Shown here: in pieces, positions 1 to 32,000 of the stretch
Layout: every line of letters starts with the position of its first letter
How positions within the stretch are numbered: the first letter of the stretch is position 1
From: Opitutales bacterium
GTDB taxonomy: Bacteria; Verrucomicrobiota; Verrucomicrobiia; Opitutales; PNEW01
Assembly: GCA_965219535.1 (NCBI GenBank)
Contig: CBDCNV010000002.1
Location: 1,020,001-1,052,000 of the forward strand
Length of the DNA: 32,000 nt
Reading direction: 5' to 3'
Made by a program: the position numbers and the translations under genes
Notes under the pieces: generated by a model
Seen by the model: the letters and a program-made list of their open reading frames with translations, nothing else
What the model was told of the DNA's origin: nothing
The model's database searches: none

Positions 1-1034
1 ACATTATTGATGAAGTACATATGCTTTCGGCCTCAGCTTTTAATGCCTTGCTAAAAACCCTTGAAGAACCACCCCCCCATGTAAAATTTATCTTTGCAAC
101 GACTGAATCACAAAAAATACTGCCGACAATAGTTTCTCGTTGCCAGCGATTCGAGTTCAGACCTATCCCCGCTACAATAATCGTTCAGCAGCTTGTCAAT
201 ATTGCCGAAGTAGAGAAAATTAAAGTTGAAGAGAAGGCGTTGCACTCAATTGCCCGCTTAGCGGATGGAGGCATGCGTGACGCCCAATCTATTCTTGACC
301 AACTGATATCATTTTGTGGCAAAGAAATAACGGAAAAGGATGTGCTCGATATCTACGGTCTCGCTTCTGCCGAGCAGGTCGAAGACATTTCAAGAGCTAT
401 TGCCTCGGCCAATTATGAGGAAATTGTCGCTCGCGTAGATGAAATTGATGCAGAGGGTCGCGACCTATACCGGGTATTGCTTGATCTCCAGGATTTTGTG
501 CGCTCGGCACTTCTTGAAGCCATACGTCACAAAGGAAAGACCGATAAACTGGGTGCAACGCTAAGCACGGAATCAATCCTGCGATTACTCGACGCGCTTC
601 ACGCCGGTGAGCCCGCGGTGAAGACAGGTCTGTCAGAAAAAGTTAATTTTGAGATAACATTGTTAAAAGCAGTAGAAGAAAGTCGCGTCCGAGCGATCGA
701 TTCCCTGATCAAGGAATTCACTGTTCTAGCCACCAGTATTCCAGAAGAAGAGGATCAAAAAAAAAACCTTATAAGCCCAACGATTGAAGAGACCGTATCT
801 AATTCAGACTCAACGCCAGAAGCTACAGCCTATGAAAACTTGGGAGTCAGTACGAGCCAGGTTGAAGAAGAGGAAGCTTTAGAAATAAATGAATCAGATG
901 CCGATAGGCAGAATGATGACGATCTCGATAAATGGGTGGACAAAATACCGGCATCGACAAAAAAAATTCTCGAGGAAAAATTTAATGGGAAGTTCGTCAC
1001 CGTGCGCTCGGTGAGTTCGAGTGAGTCTGAATGA
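1..1034 (+). CDS. dnaX: DNA polymerase III subunit gamma/tau, 5'-truncated by the window edge
   Basis: The frame is open from nt 3. Nt 3-29 read IIDEVHMLS (clamp-loader Walker B/DExx box), followed by [21 protein letters not shown] and SRCQRF (SRC/sensor motif). The C-terminus is acidic and low-complexity. Stop at 1032-1034. Confidence 0.9.
757..787 (+). promoter_or_regulatory. Candidate tau/gamma recoding site in dnaX (A10 slippery tract with nearby stops in both alternate frames)
   Basis: There are ten consecutive A at 757-766, read in frame 0 as CAA AAA AAA AAC. This contains an A AAA AAA heptamer at 758-764. The -1 frame hits TGA at 785-787 and the +1 frame hits TAA at 772-774. Confidence 0.35.
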
Positions 1035-1093
1035 ACAATGATCGGTAAGCTATGATGACGCCAAATTTAAGTTAACGAATAAGGAATTTTTTT

Positions 1094-2431
1094 ATGGCGC
1101 TTTATAAAGAAAAGTTAAAGAAGGGATTTGCCCTTCCAGAATGTGAAAAACATTTTCACGATTTCGACGAAACGTGTATGATTCTAAAAGGCAAAGGCAA
1201 CGGTTATTGGTTAGATCACGAAGGCAATCGGGAAGATTTTGATTTAGAGGAGGGTGACGTTTGGATGATTCCTGCCGGATACGAGCATGGAAGTGAGGGG
1301 CCTAATTCAGAAGATTTCACGATCAGTACTTTTATCGGAACCCAGGCACCAGGCAGTCACCCACCAAAACACTACTATGTCGAAGAAGAGGGATACATCC
1401 CAATGCTACAGCTGGTAAAACATCTCTCGGAGCGTTATACGGTCAACAGTTCCATCCCGGAAACAATGAAAGGGTTGATCTATATTGAAAAAGGTAAAGC
1501 TGCGATACAGGAAGAGCCGACGCCAAATTGTGAAGCCGGGCATCTTTTATGTAAGACTCTCTTTTCAGGGATAACTAACGGAACCGAACGCAATGTGTTA
1601 ACCGGGGGTAGTTACGCAAAGCCTTGGCCCAGCCGTAGCGGCTACCAGGTTGTAGGACAAGTTTTAGAAGTGGGCATTGGCGTGGAAGGATTTAAGACGG
1701 GGGACACGATTTATTCAGGCGAACATAGCGGGCATGTGGAATACTTCAAAGTCCCTGTGATTCCAGGTGAAGACAATAAAATGAAACTGGTAATAAAGCT
1801 CCCCGGAACGATAGAAAAGAAAGAGGCCGCGTTGTTTGGTATGGCTGCCGTAGCCTTGCATGATGTTCGCCGCGCGGGAACAAAACTTGGGGATAAGGTG
1901 CTCGTCGTTGGGGCCGGTCCGGTGGGGCAGTTTACGGCCCAAGCGGCTCTAGCAACAGGCGCGATCGTAAGTATTTGTGATATTAATGTGAAGCGACTGG
2001 ATAAAGCGGGAGAATTCGGCATAGAGCATAGATTTAAGAGTGAAACCCATGAAGACTGGGCGAAGATCAGCGATCATGGCCCTTTTGATATTGTTTTTGA
2101 AGACAGTGGAGCCGATATGTTCGATAAAATATTAGGATTTGATAAACAACGAGGTGTTTTAAAAAATCAAGGCAAGCTGGTCGTCATTGCAGGCAGGAAA
2201 GACGTTGGATACAATTTTAATGCCGGTCAATTCAGTGAACTAGAGTTAATTCATGCCAGTCATTTTGAATTCGATGACCTGGCACAACTGGTTAGATTAG
2301 TTGACGCGGGTGTGATTAAGATTGGCCCTGTCATTCAGGATGTAGTTCCCATTCAAGACGCTGTGCAGATCTATGATCGCTTGCGAGATGCCCCAGACGA
2401 TTTATTTGGTACCGTTTTTACATGGGAATGA
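1094..2431 (+). CDS. Cupin domain fused to an MDR-superfamily (BchC-like, zinc-type ADH fold) dehydrogenase
   Basis: The N-terminal ~100 aa carry both cupin motifs (KHFHDFDE is HxHxxxE; GDVWMIPAGYEH is PxGxxH). The rest is MDR-like: LFSGITNGTERNV (the SxGTE signature of the BchC-like subgroup) and the Rossmann motif VLVVGAGPVGQFTAQAA. AAGGA lies 8-12 nt upstream of the ATG. Confidence 0.75.
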   Translation: MALYKEKLKKGFALPECEKHFHDFDETCMILKGKGNGYWLDHEGNREDFDLEEGDVWMIPAGYEHGSEGPNSEDFTISTFIGTQAPGSHPPKHYYVEEEGYIPMLQLVKHLSERYTVNSSIPETMKGLIYIEKGKAAIQEEPTPNCEAGHLLCKTLFSGITNGTERNVLTGGSYAKPWPSRSGYQVVGQVLEVGIGVEGFKTGDTIYSGEHSGHVEYFKVPVIPGEDNKMKLVIKLPGTIEKKEAALFGMAAVALHDVRRAGTKLGDKVLVVGAGPVGQFTAQAALATGAIVSICDINVKRLDKAGEFGIEHRFKSETHEDWAKISDHGPFDIVFEDSGADMFDKILGFDKQRGVLKNQGKLVVIAGRKDVGYNFNAGQFSELELIHASHFEFDDLAQLVRLVDAGVIKIGPVIQDVVPIQDAVQIYDRLRDAPDDLFGTVFTWE

Positions 2432-2466
2432 ATATTAAATAATATTGGACTTATACTTAGGTTGAG

Positions 2467-3696
2467 ATGGATAAGACAATTTGTCTAATTGGCGCTTTTG
2501 ACACAAAAGGGGTCGATTACAATTTTCTTCGGGAGAAAATCCTGAGTAAAGGTCATCGCGTATTTACAGTTAATACCGGCGTTCTCGGTTCGACAGACTT
2601 GTTCCCCGTCGATGTGGAGACCGATAAGATTGTCAAAGCGGCTGACGGCAGTCTCGAAAATCTTCGCGAGAAGAAAGATCGCGGCGAGGCAATGAAAATT
2701 GTGTCGACCGGTGCAGCAACATTGATGAGCGCGCTTTATCGTGAGGGTAAATTTGACGGCATTATCGGAATGGGCGGATCGGGAGGCACTTCGGTAATCA
2801 CTGCAGCCATGCGGGCACTTCCGCTTGGGTTGCCCAAAGTATGTGTATCGACGATCGCCTCAGGGGATGTTTCCCGTGAGGTGGGAACGAAAGATATTAT
2901 GATGATTCCATCGATAGTTGATGTTGCGGGGGTAAACCGGGTTTCGAACCTTATCTATTCACGAGCTGTGGGTGCGATCTGTGGTATGGTCGAAGAAGAA
3001 ATTATCACTTCTAAAGAAGAAAAACCGATTATCACCGCGTCGATGTTTGGTAACACTACGGAAAGTGTAAATGCCTGCGTTGTGGAACTGACTGCCAAGG
3101 GTTATGAAGTAATCGTATTCCACGCTACAGGAACCGGTGGGAAAACGATGGAAAGTCTTATCGATGAAGGAATGGTCGATGCGGTCCTCGATATTACAAC
3201 AACCGAATGGGCGGACACAATATGTGGGGGGGTATTTGATGCAGGGCCTCAAAGATTGGACGCACCGGGAAAAAAGGGAATTCCCCATCTTATTGTACCG
3301 GGTTGTGTTGATATGGCAAATTTCGGCGGTCCGGACACCGTCCCTTCTCACTATCGTGAAGAAAAGCGTCTCTTTTATGAATGGAATCCCTCTGTGACCC
3401 TAATGAGGACTAATAGAGAGGAAAATGAAAAAATGGGTAAAATATTTGCAGAAAAAGCGAATGCCTCCACTGGACCGGTTGCATTTCTCATCCCGCTCAA
3501 AGGGGTATCCATATTGGATGGAGACGGTGAATTATTCTGCGATCGTGAAGCTGACCGTGCGATGTTTGACGGGATAAAGAGAAATCTTAAAAAAGACATC
3601 CTTTATGTTGAAGTGGATTACAATATAAATGATCCTGAATTTTCTAAAAAAGCAGTTAAAATGATGCTCGAATTAATTTATCAGAAAAACAATTAA
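2467..3696 (+). CDS. UPF0261 family protein (Tm-1 N-terminal-like ATP-binding domain)
   Basis: The N-terminus [21 protein letters not shown] and the length (~409 aa) are typical of UPF0261. It sits immediately upstream (2 nt gap) of its usual PEP-hydrolase-like partner. Confidence 0.7.
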
Positions 3697-3698
3697 TT

Positions 3699-4532
3699 AT
3701 GTCATTCACACGTGAAGAGATTATTGAACGACTGAAAAAAAACATAGATGCGGGATTACCCATAATAGGTGCGGGTGCCGGTACAGGTATAAGCGCGAAG
3801 TTTGAAGAAGCGGGTGGTGTCGATCTAATCGTGATATATAATAGCGGTCGATTTCGTATGGCGGGAAGAGGGTCTCTTTCCGGGGCCATGCCCTATGGAG
3901 ATGCTAATGCGATTGTCATGGAAATGGCAGGTGAAGTGCTCACCATAGTTAAAGATACACCTGTTCTTGCCGGCGTTTGCGGAACGGACCCTTTTCGGCA
4001 AATGGATTTATTTTTGCAAGAGGTGAAAGCGATTGGATTTTCCGGAATACAGAATTTTCCCACGGTTGGATTATGTGACGGCTTTTTCCGTCAGAATCTG
4101 GAAGAAACAGGGATGGGTTACGATCTTGAGGTAGAGATGATTGGCAAAGCGCGAAAGATGGACCTTTTTACCTCACCCTACGCATTTAATGTTGAGGAAG
4201 CAAAAGCGATGACCCAGGCGGGTGCGGATGTCGTTGTTGCGCACATGGGATTAACGACGAAAGGAGCAATTGGAGCATCGACAGCTGTGACATTAGAAGA
4301 TTCGCCAGCAAAGGTTCAGGAAATTTGCGAAGTGGCTAAGAACATAAATTCAGAAGTCATAGTTTTGTGTCACGGTGGACCCATCGCTATGCCTGAAGAT
4401 GCGGAATATGTTCTGCAGCGAACAGAGGGAGTCGACGGATTTTACGGTGCATCAAGTATGGAACGCCTGCCTGTTGAGACGGCGATAAAGGACCAAATGT
4501 CTCAGTTCAAGGCCATTCGATTTAAAAAATAA
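3699..4532 (+). CDS. Phosphoenolpyruvate hydrolase-like TIM-barrel protein (Tm-1 C-terminal-like)
   Basis: The strings [77 protein letters not shown] and [11 protein letters not shown] match my recollection of this family closely. Confidence 0.75.
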
Positions 4533-4627
4533 GACGGATTAGGCATGCAAAGGGCTTAACGCGAAAATTAGATCTTAAATAGGCTTGACCATAACGGGAC
4601 TCATGAACGTTTAATTTTTACTTACTG

Positions 4628-5062
4628 ATGAGTGATAAAAACAGAGATTTCAATGGGGTTGTTGATCAGATCATTCGGGATGACCCGCGTTTCACGAAAG
4701 GAGTATACTATTTTATGCGTGAGGCCCTTGATCATACCTTAAGCAACTTGAAGCGAAAAAAGAATATCCGAAAATCAAACCATGTGTCCGGGCAACAGTT
4801 GCTTGAAGGTATCCGCGAATACGCTTTAGATCAGTATGGTCCGATGACCATGACTTTATTGGAACAATGGGGAGTAAACGCCTGTGAGGATTTTGGAGAA
4901 ATAGTCTTTAATCTCGTTGAGCATGGAGTATTTGGTAAAACCGAGAGCGATCAGAAACAGGACTTTAGTCAAGGGTATGATTTTCGTAATGCGTTTGTGC
5001 AACCTTATCTCCCGGCAAATAAAAATTTGAAGGAAAACGGCGGAAACAAAGAAGAAAATTGA
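4628..5062 (+). CDS. Conserved hypothetical protein, possibly the Verrucomicrobia/Planctomycetes-restricted Minf_1886-type family (name from memory only)
   Basis: It is a clean 144-aa ORF in its own intergenic context. The composition is globular (YYFMREALDHT, HVSGQQLLEGIREYALDQYG). I recognised no catalytic motif. Confidence 0.55.
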   Translation: MSDKNRDFNGVVDQIIRDDPRFTKGVYYFMREALDHTLSNLKRKKNIRKSNHVSGQQLLEGIREYALDQYGPMTMTLLEQWGVNACEDFGEIVFNLVEHGVFGKTESDQKQDFSQGYDFRNAFVQPYLPANKNLKENGGNKEEN

Positions 5063-5124
5063 ATTTTCTTTGACCTGATTAAATTCCTTGTACCGCAAGT
5101 TTTGTTCTTTCATGCCCTGTATAA

Positions 5125-7692
5125 ATGATGATTCATGAGAACAGTGAGAACGGGAAAATGGATTCATTCCTCGAGAAATTATTTTGCGAAAAGGTAGAAC
5201 GATTTACCCTCTCTAATGGCCTGACAGTTTTGCTTAAAGAAGAGCACGCAAATAAAATTGCTTCAGTCCAAGTCTGGGTAAAGACGGGCAGTATTTATGA
5301 AGGTTCACTCCTGGGCGCGGGGGTGTCTCACTTTCTGGAACATATGCTTTTTAAAGGGACGGAAAAACGTTCAGGAGAGGAACTAACCCGTGAGATTCAA
5401 GCTGCGGGTGCGTATATCAATGCCTATACCACCTTCGACCGGACGGTCTATTATATAGAGACACCGAGTGAAGAGACGGGATTAGCTATCGATATTCTTG
5501 CGGATGCAGCGCTTTGCTCAATTTTACCGGTCGAAGAGGTAGCAAAAGAGCGAGAAGTGATCCTGCGCGAAATTGACATGGGAGAGGACGACCCCGATCG
5601 TCAAGTATCTCGCGCGCTGTTTAGAAACGCATTCCGGGAGCATCCTTATCGTTACCCCGTCATTGGACACCGTGAATTATTTGATACACTATCAAGAGAA
5701 GATTTGTTAACTTACTATCAAGCCCGGTATGTACCCAACAACATGGCTCTCGTTGTGGTTGGTGATTTTTGCTCAAGCGAGCTACGAGATGAAATTGAAA
5801 AGAACTTTGGTTCCCACGCGCGAAAACGATTGGCGATTCCTTATGTGCCCGATGAGCCCTTACAGCTCAGCATGCGTGAAGAGCATCTAGAAGGTGAAGT
5901 CAATGTCTGCCGCGGCAATATTGCTTTTCGCATACCCGGATTAACACATGGGGATACCCCCGGATGCGATATCCTGGCGGCAATCCTGGGGAGTGGATAC
6001 AGTTCTATTCTTTGGCAGCAGCTACGCGATAAAAGAAAAATTGTACATTATATTGACGCCTCATGCTGGAATCCTGGCAACGTAGGTTTTCTGAGCATCA
6101 ATTACGTTTGTGATCCAGATAAACAAGCGGGGGCCCAGAGCGCGATCCTCGATGAACTGACTCGATTGGGAAATGAAGGAATTCGTTCGGAACAGGTCGA
6201 TAAGGCAGTGCGTCAAGCGGTTGTAGGGGAGGTCAGTATACGCAAGACTGTAAGCGGTCAGGCCTCTCGTCTGGGAATGGCAGAAATAGTGGTTGGCGAT
6301 TTAGGATATCCACGCAATTATATTGAAAAGATTCATAAACTAGGACCAGAAGAAGTCAGCGAGTTGATAGGAACTTATTTCAGAAATGACCGTATGACCG
6401 CAGTTTCTTTAAATGCGATGGGTTCGAATATATCATCTGAATCAGTGCTCACCGGAAGTAAGGAGTCACCTGATTTTAAAACGCATACTCTCGATAACGG
6501 TGTAAGGATTGTCTTTCAACCGGACAACAAGCTGCCAAAAGTACATATAAAGATTGTAAGCTTAGGTGGAGCAATTTACGAAAATGATTCGCAGCGTGGA
6601 ATTACCAGTCTCTTGTCCACTCTTTTAACGCGCGATACGCGCAATCGCAATGCGGAGGAGGTAGCCGAAACGATTGAGAGAGTGGGGGGATCATTCAATG
6701 AATTTATCGGCGATAATACATTTGGGCTCTCGATGGAGGTTATGTCTCAAGATTATAAACTCGCATTGGAATTACTTGATGAAGCGCTCCATGGGCCAGA
6801 CTTTGATGTCAATACATTCAATACTGAACTAGCTGCTCAGATTGCGATGATTAAAGAAGAAAACGATGAAATTGTATATTATGGGCTCAGAAAGCTAAGA
6901 GAATTATTTTATTGTGATCACCCATTCAAAATAGACTCATCGGGTTCTGAAGAAACATTAGAGGATTTAAATGTCAGTGAGATTAGCGATCATTATGATC
7001 GACTAATCAGGGGGCGAAATATTGTTGCAGCCATAGTCGGAGATTTTGATCCTGAAAGCGTAATACCCGAGTTCGAATCACTACTTAATAAATTTCCGGA
7101 AAGGGATTTTATTGAAGTAAAAAAGTCCTTTTCTGGACCATCAAAGTCAGGATTATTTGAGTTTACCATACCACGCGAACAGGCTGTTGTTTTTCAGGCT
7201 TATCAAGGTGCGGGTATTTTATCGGATGACATATATGTCAGTAAAATACTTGATGAGCTTTTCAGTAATATGTCCGGCCGTCTTTTCGAACGGGTTCGAG
7301 AAAAACGCAGTTTGGCGTATTTTGTAGGGGCTCAGTGTATCGTTGGTCTAGATCATGGCATGTTTTATCTCTACGCGGGAACACATCCTTCGAAATACAA
7401 TGATGTAATAGACGAATTTAATCAGGAAATATCACGTGTGAAGTCGGGGGGAGTGAGCGAAGATGAATTGCGGCGTGCGCAGACGCGGTTGAAAGCGCAA
7501 AAACGCATGGGCATGCAGACGATTGGCGCTCGTGCGACGATGGTGGCCCTGAATATAATATATGGGAAACCGGCCAACGAATGGAAGCAGTATGACGAGC
7601 GTATTCAAGCAGTCACCCTGGATGACTTAGTGAATTTTTCCAATCAGTATTTTAATGACGACCGAAAGATTAATTTGGTGGTGAAACCCTAG
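5125..7692 (+). CDS. M16 (pitrilysin/insulinase) family zinc peptidase, fused active plus inactive halves
   Basis: The N-terminal half has the inverted zinc motif HFLEHMLFKGT (HxxEH) and the downstream Glu region EREVILREI. The second half (from about aa 450) repeats the fold without HxxEH. An alternative start is Met at 5155 (MDSFLEKL). Confidence 0.85.
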   Translation: MMIHENSENGKMDSFLEKLFCEKVERFTLSNGLTVLLKEEHANKIASVQVWVKTGSIYEGSLLGAGVSHFLEHMLFKGTEKRSGEELTREIQAAGAYINAYTTFDRTVYYIETPSEETGLAIDILADAALCSILPVEEVAKEREVILREIDMGEDDPDRQVSRALFRNAFREHPYRYPVIGHRELFDTLSREDLLTYYQARYVPNNMALVVVGDFCSSELRDEIEKNFGSHARKRLAIPYVPDEPLQLSMREEHLEGEVNVCRGNIAFRIPGLTHGDTPGCDILAAILGSGYSSILWQQLRDKRKIVHYIDASCWNPGNVGFLSINYVCDPDKQAGAQSAILDELTRLGNEGIRSEQVDKAVRQAVVGEVSIRKTVSGQASRLGMAEIVVGDLGYPRNYIEKIHKLGPEEVSELIGTYFRNDRMTAVSLNAMGSNISSESVLTGSKESPDFKTHTLDNGVRIVFQPDNKLPKVHIKIVSLGGAIYENDSQRGITSLLSTLLTRDTRNRNAEEVAETIERVGGSFNEFIGDNTFGLSMEVMSQDYKLALELLDEALHGPDFDVNTFNTELAAQIAMIKEENDEIVYYGLRKLRELFYCDHPFKIDSSGSEETLEDLNVSEISDHYDRLIRGRNIVAAIVGDFDPESVIPEFESLLNKFPERDFIEVKKSFSGPSKSGLFEFTIPREQAVVFQAYQGAGILSDDIYVSKILDELFSNMSGRLFERVREKRSLAYFVGAQCIVGLDHGMFYLYAGTHPSKYNDVIDEFNQEISRVKSGGVSEDELRRAQTRLKAQKRMGMQTIGARATMVALNIIYGKPANEWKQYDERIQAVTLDDLVNFSNQYFNDDRKINLVVKP

Positions 7693-7700
7693 ACTTCGGT

Positions 7701-7720
7701 CTCCCCTTACGACGGGGGGA
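7701..7720. terminator. Weak GC hairpin between convergent genes (possible bidirectional terminator)
   Basis: The sequence ctCCCCttacgacGGGGgga lies in the 33-nt gap between the stop at 7692 (+) and the stop at 7726 (-). The stem is only 4-5 bp and there is no clean U-tract. Confidence 0.25.
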
Positions 7721-7725
7721 AATAT

Positions 7726-8721
7726 TCAATTCTGGATACCGACGAAAGCCCCACCATGCTCGTAGGTCAATTCACGCATGAGATTGGCAAACTTTAATCC
7801 TGTCTTGGTATAGTGGCGCTCAAATTTAACCACATGCGGGAAGCCAATGGCATTAATCGTGATAGCTCGATTACCTTCTTCATCTTTAGGGTTTAGTTTA
7901 TCGATACGTGTTAGCACTTTACTCGCGGTATCTGTATATTCATCACCAAAAACATAAATCCCTATTTTTTTATCCGGATCGTCGGGATCGAGAAAGACTT
8001 TAACAGCCTTCGTGATGCCCGGCACGGGGTTGCTCTGACTGTGATGACTGTAGAATGCTAAGGCACGACCTATTGCCGAGCGTACTGTGGGGCTATCGGG
8101 TATCCACTGACCGGCTGTGGGCCGCAGGATATAATTGCCATCGGCATCTAAAATCTGGATCGCGGTAACAATCGGATATATTTCGAGAGTTTCTTGAACC
8201 TTACTTATTACAATATTCCAGATTCTACCGGAACGGGGATCTCGCATACTTCCCGAGGTATCAAGAATAAAAATAAGATGATTGCTTTCCACCGGTACCC
8301 CGATGGGAAGTTCGGATTCAATTTGTTCGAGTTCAACTAATTGCTGTTGGGCGTCCACGTATTGTTGCATATCGTCAATTTCTACAAGCAAGTTCTCTTT
8401 ACCGTAAAGGGATTCTTTGATTTTCTTCTCTAAAAGTTCGATTTCGACTTTCATTGCCGCGACCGTATCTTTTTCAAGTCTCAGCGCGTCTTTTTTCTTT
8501 TTATTTTCGAGAGTTAAATGAATAGTTTTACCATTAATGGACTCGAGTTCCGTCATTCTTTCCTGGTAAAGTTTGAATAGGGTATCGCGGATATCTCTGA
8601 TTACGAGTCGTTCGGAACCCAGAGAGATTACAAATAATAGGATGATGGCTCCAAACCCACAGCTGATACAGTCGAGGAATGAGAGGCTGAAAATAGATAG
8701 ATCGCGTCTTGATTTTCTCAT
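7726..8721 (-). CDS. Membrane-anchored coiled-coil vWA protein with an ExbD/TolR-like Asp-containing N-terminal TM helix (intact MIDAS)
   Basis: The N-terminus is MRKSRRD-LSIFSLSFLDCISCGFGAIILLFVI: a basic patch, then a TM helix with Asp17 (codon 8671-8673). Aa ~40-135 are heptad-rich (K/E/L). The vWA domain has the MIDAS motif LIFILDTSGSM (DxSxS, nt 8248-8262), plus SNPVPGI and IYVFGDE. Its ATG overlaps the upstream stop (ATGA at 8718-8721). Confidence 0.8.
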   Translation of the reverse strand: MRKSRRDLSIFSLSFLDCISCGFGAIILLFVISLGSERLVIRDIRDTLFKLYQERMTELESINGKTIHLTLENKKKKDALRLEKDTVAAMKVEIELLEKKIKESLYGKENLLVEIDDMQQYVDAQQQLVELEQIESELPIGVPVESNHLIFILDTSGSMRDPRSGRIWNIVISKVQETLEIYPIVTAIQILDADGNYILRPTAGQWIPDSPTVRSAIGRALAFYSHHSQSNPVPGITKAVKVFLDPDDPDKKIGIYVFGDEYTDTASKVLTRIDKLNPKDEEGNRAITINAIGFPHVVKFERHYTKTGLKFANLMRELTYEHGGAFVGIQN

Positions 8722-9782
8722 GTATCAGGCCAGGTTCTTGAGGGAGAAATAAAAGACCCTTTGGTCTTATTGGCGAGGAGCCAATAGCGAGCCGGCGCGT
8801 CGGGGTCGCGATAACCGGAGGGTAAGAGAATTGTATTAATGGGAACACCGCTGAGAATTTGTTGTTCCGCCGCGGTGTACATATTTAATCGTTTAATCGG
8901 ATCATTACCATCGCCGCTAACGGAATCGCTTAATGTGGGCAAACCGTCGACGATGAGAATGATATTATCGGGAAGTGGATATATCTGCCGTGACTCCCAT
9001 AATGCCCGTTCCAGATTGGCTCCTCCCTGAGGGACGACCTGTTTCATCTGTGTCAGCACTTCGCTTATCGTTTCGCGATCATCGAGATTAAGCCATTGGT
9101 TGCGAAAATCTTCAACCATGGGGTGTGGTTCCCGGTTGAAATAATATAGCTGAAACTGGGTAGGTGGACGCATCGAACCCAGGAGCCATTCGACGGAACG
9201 CAGTACGCGTTGCCATTTAGGCGCTTGTCGTTTTTCCTCATCTGTATCTCCAAGTCGTTCAAGAATGGCATCCGTATCATCGTCAAGCATTCCTCCAGAT
9301 GCCTCGACGATGATTAATACGCGTTCCCCGTCCATTTTAAAATCGGTTAGATATTGTCTTTTTATATAATTAGGTATGGGTACAGGCACCTCTTCTTCAA
9401 TTGTCGGGATTTCATCAAATTCGCCGAGAAGGGTATCCTTAGACTCTTCAAGCTCGGCAAGTAAGGTGAGGAGTAACATTAAATCGTCATTTTTATCCTC
9501 AAGAATTTTTTCGAGCGTGATTTTTTCGGCGGTCAACTTCGACAATTGTGATTCGTTCTCTTCAAGAAGGCTGGCGAGAAGACGAAGGCGTGCGTCTTCA
9601 GCTTGAATATTTTTTTGTAATTTACCGAGATCAACACTTACATCAGAAAGTTGCTCATTACGGGCTTCTGATTTTTTTCCACTCGTGAGAACAAAAAGCA
9701 GAATGACAGCACCGAATCCGCAACATATGCAATCGAGGAAACTGACGCTAAATGCTTGAACTTGTCTCTTCCTTTTCGGCAT
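8718..9782 (-). CDS. Paralogous membrane-anchored coiled-coil vWA-like protein with an ExbD/TolR-like Asp TM helix (degenerate MIDAS)
   Basis: The N-terminus is MPKRKRQVQAFSVSFLDCICCGFGAVILLFVL, with Asp17 at codon 9732-9734. This is nearly identical to the TM segment of the downstream paralog. Aa ~40-125 are coiled coil. The vWA-like core reads VLIIVEASGGM (ExSxG in place of DxSxS) and IILIVDGLPT. Confidence 0.75.
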   Translation of the reverse strand: MPKRKRQVQAFSVSFLDCICCGFGAVILLFVLTSGKKSEARNEQLSDVSVDLGKLQKNIQAEDARLRLLASLLEENESQLSKLTAEKITLEKILEDKNDDLMLLLTLLAELEESKDTLLGEFDEIPTIEEEVPVPIPNYIKRQYLTDFKMDGERVLIIVEASGGMLDDDTDAILERLGDTDEEKRQAPKWQRVLRSVEWLLGSMRPPTQFQLYYFNREPHPMVEDFRNQWLNLDDRETISEVLTQMKQVVPQGGANLERALWESRQIYPLPDNIILIVDGLPTLSDSVSGDGNDPIKRLNMYTAAEQQILSGVPINTILLPSGYRDPDAPARYWLLANKTKGSFISPSRTWPDT

Positions 9783-9859
9783 GATCGCTGCTTTGTAATC
9801 CGAGGTTTTAGGTTTTCGTTAAGCCTGAACTTCAATGCTTAATAGAGGAGTGTAGACTC

Positions 9860-11365
9860 TCAAGAGGGATTATGAATAAGGAGCAATTCGACCAATGGTT
9901 CCTTATTTCCCAGGGTGATTGAATCACCGGTTGCTAAATATTGTGTGTTGGCGACAGGTTGTTTGTTGAGGCGTGTGGTGTCGGCATATTCCGTTTCGAT
10001 TTTTAAACCCTCGCGCGTAAAGTAAATGTGGCAGTGTTGTTTGGCAATGGCCTTATTATCTGAATTAATGCGGAGTCCATTTTGGTCGTTATCAATTTCG
10101 GTCCCTATGATAAAATGATCACCACTCAGGGGAACGGAGATTCCTTCATATACGATATGGGTTGGAAGGGGATGGGCTTTCGGGCGTGATTCCTTTGAGT
10201 CGACAGCGGCATCAGCCGGTAGTGCATTCTCCTCAGGATTTGAAACAGGAGTGTCAAATACTGATTCGTCAATGGGTATTTGAGTAAGAACAGGTGTCTG
10301 ATCAAGCGATTCCACGAGTGGGGTATCCACCGCAAAGGTGGCGCAACCTTTCGCCGCTGAAGCAATATCTAAATGAATGAGATTAAAATCCCTCCCTCCC
10401 TTTAGCTTATTTGAAAGACCAGGTACACGAGAGGCACGATCTGTCAGGTAGAGAGAGCAGGGTCCATCTCCAACAATTGAAGATGCTTTGCTTACGACCT
10501 GAACAATGGAATCGTTGACTGTATCGAGATCTCTTGCGAGGGAATCAAGAGTAACAACTATTTGGCGTGGTCGTTTTAGTCCACCCAGTTCGAGAGAACA
10601 TTCAGGTGCATAGCGTAATTCATCGATGAGGCGCCGTATTTGATTATAGAATGCCTGCTCGGTTTTTCCATCGTGGGTAACATCAAAAGCGGTCTGGCTT
10701 AAGAAGCGATTGGCTAGTTTTGGCATTAATTCATTTATAATATGAGCATAGCCCAAATCTGAGAAACGGACGATATGTTGTCTCTCAATTACCTCACCTA
10801 CTCTAATCACAGTTACGACGATAGTATATTGATGAATGTCAAGGTGGAGGGCAGTAAAAGGGCGTGTATCAATTGAAGGGAGATGGGGAATGATTGAAGC
10901 GCAGGCCATATCGACGATCCCGGCTAAAGGGATTTTTAAATCACGCGCCATGCTTAAGATTAACCCGATTTCCAATTCTTCCTCGTCATCCTCAATAGCG
11001 ATGTAATGACCCGGCAGAGCAAAAACAACTTTTTCAGCAGGGAGACCACTCCCATTTAATCGCGACCATAGGTGTTTTAAATGATGGAATGCGAGTTCGG
11101 AAAATAATGGATTCTTTCCTCCTGCAGAAATAATCGAGGGGCGAAGAGAGAGTTGATCCCAACAAGTATCAGTGACAATTCGCGGATGAATTCGTGAGAG
11201 GTTTTCAGCTTCCCGGCCGGCAAGGTAGTCGCTCCCATTAAAATAAATGAAACCCGGACTCGACGGGCCATCCGTTTCAAGTGGGACTAATCGCTCCTGC
11301 TCACCTACACGCGCCGCGGCAAGAAATCCTTCATCACAAAATTCCAGGCCGAGTGTATTAATCAT
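9860..11365 (-). CDS. Degenerate Hsp70/actin-fold (ASKHA-like) protein with a C-terminal FHA-like domain
   Basis: The Hsp70-like order of blocks is kept but the nucleotide motifs are eroded. GLEFCDEG replaces GIDLGTTNS, VVFALPGHY replaces ViTVPAYF, ALHLDIHQYTIVVTV replaces DLGGGTFDV, and LYLTDRASRVPGL replaces vLvGGstRiP. The C-terminal ~90 aa (HFIIGTE...IAKQHCHIYF...TTRLNKQPV...LATGDSITLG) have FHA-like spacing but lack the canonical GR/SxxH/NG residues. Confidence 0.6.
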   Translation of the reverse strand: MINTLGLEFCDEGFLAAARVGEQERLVPLETDGPSSPGFIYFNGSDYLAGREAENLSRIHPRIVTDTCWDQLSLRPSIISAGGKNPLFSELAFHHLKHLWSRLNGSGLPAEKVVFALPGHYIAIEDDEEELEIGLILSMARDLKIPLAGIVDMACASIIPHLPSIDTRPFTALHLDIHQYTIVVTVIRVGEVIERQHIVRFSDLGYAHIINELMPKLANRFLSQTAFDVTHDGKTEQAFYNQIRRLIDELRYAPECSLELGGLKRPRQIVVTLDSLARDLDTVNDSIVQVVSKASSIVGDGPCSLYLTDRASRVPGLSNKLKGGRDFNLIHLDIASAAKGCATFAVDTPLVESLDQTPVLTQIPIDESVFDTPVSNPEENALPADAAVDSKESRPKAHPLPTHIVYEGISVPLSGDHFIIGTEIDNDQNGLRINSDNKAIAKQHCHIYFTREGLKIETEYADTTRLNKQPVANTQYLATGDSITLGNKEPLVELLLIHNPS

Positions 11366-11392
11366 TATCTGAGGGAGAAAAAATTCAGGTTA

Positions 11393-12262
11393 TCAAGTAA
11401 TCGACATCTCGCTTTCCTCCTTAAAAGGGATCTTCATTACAGCGAGGAGTTGATTTCTGCAGTATTCTTCGGTTTCGAGTATGAGACTTTCTTGCCGGGA
11501 CTGCAAAAGGTGAATGAAATACATAAGAATAATACTGAGAAAAAGGGCAATCAACGTAGAGTTAAAAGCGAGACCGAGAGAATCAGTCACGCCTTGGATG
11601 TTGCCCCTTATCGCCTGGTCTGCCTTGGTCAATGCTTCTCCGATACCACGCACGGTACCGATAAATCCGACCGACGGGATCGCCCATGCCACGTAACGGA
11701 CGAGGGATAGCTCAGAATCCAGCCGGTCCGCTTCTGATTCTGATATTTCTCTCACCGCCTGAGAGACATCTTGAATGGAGTGCGAAGATTGAAACCTTCG
11801 AAGGGCGGTAAGCACGACACGGGGTAATAATTTATCTGCGTATTGCGGTATATTGGCGAAACGCGTTTCCACTTCTTTTGAGTGGGCAAGTGCTTCTTCA
11901 GGAATGATCCTTTCCCCCGTTTCTATATCCAATAAATTTTCATTTAAAATCGATTTTTCCTGCCAGACTTGGCGAAGTTTATAGATAACAATCATCATCG
12001 CCCAGACCATTAGGGTGAAACAGACCTGTTGCTCGTAATCTTTAATAATAACAAAAATTGTGCGTTCAGGTACGAAACCGGTATCCGATTGCTGAGCGGC
12101 TTTTAATGTATTGGCTATTTGGATTTTCGCGGCTTGCGCACGAATACCTAATTTGGGTAATTCATAGATAAAACCGATTAAGACGATGGAAATCAAAAGT
12201 CCGGCAAATTGGTAAATATTCTCTCTGGAAAAGAGGCTACTTTTAGAATTATTAGCTGCCAT
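11393..12262 (-). CDS. MotA/TolQ/ExbB-family proton channel (stator A-subunit-like)
   Basis: Four predicted TM helices, with a ~90-aa cytoplasmic insert between TM2 and TM3. The C-terminal signature is WAIPSVGFIGTVRGIGEAL...GLAFNSTLIALFLSIILMYF, matching the ExbB/MotA pattern aPllGLlGTV.Gm...AL.tTa.GL. It is first in a four-gene minus-strand operon. Confidence 0.8.
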   Translation of the reverse strand: MAANNSKSSLFSRENIYQFAGLLISIVLIGFIYELPKLGIRAQAAKIQIANTLKAAQQSDTGFVPERTIFVIIKDYEQQVCFTLMVWAMMIVIYKLRQVWQEKSILNENLLDIETGERIIPEEALAHSKEVETRFANIPQYADKLLPRVVLTALRRFQSSHSIQDVSQAVREISESEADRLDSELSLVRYVAWAIPSVGFIGTVRGIGEALTKADQAIRGNIQGVTDSLGLAFNSTLIALFLSIILMYFIHLLQSRQESLILETEEYCRNQLLAVMKIPFKEESEMSIT

Positions 12263-12594
12263 GGTAAATATTACTCGATCGGGTGACCTTATGAGTATCG
12301 TAAAAGAAATTATATTTCGTTAGATCGCATGCGGAAAGTTTAGTGCCAAAAAAGTTAATTTTTTACCGCCAATGATCGATCTCAGATGTCATAAATTGTT
12401 AATAATAAACGTTGACCCACGGAACATGTCAATTTTTCCCTTGTCTGTTAAGCTATTATCTTTTCAATTGCCAGTTCGTCTAGTTTTTACTTGAAAAAAG
12501 AAGGTTTCAGAGATAGAGTTTATGCGCTTATCTGCCATTAATAAATCAACTCGAAAATAGTTGCCTAAGCGATGAAATTGGAGGGGAATAATTT

Positions 12595-12603
12595 TGTTAT
12601 AAT
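12595..12603 (+). promoter_or_regulatory. Extended -10 promoter element (TGnTATAAT) upstream of the lipoprotein genes
   Basis: There is an exact TGTTATAAT at 12595-12603, 68 nt upstream of the ATG at 12671, in a 408-bp AT-rich divergent intergenic region. No good -35 is present. The sigma-factor consensus in this lineage is assumed, not known. Confidence 0.3.
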
Positions 12604-12670
12604 ATGCTCATATCAAATAATCCAATTAAGGAGCAGACAAGGGGGTAATTAAATTTTCTTAAAGCTTGTC

Positions 12671-13243
12671 ATGACTATTCATACTCGAGAAATAAAATTT
12701 CTATTTAATATGCTAATACTGGTTGTCGTTACCAGCGGTTGCACAACATCAACAGGTTCAACTACCTCACGTGGTGCAATGAAGGGAGCAATGGCAGGTG
12801 CTACGGCGGGGGCGATCATCGGTCATCAAAGTGGTGAAACTGGTGAAGGGGCAGCAATCGGCGCAGCGGCCGGTGTTGTCATCGGTGGTTTAATTGGTGC
12901 CGCGAAAGAAGCCCAAGAGCGAAAAGATCAAGAGACGCTCGCCCAGCAAAGAGCACATCAGCAGGAATTATCGAAAATGCGTAAAGCGAAGGCTGAAGCC
13001 CAAGCCATGCGCGCTAAACAGTTAGCTATCGCCGAAGGTATGAGGATTACAGAAACTGAAGTTACCGAAGCAGAGATTAGGGCACGCAATGCGGAAAAAC
13101 GCCTGAAAGAACTACAATCAGAATTAGAATCAGCACTTTCACGCAGTCAGGCTATCGGTCAAGCTGAAGAACGAAAATTATCGGCCGAAGAAGAAATACG
13201 CAGACTTGAAAGAGAACTGGAAGAATTAAGGGCAAAAAATTAG
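12671..13243 (+). CDS. Lipoprotein with a glycine-zipper segment and a C-terminal charged coiled coil
   Basis: Signal peptide plus lipobox (LILVVVTSGC). Glycine zipper GAMKGAMAGATAGAIIGHQSGETGEGAAIGAAAGVVIGGLIGAA. The last ~110 aa are E/K/R/A/Q-rich and heptad-like. An alternative start is Met at 12710. Confidence 0.6.
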   Translation: MTIHTREIKFLFNMLILVVVTSGCTTSTGSTTSRGAMKGAMAGATAGAIIGHQSGETGEGAAIGAAAGVVIGGLIGAAKEAQERKDQETLAQQRAHQQELSKMRKAKAEAQAMRAKQLAIAEGMRITETEVTEAEIRARNAEKRLKELQSELESALSRSQAIGQAEERKLSAEEEIRRLERELEELRAKN

Positions 13244-13316
13244 CTTTTAGGAATACATTAATTTTAAAAATTTAGTCATACACTGATCGAGACGTTATTT
13301 AAAAAAGGAGTAGAAC

Positions 13317-14039
13317 ATGCGTGAACATAAAATTGAATTCACACCCTTTATTACACTTCTGGCCGTGCTGGTACTTGCGGGTTGTTCATCGACCTATTCC
13401 TTCAAAGTTGACGCGATTAATAATCCCGATCCAAATGTTAAAGAACTTAAATCTTATAAAATTGTCAGTTCAAACTCCCAGATTAACGAGGACGATTTAG
13501 AGTTTCAGGAAGTTTCCCAATACATTAAAACTGCCTTATCGGGCAAAGGGTACTATGAAGCGCCAGCAATTGATAATGCCGATATGGTTATCGATGTTTC
13601 TTATGGGGTAAGCGAACCCCAGACTGATTTTAAAACTAAGACCAGCCCTGTTTATGGTCGGTCTAGCGGAGGGTACAAAACGATCTCGACACCAGTTATT
13701 GATAGAAATGGTAACGTCAGGTATGTGAATAGTACCGTTTTTACCCCCGCCCGGGTTGAAATGATCGGGGTGCAAGAACAGATAGTCCCGATAATCACAT
13801 ATGAAAAGTATTTGCGGATGACGTCACGTGACAATCGCGATGTAGAAAATAATGAGAGCCCGACCCAGGTGTGGAGCATTTATGTTAAGAACAAAGATGA
13901 AAGTGAGGATTTAAGAAAGTATGTTCCCCTCATGGCAGCGGCGGCAATACCTTATGTGGGTGAGAATACAGAAAATCAACAGGAAATTAAAATCAAGGAA
14001 GAGGATGACATCGTTGATTTTGTAAAGAAAGGTTTATAG
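13317..14039 (+). CDS. Lipoprotein (DUF4136-like)
   Basis: AAGGAG lies 7-12 nt upstream of the ATG. The signal peptide has the lipobox LVLAGCSS. Organisation after the Cys resembles DUF4136 lipoproteins; this family call is from memory. Confidence 0.55.
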   Translation: MREHKIEFTPFITLLAVLVLAGCSSTYSFKVDAINNPDPNVKELKSYKIVSSNSQINEDDLEFQEVSQYIKTALSGKGYYEAPAIDNADMVIDVSYGVSEPQTDFKTKTSPVYGRSSGGYKTISTPVIDRNGNVRYVNSTVFTPARVEMIGVQEQIVPIITYEKYLRMTSRDNRDVENNESPTQVWSIYVKNKDESEDLRKYVPLMAAAAIPYVGENTENQQEIKIKEEDDIVDFVKKGL

Positions 14040-14085
14040 TAGTCTATACGATTTAGCTATCAGCGAATCTGAATACTTTCTAGTA

Positions 14086-14116
14086 AACGAACCCATCTAC
14101 GGGGTTCGTTTTTTTT
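14086..14116 (+). terminator. Rho-independent terminator
   Basis: A perfect 9-bp stem, AACGAACCC (14086-14094) pairing with GGGTTCGTT (14102-14110), with a 7-nt loop. It is followed by a T-run through 14116, about 47 nt after the stop at 14039. Confidence 0.75.
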
Positions 14117-14249
14117 ATGACGTAAACGGCCGATGACCGTTAGTTTCCCTGTGGAGCAAAGAGCTGATATTCCCCTTTGATATTCGGATTGTTTATTATC
14201 GCTAAATTAGTAATGAATATAAATTCTGTAGATAATTGAAATTAATTTT

Positions 14250-14750
14250 ATGACAAAAGTTGAGATTTTTGATGTAGTTGACGATGAGGATAAAGTGCTC
14301 AGACAAGAGACGCGTTCAGAAGTCCACCGACAGAAGTTAAAGCACCGCGCCGTGCATATTTTGATTTTTAATGAACAGGAACAGCTTTTTTTGCAGAAAA
14401 GATCTCTGCTCAAAGATAATTTCCCAGGATTATGGGATTCTTCAGTGGCTGGACATCTCGATGCAGGTGAAGATTATGACGCAGCTTGTATACGCGAAGT
14501 GAATGAAGAACTTAATGTGACATTCGAAGACCCACCTGAAAGACTCTTCAAAATTGATGCATGTCCAGAAACGGGATATGAGTTTGTCTGGGTCTATCGC
14601 GGTTTCCATGAAGGGCCGTTTAATCTTAATCACGAGGAAATCGATTGCGGTGAATGGTATAATCCTGACGAGGTAAAGCGATGGGTGGAAGATAAGCCAA
14701 TGGATTTTGCCACCGCCTTTGTCCTGATCTGGAAATTATATTATGGGTGA
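14250..14750 (+). CDS. Nudix hydrolase, IDI-like subfamily
   Basis: The Nudix box is GHLDAGEDYDAACIREVNEELNV (GX5EX7REUXEEXGU with G replaced by N). PGLWDSSVAGH aligns with E. coli Idi PGVWTNSVCGH, but the catalytic Cys is Ala. Confidence 0.75.
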   Translation: MTKVEIFDVVDDEDKVLRQETRSEVHRQKLKHRAVHILIFNEQEQLFLQKRSLLKDNFPGLWDSSVAGHLDAGEDYDAACIREVNEELNVTFEDPPERLFKIDACPETGYEFVWVYRGFHEGPFNLNHEEIDCGEWYNPDEVKRWVEDKPMDFATAFVLIWKLYYG

Positions 14751-14855
14751 TAAATTATTTTTTCCCCACCTATAAATTACCGTTTTCATTTAGAATAAAA
14801 TGTGACGACATGTTTTATCTTTTAAAACTAAATACAAAAATTTATTTAATAGCTT

Positions 14856-16136
14856 ATGACTACGTCGTTTGAAACTGCGATCTGGGTACTGTGGGGACTT
14901 TGGTTGCTCCAGGGGCTTTTTGGATGGTTTAATGTATTTATGTATCGTATCAGAATGCGATGGCAGGACGAGCGCTTGGCTGCACCTCTCCAAAAACCGC
15001 TGCTACCAGCTGTTTTATTGGCCCCGATGAAAGGGATTCGCCATAATTTCGAACCGTATGTAGGCGAGTTACTCAATCAGGATTATCCGAATTATCACGT
15101 GATCTTCTCAGTAGAATCAACGCGTGATCCCCTTTACAGTAAGCTTCGAGACAGGATCGGATTGAGAGATGATAAATTGATTTGGAGACCTGAAGAAGAA
15201 CCTGCGCCCCAGGGCTCACCTCAAGTGTCACGAGGATTAAAAAGGGTGCAGCTTATAATTGCAGGTCTTTGCGAGACCGGCGCACAAAAGGTGCACAATC
15301 AACTTCAGGCATTGCGAGAGTTGCGCGATGAAGACGCACTGATTGCGGCAAGTGATGCGGATATTCTACCCCCACGGAATTTATTGCGGCAATTGCTTGG
15401 TCCTCTGAACCAGGGCACCCATACGGCTTCAACAGGTTACCGATGGATTATCCCCATGAACCGAAATCTGGGGATGTTAACGGCAAGCGTTGTCAATGGA
15501 TCGGTGGCTACAATGGGTGGCCCCGAATGGTGTAATTTGATGTGGGGTGGGGCGCATGCGTTGACAAGAGAATTCCATGAAGAAATAGATCTCACCGACA
15601 AATTTGTCGGCGCCTTTAATGATGACTTACAGACCGCCTATCATGTGCGCAAAGCTGGAAAAAAAATTGCCTACCTGCGTTCGCTTATGCTGCCCAGTCC
15701 TGAAGATTATAATTGGTCTTCAATGTTTGAATTTAGCTGGAGGCAATATTTTCATGTGCGCATATACGCACCCTGGGCCTGGTGGTCAGGTCTTTTCGTA
15801 ACCGCCCTCTATCTATGCGCAACATTAACCGCATGGAGCGCGATATTTACCGGCTATTTCAAAGCTTTCATCCCTATTGCTTTCGTTTTTGTGCTCAACG
15901 AAATGCGTGCGCATCAGCGCATTGAATTAATGAAAACTTTATTCAGCGGTAAACATTTAGAGGCGTTGAAGCCGACATTTGCCCTCGAACGTTTCGCGAC
16001 TTTTTTCTGGATTTTTGTTCATTTCCTTACCATCTGTCGTTCGGGTATCGGGCAAGTCATTACCTGGTCCGGCATTACTTACCGTGTCACAGGGCGTCAA
16101 AAAACGGAAGTAATTATGAGGAATGAGGGTGTTTAA
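14856..16136 (+). CDS. Membrane glycosyltransferase, GT2/GT21-like (ceramide glucosyltransferase / HpnI-like)
   Basis: N-terminal TM helix, then LLAPMKGIRHNFEPYVGELLNQDYPNYHVIFSVESTRDP (compare GT21 LKPLKGvD.NL...DYP.ye..fcV.d..DP). Also GAQKVHNQL (NPKvnNL-like), ASDADILP and NDDLQ. Several C-terminal TM helices follow. Confidence 0.6.
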   Translation: MTTSFETAIWVLWGLWLLQGLFGWFNVFMYRIRMRWQDERLAAPLQKPLLPAVLLAPMKGIRHNFEPYVGELLNQDYPNYHVIFSVESTRDPLYSKLRDRIGLRDDKLIWRPEEEPAPQGSPQVSRGLKRVQLIIAGLCETGAQKVHNQLQALRELRDEDALIAASDADILPPRNLLRQLLGPLNQGTHTASTGYRWIIPMNRNLGMLTASVVNGSVATMGGPEWCNLMWGGAHALTREFHEEIDLTDKFVGAFNDDLQTAYHVRKAGKKIAYLRSLMLPSPEDYNWSSMFEFSWRQYFHVRIYAPWAWWSGLFVTALYLCATLTAWSAIFTGYFKAFIPIAFVFVLNEMRAHQRIELMKTLFSGKHLEALKPTFALERFATFFWIFVHFLTICRSGIGQVITWSGITYRVTGRQKTEVIMRNEGV

Positions 16137-16149
16137 ACCGATCCTCAAT

Positions 16150-19100
16150 TCAGTGGCTGTTAGTATAATCGCGAAAATCCACGCGGAAAAGTACCGCGTA
16201 AAGCAATGGAACAATTCCAAGGACGAGGAGGGTGGCAAATAATAATCCAAAGATAATCGCCACCGACATCGGTTGAAAAGTCGGATTACCTCTAAAGTAG
16301 AGGGGAAGAATCCCTCCAATGGTCGTGACAGTTGTTAGAAGAATAGGGCGTAATCTGTTTAATGACGCTTCAACTATACTTTCTTGAGTAGAGAGACCCT
16401 TAATATCCAGGTTTATGCGAATGCGGTCGATTAGAATTATCGCGTTATTAACGACGATTCCAGTGAGAGAAACGACGCCGACAAGAGTCATAAATCCGAA
16501 AGGCTGTTTGGTGACAAGCAATCCGACAACTACCCCGATGAGTCCCATAGGAACGGCGCAGACAATAATAAAAGTTCTACGGAAGGATCGCGTTTGTCGA
16601 ATAAGCAGGAGGACAATCAGAAAGGCAGTCCAGGGAAGCTTATTTATAATAGACTGGTTAGCCTTGCTGGATTCCTCACTTTCGCCGCTGATCAAAACAC
16701 TGTAATCACTCCCCCAATTATTTTTTTGCTCTGCAATCCATTGCTTTAATTGAGTATCCACATCTTTAGCTTTGACCCCCTTCTGGATGTCGGCCCGCAC
16801 GGTTACCGTGCGCTGGAAATTTCTCCTCACGAAAGACGCTGTTTCACGTACTTCCTGGATTTCAGCAATATCTTTGAGGAGCACAGTCGTCCCACGTTTG
16901 ATTATTGAATGGATATTCAATGATTCAATTTTTTCAATCTCATTGTCCCTATCGACAGTGGCATGAACATTAATGGGGATGATGATATTTCCCTCGCGCA
17001 TCGTAGTGGCAGGGTACCCAGTTAGCAGCGACTGGAGAGATATCGCCACATCGGCATGAGTAATACTGGCGAGACTGGCTTTCGTTTCATCGATTACGAC
17101 TCGGTATTTTTTTACCGGTGGCCCCCAATCATCATGGATGTTGTAGGTGCCAACTATAGAGCGTAGTTTGTTTTTAACTTCATCGACGATGCGGAAAATG
17201 CCATCAACGTCTTCACCTGAAACGCGGGCTTTGATCGGGTATCCAACGGAAGGACCTGATTCTAGGGGACGCGCGCGAATTTGCGCCTCAGGAAAATTCT
17301 CGGCGCAATAGTTCTCAATAGAATGAATCATTTCGGGAATGATTTTAACCGAGGTGAGATTAAAAAGGAAATAAGCGTATTCAGGATTATATTCAACCGT
17401 TCGGTGATTAAGAATAAAGCGTGGAGCGTTCCGACCGACAAAAGTCGCCCAATTTGTGATACCTTCTCCTCCATTTTTTTCGGCTCGGAGATTTGCCTCT
17501 ACATAGGCGTCCACCGCGTCCACCGTTTTCTCTGTATGCTCAATCACCGTGCCCGCGGAAAATTCTATTTCCAGGGTAAATAAAGGGCGATCTGATGGCG
17601 GAAAGAAAATTTTAGGGACAAAGCGAAAACAATATAACGAACCCAAAAATAAAAGCAGAGTGAGGAAAAGAATTAGAAAGGGGCGTGGCAGCATCCACAG
17701 GAGAAGGCGATGATATAAGCGGTAACCTGAGTGGTCTAATAAGTTTTTTTCCTTCTGCGTTTTAACTTTGAATAGATAGACAGAAAGCAATGGGGTAAGG
17801 GTGAAGGCAAAAAAAGTGGAAGAGAGAAGAGTTATCGCAACGATGGTGAAGAGTGGAGAAACATATTCACCGGCAGTAGATTGGGCGAGATAGATGGGGA
17901 GAAACCCGGATAAAGTAGTCAAGGCCGCGGTAATAAGAGGGCCATGTAATTCATAAGTAGATTCCTCAGCTGCGGAGACGGGAGTTTCGCCGCGCTCACG
18001 TAAGGTAAGGATGCGCTCGGATATGACAATGTGAGTGTCGACGATGATACCAAAGACGAGAATAAAGGCGGCAAGCGCGACGAGGTTTATATTTATGCCA
18101 AGACCCAGCATGATGACGAGTGCAGTAAGAAAAGTTAGCGGCATCATACTGGCGACTATAGACCCGGTGCGCAGCCCGAGGGTAATCATCAGGATTAACA
18201 TTACGATGATGAGACTTTGCACAAGATTACCAAAAAAGGCGTTCACGCGATTCGAGACACGCCCCGGTTCAAATGCAATGAGTTCTAATTCTACACCTGC
18301 GGGCACTTTATCCTTTAATGTGGTGAGCAGAGATTTAACTTCACGACCCATTTTTTCGATATTGCCACCTTTTCTTATGGACACCGCCAGACCGAGGGCG
18401 TTATTTCCCGAAGATTTCATAATGCTGTCCGGTGGTTGCTGAACCTGGCGTTTAACTTCTACCAAATCCCCTAAATAGTAGGACTCGTCATCATCGGGGA
18501 GGGAAACCTCCAGGTTTTCTATATCTTCTACCGAGGATAACTCACCTGCCAATTCGACCGCATAGCGCGAATTCCCCTCCCGGATACTCCCTCCCGGGGC
18601 GATAACATTTTGCGCTTCAAGATATTTGATTAAATGGTAAGGGGAAATTCCCGCATCAGCCATATCCGAATCAAAAAAATTAACCATGACACTTTCACTT
18701 CGATCACCCAAAGTGATGACTTTGGAAACATCGTCGAGGCGGAGTAACTCATCATGAACAGTCTCGGATACTTCTCTTAATTTAGTATAGGAAGAGTTTC
18801 CAGAGACGGTAACGATGGTGCCGAATACTTCACCGTACTCATCATTAAGGACCGGTACACCAACACCGTCTGGTAAATCACCTTTGACTCGATCTATCTT
18901 GCGGCGCAACCGATTCCATATAGGACGAATATCCTGGTAGCGGTCTTGAATTTTAACTAAAATCACCGAAGCATTTTTGCGCGATATGCAATGAATGGTT
19001 TCTACCTCCGGGACTTCGCGTACCGCCTCTTCAATTTTTCGTGTAACGAGACTTTCCACTCGTTGAGCAGAAGCGCCCAAGTATTTCGTAACAATTAACG

Positions 19101-19233
19101 AATAGCGAAATACAACGGGAGGGTCTTCGGTTCGCGGCAGTTGCCAAAAAGCAATTATTCCGCCAATAAATAAAAAAAGAGAAATCAACAGCGTAAATCG
19201 CGGTTCTCTCAGGGCAAAATCAGTAAGCTTCAT
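16150..19233 (-). CDS. RND-superfamily efflux permease (AcrB/MmpL-like), with no adjacent adaptor or outer-membrane factor gene
   Basis: It is 1027 aa with the typical RND layout: TM1, a large periplasmic loop, a TM cluster, a second loop and a second TM cluster. Conserved stretches include VSIRKGGN, FGIIVDTHIVISE, TTLSGFLPI and GIVVNNAIILID. Confidence 0.9.
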   Translation of the reverse strand: MKLTDFALREPRFTLLISLFLFIGGIIAFWQLPRTEDPPVVFRYSLIVTKYLGASAQRVESLVTRKIEEAVREVPEVETIHCISRKNASVILVKIQDRYQDIRPIWNRLRRKIDRVKGDLPDGVGVPVLNDEYGEVFGTIVTVSGNSSYTKLREVSETVHDELLRLDDVSKVITLGDRSESVMVNFFDSDMADAGISPYHLIKYLEAQNVIAPGGSIREGNSRYAVELAGELSSVEDIENLEVSLPDDDESYYLGDLVEVKRQVQQPPDSIMKSSGNNALGLAVSIRKGGNIEKMGREVKSLLTTLKDKVPAGVELELIAFEPGRVSNRVNAFFGNLVQSLIIVMLILMITLGLRTGSIVASMMPLTFLTALVIMLGLGININLVALAAFILVFGIIVDTHIVISERILTLRERGETPVSAAEESTYELHGPLITAALTTLSGFLPIYLAQSTAGEYVSPLFTIVAITLLSSTFFAFTLTPLLSVYLFKVKTQKEKNLLDHSGYRLYHRLLLWMLPRPFLILFLTLLLFLGSLYCFRFVPKIFFPPSDRPLFTLEIEFSAGTVIEHTEKTVDAVDAYVEANLRAEKNGGEGITNWATFVGRNAPRFILNHRTVEYNPEYAYFLFNLTSVKIIPEMIHSIENYCAENFPEAQIRARPLESGPSVGYPIKARVSGEDVDGIFRIVDEVKNKLRSIVGTYNIHDDWGPPVKKYRVVIDETKASLASITHADVAISLQSLLTGYPATTMREGNIIIPINVHATVDRDNEIEKIESLNIHSIIKRGTTVLLKDIAEIQEVRETASFVRRNFQRTVTVRADIQKGVKAKDVDTQLKQWIAEQKNNWGSDYSVLISGESEESSKANQSIINKLPWTAFLIVLLLIRQTRSFRRTFIIVCAVPMGLIGVVVGLLVTKQPFGFMTLVGVVSLTGIVVNNAIILIDRIRINLDIKGLSTQESIVEASLNRLRPILLTTVTTIGGILPLYFRGNPTFQPMSVAIIFGLLFATLLVLGIVPLLYAVLFRVDFRDYTNSH

Positions 19234-20005
19234 ATATTCTAGTTCTCATGGGGAAAATAACGATAATTGAAAGGATTTCTTTTGAAAGATTTCCAATCGA
19301 CGGTCAATCACGACGTTAAATCCTTATAACCTGATTTAATGTCAAAATTATATCATTTTAAGGGGTTTTCCTAACTTTCCTTTGCGTGTTGACTGAAAGG
19401 GCATTTTTTTTCAAAAATAAGCTTTAATAGTATAAAGCGGTATATCTTAATTAATAAAAGGGAAAAATGTTCTTTAAAAAAGAACAATGATTCTTATTGA
19501 ATAATTATAGTTTAGCCACATAAATCATGATCATCAGCAATTATGTTCTTCTTAAACGTGCAACTATTTTTTTAATAGACAGAATGAATAACGATTGTTG
19601 GTATCTACTAAACCTGCCAAGTGTGGCATGAATTATCAGAGGATTGCCGAAGGCATTCTTTTGATGGCTGTAAAGGCATTTTAGATTCCAGTCTTCTATA
19701 ATCGTCAATATAATCTTGAAAGATACGCGAACATATACGCCCAGATGATCGTATTTGATCACCCGATAAATATCTTTCCAAGAACCCAAAACTTGGATAA
19801 TTATACACCGAAAAATGCAGCAAAAGGTGGCCGTGATAAGCGATCATTTGATGCATGATAAGCAGCGTTATTTTTTTAGATTTTATCTAGACAGGAGAGG
19901 GTTCATTATCCATTAAGATAGTTGAATAATCAGTATGAAAAGCTTGTATAGAAAGTATGCCCTTAAAAAGGGCGTGCCTCATATTTTATTTTTGGAGTCA
20001 GCCGA

Positions 20006-23000
20006 ATGATTAACCAAGGGAAATGCCCTATCGCGATTATTGGAATCGGTTGCAGATTTCCTGGTGGAGCAACTGATTCTGCTTCATTCTGGAAGTTTTT
20101 ACGCGACGGCGGCAACGCAATCGTCGAAGTCCCTGAAGATCGTTGGAATCTTGATCAATATTATGACCCAAATCCCAATTTAGCGGGCAAAATGATCACT
20201 CGCTGGGGAGGATTCCTGAATCCTATTGACCAGTTCGACGCTAAATTTTTTGGCATTTCCCCCCGTGAAGCCTTGAGGATGGATCCTCAACAGCGATGGC
20301 TGCTGGAAGTTGCCTGGGAAGCTATGGAAGACGGAGGTCAATCGCCCGATCGGATGGCGGGGACACGGACGGGAGTATTCGTTGGCATATCGAGTAATGA
20401 TTATGCGAATATTCAGATGAAAAGTCCTAATGATGTTGATGTGCATACCAACAGTGGGAGCACGCTTAGTATTGCATCAGGAAGGATTTCCTACCTCTTT
20501 GATTTAAAAGGCCCGAGCCTCTCGGTCGACACCGCCTGTTCATCGGCACTGGTTGCTGTAAATCTTGCCTGTAATAGTATCTGGGATGGACAGTGTGACA
20601 CCGCCCTTGCGGGTGGAGTCAATGCACTGATTACGCCCGATTCAACGATCGGATTCAGTAAAGCTTCCATGCTCTCACCTGATGGCAAGTGTTATGCCTT
20701 TGATGACCGGGCAAATGGTTATGTTCGAGGAGAGGGAGCAGGAATCATTGTTCTCAAACCGCTCGATCAAGCGCTCGAGGATAAAGATCCAATTTATTCG
20801 GTAATTCGCGCAAGTGTCGTTAATCAAGATGGTCGCACAAGCGCGATGACCGTACCCGGTCAAATTTCCCAGGAAGCCATGCTTTATGAGGCTTATAAAC
20901 AAGCGGGAATTTCACCGCAAAAAGTTTGCTACATGGAAGCGCACGGTACGGGAACACCGGTTGGCGATCCAATTGAAGTTCTGGCTTTAGGTAATGTTTT
21001 AGCTGAAGGAAGAAAAGCAGGTGAGGAGTGCGTGATCGGGTCGGTTAAAACGAATATTGGCCATTTAGAATCTGCTTCTGGCATCGCTGGATTAATCAAA
21101 GCTGCTTTAATCCTGAAATATGGGGAGATTCCTCCAAATCTGAACTTTGAAAATCCTAATCCAAATATACCTTTTGAAAAACTTCGATTACGGGTTCCGA
21201 CAAAGTTGGAACCGTTGAATGGCAATGGATCGGGTCCAGCTGTAGTCGCCGTTAATTCTTTTGGCTTTGGAGGGACAAACGCCCACGTGGTGTTAGAAGA
21301 AGCACCTGCGGCAGCGAAAAGGCGTAAAAAAATTAAAAAAGGTAATTCCTCTGAGCCCTACCTTATCCCTCTCTCGGGAAGAGGACAACAGTCATTAAAA
21401 AAATATGCTGAATCTCTGGTAGAATTGATTTCAGGTCAATCGAATGGCAAGGAAGTGTCGCTTCCAGATTTAGCGCACACTGCGAGTATCGGCAAGGGCC
21501 ATCATGACCATCGCCTGGCGCTGGTTGCTGTTTCGGAAAATGAAGTCGTAGAAAAGCTCAACGACTATCTGGCAGAAACTAAGGTCAAGGGCCTTGTCAC
21601 TGGAAGAGCTAAAACAGAAAATAATAGCGAAATTGTATTTATATTTACCGGTCAGGGTTCGCAATGGTGGGCAATGGGCCGGGAGCTATTGAAAAATGAT
21701 CCGATCTTTAGGAAAAAAGTTGAAAAGTGTGACCGACTTTTAAGTAAATATGCTTCCTGGTCTCTAATTAAAGAATTATCACGGGATGAGGCGAGCTCTA
21801 GAATAGACGATACAGCAATCGCTCAACCGGCCATTTTCGCCTTACAAATAGCTTTAGCTGATTTATGGAAGGCGAGAGGGGTGACACCGACTGCTGTGAT
21901 AGGGCATAGTGTAGGTGAAGTTGCTGCCGCTTACTGTGCGGGTATTTACACGCTCAATGATGCGATTAGAATTATTTATCACCGCAGTCGTTTACAAGGG
22001 ACGACTCGTGGTTCGGGCCGTATGGTGGCGGTTGCTATTTCGTCCGAAAAGGCCAAGGAATTAATTCAAGGTTACGAAAATCAAATTGCGATAACCGCTA
22101 TTAACAGTCCCGGGTTGGTAACCTTAGCAGGGGAAACTGAAATTTTAGAAACTTTAATCGAGCCGCTTGAAAAAGAACAGGTATTCGTTCGTTGGTTGAA
22201 TGTAGACTATGCTTTCCATACCCACAAAATGGATCCTATTAAGGACGAATTAATTCAAGTCCTAAAAGGGATCAAGACGCGCACCGCGAAAATCCCATTT
22301 TATTCTACAGTTACTGGTGATGTTCTCGACGGTAAGAAACTGAATGCCGGTTATTGGTGGCGCAATGTCAGGGAAGCCGTTCTTTTTGGTCCCGCGATTG
22401 AAAAAATAATGACTAAGGATCATGAGCTTTTTCTCGAGCTTGGGCCCCATCCGTCTCATTCCAGTTCCGTTATGGAGTGCCTGGCACATATTGGTAAAAA
22501 AGGAATGGTCCTGCCATCCTTGCGGCGCAAAGAATCGGATCACCAGATCATACTCGAATCTCTGGCTGCTCTATATACCCAAGGCTATCCCATAAATTTA
22601 GATGCGTTATACAGCAAGGTAGGTAACCTTATTCATCTACCTTCTTATCCCTGGGAGCACGAACGATTCTGGTTAGAATCGGCCATTTCCGAGGACCACC
22701 GATTAGGTTCAATTATTCACCCACTGCTCGGTAAAAAATTGAATACCCCAAGTCCAACTTGGGAATGTGAATTGGACCCTCTAGCCCTGCCTTATCTGGC
22801 AGATCACCGACTTCATGATTCCATGGTTTTTCCCGGCTCTGCCTATGTGGAGACCGCGCTTGCGGCGCTTAATGAGCTCTATCCAAATGAATCTTATGTT
22901 ATTGAGGATGTAAAAATCCTTAAGGGTCTGTTTATGTCAGAAGAAGACCTCATTACTCTTCAATTTACCTGTGATGAATCTGATGATTCATTTAAAATTT

Positions 23001-26000
23001 ATAGTTCAACTTACACCTCTACCGGAGAATGGGAAGTTCACGCCGAAGGTCGGTTTCAGAAGCTCTCGCTGCGCGAACCCGGCAAGTTGGACCTTGAACA
23101 TTTAAAATCCACTTTGGAAGACGAGATAGATCACGCCAAAATTTATTCAGATTTCGATGATGTAGGTTATCAGTTTGGTCCCTGTTTTAAAGAAGTACAA
23201 AAAATATGGAGAAAAGACGGCGAATCCTTAGCCGAGATACAAGTTCCAGATGCGATTCTAGAAAATATAGATAAATATTATTTCCAACCTGCGGTCCTGG
23301 ATGCCTGCTTTCAAGGGGGCAAGGAAACAAGATTTAAGGATGAAAAGAGAAAAGCGCGTGATAATTTTTTCATGCCCATTGCTCTCAAACGCTGTCGTTT
23401 TTATAAAAGTCCAGGTACGCATCTCTGGTGCCACACGTTATTAATAAATGACGAAGAAGACCGGGTTGAATACGACCTTGAGATTACTGATGACGATGGC
23501 TCAATCATCGCGGAGATCAAAGGTTTTCGTGTTCAACGTGTAGATCAGTCCGAGTCAAAAACAGAGGATGATTTTGAAAACTGCCTCCTCATGTTTAAGT
23601 GGGCGCTCTCAGGATTACCGGGAGCACGTCTTGACCCAGTCGAACTCCTGAGTCCCACCCAGATCGTAGAAAAATTAGTTCCTGAAATTACCCCCAACTA
23701 TGAAAAATATCAACTAGAAGGCTATGTTGAGGACTTCATTCCTCGAATGGAAGATCTGAGCTTACATTTTGTTCTCACGGCCTTGATCAAGCTGGGTTGG
23801 AGCCCGGAAAAGGGTGATCTGGTATCGAAAGAAGGTTTAATTGAACAGTTGGGTATAAAGGAGGAGCATTTTCGTTTATTTAATCATTCTCTTTTTGACG
23901 TTTTGATAAATGAAAAGGTGGTTCGGGCGACACCAAAAGGAGAGTGGGAGTTTTCAAAATTTCCAGAGAAACAGAATTTAGATAAACTTTGTAAAGATCT
24001 AAAATCAGATTTCCCCCACCTTTCAGCGGAAATGGCATTACTGATCGATTGTGGTTATGTCTTAGCCGAAGTCCTTTCTGGAAAGACCGATCCCCTTGAT
24101 GTTGTTTTTCCAGCTGGCGATCAGGGAAAACTTGAAAAGTTTTATAAGTTTTCTTCAGATTTTCAGGCCTATAACAGTATGTTTCAGACGGCTATTTCCT
24201 CGATCGCTAAAAATTTTTCGGGAAGCAGGCCACTTCGCATTTTGGAAATCGGAAGTGGAACGGGTTCATTGACTGAAAGTTTGCTTCAAGTATTACCGGC
24301 TGATCGTACTGAATATTTCTTTACCGACATTTCGCCATTGTTCACGTCAACAGCTAAGGAAAAATTTAAGGAATATGATTTTGTTGAGTACCAGCTTCTC
24401 GATATTGAAAAATCACCGTCTGAACAGAATTTTGACCTTCATTCTTATGATTTAGTATTAGCCACTAATGTTCTGCACGCCACTGCTGATTTAAAACAAA
24501 CTTTACGTCACATCAATCAACTGATGACCGAAGAGGGCATATTGATGTTTCTCGAGGTCACCTCACGTCGTCTTTTTCTTGATCTGGTTTTTGGTCTGCT
24601 ACCCGGTTGGTGGAGATATACCGATACTGATTTAAGGTCTACTTCTGCATTGCTGTTGCGCCCGGAGTGGGAAAATCTGCTCAATGAAGTAGAATTTCGT
24701 GACGTAAAATCTTTTGTCAATACACATCTACAAGACAATTCCGTTCAGACATTATTAATGGCTAATGCTTCTGAACGATTGCTGGAGGAAGAAATGGTTG
24801 AATCCAGCGATGCAGTTGCGAATGAAGATAAATTCTGGTTAATTTTCGCTGATCAAAACGGTCACGCTGAGACTCTGTCTAATCATTTGAAAGAGAAGGG
24901 CAGAAATTGTGTGATGATTCACGAAGGTGAAAGCTTTGTTCAGGAAAATGAAAACAGCTATAAGATTAATCCTGAGCAGTTGGAAGACATGGAGAAGCTA
25001 TTTGCTTCCCTCAACTTTGAGCGGAATGTTATGCAGGGCGTAATTCATATGTGGAGCCTAGATCATCCCACCGTTGATATGACTACACCTGAAAACCTCG
25101 AAGAGGCTCAGCAATCAGGTTGTCTGAATGTATTAAATTTGATTCAAACGCTTGTTAAATACGAACCATCACCGGCACCACGTGTTTGGTTGATCACCCA
25201 GGGTGCTCAGTCGGTAAGGGAAAACGAATCAATCGAGCGCATTGTTTCGGCTCCGTTAATGGGTCTCGCTCGCGTGGCAAACAATGAGCATAATGATTAT
25301 CATTGGACAGTAATAGATCTGGAAACATCAACTACTCCGGATGACCTGGGATTTTTGGTCGACGAAGTCTTTTCTTCAGACGACGAAATTGAAATCGCAT
25401 ACCGCGGTGAGGAGCGTTACGTCAATCGTCTGGAAAAGGTTTTGACCGATGAACTTCCCGCGCGTACGAAGGATGCGGTGAGACACGACGGGGTACTTCC
25501 GTACCGTCTGGAAATACCAACCCCTGGCATTTTAAATAATCTGCAATTGAATGAGACACAGCGCAGATCTCCAGATTCGAAGGAAATCGAAATTATAGTT
25601 GAGGCGGTTGGATTGAATTTCCGTGACGTGATGAAAGTCATCGGTATGTATCCCGGTAATAGCAGGGATTTGAAGTGGCTGGGTGACGAATGTTCAGGGA
25701 CCATTGTTACGGTTGGTAAAGATGTCACTGAATATCAGGTTGGAGATGATGTAGTTGGTATGGTACCCTATTGCTGCCGCTCTTATGCGACGGTTAATCA
25801 TGCATTAGTTTTTCCCAAACCGTCCGATCATACTTTCGAGCAAGCGGCAACATTACCGATTGTATTCCTCACTGCCCATTACACATTGAATTATCTGGCC
25901 CATCTCCAAAAAGGAGAGAAAGTACTTATTCATGCGGGCGCAGGCGGTGTCGGTCAGGCTGCGATACAAATGGCTAAGCATTTGGGAGCTGAAATTTTTG

Positions 26001-29000
26001 CCACCGCGGGATCACCTGAAAAACGTGAATTCCTTAGAGGCCAGGGAATACAGCATGTGATGGATTCGAGGTCATTGGATTTTGCCGATGAAATCCTGGA
26101 AATTACCGAGGGTAAAGGGGTGGACGTCGTTTTAAATCAGTTAGCGGGCGACTTTATCACCAAAAGTCTATCTGTCCTCGCACCCTATGGAAGATTTTTA
26201 GAAATCGGTAAAGTAGATATTTATCAAAATTCGAAAATGGGGCTCGAGCCTTTTAAAAATAACTTGTCGTATTTTGCGGTTGATCTCTCGAAGCATATTG
26301 AAGAGCGACCAGAGTTTATCACTACGATGTTGCGTGAAATATCGGAGATGTTTGAAGAAAAGAAACTAAAGCCGCTGCCGATCAAATCTTTTCCCATCAC
26401 CGAAGCAGTCGACGCATTTCGTTATTTTGCTCAAGCAAAACACATTGGCAAAAATGTACTCACTTTAGCGGCGGATTCTATCCCTGTTGGTTTGCCTTCC
26501 AATCAGGAGACACTATTCCGCGCCGATGGGACATACCTTATTACGGGTGGACTTGGCGGATTTGGTCTGGAAGTAGCCAAGTGGATGATAAAATTTGGTG
26601 CGAAGAATTTATTACTTATGGGCCGTTCGGGAGCGTCGACTGAAGTAGCGGTTGAAGCGCTACAGCATATGCGTAACGACGGAGCCCGAATTGAAGTAGC
26701 TAAAGCCGATGTCGTCAGCAGTGATGATGTTAAACGCGTGCTCAGTAAGATCGATCAAGAAATGCCACCATTAAAAGGTGTGATCCATGCCGCCATGGTT
26801 CTGGATGATGGTTTCCTCGTTCAAATTGACACTGAAAAATTTAGAAAGGTTCTGCGGCCAAAGATGGTTGGTGCCTGGCAATTACATCAACAAACGAAAC
26901 ATTTGCCTTTGGACTTGTTCGTTCTTTTTTCATCGGCTTCTTCACTGATAGGTCCCAATGGCCAGGGAAACTACGCCTCGGCAAATTTCTTTCTCGATGC
27001 TTTAGCGCATTATAGAAACGCCCAAGGTCTTCATGCATTAACGATTAACTGGGGTGCATTGTCCGAGGCCGGCTATGTCGCTCGAAATGAAAACGTAGCT
27101 AAATATCTCGATCTCCTTGGATTGGAAAGTTTCACCCCGCAAGAAGCACTCAGCATTTTGGCTAATATAATACCAAAAAATCCGGTCCAGTTGGGTGCAT
27201 CACGTATTAACTGGATGGCTATCTCTAAGCTGAATCCATCGATGGTAAATTCGCCATTGTTTTCGAAGGTCATTAATCATGATGCCCTCATAGATAGTAC
27301 CGGTGCCCATGCTCATTCATTCCGCCCACAACTACTAGCGGCTCCGTCTGAAGATCGTCATAAGATAGTAGAGGATTATATAAGTGAACAGGTTGCCCAG
27401 GTTTTCGGTACCACGGCGGATAAAATTGATCGTACCACCCCACTAACGACAATCGGGCTCGATTCCTTAATGGCTATAGAATTGATGAATCGCCTGGAAT
27501 CCAATTTGGGGATTAGTTTGCCCATGGGTAAATTTCTCCAGGGTCCGAACATTTCACAACTGGCCGCACCCGTCCTCGAATTACTACTCAAATTTGATCC
27601 CAGTTCGGAGGCATCGAATATATCTCGAGTTGTCACTGCAGGGGAAGAATTGATGGCCTTTCCCTTATCCTATGGGCAACGCGCGCTCTGGTTTTTAAAT
27701 CGCCTCGCCCCAAGTAGTTCAGCTTATAATCTTGTCTTTAGTTCGTTAATCACCCCTTACGTCGACATCGATATTATGAAAGAGGCCTTTGCCAGTCTCT
27801 TTCATGCACATCCCATGCTCGACATCGTCTTCTCTACGCAAGACGGAAAGCAGATACAAACATTGCAAAAAGGGCGGAGTATCGATTTTAGAGAACACGA
27901 TACCACGCATCTAAGTGATGGTGAACTTAAAGAACTGCTCGTAGAACATGCGCATAAGCCGTTTGATTTACAAACGGGTCCCGTCTGTCGCTTGGAGCTT
28001 TTCCGCACGGCCAAGGGGTCTCATGTAGCGCAACTTGCGATGCACCATATTGTCTCTGATGCATGGTCGGTGGTGCTTATTCTTAACCATTTGATGGAAA
28101 CTTATTTTGCCCTGAAAGCTGGGCGAAAACCTGATCTCCAGATACCTGACCATAGATATTCAGATTACGTACGCTGGCAGCAGGATATGCTGAAAAGCCC
28201 GGAAGGTGAACGTTTGGCCAAATACTGGGAGGAATACTTGGAGGAAGCTCCAATGACCCTTGATCTTCCTACCGATCACCCGCGTCCACCAGTGCAGACA
28301 TTCAATGGTGCAACCTTAGGTTTCAAACTTGATACAGATCTAACAAATGAAGTGCTGTCTTTGGCGGAAAATAAAAATGTCACCTTATATACCACTCTTT
28401 TGTCGGCATTTAAAATTTTAATGCATCGCTATTGTGACCAGGAGGAGATTCTAGTGGGGAGCCCACTACACGGGCGCATTAACCAGGAGTTCCATCACCT
28501 CGTCGGCTACTTTGTCAATCCCGTGGCATTACGCAGTAGCATAGGTGACGATCCTTCATTTTCCGATTACTTGGATCGCACCAATCAAACGGTAATTGGA
28601 GCGTTAGAAAATCAGAATTATCCCTTCCCGCTACTCGTTGATCGTTTAAAGCTAAAACGCGACCCCAGTCGTTCACCAATCTTTCAAGTCAGCTTTGCGA
28701 TGGAACGCATTCCAGGTTTTGATGAACAGGGCATTGCCGTATTTCTCATCGGTCAAGGTGGTCATCAATTCAAAGCTGAGGATATGAATATCGAGTCAAT
28801 GGATCTAAATTTACGCATGTCGCAATTTGAGATTACACTCGTGGTGGAAGAAGCAGGGGGAAATATTTACGGATGCTGGCAATATAATCGTAATCTCTTC
28901 AAAGAGGAAACGATTGATCGTCTGAACGAATTTTATAAACAACTGCTCAAAGAAATTATTTCCCAACCCAATAAAAGTATTTCAGAGCTCAATATCCTTT

Positions 29001-32000
29001 CCAAAAAAGAAGAAAAGCAGCTACTCGTTGAATGGAACGCAACTACTGCTGATTACCCCGTCGATGCCTGCCTGCATCATCTCATCACTGAACAGGCGAC
29101 AAAATGCCCTCAAGCCACGGCTATTGTATCCGGTGATAATTCTCTGACTTATGAAGAATTGGAGAGAAAATCTAACGGCTTGGCCATGGTCTTGCATGAA
29201 AAGGGTGTTGGACCGGATTCACCGGTTGGCTTATATCATGATCGGTCTTTAAATATGGTTGTTGGATTGCTGGGCATTCTTAAAGCTGGCGGTTGTTATG
29301 TGCCTTTAGATCCAGATTTTCCACCCTACAGGTTGGAGCTGATGCTCAAGAATGCTCAACCTTCCGTTGTCGTAACACAGAGTGAACTGGCGGACACATT
29401 ACCAGCTGGTAATTGGGAATCTGTTTTTATTGAAGAAATAGATGAAGCGGAATCTGCACCTCATGTCGATGGGCTAACCCCTGAGTCACTCGCTTATATC
29501 ATTTATACCTCTGGGTCTACAGGTAAACCGAAGGGTGTGGAAATTCCGCATCGCGCTTTAGTGAATTTCCTCAGCTCGATGCAGTCTGAACCTGGTATTA
29601 AGCAGGAGGATAAGCTCTTAGCCGTAACGACGCTCTCTTTTGACATCTCAGGATTGGAAATATACCTGCCGCTCATATCAGGGGCGCAAATTATTCTGGC
29701 CTCACGAATGGAAGCGATGGATGGTCGCCGATTAGCCGATCTCATTGAAAGCTCAAATCCAACCGTGATGCAAGCGACACCAGCTGCTTGGAAGATGTTA
29801 CTGGATTCTGGTTGGGTGGGAAAAGAAAGTTTAAAAGTTCTATGTGGGGGAGAAGCCCTGCAACCAGAATTAGCCGATCAACTTTGCATGCATTGTGGAG
29901 AGGTTTGGAATCTTTATGGTCCAACTGAAACGACGATCTGGTCTACGGTAGCTAAAGTTGAAAAAAGAAGTGATGTAATTATGATTGGTCATCCGATCGC
30001 TAATACTAAAATTTACATATTAGATGAAAATCTGAAACCACTTCCTGCAGGATTTACCGGTCATCTCTACATTGGTGGTGACGGTCTAGCCCGAGGCTAC
30101 CATCATCAACCGGAGCTTACGGATGAGTCCTTTATCGAGCTGGCTATTTCCAGGGGTAAAACTGAACGTTTATATAACACTGGAGACTTAGCGCGCTATA
30201 CGATTAACGGATCCATTGAATGTATAGGACGCCGTGATTCTCAAATTAAATTACATGGTTACCGGATCGAGTTGGGCGAAATCGAGACCGTGCTTAATGC
30301 CCATCCAGTAGTAAGTAAAGCGGTGTTGCTTTTGCGTGATGATATGACAGGTGGTCCCAGTCTTGCTGCTTATATACAACCGACTGAAAATCACGATAAC
30401 ATCATTCCAGAATTGCGTACCTACCTTGGTGAGCGTCTGCCCCAGTACATGCAACCAGCGGCTTACATGGTCGTAGACGAGTTCCCCTATACACCTAACA
30501 AGAAGATAGATCGCAAGGCGCTTCCAATCCCATCCCTAAAGCGTTCCGATTTAGGGTCAGAATATGTCGCACCCCAGACGCCGACGGAGAAAATACTCTG
30601 TGATATTCTAAACCGGGCGTTTAAGAATGATAAGATTGGCATTCACGACAACTTTTTTGAATTAGGTGGCGATTCTCTCATGGCGGTTGAAATATTATCC
30701 AGTATTACCGCTGCCTTTAACCGTGAATTACCGATCGAAGTATTCCTTCGCAATCCCACAGTGGAAAGCCTGGGGCAGTTTTATGATCTTATTCCCGAAA
30801 GTATCGATGATCATTCGAACGGGTCTAACGGCAGTTCAAGTTTAGGTAAAGCTTCGGACTTAATTAAGAACAGCTATCTGGACATAGAACAGGTCAATGG
30901 GAAGAATGGCGATCGCACCGACCTTCCTCAGGTGGACGCCGTTGCGCTGGCTTATATACCCGATGCTTTCCTTCCGCTCACCGGTCTATCGAAAGATGAA
31001 ATATCACGACAATGGTTTCAACATCAGCCCTTTGTCAGCAATTACTATGAGACACCATTTGGAAGAATAGCCATCGTCATGCTTCCGCGGCTGGGTGCAG
31101 AGCTATACAAGGACCAGGAGCCACTTAGCGACAATATTTTAAGTTCGTTAAAACTAGCAGCTAAAATGGGTGCGAGTACTGTTTCGCTCACTGGGCTCAT
31201 TCCATCGGCTACGGATTATGGACGAAGTATTAAGCACTGGATCAATGGTCATGATAATTTACCGGCGATAACAACGGGTCATGCGACAACAACGGCAACA
31301 ATCGTGAAGACGATTACGGGAATGCTTGAGCAAACCGATCGCGACTTTGCTGATGAAAAAGTAGCCATTGTTGGTCTAGGGTCTATCGGGTATGCAACCT
31401 TGAGGCTCATGCTTGAAGTTATGCCTCATCCGCTTGAGCTTATCCTTTGTGATCTTTATCAGAAATCGGATAGTTTAGAGGAAATTAGAAATGAACTTGT
31501 CGAAAAACTTGGCTTTAATGGATCCATTCGTGTCGTAACCACTCGCGGGCGATTACCCGATGCCATTTATGACGCTTCATTTGTACTCGGCGCGAGCAAT
31601 GTGCCAGGGATCTTAGATATTAAACGGATAAGACCGGGGACTCTCCTCGTCGATGATTCGTTCCCTCCATGTTTCCGTTTATCCGATGCCATTAGGCGCA
31701 TCGAAGAACAACAGGATATTCTTTTTACCACAGGCGGGTTACTTAGGTGTTCGAAGGAAATCAAAGAGACGATTTATTTACCGGATGGAGCGGGTGAATT
31801 ATTTGCCAGCCTGGGTGTTGATAAAGTTCAGCGACTGGCAGGGCGCGATCCACGTGAAATTACTGGTTGTATCCTTTCCAGCTTATTAACCGGGCACGGT
31901 CCAGACATTCAAACCACTATCGGTCCAGTCGAAATCGAAGATTCGCTCGCCCACTATAAACTCCTCGAGAAACTAGAGCTCGAGGCGGCTCGACCGCAGT
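20006..32000 (+). CDS. Hybrid type I PKS-NRPS megasynthase, 3'-truncated by the window edge (about 3998 aa visible): KS-AT-DH-cMT-ER-KR-ACP-C-A-PCP-AAR-like
   Basis: I translated it by hand from the ATG at 20006. An in-frame TAA lies at 19964-19966 upstream, and I saw no stop to nt 31999. The ORF is missing from the supplied track. All antisense track ORFs between 20180 and 31764 are short shadows. Domain motifs are listed in the sub-features. Confidence 0.92.
   Translation, partial: [3998 protein letters not shown]
20021..21300 (+). other. PKS ketosynthase (KS) domain
   Basis: [25 protein letters not shown] (active Cys178, codon 20537-20539); [37 protein letters not shown]. Confidence 0.92.
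21630..22560 (+). other. PKS acyltransferase (AT) domain, malonyl-type motifs
   Basis: [31 protein letters not shown] (Ser635, codon 21908-21910); [10 protein letters not shown]. The xAFH form is associated with malonyl-CoA selectivity, as opposed to YASH for methylmalonyl. Confidence 0.85.
22709..23550 (+). other. PKS dehydratase (DH) domain
   Basis: [28 protein letters not shown] (HxxxGxxxxP with G replaced by D; His934, codon 22805-22807); [15 protein letters not shown] (DxxxQ). Confidence 0.85.
23990..24760 (+). other. SAM-dependent C-methyltransferase (cMT) domain
   Basis: Motif I is [12 protein letters not shown] (nt 24239-24274). Also present: [13 protein letters not shown] and EGILMFLE. 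The position between DH and ER is as in FAS-like/highly reducing PKSs. Confidence 0.85.
25498..26470 (+). other. PKS enoylreductase (ER) domain
   Basis: [47 protein letters not shown] (NADPH site); AKHIGKNVL. Confidence 0.88.
26527..27090 (+). other. PKS ketoreductase (KR) catalytic domain, B-type (LDD motif)
   Basis: [30 protein letters not shown] (LDD); [34 protein letters not shown] (Tyr2323, codon 26972-26974). The region about 24800-25440 probably forms the KR structural subdomain. Confidence 0.85.
27356..27595 (+). other. Acyl carrier protein (ACP) domain
   Basis: [18 protein letters not shown] (phosphopantetheinyl Ser2487, codon 27464-27466). Confidence 0.88.
27645..28990 (+). other. 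NRPS condensation (C) domain
   Basis: C1 is [13 protein letters not shown]. C3 is [10 protein letters not shown] (codons from 28043). Also [30 protein letters not shown] and [13 protein letters not shown]. Confidence 0.88.
29030..30530 (+). other. NRPS adenylation (A) domain with a glycine specificity code
   Basis: Motifs A1-A10 are all present: [107 protein letters not shown]. The Stachelhaus positions, read by aligning to GrsA-PheA from memory, give D-I-L-Q-L-G-L-I-W-K. Confidence 0.85.
30563..30795 (+). other. Peptidyl carrier protein (PCP/T) domain
   Basis: [19 protein letters not shown] (Ser3557, codon 30674-30676). Confidence 0.88.
30940..32000 (+). other. C-terminal Rossmann domain resembling acyl-ACP reductase (AAR), a putative non-canonical reductive release domain; may continue past the window
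   Basis: [34 protein letters not shown] (GxGxxG, nt 31361-31390); [45 protein letters not shown] (Cys3915, codon 31748-31750). There is no TE GxSxG and no SDR-type R-domain TGxTGFLG motif. Confidence 0.55.

Follow-up and report, generated by a model that had tools for sequence, protein, structure and literature searches.

Which subunit completes a TolQ-like channel that is encoded without any ExbD, TolR or MotB partner, and what such an assembly might accomplish in the cell envelope, is the question raised by a gene cluster of an Opitutales bacterium of the Verrucomicrobiota (GenBank assembly GCA_965219535.1, contig CBDCNV010000002.1). The window, that is the whole stretch of 32,000 nucleotides analysed (positions 1,020,001 to 1,052,000 of the contig), harbours four minus-strand genes of common orientation, laid out as follows:

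11393..12262, minus strand: TolQ/ExbB/MotA-family channel, 289 aa, presumed pentameric A subunit (Pfam PF01618)
9860..11365, minus strand: cytoplasmic protein with Hsp70-NBD fold (ASKHA) and FHA-like domain, 501 aa (AF2, Foldseek, Pfam)
8718..9782, minus strand: vWA1, 354 aa, C-terminal domain homologous to that of vWA2 (alignments)
7726..8721, minus strand: vWA2, 331 aa, start codon overlapping the vWA1 stop by 4 nt (AF2, Foldseek)

The channel gene is separated from the Hsp70-like/FHA gene by 27 nt and the latter from vWA1 by 77 nt; reading frames, strand, gaps and overlap are located exactly where an earlier note on this DNA had placed them. The four reading frames are genuine genes rather than chance ORFs, and the cassette keeps its gene order in the genomes of 80 Opitutales species as well as in 10 loci of other lineages. 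Genes for ExbD/TolR/MotB, TonB/TolA, Pal/TolB or Zorya effectors do not occur within the window, as had been claimed for the latter three groups, and an ExbD/TolR/MotB gene is equally absent from the ~90 related loci. In locus L001, a canonical ExbB-ExbD-TonB set is present elsewhere, apart from the cassette.

Residues 144-265 of the channel subunit match the Pfam family MotA_ExbB (PF01618, E=2e-16) above the curated cut-off, and among solved structures TolQ is the nearest in sequence (8odt/9kpz, E=0.003), while the scores against the NCBIfam tolQ and exbB models are far under the equivalog cut-offs. Two transmembrane motifs carry conserved threonines:

11642-11668, minus strand: channel TM2 motif GFIGTVRGI (T203)
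11543-11569, minus strand: channel TM3 motif AFNSTLIAL (T236)

In a HMMER alignment, T203 and T236 coincide with the threonines of the TolQ sequences GTVWGI and IATAIG (T145/T178), and each is at least 98% conserved among 72 channel orthologues, which upholds the initial assignment to the MotA/TolQ/ExbB channels. The channel also weakly matches the ZorA models of PADLOC (best E=2e-5), and Hsp70-like, vWA and FHA domains are known from predicted conflict systems (PMC7159879), features that would fit a Zorya-type anti-phage or conflict system in which a MotAB-like sensor detects envelope perturbation via periplasmic heads and activates a cytoplasmic effector. However, the PADLOC matches cover the generic MotA core only (~70-95 residues), the other three proteins match nothing, and a ZorA tail, a ZorC/D/E-like nuclease or helicase, or any effector domain is absent. 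Furthermore, the cassette occupies a conserved chromosomal position with housekeeping flanks, and its divergence tracks that of the neighbouring housekeeping genes among hundreds of Opitutales species genomes, consistent with apparently vertical inheritance; the base composition of the window is uniform and a plasmid collection contains no match for the cassette. Phage defence, one of the options of the earlier note, is on these grounds considered highly improbable.

The features of the two vWA proteins that bear on the missing B subunit are the following:

9684-9752, minus strand: vWA1 trans-pore-type TM helix, residues 11-33
9732-9734, minus strand: vWA1 Asp17 codon
9291-9305, minus strand: vWA1 degenerate MIDAS first motif, EASGG
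8934-8951, minus strand: vWA1 retained DG motif, VDGLPT
8623-8691, minus strand: vWA2 TM helix, residues 11-33
8671-8673, minus strand: vWA2 Asp17 codon
8347-8676, minus strand: vWA2 single long helix, residues 16-125, followed by a disordered linker (AF2)
7747-8280, minus strand: vWA2 vWA domain, residues 148-325
8248-8262, minus strand: vWA2 intact DxSxS MIDAS motif, DTSGS

In both proteins, an initial basic patch precedes the sequence FS[VL]SFLDCI[CS]CGFGA, with Asp as residue 17, and the previously proposed succession of an Asp-bearing TM helix, a stalk of ~90 residues and a vWA domain is borne out in both by alignments and for vWA2 by its AF2 model (pLDDT 76; helix 16-125, disordered linker, vWA fold), which resembles vWA and integrin I domains of the PDB (Foldseek, E ~1e-5, TMt ~0.6). 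In vWA1, TM helix and helical stalk are followed by a vWA-like domain with a conserved C-terminal WPD motif, which aligns with the C-terminal domain of vWA2 (hhalign 86%, E=5e-6) and is matched by Pfam VWA_2 in proteobacterial orthologues. The MIDAS is intact in vWA2, with its first motif degenerate in vWA1. The DTSGS sequence is kept in nearly all representatives of the vWA2 family, which comprises 2283 clusters at 50% identity (E<=1e-3), and the spacing between Asp and MIDAS is fixed at ~138-143 residues in 74 loci.

The TM Asp, the conservation of which in orthologues had been considered decisive, is kept in 166/166 helices of the loci and in 20/20 of the distant loci, and a Cys is invariant four residues thereafter. 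Across phyla, the TM helix is 69-77% identical compared with ~29-30% for the remaining vWA protein, a pattern not expected of a plain signal anchor. On the other hand, the recommended comparison of the first 40 residues with ExbD/TolR/MotB detected no homology: the profile of this segment retrieved no PDB chain at E<=10, the alignment with ExbD/TolR N-termini reached a hhalign probability of 0.65%, and the Asp motif F-L-D-C-I-x-C-G-F-G-A differs from L-[IL]-D-V-x-L-V-L-L in ExbD/TolR. As profile searches found no sequence homology, the helix called ExbD/TolR-like in the earlier note is so by position, context and function. The lack of detectable profile similarity, together with Foldseek matches that include 4jdu, an aerotolerance-related vWA membrane protein of the Bat type from Bacteroides, might suggest ordinary signal-anchored periplasmic proteins of the BatA/BatB kind that are merely co-expressed with a channel whose B subunit is encoded elsewhere, the TM Asp being incidental. 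This alternative is very unlikely in view of the exceptional conservation of the helix with its invariant Asp and Cys and of the linkage to the channel gene in ~90 loci of two phyla, none of which has a B-subunit gene close by; MoxR or DUF58 genes, typical of Bat operons, are not present in the window, and the 4-nt overlap suggests translational coupling of vWA1 and vWA2.

The combination of paired vWA proteins with a TolQ-like pentamer, regarded as undescribed at first, has in fact already been proposed as the "TPH-vWA" family (PMC12204202, Mol Biol Evol, June 2025), with heterologous vWA pairs encoded beside tolQ homologues without tolR/exbD, a conserved Asp in the trans-pore helix and hosts among Proteobacteria and Verrucomicrobia. 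This description is computational only, assigns no function and considers the paired vWA proteins as the dimeric partner of the pentamer (section 8, Fig. 4c-d), AF3 models of a family member putting the two Asp inside the Thr ring (PMC12204202). The window cluster shares with TPH-vWA the tolQ-like gene next to two heterologous TM-tethered vWA genes without tolR/exbD/motB, the conserved TM Asp, the conserved channel Thr pair and the absence of a TolA/TonB-type His motif, and the Verrucomicrobia are one of its two main host phyla. Proteins of the reference organism, Idiomarina loihiensis (PMC12204202), were matched by description, while the sequence comparison was made with Woeseia, Halioglobus and Methylophaga. 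From Verrucomicrobiota to these Gammaproteobacteria, the order channel, vWA1, vWA2 is invariant and the vWA1 and vWA2 lineages are each orthologous (HMM E=1e-47 to 1e-93 for vWA1); equally, the window vWA2 profile retrieves the gammaproteobacterial members at E<=1e-48 with gene order and paralogue identity conserved. Judged by sequence, the window genes are orthologues of the members in Woeseia, Halioglobus and Methylophaga, and the cluster is a member of the family of TolQ-like channels with paired trans-pore-helix vWA proteins that on balance probably assembles as a TolQ-like/vWA motor. By analogy and with the published AF3 model of another member as a guide (PMC12204202), we infer a 5:2 assembly for the window cassette.

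The conserved block extends beyond the minus-strand genes to a divergent operon:

12263..12670, between the two strands: divergent intergenic region, 408 bp, presumed shared promoter region of the channel operon (minus) and the lipoprotein operon (plus) (gene layout)
12671..13243, plus strand: Gly-zipper lipoprotein, 190 aa, lipobox LVVVTSGC (Pfam; gene linkage)
13317..14039, plus strand: DUF4136-type lipoprotein, 240 aa, lipobox LAGC (Pfam DUF4136 1.6e-7, 32.3 bits against a cut-off of 32.8)
14085..14111, plus strand: terminator-like hairpin with a 10-bp stem and a subsequent T run, closing the two-gene lipoprotein operon

Both lipoprotein genes (12671-14039, plus strand) belong to the conserved block and had been overlooked in the first reading. 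Within the intergenic region, sigma-70-like matches are weak and no more frequent than expected by chance, and no Rfam match or credible small ORF is found. The 190-aa lipoprotein combines a glycine-zipper membrane-associating segment (residues 34-83; Pfam Gly-zipper_Omp 1.2e-8, also Gly-zipper_OmpA, YMGG and Rick_17kDa_Anti) with a C-terminal coiled coil of ~110 residues, and virtually all Opitutales loci with sufficient flank have its gene directly upstream of the channel gene, in divergent orientation. Conservation of the nudix, glycosyltransferase and M16 flanks is limited to the closest relatives, and the distant locus L088 adjoins pel exopolysaccharide genes. The DUF4136 gene occurs as one to three tandem paralogues in related genomes; most Opitutales loci have it beside the gene for the 190-aa lipoprotein, and the non-Opitutales loci showed none. 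A homologue of the 190-aa lipoprotein recurs at the same position in L088 (HMM 5.5e-25), and in the Woeseia locus L090 a Gly-zipper and coiled-coil protein fused to OmpA is encoded downstream; this co-conservation makes the lipoprotein a candidate outer-membrane partner, predicted to be bound by the vWA heads.

Most proteobacterial loci are devoid of the lipoprotein genes and encode PEGA/FGE-sulfatase and TPR proteins instead, with the gene for a membrane protein of PEGA and FGE-sulfatase domains directly upstream of the channel gene in 8/10 non-Opitutales loci. GldK/PorK, encoded in the gldKLMN operon just ahead of the GldLM motor, is a lipoprotein of the FGE-sulfatase family as well. This putative parallel and the pel genes beside L088 would suit a surface-transport or secretion/gliding motor, GldLM/PorLM- or AglRQS-like, in which rotation of the vWA arms moves or loads an outer-membrane or surface adhesin or polymer rather than stabilising the envelope. 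Myxobacterial gliding, too, involves vWA adhesins (work cited in PMC12204202). Such a motor is nevertheless unlikely, as the conserved block of the window and its close relatives lacks PEGA and FGE-sulfatase genes, the cassette is not linked to any gene for a secretin, beta-barrel or adhesin, and the channel is of the PF01618 TolQ type and not of the GldL type.

The remaining gene of the cassette encodes the 501-aa protein, composed of three segments:

10265-11365, minus strand: NBD-like residues 1-367
10178-10264, minus strand: disordered linker, residues 368-396
9875-10159, minus strand: FHA-like beta domain, residues 403-497

In its AF2 model (pLDDT 85.5), residues 1-367 have the fold of DnaK/Hsp70 NBDs (Foldseek, E=1e-19 to 1e-17, TMt 0.72-0.81) and retain an Hsp70-like R-x-P-G-L stretch after the equivalent strand, whereas G-L-E-F-C-D-E-G replaces G-I-D-L-G-T-T-N-S and L-H-L-D-I-H-Q replaces D-L-G-G-G-T; the glycine-rich phosphate loops are degenerate, Pfam HSP70 gives no match and the substrate-binding domain is absent. 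Residues 403-497 are all-beta with weak Pfam matches to Yop-YscD_cpl (3.8e-5) and FHA (1.5e-3), both below cut-off, in line with the Hsp70/actin fold and FHA-like domain recognised earlier, and in the Woeseia orthologue the FHA match is significant (3e-12). The gene is found in every Opitutales locus covering its position and in 5/10 other loci (L089-L093), where present always between the channel gene and vWA1. It is a recurrent but optional fourth gene; half of the non-Opitutales loci do without it, so that its product does not belong to the core of the mechanism. Of the four-gene operon originally claimed, the co-occurrence of the channel and two vWA genes across phyla consequently stands, but the fixed unit of four does not, with one gene dispensable and two upstream lipoprotein genes co-conserved.

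A trans-membrane signalling or sensing device can also be envisaged, in which the vWA heads recognise a ligand in the periplasm or envelope, ligand occupancy or load alters the conformation of the TolQ-like ring or its ion flow, and the Hsp70-like/FHA protein, with Ser/Thr kinases where present, serves as readout. Ser/Thr-kinase genes accompany some proteobacterial versions, and phospho-dependent control is probable there because a canonical FHA domain and, in L090, an in-operon kinase occur together, pointing to phospho-signalling; a divergent Hsp70 NBD without substrate-binding domain looks regulatory, and M56 (BlaR1-like) sensor proteases of Opitutaceae have a vWA2-type domain as their extracytoplasmic C-terminus as well (e.g. 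P0161, E=2e-72). As the function of the window cluster, signalling is however of low probability: the cytoplasmic protein is dispensable in distant loci, its FHA-like domain is, read against the textbook consensus, without the canonical Arg, Ser and Asn residues for phospho-threonine binding, and the fixed long stalk, the proton-path Asp with two Thr and the coiled-coil lipoprotein fit mechanical work better.

In the favoured motor, five TolQ-like subunits would form a proton-conducting ring in the inner membrane, with the near-identical N-terminal helices of one vWA1 and one vWA2 inserted in place of ExbD/TolR/MotB and their Asp17 facing T203/T236. Proton flow would drive relative rotation of ring versus vWA dimer. 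The helices would then run in parallel for ~90 residues (roughly 13 nm) and form a stalk that, with the flexible linker, carries the two vWA heads across the periplasm, where they may bind an envelope partner, the best candidate being the divergently encoded 190-aa Gly-zipper/coiled-coil lipoprotein, possibly together with the DUF4136 lipoprotein. The proton motive force (PMF) could in this way be turned into force that acts on the outer membrane by pulling or winding, Tol-Pal-like without a separate TolA/TonB adaptor; such Tol-like force transduction onto the lipoprotein across the envelope is advanced tentatively as a possible role. The Hsp70-NBD-like/FHA-like accessory may dock on the cytoplasmic face of the ring and gate, localise or report on the motor.

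Compared with Tol-Pal and Ton, the channel shares the Pfam family and retains the T145/T178-equivalent threonines, the single-pass partner has an essential-type TM Asp and a likely trans-envelope reach, and a lipoprotein is linked, its counterpart in Woeseia being an OmpA-domain protein that recalls Pal. In contrast to these systems, the ExbD/TolR periplasmic domain, a separate TolA/TonB adaptor and TolB are absent, and the B subunits would be a paralogue heterodimer themselves bearing a long arm and binding heads. In MotAB/PomAB and GldLM/PorLM, too, the pore helix of the B-type subunit continues directly into a long periplasmic structure with no adaptor protein, GldM being a long dimeric periplasmic arm; the window proteins, however, possess vWA heads instead of an OmpA-like peptidoglycan-binding domain or GldM domains, combined with a TolQ-type channel, and have no flagellar or T9SS genes nearby. 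In Zorya ZorAB, a MotA-family channel likewise operates apart from flagella and Ton/Tol, in agreement with the weak ZorA matches, but the window channel comprises only 289 aa without the long cytoplasmic tail, and a ZorB-like peptidoglycan-binding domain, ZorC/D/E effectors and defence-island context are absent from the window. The closest relative is thus TPH-vWA, the text of which (PMC12204202) contains 0 matches for Hsp70 or DnaK, mentions no Hsp70/actin-fold or FHA partner and for this family no Gly-zipper/coiled-coil or DUF4136 lipoproteins, PEGA/FGE-sulfatase, TPR or kinase genes, its sole accessory-gene remark concerning a TPR gene linked to another, TolA/TonB-like vWA family (Fig. 4a). 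Beyond this description, the optional Hsp70-like/FHA gene, the co-conserved lipoproteins, the proteobacterial PEGA/FGE-sulfatase, TPR and kinase genes and the conservation of the TM helix are now added to the picture of these TolQ-like/vWA systems.

The cassette consists of four minus-strand open reading frames, whose coordinates, gaps of 27 and 77 nt and overlap of 4 nt between the two vWA genes, as listed in an earlier note on this DNA, have all been reproduced by the ORF layout; the overlap is of the ATGA type. Base composition is even throughout the window. The features relevant for the subsequent analysis are as follows.

Features of the cassette and its divergent neighbours
12262-11393, minus strand: channel, ORF of 289 aa
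11365-9860, minus strand: Hsp70-like/FHA protein, ORF of 501 aa
9782-8718, minus strand: vWA1, ORF of 354 aa
8721-7726, minus strand: vWA2, ORF of 331 aa
9732-9734 and 9720-9722, minus strand: Asp17 and Cys21 codons of the vWA1 pore helix
8671-8673 and 8659-8661, minus strand: Asp17 and Cys21 codons of the vWA2 pore helix
12671-13243, plus strand: lipoprotein with Gly-zipper and ~110-residue coiled coil, divergent, upstream of the channel gene
13317-14039, plus strand: DUF4136-like lipoprotein, divergent, upstream of the channel gene

Two further ORFs overlap cassette genes in other frames, one of 104 aa at the vWA1/vWA2 junction (8534-8848, minus strand) and one of 86 aa over the channel gene (11450-11710, plus strand); both are unsupported and have been treated as spurious. 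No credible small ORF is present in the 408-bp intergenic region, an Rfam scan of 7500-14300 gave no match, and promoter and terminator scans stayed at chance level with the exception of a hairpin at 14085-14111. Elsewhere in the window, an ORF of more than 4011 codons (19967-32000, plus strand), which runs past the right edge with no stop codon inside the window and begins with a ketosynthase-type motif (…IAIIGIGCRFPGG…), probably encodes a giant polyketide synthase.

The channel belongs to the MotA/TolQ/ExbB family (Pfam PF01618, E=2e-16, residues 144-265, above threshold), with TolQ (8odt/9kpz) as its nearest solved relative by sequence (E=0.003). As it scores far under the equivalog cut-offs of the NCBIfam tolQ and exbB models, it is a divergent family member, neither TolQ nor ExbB proper. 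The threonines T203 (GFIGTVRGI) and T236 (AFNST), each kept in 98% or more of the 72 orthologues, are put by the HMMER alignment on the threonines of TolQ GTVWGI and IATAIG and would supply the threonine ring that characterizes the TPH-vWA family, the paired trans-pore-helix vWA proteins encoded beside tolQ homologues. In the related locus L001, the public gene call at 5634-7385 gives a 583-aa MotA_ExbB protein; this is probably an over-extension, since homology to the window channel is limited to 6531-7358 and the 5' part of the call overlaps an opposite-strand homologue of the 190-aa lipoprotein (5784-6119).

That the cluster lacks a conventional B-subunit gene is borne out on several levels. 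Pfam recognized neither PF02472 nor OmpA among the cassette proteins, no further ORF of at least 80 aa in the cluster fits tolR, exbD or motB, and an ExbD/TolR/MotB gene is absent from the cassette in every locus examined. ExbD homologues occur among 84 loci at three unrelated positions only; in L001, a canonical ExbB-ExbD-TonB set is located separately, 3 kb off the cassette.

Instead, both vWA N-termini display a basic patch followed by FS[VL]SFLDCI[CS]CGFGA[VI]ILLFV with Asp as residue 17. This Asp is kept in 133/133 motif-bearing ORFs, in all 166 classified helices of the related loci, in 20/20 helices from ten distant loci and in almost every one of some 150 cluster representatives, with one exception noted (P0177, Ser). 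When the window is compared with the distant loci, helix residues 11-30 are 69% (vWA1) and 77% (vWA2) identical as against 29-30% for the rest of each protein, which is not the behaviour of a generic signal anchor; the possibility raised at the outset, a generic anchor with a variable Asp, is thus an unlikely description of these helices. A His, as in the TolA/TonB-type SHLS/His motif, is not found in the pore helix. Direct comparison, which had been proposed as an HHpred-type check of kinship, was less informative. A profile of the 40 N-terminal residues found zero matches in the PDB at E<=10, the shortness of the helix giving the search little power, and hhalign of the helix against five ExbD/TolR N-termini (three Opitutales ExbD from related loci and E. 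coli ExbD and TolR), equally a low-power test, reached a probability of 0.65% over 5 columns ('LSFLD' on 'TSLID'). Profile methods thus do not demonstrate homology of the pore helix to ExbD/TolR, for which the indirect evidence is strong. A second residue of the helix is similarly fixed: four residues past the Asp, a Cys forms the motif F-L-D-x-x-x-C-[GA]-[FL]-G-A, and this Cys21 is retained in all family members seen, verrucomicrobial and gammaproteobacterial alike (including P0146-P0292), even in P0177 with its Asp to Ser replacement.

Beyond the helix, the AF2 model of vWA2 (pLDDT 76) consists of one helix (16-125) that a disordered linker (122-143) connects to an alpha/beta domain (148-325) similar to integrin I and vWA domains (Foldseek E about 1e-5, TM about 0.6). 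When the full vWA profile was run against PDB sequences, coiled-coil noise and a marginal vWA match were all that came back. The C-domains of vWA1 and vWA2 are homologous (hhalign 86%, E=5e-6, 173 columns) at 20% overall identity of the two proteins, and the proteobacterial vWA1 orthologues have precomputed VWA_2 matches. Only one of the two heads has a complete first MIDAS motif: vWA2 bears a perfect DxSxS (DTSGS), vWA1 has EASGG at this position and retains the later 'DG' motif. The near-constant spacing from Asp to MIDAS in 74 loci (142-143 residues in vWA1, 137-140 in vWA2) suggests a ruler-like stalk of ~13 nm plus linker. This constancy alone is used here, as the covariation of the two stalk lengths (Pearson 0.52, Spearman 0.26) stems from a handful of distant loci and carries no correction for phylogeny. 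The Foldseek matches of vWA2 include a Bacteroides Bat-type protein, 4jdu, and this fold similarity is the sole link to the aerotolerance proteins BatA/BatB. Under one rival reading, the vWA proteins would be co-expressed with the channel but independent of it; neither the MoxR ATPase gene nor the DUF58 gene of Bat operons occurs in the window or the related loci. A domain closely related to the vWA2 head also terminates eight Opitutaceae proteins of 700-800 aa annotated as M56 family metallopeptidases, i.e. BlaR1-like sensor proteases (P0161, P0166, P0187, P0196, P0199, P0205, P0207, P0223), which match vWA2 profile positions 136-332 with E down to 2e-72, so that the same type of head serves a signalling protease.

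The channel gene adjoins the vWA genes in the window as well as in every related locus with sufficient flank, and ten non-Opitutales loci (L085, L087-L095) all show one and the same gene order, channel, vWA1, vWA2. Of the proposed co-conservation of the four genes, the part concerning these three therefore holds across phyla, whereas the Hsp70-like/FHA gene is present in five of the ten loci. As the Opitutales vWA1 and vWA2 HMMs each pick their own orthologue in the distant loci (E 1e-47 to 1e-93), the paralogue pair is older than the split of these lineages. The vWA2 family is extensive: clustering at 90% yielded over 6326 matching proteins, and clustering at 50% yielded 2283 clusters at E<=1e-3 and 281 at E<=1e-30; the profile of the window family matches clusters named Gammaproteobacteria, Woeseia/Woeseiaceae, Halioglobus and Methylophaga with E=1e-48 to 1e-71. 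The nearest named genomes to the window cassette are Opitutales. The scan of genome contigs returned Opitutales only, because its patterns consisted of the Opitutales-specific helix motif; other phyla were reached via representatives of the 50% clusters and exact-sequence look-ups.

The earlier note had considered the system undescribed, but the same hypothesis had already been published (PMC12204202; Mol Biol Evol, June 2025), so that its interpretation, although largely right, is not new at its core. In one paragraph based on computation alone, TPH-vWA proteins are described to have a trans-pore helix of the TolR/ExbD kind, in which the Asp is conserved, and to occur 'predominantly in heterologous pairs' and 'predominantly throughout Proteobacteria and Verrucomicrobia', with AF3 models setting the Asp pair within the Thr ring and the function stated as unknown (PMC12204202). 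An adjacent tolQ-type gene, the lack of tolR/exbD/motB, paired heterologous vWA proteins, the Asp helix and the Thr ring are all found in the window cassette, which, with its homology to the gammaproteobacterial clusters, makes it a member of this family. On the other hand, no Hsp70/actin-fold or FHA partner is mentioned in the text of PMC12204202, and the form seen in the window, four genes plus lipoproteins, represents a variant with extra components undescribed in the literature searched. Equally, neither the vWA proteins nor the system has a model or a name in Pfam, NCBIfam or PADLOC, RefSeq labels the vWA proteins as 'hypothetical protein', and the architecture is not mentioned in a conflict-system paper (PMC7159879) or a paper on MotAB evolution (PMC12505986).

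The predicted Hsp70 fold and FHA-like domain of the 501-aa protein were recovered by structure comparison and, at sub-threshold level, by Pfam, respectively. In its AF2 model (pLDDT 85.5), residues 1-367 adopt the fold of an Hsp70 nucleotide-binding domain (Foldseek against DnaK/Hsp70 NBDs, E=1e-19 to 1e-17, TM 0.72-0.81, rmsd 3.5-4.5 Å), followed by a disordered linker (368-396) and an all-beta domain (403-497) with sub-threshold Pfam matches to YscD-type FHA-like (3.8e-5) and FHA (1.5e-3) domains. The FHA match reaches 19.3 bits versus a PF00498 cut-off of 20.7, and the better YscD-type match is also under its cut-off; PF00012 is not matched by the window protein. Whereas Hsp70 proteins possess a C-terminal substrate-binding domain, the FHA-like beta domain takes this place here, and, by sequence reading, the glycine-rich loops are replaced (GLEFCDEG for GIDLGTTNS, LHLDIHQ for DLGGGT) and the phospho-threonine-binding Arg, Ser and Asn of FHA domains are unrecognisable. 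In view of these degenerate loops and residues the protein is named Hsp70-NBD-like/FHA-like, its nucleotide and phosphopeptide competence appearing uncertain. Since searching with the alignment recovered just the 25 proteins already obtained with the single sequence, the breadth of the family has been judged from the loci. Every Opitutales locus covering the position has the gene, invariably placed after the channel gene and before vWA1, and it occurs at the same position in five non-Opitutales loci (L089-L093, HMM E 6e-24 to 4e-46); it is missing from L085, L087, L088, L094 and the Methylophaga locus L095. The orthologue in Woeseia (L090) carries a significant canonical FHA domain (3e-12, 47 bits, SRKH...GTFLNG), and the Woeseia operon opens with a Ser/Thr kinase gene. 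A sensing or signalling device is one rival to a motor.

Both lipoprotein genes are kept beside the cassette across 80 Opitutales genomes; only the closest relatives keep the nudix, glycosyltransferase, M16 peptidase and p144 flanks. A Gly-zipper/coiled-coil homologue occupies the same divergent position in L088 (5.5e-25), and in Woeseia a protein with Gly-zipper, coiled coil and OmpA domain directly follows vWA2. In L088 (1-5832), the three-gene cassette with its Gly-zipper lipoprotein comes straight after pel-type exopolysaccharide genes, comprising a PelF-like glycosyltransferase with DUF3492, PelG, and TPR and HEAT proteins. Proteobacterial loci usually carry extra upstream genes for a lipoprotein of ~400 aa, a small acidic secreted peptide and a TPR protein (~500 aa, TM-anchored) whose C-terminus is PEGA-like and which is kinase-fused in Woeseia. 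A homologue of this TPR protein (E about 1e-40 to 1e-52), TM-anchored, of ~565 aa and with a PEGA-like C-terminal beta domain (e.g. L059:10944-12641), is encoded on the opposite strand 2-4 kb past vWA2 in 37 Opitutaceae loci (L009, L011, L012, L014 and 33 more); the window lacks the gene. Upstream in eight of the ten non-Opitutales loci, a membrane protein of ~670 aa combines PEGA and FGE-sulfatase domains, and in Woeseia both this protein and the kinase lie within the operon. An FGE-sulfatase gene next to the putative TolQ-like/vWA motor may resemble the arrangement of gldK with gldLM, a resemblance that would speak for a second rival, a motor of the gliding/secretion type. In the 85%-identical syntenic relative L002, genes for an FGE-sulfatase-domain protein (199 aa) and a Ser/Thr kinase (553 aa) lie ~9 kb off the cassette (19496-20996), a region that falls just past the left edge of the window; their proximity may be a coincidence.

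A Zorya-like defence system, phage defence being among the options left by the earlier note, has the least support and is rejected on the basis of PADLOC and genomic context. PADLOC produced weak generic ZorA-core matches (2e-5, 70-95 residues) and no significant match for the other cassette proteins, vWA1 to LmuB (E=0.057) being at chance level. Effectors are lacking, the chromosomal context looks vertical with lipoprotein, nudix, glycosyltransferase and M16 peptidase genes as neighbours, and vWA2 had no tblastn match among 72,556 plasmids. Furthermore, Zorya comprises a ZorA with a long cytoplasmic tail, ZorB and linked effector genes, whereas the window channel has just 289 aa.

The best-supported reading is, by analogy, a 5:2-type motor driven by the proton motive force. 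The vWA1/vWA2 heterodimer would supply both pore helices, a periplasm-spanning arm and the binding heads in the same polypeptides, in an A5:B2 assembly with both helices inside the pentamer, as AF3 modelling has been published to show for a different member of the family. The co-conserved coiled-coil lipoprotein would be the most plausible ligand or counter-arm, in which case the system may work like Tol-Pal without a TolA-type adaptor, and the cytoplasmic Hsp70-like/FHA protein may be an optional regulator or localiser. More speculatively, and with considerable doubt on our side, the cassette might represent, independently of Tol and Ton, a third class of trans-envelope machines driven by the PMF, whose vWA1/vWA2 B subunits would reach the outer membrane and grip a SlyB-like Gly-zipper/coiled-coil lipoprotein via the single functional MIDAS, with cytoplasmic gating by a pseudo-chaperone (degenerate Hsp70 NBD plus FHA) and Ser/Thr-kinase control in some lineages; such a regulated envelope-tensioning or lipoprotein-moving device may replace Tol-Pal functions in Opitutales.

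Ion-driven 5:2 motors (MotAB, ExbBD, TolQR, GldLM, ZorAB) power very different envelope processes, and every output module newly understood among them opened a field. With 2283 clusters at 50% identity, and with members in hundreds of Opitutales species as well as in marine Gammaproteobacteria such as Woeseia, Halioglobus and Methylophaga, the TolQ-like/vWA family is a large one, and the cassette, while not a new class, offers a well-defined target whose partners are concrete and testable. Handles for experiment are provided by the Hsp70-NBD/FHA protein, the Gly-zipper coiled-coil lipoprotein and the PEGA/FGE-sulfatase, TPR and kinase proteins, as well as by the asymmetric heads (one MIDAS intact, one degenerate), the fixed stalk length and the invariant Asp-x3-Cys motif. 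In comparison with the known B subunits, neither vWA protein has an OmpA match, that is, the C-terminal peptidoglycan-binding domain typical of MotB/PomB, or a PF02472 match at E<=1 for an ExbD-fold periplasmic domain, a coiled-coil stalk and vWA domain being modelled instead, and ExbD, TolR and MotB are without a Cys equivalent to Cys21 of the vWA pore helix. If the motor reading is true, such motors could be coupled to cytoplasmic phospho-signalling, and a stator B subunit would be force-transducing arm and ligand binder at once, without the adaptor that TolA or TonB provides.

Follow-up and report, generated by a model that had tools for sequence, protein, structure and literature searches.

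An open-ended 12-kb reading frame in a marine Opitutales bacterium encodes a PKS-NRPS megasynthase with a TAD-family C-terminal domain

Marine Opitutales (Verrucomicrobiota) are an abundant and poorly studied group of bacteria. In a 32,000-nucleotide stretch of one such genome (contig CBDCNV010000002.1; hereafter, the window), an initial annotation read the last 12 kb as an uninterrupted hybrid PKS-NRPS frame that was missing from the accompanying ORF list. Here, we ask whether this frame is a single real gene, how the encoded protein is built and ends, and what product it would make.

On the + strand, the frame beginning at the ATG at 20006 (20006 mod 3 = 2) extends to 31999 (11,994 nt, 3,998 codons), as had been claimed; an in-frame stop between these positions was looked for by translation, and none was present. 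At a per-codon stop probability of 0.0596 (window base composition), 3,998 stop-free codons would arise with a probability of about 1e-107. Six-frame translation with open-ended ORFs, the check proposed originally, gave this frame as the longest open stretch of the six (runner-up, 1,031 codons). The frame is open from 19967, its first ATG is at 20006, and a GGAG ribosome-binding site lies 9 nt 5′ of that ATG. Its absence from the ORF list was correctly explained, as the ORF tool omits ORFs running off an end; between 19.9 and 32 kb, the list was rightly described as holding only short minus-strand ORFs (at ≥100 aa, a single one of 103 aa).

The full gene, called at 4,026 aa on an ENA metagenome contig 100% identical to the window, is carried by ENA contigs with 100% and 99.996% identity. 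The initial annotation was right to place the 3′ end outside the window but missed that only 28 codons are cut off; the stop lies 84 nt past the window, and a fragment (P0001, 96% identical) supplies the 28 missing C-terminal residues. Downstream tailoring genes had also been expected there; in L005, which represents the same species in GTDB (97.7% nucleotide identity) and supplied the downstream flank, a sulfotransferase gene begins some 125 nt past the megasynthase stop. The window copy is identical across two independent ENA assemblies and one Logan assembly, and it aligns gap-free to a closed MAG chromosome at 97.7% identity. The last 12 kb of the window is confirmed as one real, almost complete PKS-NRPS gene of 4,026 residues from a marine Opitutales bacterium. 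In kind, it is an ordinary orphan biosynthetic PKS-NRPS gene, of which metagenomes hold many.

Domain architecture and C-terminal domain

The megasynthase is a single type I polypeptide with the architecture KS-AT-DH-cMT-(psiKR)-ER-KR-ACP-C-A-PCP-TAD. The ten domains originally named (KS, AT, DH, cMT, ER, KR, ACP, C, A, and PCP) were all recovered with Pfam, in the order given and with intact motifs, at E values of 1e-11 to 1e-106 and far above cut-off; the list erred in its end, because the PCP is not last and an eleventh, C-terminal domain (aa ~3640 to 3998) had been missed. All domain coordinates below are on the + strand of the window.

The KS, together with the start of the KS-AT linker (aa 8 to 503, 20027 to 21514; PF00109/PF02801/PF16197, with ketoacyl-synt at 8 to 256 and 264 to 382), has the triad Cys178, His313, and His353 and the motifs DTACSS, EAHGTGT, and NIGHLE, and it begins at residue 8 without a docking or loading region. 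The AT (aa 544 to 851, 21635 to 22558; Acyl_transf_1, PF00698, E 9e-75) has GHSVGE and YAFH, both kept in 11 orthologues. In PKS ATs, the motif [HTVY]AFH is assigned to malonyl-CoA, and the YAFH motif predicts a malonyl-type AT here. The DH (aa 905 to 1183, 22718 to 23554; PKS_DH_N/PS-DH, PF21089/PF14765) has His934 and Asp1099xxxGln, also kept in orthologues. It is followed by the C-methyltransferase (aa ~1398 to 1540, 24197 to 24625; PF08242/PF08241/PF13489, weak PF18558, with Methyltransf_12 at 1413 to 1513), which has an N-terminal lid from ~1233 and a SAM motif (LEIGSGTG) conserved in orthologues, and by a structural (pseudo) KR subdomain (aa 1612 to 1773, 24839 to 25324; Beta-ketacyl_N, PF21394, E 2e-13). 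The ER (aa 1859 to 2152, 25580 to 26461; ADH_N/ADH_zinc_N, PF08240/PF00107/PF13602) has a conserved NADPH motif, HAGAGGVG; the KR (aa 2175 to 2353, 26528 to 27064; PF08659, E 1e-66) has TGGLGGFG, LDD (B-type), and the catalytic Tyr2323; and the ACP (aa 2449 to 2525, 27350 to 27580; PF23297/PF00550) has its phosphopantetheine serine, Ser2487, in a GLDSL motif that is invariant among orthologues.

The NRPS module comprises a condensation domain (aa 2552 to 3007, 27659 to 29026; PF00668, E 5e-106; HHIVSD), an adenylation domain (aa 3028 to 3500, 29087 to 30505; AMP-binding, PF00501/PF13193; TIGR01733, 421 bits versus a cut-off of 317), and a PCP (aa 3530 to 3592, 30593 to 30781; PP-binding, PF00550; Ser3557 in GGDSL). 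The gene has what marks a type I PKS-NRPS hybrid, namely, the KS Cys-His-His, the AT GHSxG, the carrier DSL serine, and, after the ACP on the same polypeptide, a C domain of the HHxxxDG type, an A domain with core motifs A3 to A10, and a PCP with GGxS. Read by hand from the A4/A5/A10 anchors and not by a specificity predictor, the A-domain code is the glycine-like DILQLGLIWK, conserved among orthologues as DILQ[L/F]GL[I/V]WK. A literature search with the literal code gave no match, and the shorter DILQLG gave two glycine assignments, DILQLGMIWK (PMC12283262) and DILQLGVI (PMC5466765). The predicted substrate is glycine. LgrA module 2 (Gly), the best solved relative of the A domain, was set aside as confirmation of the code because its pocket residues differ.

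The roughly 400 residues after the PCP (3593 to 3998) form a linker and the most unusual part of the protein, a terminal amidation domain (TAD)-family domain (aa ~3640 to 3998 plus 28 aa past the window; 30923 to 31999). This tail matched no Pfam family and aligned over its full length with the crystal structure determined for CarI's TAD (PDB 9e4x/9e4s; 44% identity, E 2e-87, 296 bits; query tail 48 to 403 against CarI chain 22 to 374). TADs are defined by TTG, GxGxxG, an NAD-selecting Asp (in CarI, Asp2102, which excludes NADP(H)), a nicotinamide-adjacent Asp proposed to favour NAD+ over NADH, and an invariant Cys (bioRxiv 10.1101/2024.10.28.620694). The window protein has TTG (3756 to 3758), GLGSIG (3790 to 3795), Asp3816 (LCDLY), DDSFP (3883 to 3887), and Cys3955 (ITGC), all kept in 11 orthologues; Cys3955 corresponds to the invariant CarI Cys2238, and Asp3816, which aligns with CarI Asp2102, would disfavour the use of NADPH. 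By sequence, the domain is assigned to the TAD family and is predicted to be acyl-ACP-reductase-like and NAD-binding. The Asp-Asp-Ser-Gly-cisPro loop conserved in TADs, DDSGP in CarI, reads DDSFP in the window and in all 11 Opitutales orthologues; the Phe falls at CarI Gly2172, where other homologues can also have D, A, or H, and neither Asp nor the Pro is replaced. The domain is rare, with 478 representatives (E≤1e-30) among 1.84 billion protein clusters, and nearly all multidomain representatives carry it at the extreme C-terminus; here, the PCP ends at 3592, the TAD starts near 3640, and the protein stops 28 aa past the window. That end also removed from consideration a PigE-like aminotransferase following the tail, which an NCBIfam match to PigE had led us to expect.

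Orthologues and genomic neighbourhood

The same colinear megasynthase was found in 13 Opitutales species representatives; in 11 orthologues, the catalytic motifs are conserved and the domains are 38 to 98% identical to those of the window. A sulfotransferase gene lies directly 3′ of the megasynthase in 12 of the 13 representatives and likewise in two ENA contigs (L004 and L087), and next to none of 67 other TAD loci. Nearly all of these Opitutales loci have only the PKS (14/14) and the sulfotransferase (13/14) in common, and the other flanks vary. The sulfotransferase has the PAPS-binding motif RSGTT, and a PDB search at E≤0.01 gave just two relatives, 2zq5 and 2z6v; both carry the label of uncharacterised proteins, and we take them to be mycobacterial sulfotransferases. 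That a megasynthase and a dedicated sulfotransferase are kept in a dozen or more uncultured species of marine Opitutales points to a sulfated lipid or lipopeptide typical of the lineage, with a role in ecology or in the envelope.

In the same-species flank, the sulfotransferase gene is followed by genes for an acetyl-CoA synthetase, a DAO-type oxidoreductase, and TrpRS. Radical-SAM/UPF0004 and SNF transporter genes, found downstream at 8 to 9 loci, were rejected as cluster members, as their distance is variable and they are absent from the window’s lineage; we read their recurrence as chromosomal synteny. The window genes 5′ of the megasynthase are housekeeping or envelope genes, and within −20/+10 kb of it there is neither a further PKS/NRPS gene nor a loading module. 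A GT21-like glycosyltransferase gene (14856 to 16136) was likewise not retained, being 27% identical to the GT21 of locus L085 and without a homologue at the other Opitutales loci. Locus L085 is a related PKS locus that also has a GT21 gene.

Divergent from the megasynthase, a lone RND (AcrB-family) permease gene (16150 to 19233, − strand; ACR_tran, E 6e-144) is a tentative part of the cluster. In L087, an RND gene with 54% identity likewise diverges from an adjoining orthologous megasynthase (60 to 76% identical), and the genes beyond differ; no RND gene was seen next to the fragmented megasynthase copy in L088. The link comes from this one additional lineage, and the permease may export the megasynthase product. 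The intergenic region between the two divergent genes (19234 to 20005; 772 bp, 35% GC) has a terminator-like hairpin at 19955 to 19977 and may be regulatory. An Rfam scan of the window gave no match and no riboswitch in the long leader, and a scan for the sigma-70 promoter consensus gave fewer matches than in shuffled controls. A literature search on Opitutales with a PKS and a sulfotransferase, and on later TAD work, found nothing specific.

Predicted pathway and release chemistry

We consider it probable that the locus encodes a stand-alone PKS-NRPS-TAD whose acyl-glycine product is released as an amide and sulfated. A fully reducing MAS/FAS-like PKS module would load malonyl units through its YAFH-type AT, the cMT would methylate the alpha carbon with SAM, and the B-type KR, DH, and ER would fully reduce the beta carbon, giving a saturated methyl-branched acyl-ACP. 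The module probably either acts in repeated rounds or elongates a fatty acyl primer supplied by primary metabolism, because it stands alone, lacks a loading domain and a docking region, and has no second PKS gene nearby; MAS-like iterative use on a fatty acyl primer is one possible mode. The C domain would then N-acylate the PCP-held glycine, and the TAD would take the acyl-glycyl chain onto the invariant Cys3955 beside bound NAD and release it, most likely as the primary amide, an N-acyl-glycinamide, if the pathways to carmabin, vatiamide, and hectoramide are taken as the model. The co-conserved PAPS-type sulfotransferase would sulfate this product, and the RND permease may export the resulting amphiphile. 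The TAD reaction itself has never been reconstituted, its authors having observed no release of substrate in any condition that they tried and the nitrogen source being unknown, and primary-amide release is experimentally undemonstrated even for CarI or VatR (bioRxiv 10.1101/2024.10.28.620694). At least one of the predicted steps (extent of reduction per cycle, release chemistry, or sulfation site) must be incomplete, because a fully reduced N-acyl-glycinamide has no obvious hydroxyl for O-sulfation. The most likely product is a saturated acyl-glycine derivative with methyl branches, which would leave the enzyme as an amide or perhaps by reduction and be sulfated afterwards.

Such a hydroxyl would be available if the C-terminal domain instead reduced the acyl-glycyl thioester with NAD(P)H to an N-acyl-aminoacetaldehyde and on to an N-acylethanolamine, whose hydroxyl would be sulfated. 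The fold family includes proven thioester reductases, and the nearest biochemically characterised relatives of the domain are the cyanobacterial acyl-ACP reductase (AAR) and the N-terminal domain of PigE, the latter reducing a thioester to an aldehyde (PMC8341465). The matches to both stay below family level (PigE NF053554, N-terminal region, 50.4 bits versus a cut-off of 850, E 1e-13; AAR TIGR04058, 18.3 versus 449.7 bits, E 1e-3), PDB 4ppm (PigE) matches the tail at E 4e-4, and the domain is far closer to the CarI TAD (E 2e-87). The TAD authors themselves weigh a reduce-then-reoxidise route (bioRxiv 10.1101/2024.10.28.620694), whereas the NADPH-excluding Asp and the nicotinamide-adjacent Asp are both kept, and the three TAD pathways with known products yield amides and not aldehydes or alcohols. 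AAR-type enzymes, moreover, carry out a two-electron reduction only, so that the route would call for an additional reductase, and the neighbourhood has no conserved one. We regard reductive release as unlikely.

Much less probable still is a sacrificial role for glycine, in which the TAD with NAD+ would oxidise the C-alpha-N bond and hydrolysis would free a polyketide primary amide, an NAD-dependent counterpart of the myxothiazol monooxygenase route. Glycine modules with the nearly identical code DILQLGMIWK do serve sacrificial amide formation with MOX domains (PMC12283262), and the TAD binds NAD(H), with the Asp beside the nicotinamide proposed to favour the oxidised form (bioRxiv 10.1101/2024.10.28.620694). 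This mechanism nevertheless does not fit the TAD family, because carmabin, vatiamide, and hectoramide keep their last amino acid, which is itself amidated and is not glycine. That the ORF is no working gene but a relic in decay or without function, or a chimera of the assembly, has a negligible probability and is already effectively refuted. Some related contigs do show the gene split into several ORFs (L004, L006, and L087) or fragmented (L088, 3× coverage), but these splits fall in low-coverage long-read assemblies and resemble frameshift errors. The window copy is stop-free, identical between independent assemblies, and gap-free against a closed chromosome, and all catalytic motifs are kept in orthologues down to about 45% identity.

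The locus draws its value from a rare terminal domain whose reaction is undemonstrated, from a predicted substrate (an acyl-glycyl thioester on a single polypeptide) far simpler than the cyanobacterial lipopeptides with which reconstitution failed, and from the conserved pairing of the gene with a sulfotransferase. A bolder proposal, which we hold as doubtful, is that marine Opitutales have, across the clade, a pathway of megasynthase, sulfotransferase, and RND permease to a previously unknown class of sulfated methyl-branched lipo-glycine amphiphile, made by an iterative, fungal-like bacterial HR-PKS-NRPS, with the TAD and the sulfotransferase cooperating in undescribed chemistry. If so, the amphiphile could serve as a lipid of the membrane or surface and not as a sporadic antibiotic, the chemistry could include N-sulfation of the primary amide as it forms or sulfation at a reduced terminus, and no system so far would lend itself better to demonstrating TAD function than this one-module, glycine-loaded substrate.

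Comparison with known systems

The best-scoring solved relative of the PKS half is mycocerosic acid synthase (MAS; PDB 9d2z, 5bp1, and 5bp4; 1,143 bits), with residues 7 to 1205 aligned to MAS 6 to 1201 and residues 1712 to 2357 to MAS 426 to 1070 of 5bp4, a construct of the modifying region. In NCBIfam, the first-ranked match is Pks2, far under its equivalog cut-off (1,386 versus 2,400 bits). MAS and Pks2-type enzymes are iterative, fully reducing PKSs of mycobacteria, and MAS shares with the window PKS the order KS-AT-DH-ER-KR-ACP and a KS that starts at residue ~7 with no loading or docking region. The window PKS differs in its AT motif (YAFH, not YASH), in that its methyl groups would come from an embedded SAM-dependent cMT and not from methylmalonyl-CoA, in its fusion to an NRPS module and a TAD, and in a candidate transporter that is of the AcrB family, not MmpL. 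With its RND-superfamily permease and sulfotransferase, the locus presumably resembles the mycobacterial sulfolipid locus in its logic, by analogy.

Fungal HR-PKS-NRPS hybrids (PsoA, 4,007 aa, PDB 9x29; LovB-type, 7cpx), of which PsoA and LovB were recovered as solved relatives of the window protein, have nearly the same size and the order KS-AT-DH-cMT-(ER)-KR-ACP-C-A-T-release. Their ER is typically inactive. The window gene, in contrast, is bacterial, its ER NADPH motif is intact, and its release domain is a TAD, whereas theirs is an SDR-type reductase or Dieckmann cyclase (PF07993), a family with no match in the tail of the window protein. AAR and the PigE N-terminal domain are distantly related to the window TAD in fold and family and have their catalytic cysteine beside a nicotinamide cofactor, but AAR is a free-standing NADPH enzyme, PigE is fused to an aminotransferase, and neither follows a PCP.

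The closest counterparts of the terminal module are CarI, VatR, and HcaD (carmabin, vatiamide, and hectoramide; Moorena cyanobacteria), in which C-A-PCP likewise leads into a two-lobed NAD-binding domain of about 360 to 400 aa at the C-terminus. Here, that module is fused to a fully reducing PKS, is predicted to activate glycine, and belongs to a Verrucomicrobiota host. The window TAD is not of the Verrucomicrobiota-rich “cluster 3” (bioRxiv 10.1101/2024.10.28.620694), which has Tyr at the second Asp, a variant found in P0003 and P0011. A sulfotransferase is linked here, a linkage not reported in the TAD paper (bioRxiv 10.1101/2024.10.28.620694).

Megasynthase gene and its domains

The megasynthase locus belongs to a known kind of orphan biosynthetic gene cluster. 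Its points of note are a rare, mechanistically unsolved release domain, a clade-conserved sulfotransferase partner, and the probable glycine-capped, methyl-branched lipid product, and a literature search found no paper describing this megasynthase-sulfotransferase cluster. The gene (+ strand) runs uninterrupted from the ATG at 20006 to 31999 (3,998 sense codons, zero stops), as the initial annotation had reported. Its frame is open from 19967, with the first ATG at 20006 and a GGAG 9 nt 5′ of it. At the base composition of the window, the chance of a random frame staying open for 3,998 codons is ~1e-107; the next longest open stretch in all other frames is 1,031 codons. The absence of the gene from the ORF track was correctly put down to the want of an in-window stop: the ORF lister omits ORFs running off the ends, and its only entry of at least 100 aa at 19.9 to 32 kb is a 103-aa minus-strand ORF. 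Two ENA contigs, located through the RND protein encoded upstream in the window, matched the window at 100% (ERZ25067264:ctg834844) and 99.996% (ERZ25072670:ctg256118) identity, and the megasynthase is called at 4,026 aa on both; therefore, the window is short of 28 codons only. The missing C-terminal residues are visible in a 96%-identical protein fragment, P0001 (…ARPQ, followed by CEGFFIDSEIIEKFKERDASSTTHAEIV).

All ten domains proposed from sequence alone were matched by Pfam in the proposed order, with every catalytic signature intact, and the reading as a hybrid PKS-NRPS is real and supported. The PKS half comprises KS with its linker (aa 8 to 503; Cys178, His313, and His353), AT (aa 544 to 851; GHSVGE), DH (aa 905 to 1183; His934 and DxxxQ), C-methyltransferase (cMT; aa ~1398 to 1540, with a weak lid match from 1233; LEIGSGTG), a structural KR half (aa 1612 to 1773), ER (aa 1859 to 2152; HAGAGGVG), KR (aa 2175 to 2353; GGxGxxG, LDD, and Tyr2323), and ACP (aa 2449 to 2525; GLDSL). 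The NRPS half comprises condensation (C; aa 2552 to 3007; HHIVSD), adenylation (A; aa 3028 to 3500; cores A3 to A10), and PCP (aa 3530 to 3592; GGDSL) domains.

The initial annotation overlooked a C-terminal tail of the terminal amidation domain (TAD) type. Residues 3593 to 3998 matched no Pfam family and gave only weak NCBIfam matches, to the PigE N-terminal region (E 1e-13) and cyanobacterial acyl-ACP reductase (AAR; E 1e-3). A solved-structure search aligned the tail full-length (tail 48 to 403 on chain 22 to 374; E 2e-87, 44% identity) with PDB 9e4x/9e4s, the TAD of CarI from the carmabin pathway (bioRxiv 10.1101/2024.10.28.620694). The family is marked by a nicotinamide-adjacent invariant Cys, an invariant TTG, GxGxxG, an NADP(H)-excluding Asp, and a DDSG-cisPro loop (bioRxiv 10.1101/2024.10.28.620694); the window protein has Cys3955, TTG (3756 to 3758), GLGSIG, Asp3816, and DDSFP. 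Of six family features of sequence and position, the NRPS-TAD end has five; in the sixth, the loop, both Asp residues and the Pro are kept but Phe replaces Gly. This sole departure is fixed throughout the Opitutales clade, and the Gly position varies in other TAD homologues too. The NRPS-TAD end is a TAD family member. The family is small (at E ≤ 1e-30, 1.84 billion clusters yield 478 representatives), and in multidomain representatives the TAD is nearly always at the extreme C-terminus. In the 4,026-aa protein no additional domain follows it, in particular no PigE-like aminotransferase. An Acidimicrobiia MAG (L072) carries two TAD-encoding regions (10001 to 11047 and ~14866 to 15900), separated by 4.8 kb and each preceded by an NRPS module.

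Conservation and genomic neighborhood

A scan of GTDB species representatives recovered the same species as an Opitutales MAG chromosome (OY829953.1, locus L005; 97.7% nucleotide identity, gapless). Independent support for the taxonomic placement comes from a 144-aa conserved hypothetical protein (window 4628 to 5062, +) of the Minf_1886 family (TIGR04138), which is confined to Planctomycetes/Verrucomicrobia. A fragment from Tara Oceans (P0121), 96% identical, points to life in the open ocean. The gene was found colinear (AT-DH-cMT-ER-KR-ACP-C-A-PCP-TAD) in 13 Opitutales/Ca. Moanabacter species representatives (L005 to L017) and two ENA contigs (L004 and L087), with domain identities to the window of 38% to 98%. 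Because all listed catalytic motifs are kept in 11 of 11 uninterrupted orthologues, the megasynthase is under purifying selection. In L004 and L087 (metagenome contigs) and L006 (a draft genome), the gene is broken into 3 to 4 ORFs with all domains still colinear, which probably reflects frameshift errors and not true gene fission.

A Sulfotransfer_3 gene (PF13469; ~340 aa; PAPS-loop motif RSGTT) lies directly 3′ of the megasynthase stop in 12 of the 13 representatives, plus L004 and L087; the 67 TAD loci from outside Opitutales have no homologue. Among solved structures, only 2zq5 and 2z6v match the sulfotransferase at E ≤ 0.01. Clustering of flanking ORFs placed the megasynthase in 14/14 loci and the sulfotransferase in 13/14, with nothing else common to nearly all. 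In more distant lineages, a radical-SAM/UPF0004 gene and an SNF transporter turn up repeatedly at variable distance, and were read as synteny, not as cluster members.

An RND (AcrB-family) permease (16150 to 19233, −) is divergent from the megasynthase, with no adjoining membrane-fusion or outer-membrane partner gene. A 54%-identical RND gene holds the same position in L087, where genes further out differ; this one extra lineage is suggestive of a role in product export. The 772-bp leader (35% GC) ends in a terminator-like hairpin (19955 to 19977; 10-bp stem, T-rich tail) ~29 nt before the start codon, which matched no Rfam family and could be an attenuator or chance. The other genes upstream (GT21-like, NUDIX, lipoproteins, MotA/ExbB operon, M16 peptidase, and dnaX) serve housekeeping or envelope functions and show no link to the megasynthase. 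Within 7726 to 12262 (−), three ORFs (501, 354, and 331 aa) come after the MotA/ExbB-like gene; the only Pfam/NCBIfam match among the three is a weak FHA-like Yop-YscD_cpl one in the first, and the set has the look of an uncharacterised operon associated with the envelope or a motor. At 1094 to 4532 (+), a three-gene run encodes a cupin-MDR dehydrogenase fusion (445 aa), a UPF0261 protein, and a PEP-hydrolase-like protein.

Three further loci carry related genes. In L085 (10001 to 21767), a PKS with a 68%-identical KS ends in ACP-C, without A or PCP, and a stand-alone SDR-type reductase (NAD_binding_4) comes after it, with glycosyltransferase, MacAB-type transporter, and OEP genes alongside; it looks like a different lipid/glycolipid cluster on the same PKS scaffold. 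L089 (10001 to 21407) encodes a paralogous megasynthase without cMT and TAD, followed by an Asp/Arg hydroxylase, and L088 (10001 to 16073; 3× coverage contig) a copy in many fragments with a sulfatase gene directly upstream.

Proposed product and comparison with known systems

By established PKS rules, the AT motif YAFH indicates malonyl-CoA. By PKS/NRPS rules, the cMT would add a SAM-derived α-methyl group, and the LDD-type KR, DH, and ER together would give full reduction. The A-domain pocket code, read from A4/A5/A10 anchors, is DILQLGLIWK (DILQ[L/F]GL[I/V]WK over the clade); published glycine codes are DILQLGMIWK (PMC12283262) and DILQLGVI (PMC5466765). The protein opens directly with KS, and the stretch from 20 kb upstream to 10 kb downstream has neither a loading module or docking region nor another PKS gene; the module therefore probably iterates or extends an acyl primer from primary metabolism. 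In the proposed route, N-acylation of PCP-bound glycine by the C domain would be followed by transfer of the acyl-glycyl chain to Cys3955 of the TAD and by its release; precedent in the family points to an N-acyl-glycinamide, which the sulfotransferase would modify afterwards. This general model is likely, and the product is probably a glycine-capped, methyl-branched lipid.

Release as an amide, by analogy with the TAD family, is plausible but falls a little short of probable. The amidation role is a hypothesis resting on three cyanobacterial pathways with primary-amide-ended products, and the authors who described the TAD saw no release in their assays, whichever cofactor or nitrogen donor they supplied (bioRxiv 10.1101/2024.10.28.620694). 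The weak point of the amide model is that an N-acyl-glycinamide has no obvious hydroxyl for the sulfotransferase, so either some cycles leave a hydroxyl, or sulfation is on nitrogen, or release is reductive. Reductive release by the C-terminal domain, giving an alcohol after further reduction, is how its AAR/PigE relatives suggest it might act, and we consider it unlikely.

Among known systems, mycocerosic acid synthase (MAS) is the best solved relative, and likewise begins directly with KS. The PKS half resembles MAS/Pks2-type fully reducing synthases in its working but lacks their defining feature, a methylmalonyl AT. In overall order and size the megasynthase resembles fungal HR-PKS-NRPS hybrids, for instance PsoA (4,007 aa); the release domain and intact ER set it apart. 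An HR-PKS-NRPS-TAD layout occurs without cMT in a Planctomycetaceae MAG (L082) and a Myxococcota MAG (L052; C domain not detected), and likewise in L086 (cMT not detected); in Gemmataceae, PKS-ACP-TAD occurs with the NRPS module missing. What is unique to the Opitutales clade is therefore the sulfotransferase linkage, not the architecture.

Follow-up and report, generated by a model that had tools for sequence, protein, structure and literature searches.

The approximately 400 C-terminal residues of a PKS-NRPS megasynthase in the window (the whole 32,000-nucleotide stretch of Opitutales DNA analyzed here) have the fold of acyl-ACP reductase (AAR) and belong to the family of release domains known as terminal amidation domains (TADs). 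Among characterized domains, the TADs of CarI, VatR and HcaD come closest. We consider it probable that these residues form a TAD-type off-loading domain which binds NAD(H) and releases an N-acyl-glycinamide.

Domain organization of the megasynthase

The megasynthase is a single continuous open reading frame that runs from an ATG at position 20006 past the window end, with 3998 residues visible (Table 1). Pfam searches gave the domain order KS-AT-DH-cMT-ER-KR-ACP-C-A-PCP, in which the KS begins at residue 8 and is preceded by neither a loading module nor a docking domain recognized by Pfam. The ten specificity residues of the adenylation domain, taken from the sequence by motif position, are DILQLGLIWK, which we take to be a glycine code (Stachelhaus code), and the domain is predicted to be glycine specific. 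The Ser/Gly/Asn linker reported earlier after the PCP was also seen in the translation.

Table 1. Features of the megasynthase locus, in positions of the window (nt) or residues of the megasynthase (aa)
Feature	Position	Strand	Evidence
RND (AcrB-type) efflux pump, divergent	16150..19233	-	PF00873, E 6e-144
PKS-NRPS megasynthase, single ORF	20006..32000	+	ORF scan, translation, Pfam order; ~28 codons more in close relatives
KS	20027..21151	+	PF00109 + PF02801, aa 8-382
AT-DH-cMT-ER-KR-ACP	21635..27580	+	Pfam; fully reducing, C-methylating PKS module
AT	aa 544-851	+	PF00698
DH	aa 905-1183	+	PF21089/PF14765
cMT	aa 1398-1540	+	Pfam methyltransferase
ER	aa 1859-2152	+	ADH_N/ADH_zinc_N
KR	aa 2175-2353	+	Pfam
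ACP	aa 2449-2525	+	Pfam
NRPS condensation domain	27659..29026	+	PF00668, aa 2552-3007, E 5e-106
Adenylation domain, predicted glycine-specific	29087..30505	+	PF00501 + PF13193, aa 3028-3500
Terminal PCP, serine in GGDSL	30593..30781	+	PF00550, aa 3530-3592; sequence
PCP-TAD linker, Ser/Gly/Asn-rich	30782..30871	+	Translation
TAD-type (AAR-fold) terminal domain, aa ~3623-3998	30872..32000	+	CarI TAD match, AlphaFold, Foldseek; final ~28 aa beyond window
Thr-Thr-Gly, T3756-T3757-G3758	31271..31279	+	Alignment to 9E4X; kept in family
GLGSIG dinucleotide-binding loop, G3790-G3795	31373..31390	+	Alignment, family conservation; CarI 2076-2081
Asp3816 (LILCD)	31451..31453	+	Invariant column D189; alignment to 9E4X
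Nicotinamide loop, D3883-D3884-S-F-P	31652..31666	+	Motif table
Cys3915	31748..31750	+	hhalign, opposite non-catalytic AAR Cys271; variable column; Ser in CarI TAD
Cys3955 (ITGC), helix start	31868..31870	+	Invariant C328, 41/41; aligned to CarI GC; model helix 327-334

The terminal domain is related to TADs and to AAR

The ~375 residues after the PCP (nt ~30872-32000) gave no significant Pfam match, and matches to Thioesterase and NAD_binding_4 were likewise absent. The region aligned with the CarI TAD over 356 residues at 42% identity (E 3e-101), and the family profile matched 9E4S in the PDB at E 5e-164. When the AlphaFold model of the domain (pLDDT 92.8) was compared with known structures by Foldseek, the TAD crystal structures were found at a TM score of 0.92 (9E4S, E 2e-48). 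Crystal structures of the CarI TAD are PDB 9E4S/4U/4X/50/56 (Rankin et al. 2024). The TAD family was first described in 2024-25, with NRPS examples and crystal structures, and an AAR-fold release domain on an assembly line, for which the original prediction knew of no precedent, is not new.

The same model matched AAR (6JZU/6JZQ) at TM scores of 0.67-0.73 (E 4e-17), while families other than TAD and AAR stayed below 0.45. Profile-sequence hhalign to Synechococcus elongatus AAR, whose sequence was checked to be identical to PDB 6JZU, gave a probability of 91.7% and E 7.8e-7 over 196 columns. All four AAR alignment blocks of the original prediction were recovered, and the domain is a distant AAR homolog. 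By sequence alone the likeness to AAR is marginal: AAR appeared at E 0.18 when the family profile was run against the PDB, and the TIGR04058 score was 18.3 bits, where the cut-off is 449.7. The N-domain of PigE is closer to the domain in sequence (E 1e-13) than AAR is.

The domain is the last in the protein

In L001, an Opitutales genome with 99% identity, and in P0001 and P0121, the reading frame continues for 28 codons beyond the window and then stops, which shows that the domain is terminal in the protein. As had been predicted, an AAR-like domain directly follows the last PCP and takes the place of a TE or SDR-type R domain, neither of which was found in the megasynthase by Pfam. Among the 150 best cluster representatives (a subset of the 478 with E<=1e-30), 147 carry the domain at the extreme C terminus of long synthetases.

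Conserved cysteine and cofactor motifs

Cys3955 is unchanged in all 41 homologs and is probably the acyl-accepting nucleophile, equivalent to CarI Cys2238 and AAR Cys294. In AAR, the residue acting as nucleophile is Cys294, within MFACFAEAM (PMC8341465; Rankin preprint), and CarI Cys2238, its equivalent, cross-links to the PCP pantetheine. Cys3915, which had been placed opposite the AAR nucleophile, instead aligns with AAR Cys271, in a column that varies among the 41 homologs.

The other TAD motifs are also conserved, namely TTG, GLGSIG (GxGxxG), the LCD aspartate and the DDS-x-P loop. The TTG motif corresponds to CarI Thr2042-Thr2043-Gly2044, where the two lobes join, and Asp3816 to CarI Asp2102, which picks NAD(H) over NADP(H) in CarI. 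Since this aspartate after strand β2 is conserved, the terminal domain is predicted to use NAD(H), and NADPH, the cofactor originally proposed, is unlikely. The nicotinamide loop reads DDSFPP here and DDSGPH in CarI (D2169-D2170-S-G-cisP), with Gly replaced by Phe and the next His by Pro.

Possible routes of product release

A single PKS-NRPS protein would build a reduced, C-methylated acyl chain and condense it with glycine. The terminal domain has two lobes, of which the N-lobe is macrodomain-like and the C-lobe a Rossmann fold, and has its fold and ancestry in common with cyanobacterial AAR. The pantetheine arm of the PCP may reach into the NAD tunnel of the TAD, where the N-acyl-glycyl group would pass to Cys3955 by transthioesterification. 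A nitrogen nucleophile, of presumed source and with a presumed role for NAD, may then resolve the acyl-enzyme to the primary amide. NAD(H) binding and reach of the pantetheine to the Cys were reported by others for the CarI TAD.

Between amide and aldehyde, N-acyl-glycinamide is our best guess. The carmabin, vatiamide and hectoramide pathways carry TADs (CarI, VatR and HcaD, respectively), and primary amides terminate their products. The connection to amides comes from these three cyanobacterial TADs, which are 85-95% identical among themselves, whereas the present domain is only 42% identical to that of CarI. Neither the CarI nor the VatR TAD gave any release when supplied with NAD(H), ammonia or any amino acid, and amide formation by a TAD has yet to be reconstituted in vitro (Rankin preprint). 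The altered nicotinamide loop also speaks against the amide, and a fully reduced N-acyl-glycinamide would offer no obvious acceptor to the conserved downstream sulfotransferase.

Reductive release of the AAR type appears unlikely. Here NADH would convert the chain on Cys3955 into N-acyl-aminoacetaldehyde, perhaps further into an alcohol that is then sulfated. This route is consistent with the shared fold and ancestry of the domain and AAR. Apart from TADs, the superfamily has two branches whose function has been studied, AAR and the closer relative PigE N-domain, and both reduce a thioester to an aldehyde. In the CarI TAD the nicotinamide C4 of bound NAD(H) sits 4 Å from the Cys2238 thiol, NADH is bound a little more tightly than NAD+, and the authors themselves considered a route via the aldehyde. 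No nitrogen-donor gene was found conserved near the locus, and an alcohol, if made, would be an acceptor for the sulfotransferase. However, in each of the three TAD pathways whose product is known, that product is an amide, and the CarI and VatR TADs freed no substrate with NADH. The aspartate stacked on the CarI nicotinamide, argued to favour NAD+, is kept here as Asp3884, and the fusion of a TAD to a canonical R domain in one homolog (P0213) would be redundant if the TAD were a thioester reductase. Of the aldehyde off-loading from the PCP first proposed, the terminal position of the AAR fold stands and the aldehyde becomes the minority reading.

It is improbable that the domain performs NAD-dependent tailoring or gatekeeping on the PCP-bound chain, with release left to water, ammonia or a trans enzyme. 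In rare homologs an intact TAD is followed by a TE (P0211, P0170) or an SDR-type R domain (P0213), which is hard to reconcile with the TAD as an always self-sufficient release catalyst, and the lack of release by TADs in vitro points the same way. On the other hand, nothing follows the domain in the reading frame, the surroundings of the locus in L001 and L006 hold no gene for a TE or R domain, nearly all of the best representatives end with the domain, and an invariant Cys within reach of the pantetheine arm is a hallmark of covalent acyl transfer.

The JGI name of the homologs ("predicted amino acid dehydrogenase") and weak matches to SbnB and 2-hydroxyacid dehydrogenase would suggest the chance fusion of a generic Rossmann dehydrogenase of shikimate, amino-acid or ornithine-cyclodeaminase type, not akin to AAR. 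This reading is refuted by the hhalign match to AAR and by the Foldseek comparison, in which such families reach TM scores of only 0.3-0.45. The weak matches are non-significant (E 0.01-0.3), and the N-lobe and invariant Cys are common to TAD and AAR only.

Neighbouring genes

A sulfotransferase gene lies directly 3' of the megasynthase and is conserved in its sub-clade. The enzyme may modify the released product, at a putative sulfation site. The adjacent RND pump, judged by its position, is a possible exporter of the product.

Relationship of the C-terminal domain to the terminal amidation domains

The megasynthase is encoded by an uninterrupted open reading frame (ORF) that starts with the ATG at 20006 and is still open at the end of the window, with 3998 residues visible. 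A Pfam search gave the domain order KS (residues 8 to 382), AT, DH, C-methyltransferase (cMT), ER, KR, ACP, C, A, and PCP (residues 3530 to 3592). C-terminal to the PCP, a Ser/Gly/Asn-rich linker is followed by about 375 residues (nt ~30872-32000), referred to here as the tail. Against Pfam, the tail had only nonsignificant Rossmann matches, and neither a thioesterase (TE; PF00975) nor an SDR-type reductase domain (R; PF07993/NAD_binding_4) was found, even at E ≤ 10.

When the tail was searched against PDB sequences with phmmer, entries 9E4S, 9E4U, 9E4X, 9E50, and 9E56, deposited as "Amino acid adenylation domain protein," were matched at E ~2e-87. In Foldseek, these entries carry the title "TAD from Carmabin Biosynthetic Pathway" (released 2025-02-26), and they include complexes with NAD, NADH, and dephospho-CoA. 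The tail is 42% identical to this terminal amidation domain (TAD) of CarI over 356 residues (BLASTP, E 3e-101), and the tail family profile matched the CarI TAD at E 5e-164. An AlphaFold2 model of the tail (mean pLDDT 92.8, pTM 0.92) has the two-lobe TAD fold, with a macrodomain-like N-terminal lobe and a Rossmann C-terminal lobe, and Foldseek superimposed it on 9E4S with a TM score of 0.92 and an rmsd of 1.7 Å. We regard the tail as almost certainly a member of the TAD family.

The carmabin, vatiamide, and hectoramide assembly lines (CarI, VatR, and HcaD) end in a TAD of ~400 residues without a TE, and their products are C-terminal primary amides (10.1101/2024.10.28.620694). Rankin et al. reported 757 TAD homologs across bacterial phyla, mostly at the C terminus of NRPS proteins, and found that the CarI TAD structure resembles acyl-ACP reductase (AAR) (10.1101/2024.10.28.620694). 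The hectoramide study independently described the domain as a putative terminal amidation or ammonolysis domain (PMC10949194). Like the cyanobacterial TADs, the tail directly follows the last PCP, is about 400 residues long, adopts the two-lobe fold, and contains the TTG and GxGxxG motifs, the NAD-selecting Asp, the Asp-Asp-Ser of the nicotinamide loop, and the invariant Cys, with which a helix begins. However, CarI, VatR, and HcaD come from marine cyanobacteria and carry their TADs on multimodule NRPSs, whereas the tail belongs to a verrucomicrobium (Opitutales) and terminates a one-protein KS-AT-DH-cMT-ER-KR-ACP-C-A(Gly)-PCP line. Its nicotinamide loop reads DDSFPP instead of the DDSGPH of CarI, and, unlike the cyanobacterial genes, its gene is followed by a sulfotransferase gene.

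The original prediction knew of no characterized assembly line with an AAR-fold release domain, but publications of 2024-25, with crystal structures, had already covered the class, its fold, the invariant Cys, and the terminal position in NRPSs. The tail is thus not a new release mechanism, and the central claim is already in the literature. New are the setting, a verrucomicrobial PKS-NRPS(Gly)-TAD line in one protein; the DDSFPP form of the loop; the sulfotransferase conserved as a partner; and the rare TAD-TE and TAD-R fusions described below.

Architecture of the megasynthase

A scan of the genome collection identified a 99%-identical locus in another Opitutales genome (L001; OY829953.1, Verrucomicrobiota), in which the stop of the ORF lies 28 codons beyond the end of the window. 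Two 96%-identical proteins of 4019 residues (P0001 and P0121) end at the place equivalent to this stop, and a 66%-identical protein (P0002) has an equivalent end, 39 residues past the window-end point. Since the relatives' ORFs stop at the equivalent place, the ORF holds no TE or R domain beyond the tail. The TAD is the last domain of the megasynthase and follows the PCP of the final NRPS module, and the prediction that the protein ends without a TE or an SDR-type R domain was borne out by the Pfam search of the ORF and the tail. A TE or SDR-type R domain would occupy the same place and do the same job as a TAD, removing the finished chain from the last carrier protein, but the folds and motifs are unrelated.

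The KS begins at residue 8 of the megasynthase, which therefore has no loading module. The KS-first order KS-AT-DH-cMT-ER-KR-ACP-C-A-PCP-X (window 20006-27580) has no second PKS gene near it and matches the arrangement found in fungal iterative highly reducing PKS-NRPS hybrids; by this likeness, the megasynthase may act iteratively or accept a fatty-acyl starter. The same KS-first layout was seen again in two verrucomicrobial metagenome contigs (L006 and L007), and L007 shares the cMT-ER-KR-ACP-C-A-PCP-TAD layout. The A-domain specificity residues, read by motif position, are DILQLGLIWK, which we take to be a glycine code, in agreement with the glycine originally proposed.

Similarity to acyl-ACP reductase

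The Synechococcus elongatus AAR sequence used for the comparison matched PDB 6JZU chain A at 341/341 residues. When a profile built from 41 homologs of the tail (profile A1) was aligned to AAR with hhalign, the probability was 91.7% (E 7.8e-7, 196 columns), and all four alignment blocks proposed earlier were in register. Foldseek matched the tail model to AAR structures in the PDB at E 4e-17 with TM scores of 0.67 to 0.73, well above chance, so the AAR-like fold was upheld by both methods. Formate, shikimate, and amino-acid dehydrogenases came next, with TM scores of only 0.3 to 0.45. Assignment to another Rossmann family was rejected on these scores, the nonsignificant Pfam matches, and a Cys (Cys3955) that is invariant in 41/41 aligned homologs.

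The fold held, but the expected profile assignment to the long-chain acyl-ACP reductase family did not, since the tail scored 18.3 bits against NCBIfam TIGR04058 and missed the cut-off of 449.7 bits by a wide margin. The tail family profile retrieved AAR from PDB sequences only at E 0.18. Plain sequence searches barely detect the similarity, so the original prediction did well to recognize the likeness to AAR without tools. The tail and AAR (TIGR04058; PDB 6JZQ/6JZU) have in common the two-lobe fold, alignable blocks in the Rossmann lobe, and an acyl thioester on a carrier protein as substrate, at ~16-17% identity. AAR, however, is a free-standing monomer that docks aldehyde-deformylating oxygenase (ADO), uses NADPH, and yields an aldehyde, while the tail is fused to an NRPS, carries an NAD(H)-type Asp, and belongs to a family that correlates with amide products. 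No ADO-like gene was found among the neighbors of the megasynthase.

The best non-TAD sequence match (E 1e-13 to 4e-11) was the N-terminal thioester-reductase domain of PigE/HapE from the prodigiosin MAP pathway (NF053554; chain sequence of 4PPM), which, like the tail, is AAR-like, belongs to secondary metabolism, and has a conserved Cys (PigE Cys296). Against NCBIfam NF053554 (PigE), the tail aligned with positions 65-277 of 837 at E 1e-13 and 50.5 bits (cut-off 850). In PigE, the domain occupies the N terminus and is joined to a PLP aminotransferase, which consumes the aldehyde, whereas the tail is C-terminal to a PCP; only the reductase-like part of PigE aligns, and the tail is not fused to a class III aminotransferase.

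Active-site residues and cofactor

CarI numbering was checked on the PDB chain (residue 138 = Thr2042, 172 = Gly2076, 198 = Asp2102, 266 = Asp2170, and 334 = Cys2238), and the counterparts in the tail are listed in the table.

Counterparts of CarI active-site motifs in the tail, and genes adjacent to the megasynthase
Feature	Counterpart in tail	Coordinates (nt)	Strand	Basis or remark
CarI Thr2042-Thr2043-Gly2044	T3756-T3757-G3758 (ITTGHAT)	31271-31279		alignment
CarI GxGxxG 2076-2081	GLGSIG 3790-3795	31373-31390		alignment
CarI Asp2102	Asp3816 (LILCD)	31451-31453		alignment
CarI Asp2169-Asp2170-Ser-Gly-cisPro2173	D3883-D3884-S-F-P	31652-31666		alignment
CarI Cys2238	Cys3955 (ITGC)	31868-31870		alignment
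AcrB/RND-type efflux pump		16150-19233	-	divergent from megasynthase
Sulfotransfer_3 gene		L001 11226-12347, outside window	+	E 7e-33; 26 nt after megasynthase stop

The nucleophile of AAR is Cys294, within MFACFAEAM (PMC8341465). Cys3915 (LLRCSKEI, nt 31748-31750), which the original prediction placed opposite this nucleophile, aligns instead with AAR Cys271, in a column that varies within the family and holds Ser in CarI. The proposed C3915A experiment was therefore aimed at the wrong residue. The equivalent residue is Cys3955, which is aligned to the GC of CarI and starts helix 327-334 of the tail model, as Cys2238 does in CarI; through Cys2238, it is the spatial equivalent of AAR Cys294. 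CarI Cys2238 is invariant, spatially equivalent to AAR Cys294, located 4 Å from the nicotinamide C4, and cross-linkable to the PCP pantetheine (10.1101/2024.10.28.620694).

The CarI TAD binds NAD(H), not NADP(H), because of Asp2102 (10.1101/2024.10.28.620694). NADPH had been proposed as the cofactor of the tail, but Asp3816 is conserved where the CarI Asp excludes the 2'-phosphate, which, on sequence grounds, argues for NAD(H) over NADPH. In the nicotinamide loop, DDSFP, both Asp residues, the Ser, and the Pro are kept, while Gly is replaced by Phe and the following His by Pro relative to CarI. The tail sub-clade mixes the cyanobacterial-type Asp with the verrucomicrobial-type Phe-Pro-Pro in this loop. 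The loop VDDSFPPCF (window 31652-31675) is common to the tail and P0002, whereas CarI-type TADs have DDSGPHCF and other verrucomicrobial TADs have DYSFPPSF. Just past the window end (L001 ~11114-11200), the 28 residues absent from the window open with a Cys (ARPQ-C-EGFF) matching the "LHC" Cys that is widely conserved near the C terminus of most TADs; in TADs of the DYSFPP group, this Cys is replaced (RLQMQRYF).

Neighboring genes

Downstream of the megasynthase in L001 are genes for the sulfotransferase, an acetyl-CoA synthetase, a DAO-family FAD oxidoreductase, and TrpRS. The sulfotransferase gene is kept next to the TAD ORF in three further loci, L002, L003, and L006 (84%, 70%, and 54% identity, respectively). 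In L006, the locus of the 66%-identical TAD, all flanking genes but the sulfotransferase differ, and the DAO-family gene was therefore rejected as a cluster member. In L010 and L011, whose verrucomicrobial TADs are of the DYSFPP type, no sulfotransferase was found beside the TAD. Among PDB sequences, the sulfotransferase matched only the mycobacterial "uncharacterized" sulfotransferases 2ZQ5 and 2Z6V, which give no clue to its acceptor.

No aminotransferase was found in the megasynthase ORF or its neighborhood, and no aminotransferase, glutaminase, or NAD synthetase is conserved near the megasynthase (upstream in the window, downstream in L001, and in L006). The upstream genes are housekeeping, transport, or envelope genes, and the AcrB/RND-type pump among them could export the product. 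Since the sulfotransferase is kept while the other flanks change, the functional unit looks like one PKS-NRPS-TAD protein plus the sulfotransferase, perhaps with the pump. The literature search returned nothing relevant on verrucomicrobial PKS-NRPS-sulfotransferase clusters, and an Rfam scan of the window found nothing.

Elsewhere in the window, adjacent UPF0261 and PEP-hydrolase-like genes (2467-4532, +) form a recurring pair, preceded by a zinc-type dehydrogenase-like ORF (1094-2431). Downstream of a MotA/ExbB-family gene (11393-12262), there are three consecutive ORFs of 331, 354, and 501 residues (7726-11365, -), none of which matched Pfam at E ≤ 1e-5.

Chain release and its alternatives

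The AAR-fold release domain is real and widespread. An exhaustive phmmer search against 1.84 billion cluster representatives (clusters at 50% identity) returned 922 relatives with E ≤ 1e-3, of which 478 had E ≤ 1e-30. Relatives inspected directly were NRPS or PKS-NRPS proteins. Among the best 150 of the 478, the TAD ends a few dozen residues from the C terminus of a 400- to 5000-residue protein in 147. The three exceptions are P0211 and P0170, which end in PCP-TAD-TE, and P0213, in which the TAD is directly followed by a canonical SDR-type R domain (NAD_binding_4); in all three, the TTG and ITGC motifs are intact. The TAD preprint, searched for the terms "thioesterase" and "reductase domain," was not seen to mention fusions of this kind. 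They bear on whether the TAD is always the release catalyst, and they fit awkwardly both with a self-sufficient amidating release and with a simple thioester reductase.

In the sole biochemical study of TADs, no turnover was obtained: NAD(H), metals, ammonia, and each of the 20 amino acids failed to bring about substrate release (10.1101/2024.10.28.620694). In the mechanism that we favor, the PCP would bring an N-acyl-glycyl thioester via the NAD tunnel to Cys3955, and the chain would pass to Cys3955, by analogy with AAR and with the CarI cross-linking data. The acyl-enzyme would then be resolved to a primary amide, a step suggested by the product correlation in three cyanobacterial pathways. 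Taken as a whole, amide included, this mechanism is somewhat probable.

The main alternative is the reductive release of the original prediction, corrected to Cys3955 and NADH. It accords with the chemistry of AAR and the PigE N-terminal domain (PMC8341465), the geometry of the CarI active site, and the lack of a nitrogen-donor gene near the megasynthase, and an alcohol, if formed, would be an obvious acceptor for the sulfotransferase. However, the known products of TAD pathways are amides, NADH failed to trigger release in vitro, and a TAD-R fusion exists; we consider reductive release unlikely. A narrower version, confined to the DDSFPP sub-clade, draws on the altered loop, the glycine-loading last module, and the sulfotransferase conserved down to 54% identity: here, amidation would be replaced by AAR-style NADH-dependent release to N-acyl-glycinal or N-acyl-ethanolamine, which would then be O-sulfated. 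We give it little credence, but it would give the TAD family its first demonstrated catalytic activity and would add a third, non-SDR way of releasing chains reductively. A tailoring-only role, to which the TAD-TE and TAD-R fusions point, is improbable and fits the megasynthase locus poorly because nothing else there could release the chain.

For work on TAD chemistry, the tail is of some value as a simpler experimental system, and it may prove easier to test than the cyanobacterial TADs. Since the self-contained one-protein line ends in glycine, an N-acyl-glycyl-pantetheine mimic is easy to make, and the conserved sulfotransferase is an independent handle on the functional group of the released product.

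Annotation of TADs and a free-standing member

In the copies of Pfam and NCBIfam searched, there was no model for the TAD family, and its members carry the source labels "predicted amino acid dehydrogenase," "amino acid adenylation protein," or "hypothetical." Genome-mining tools therefore leave the domain blank or call it an amino acid dehydrogenase, and automated annotation will miss this release domain. One relative, P0025 (L008 7556-8989), is free-standing and consists of a TAD with a TubC-type docking domain at its N terminus. It is encoded right after a two-module NRPS containing an oxidase domain, which suggests a trans-acting version of the TAD.
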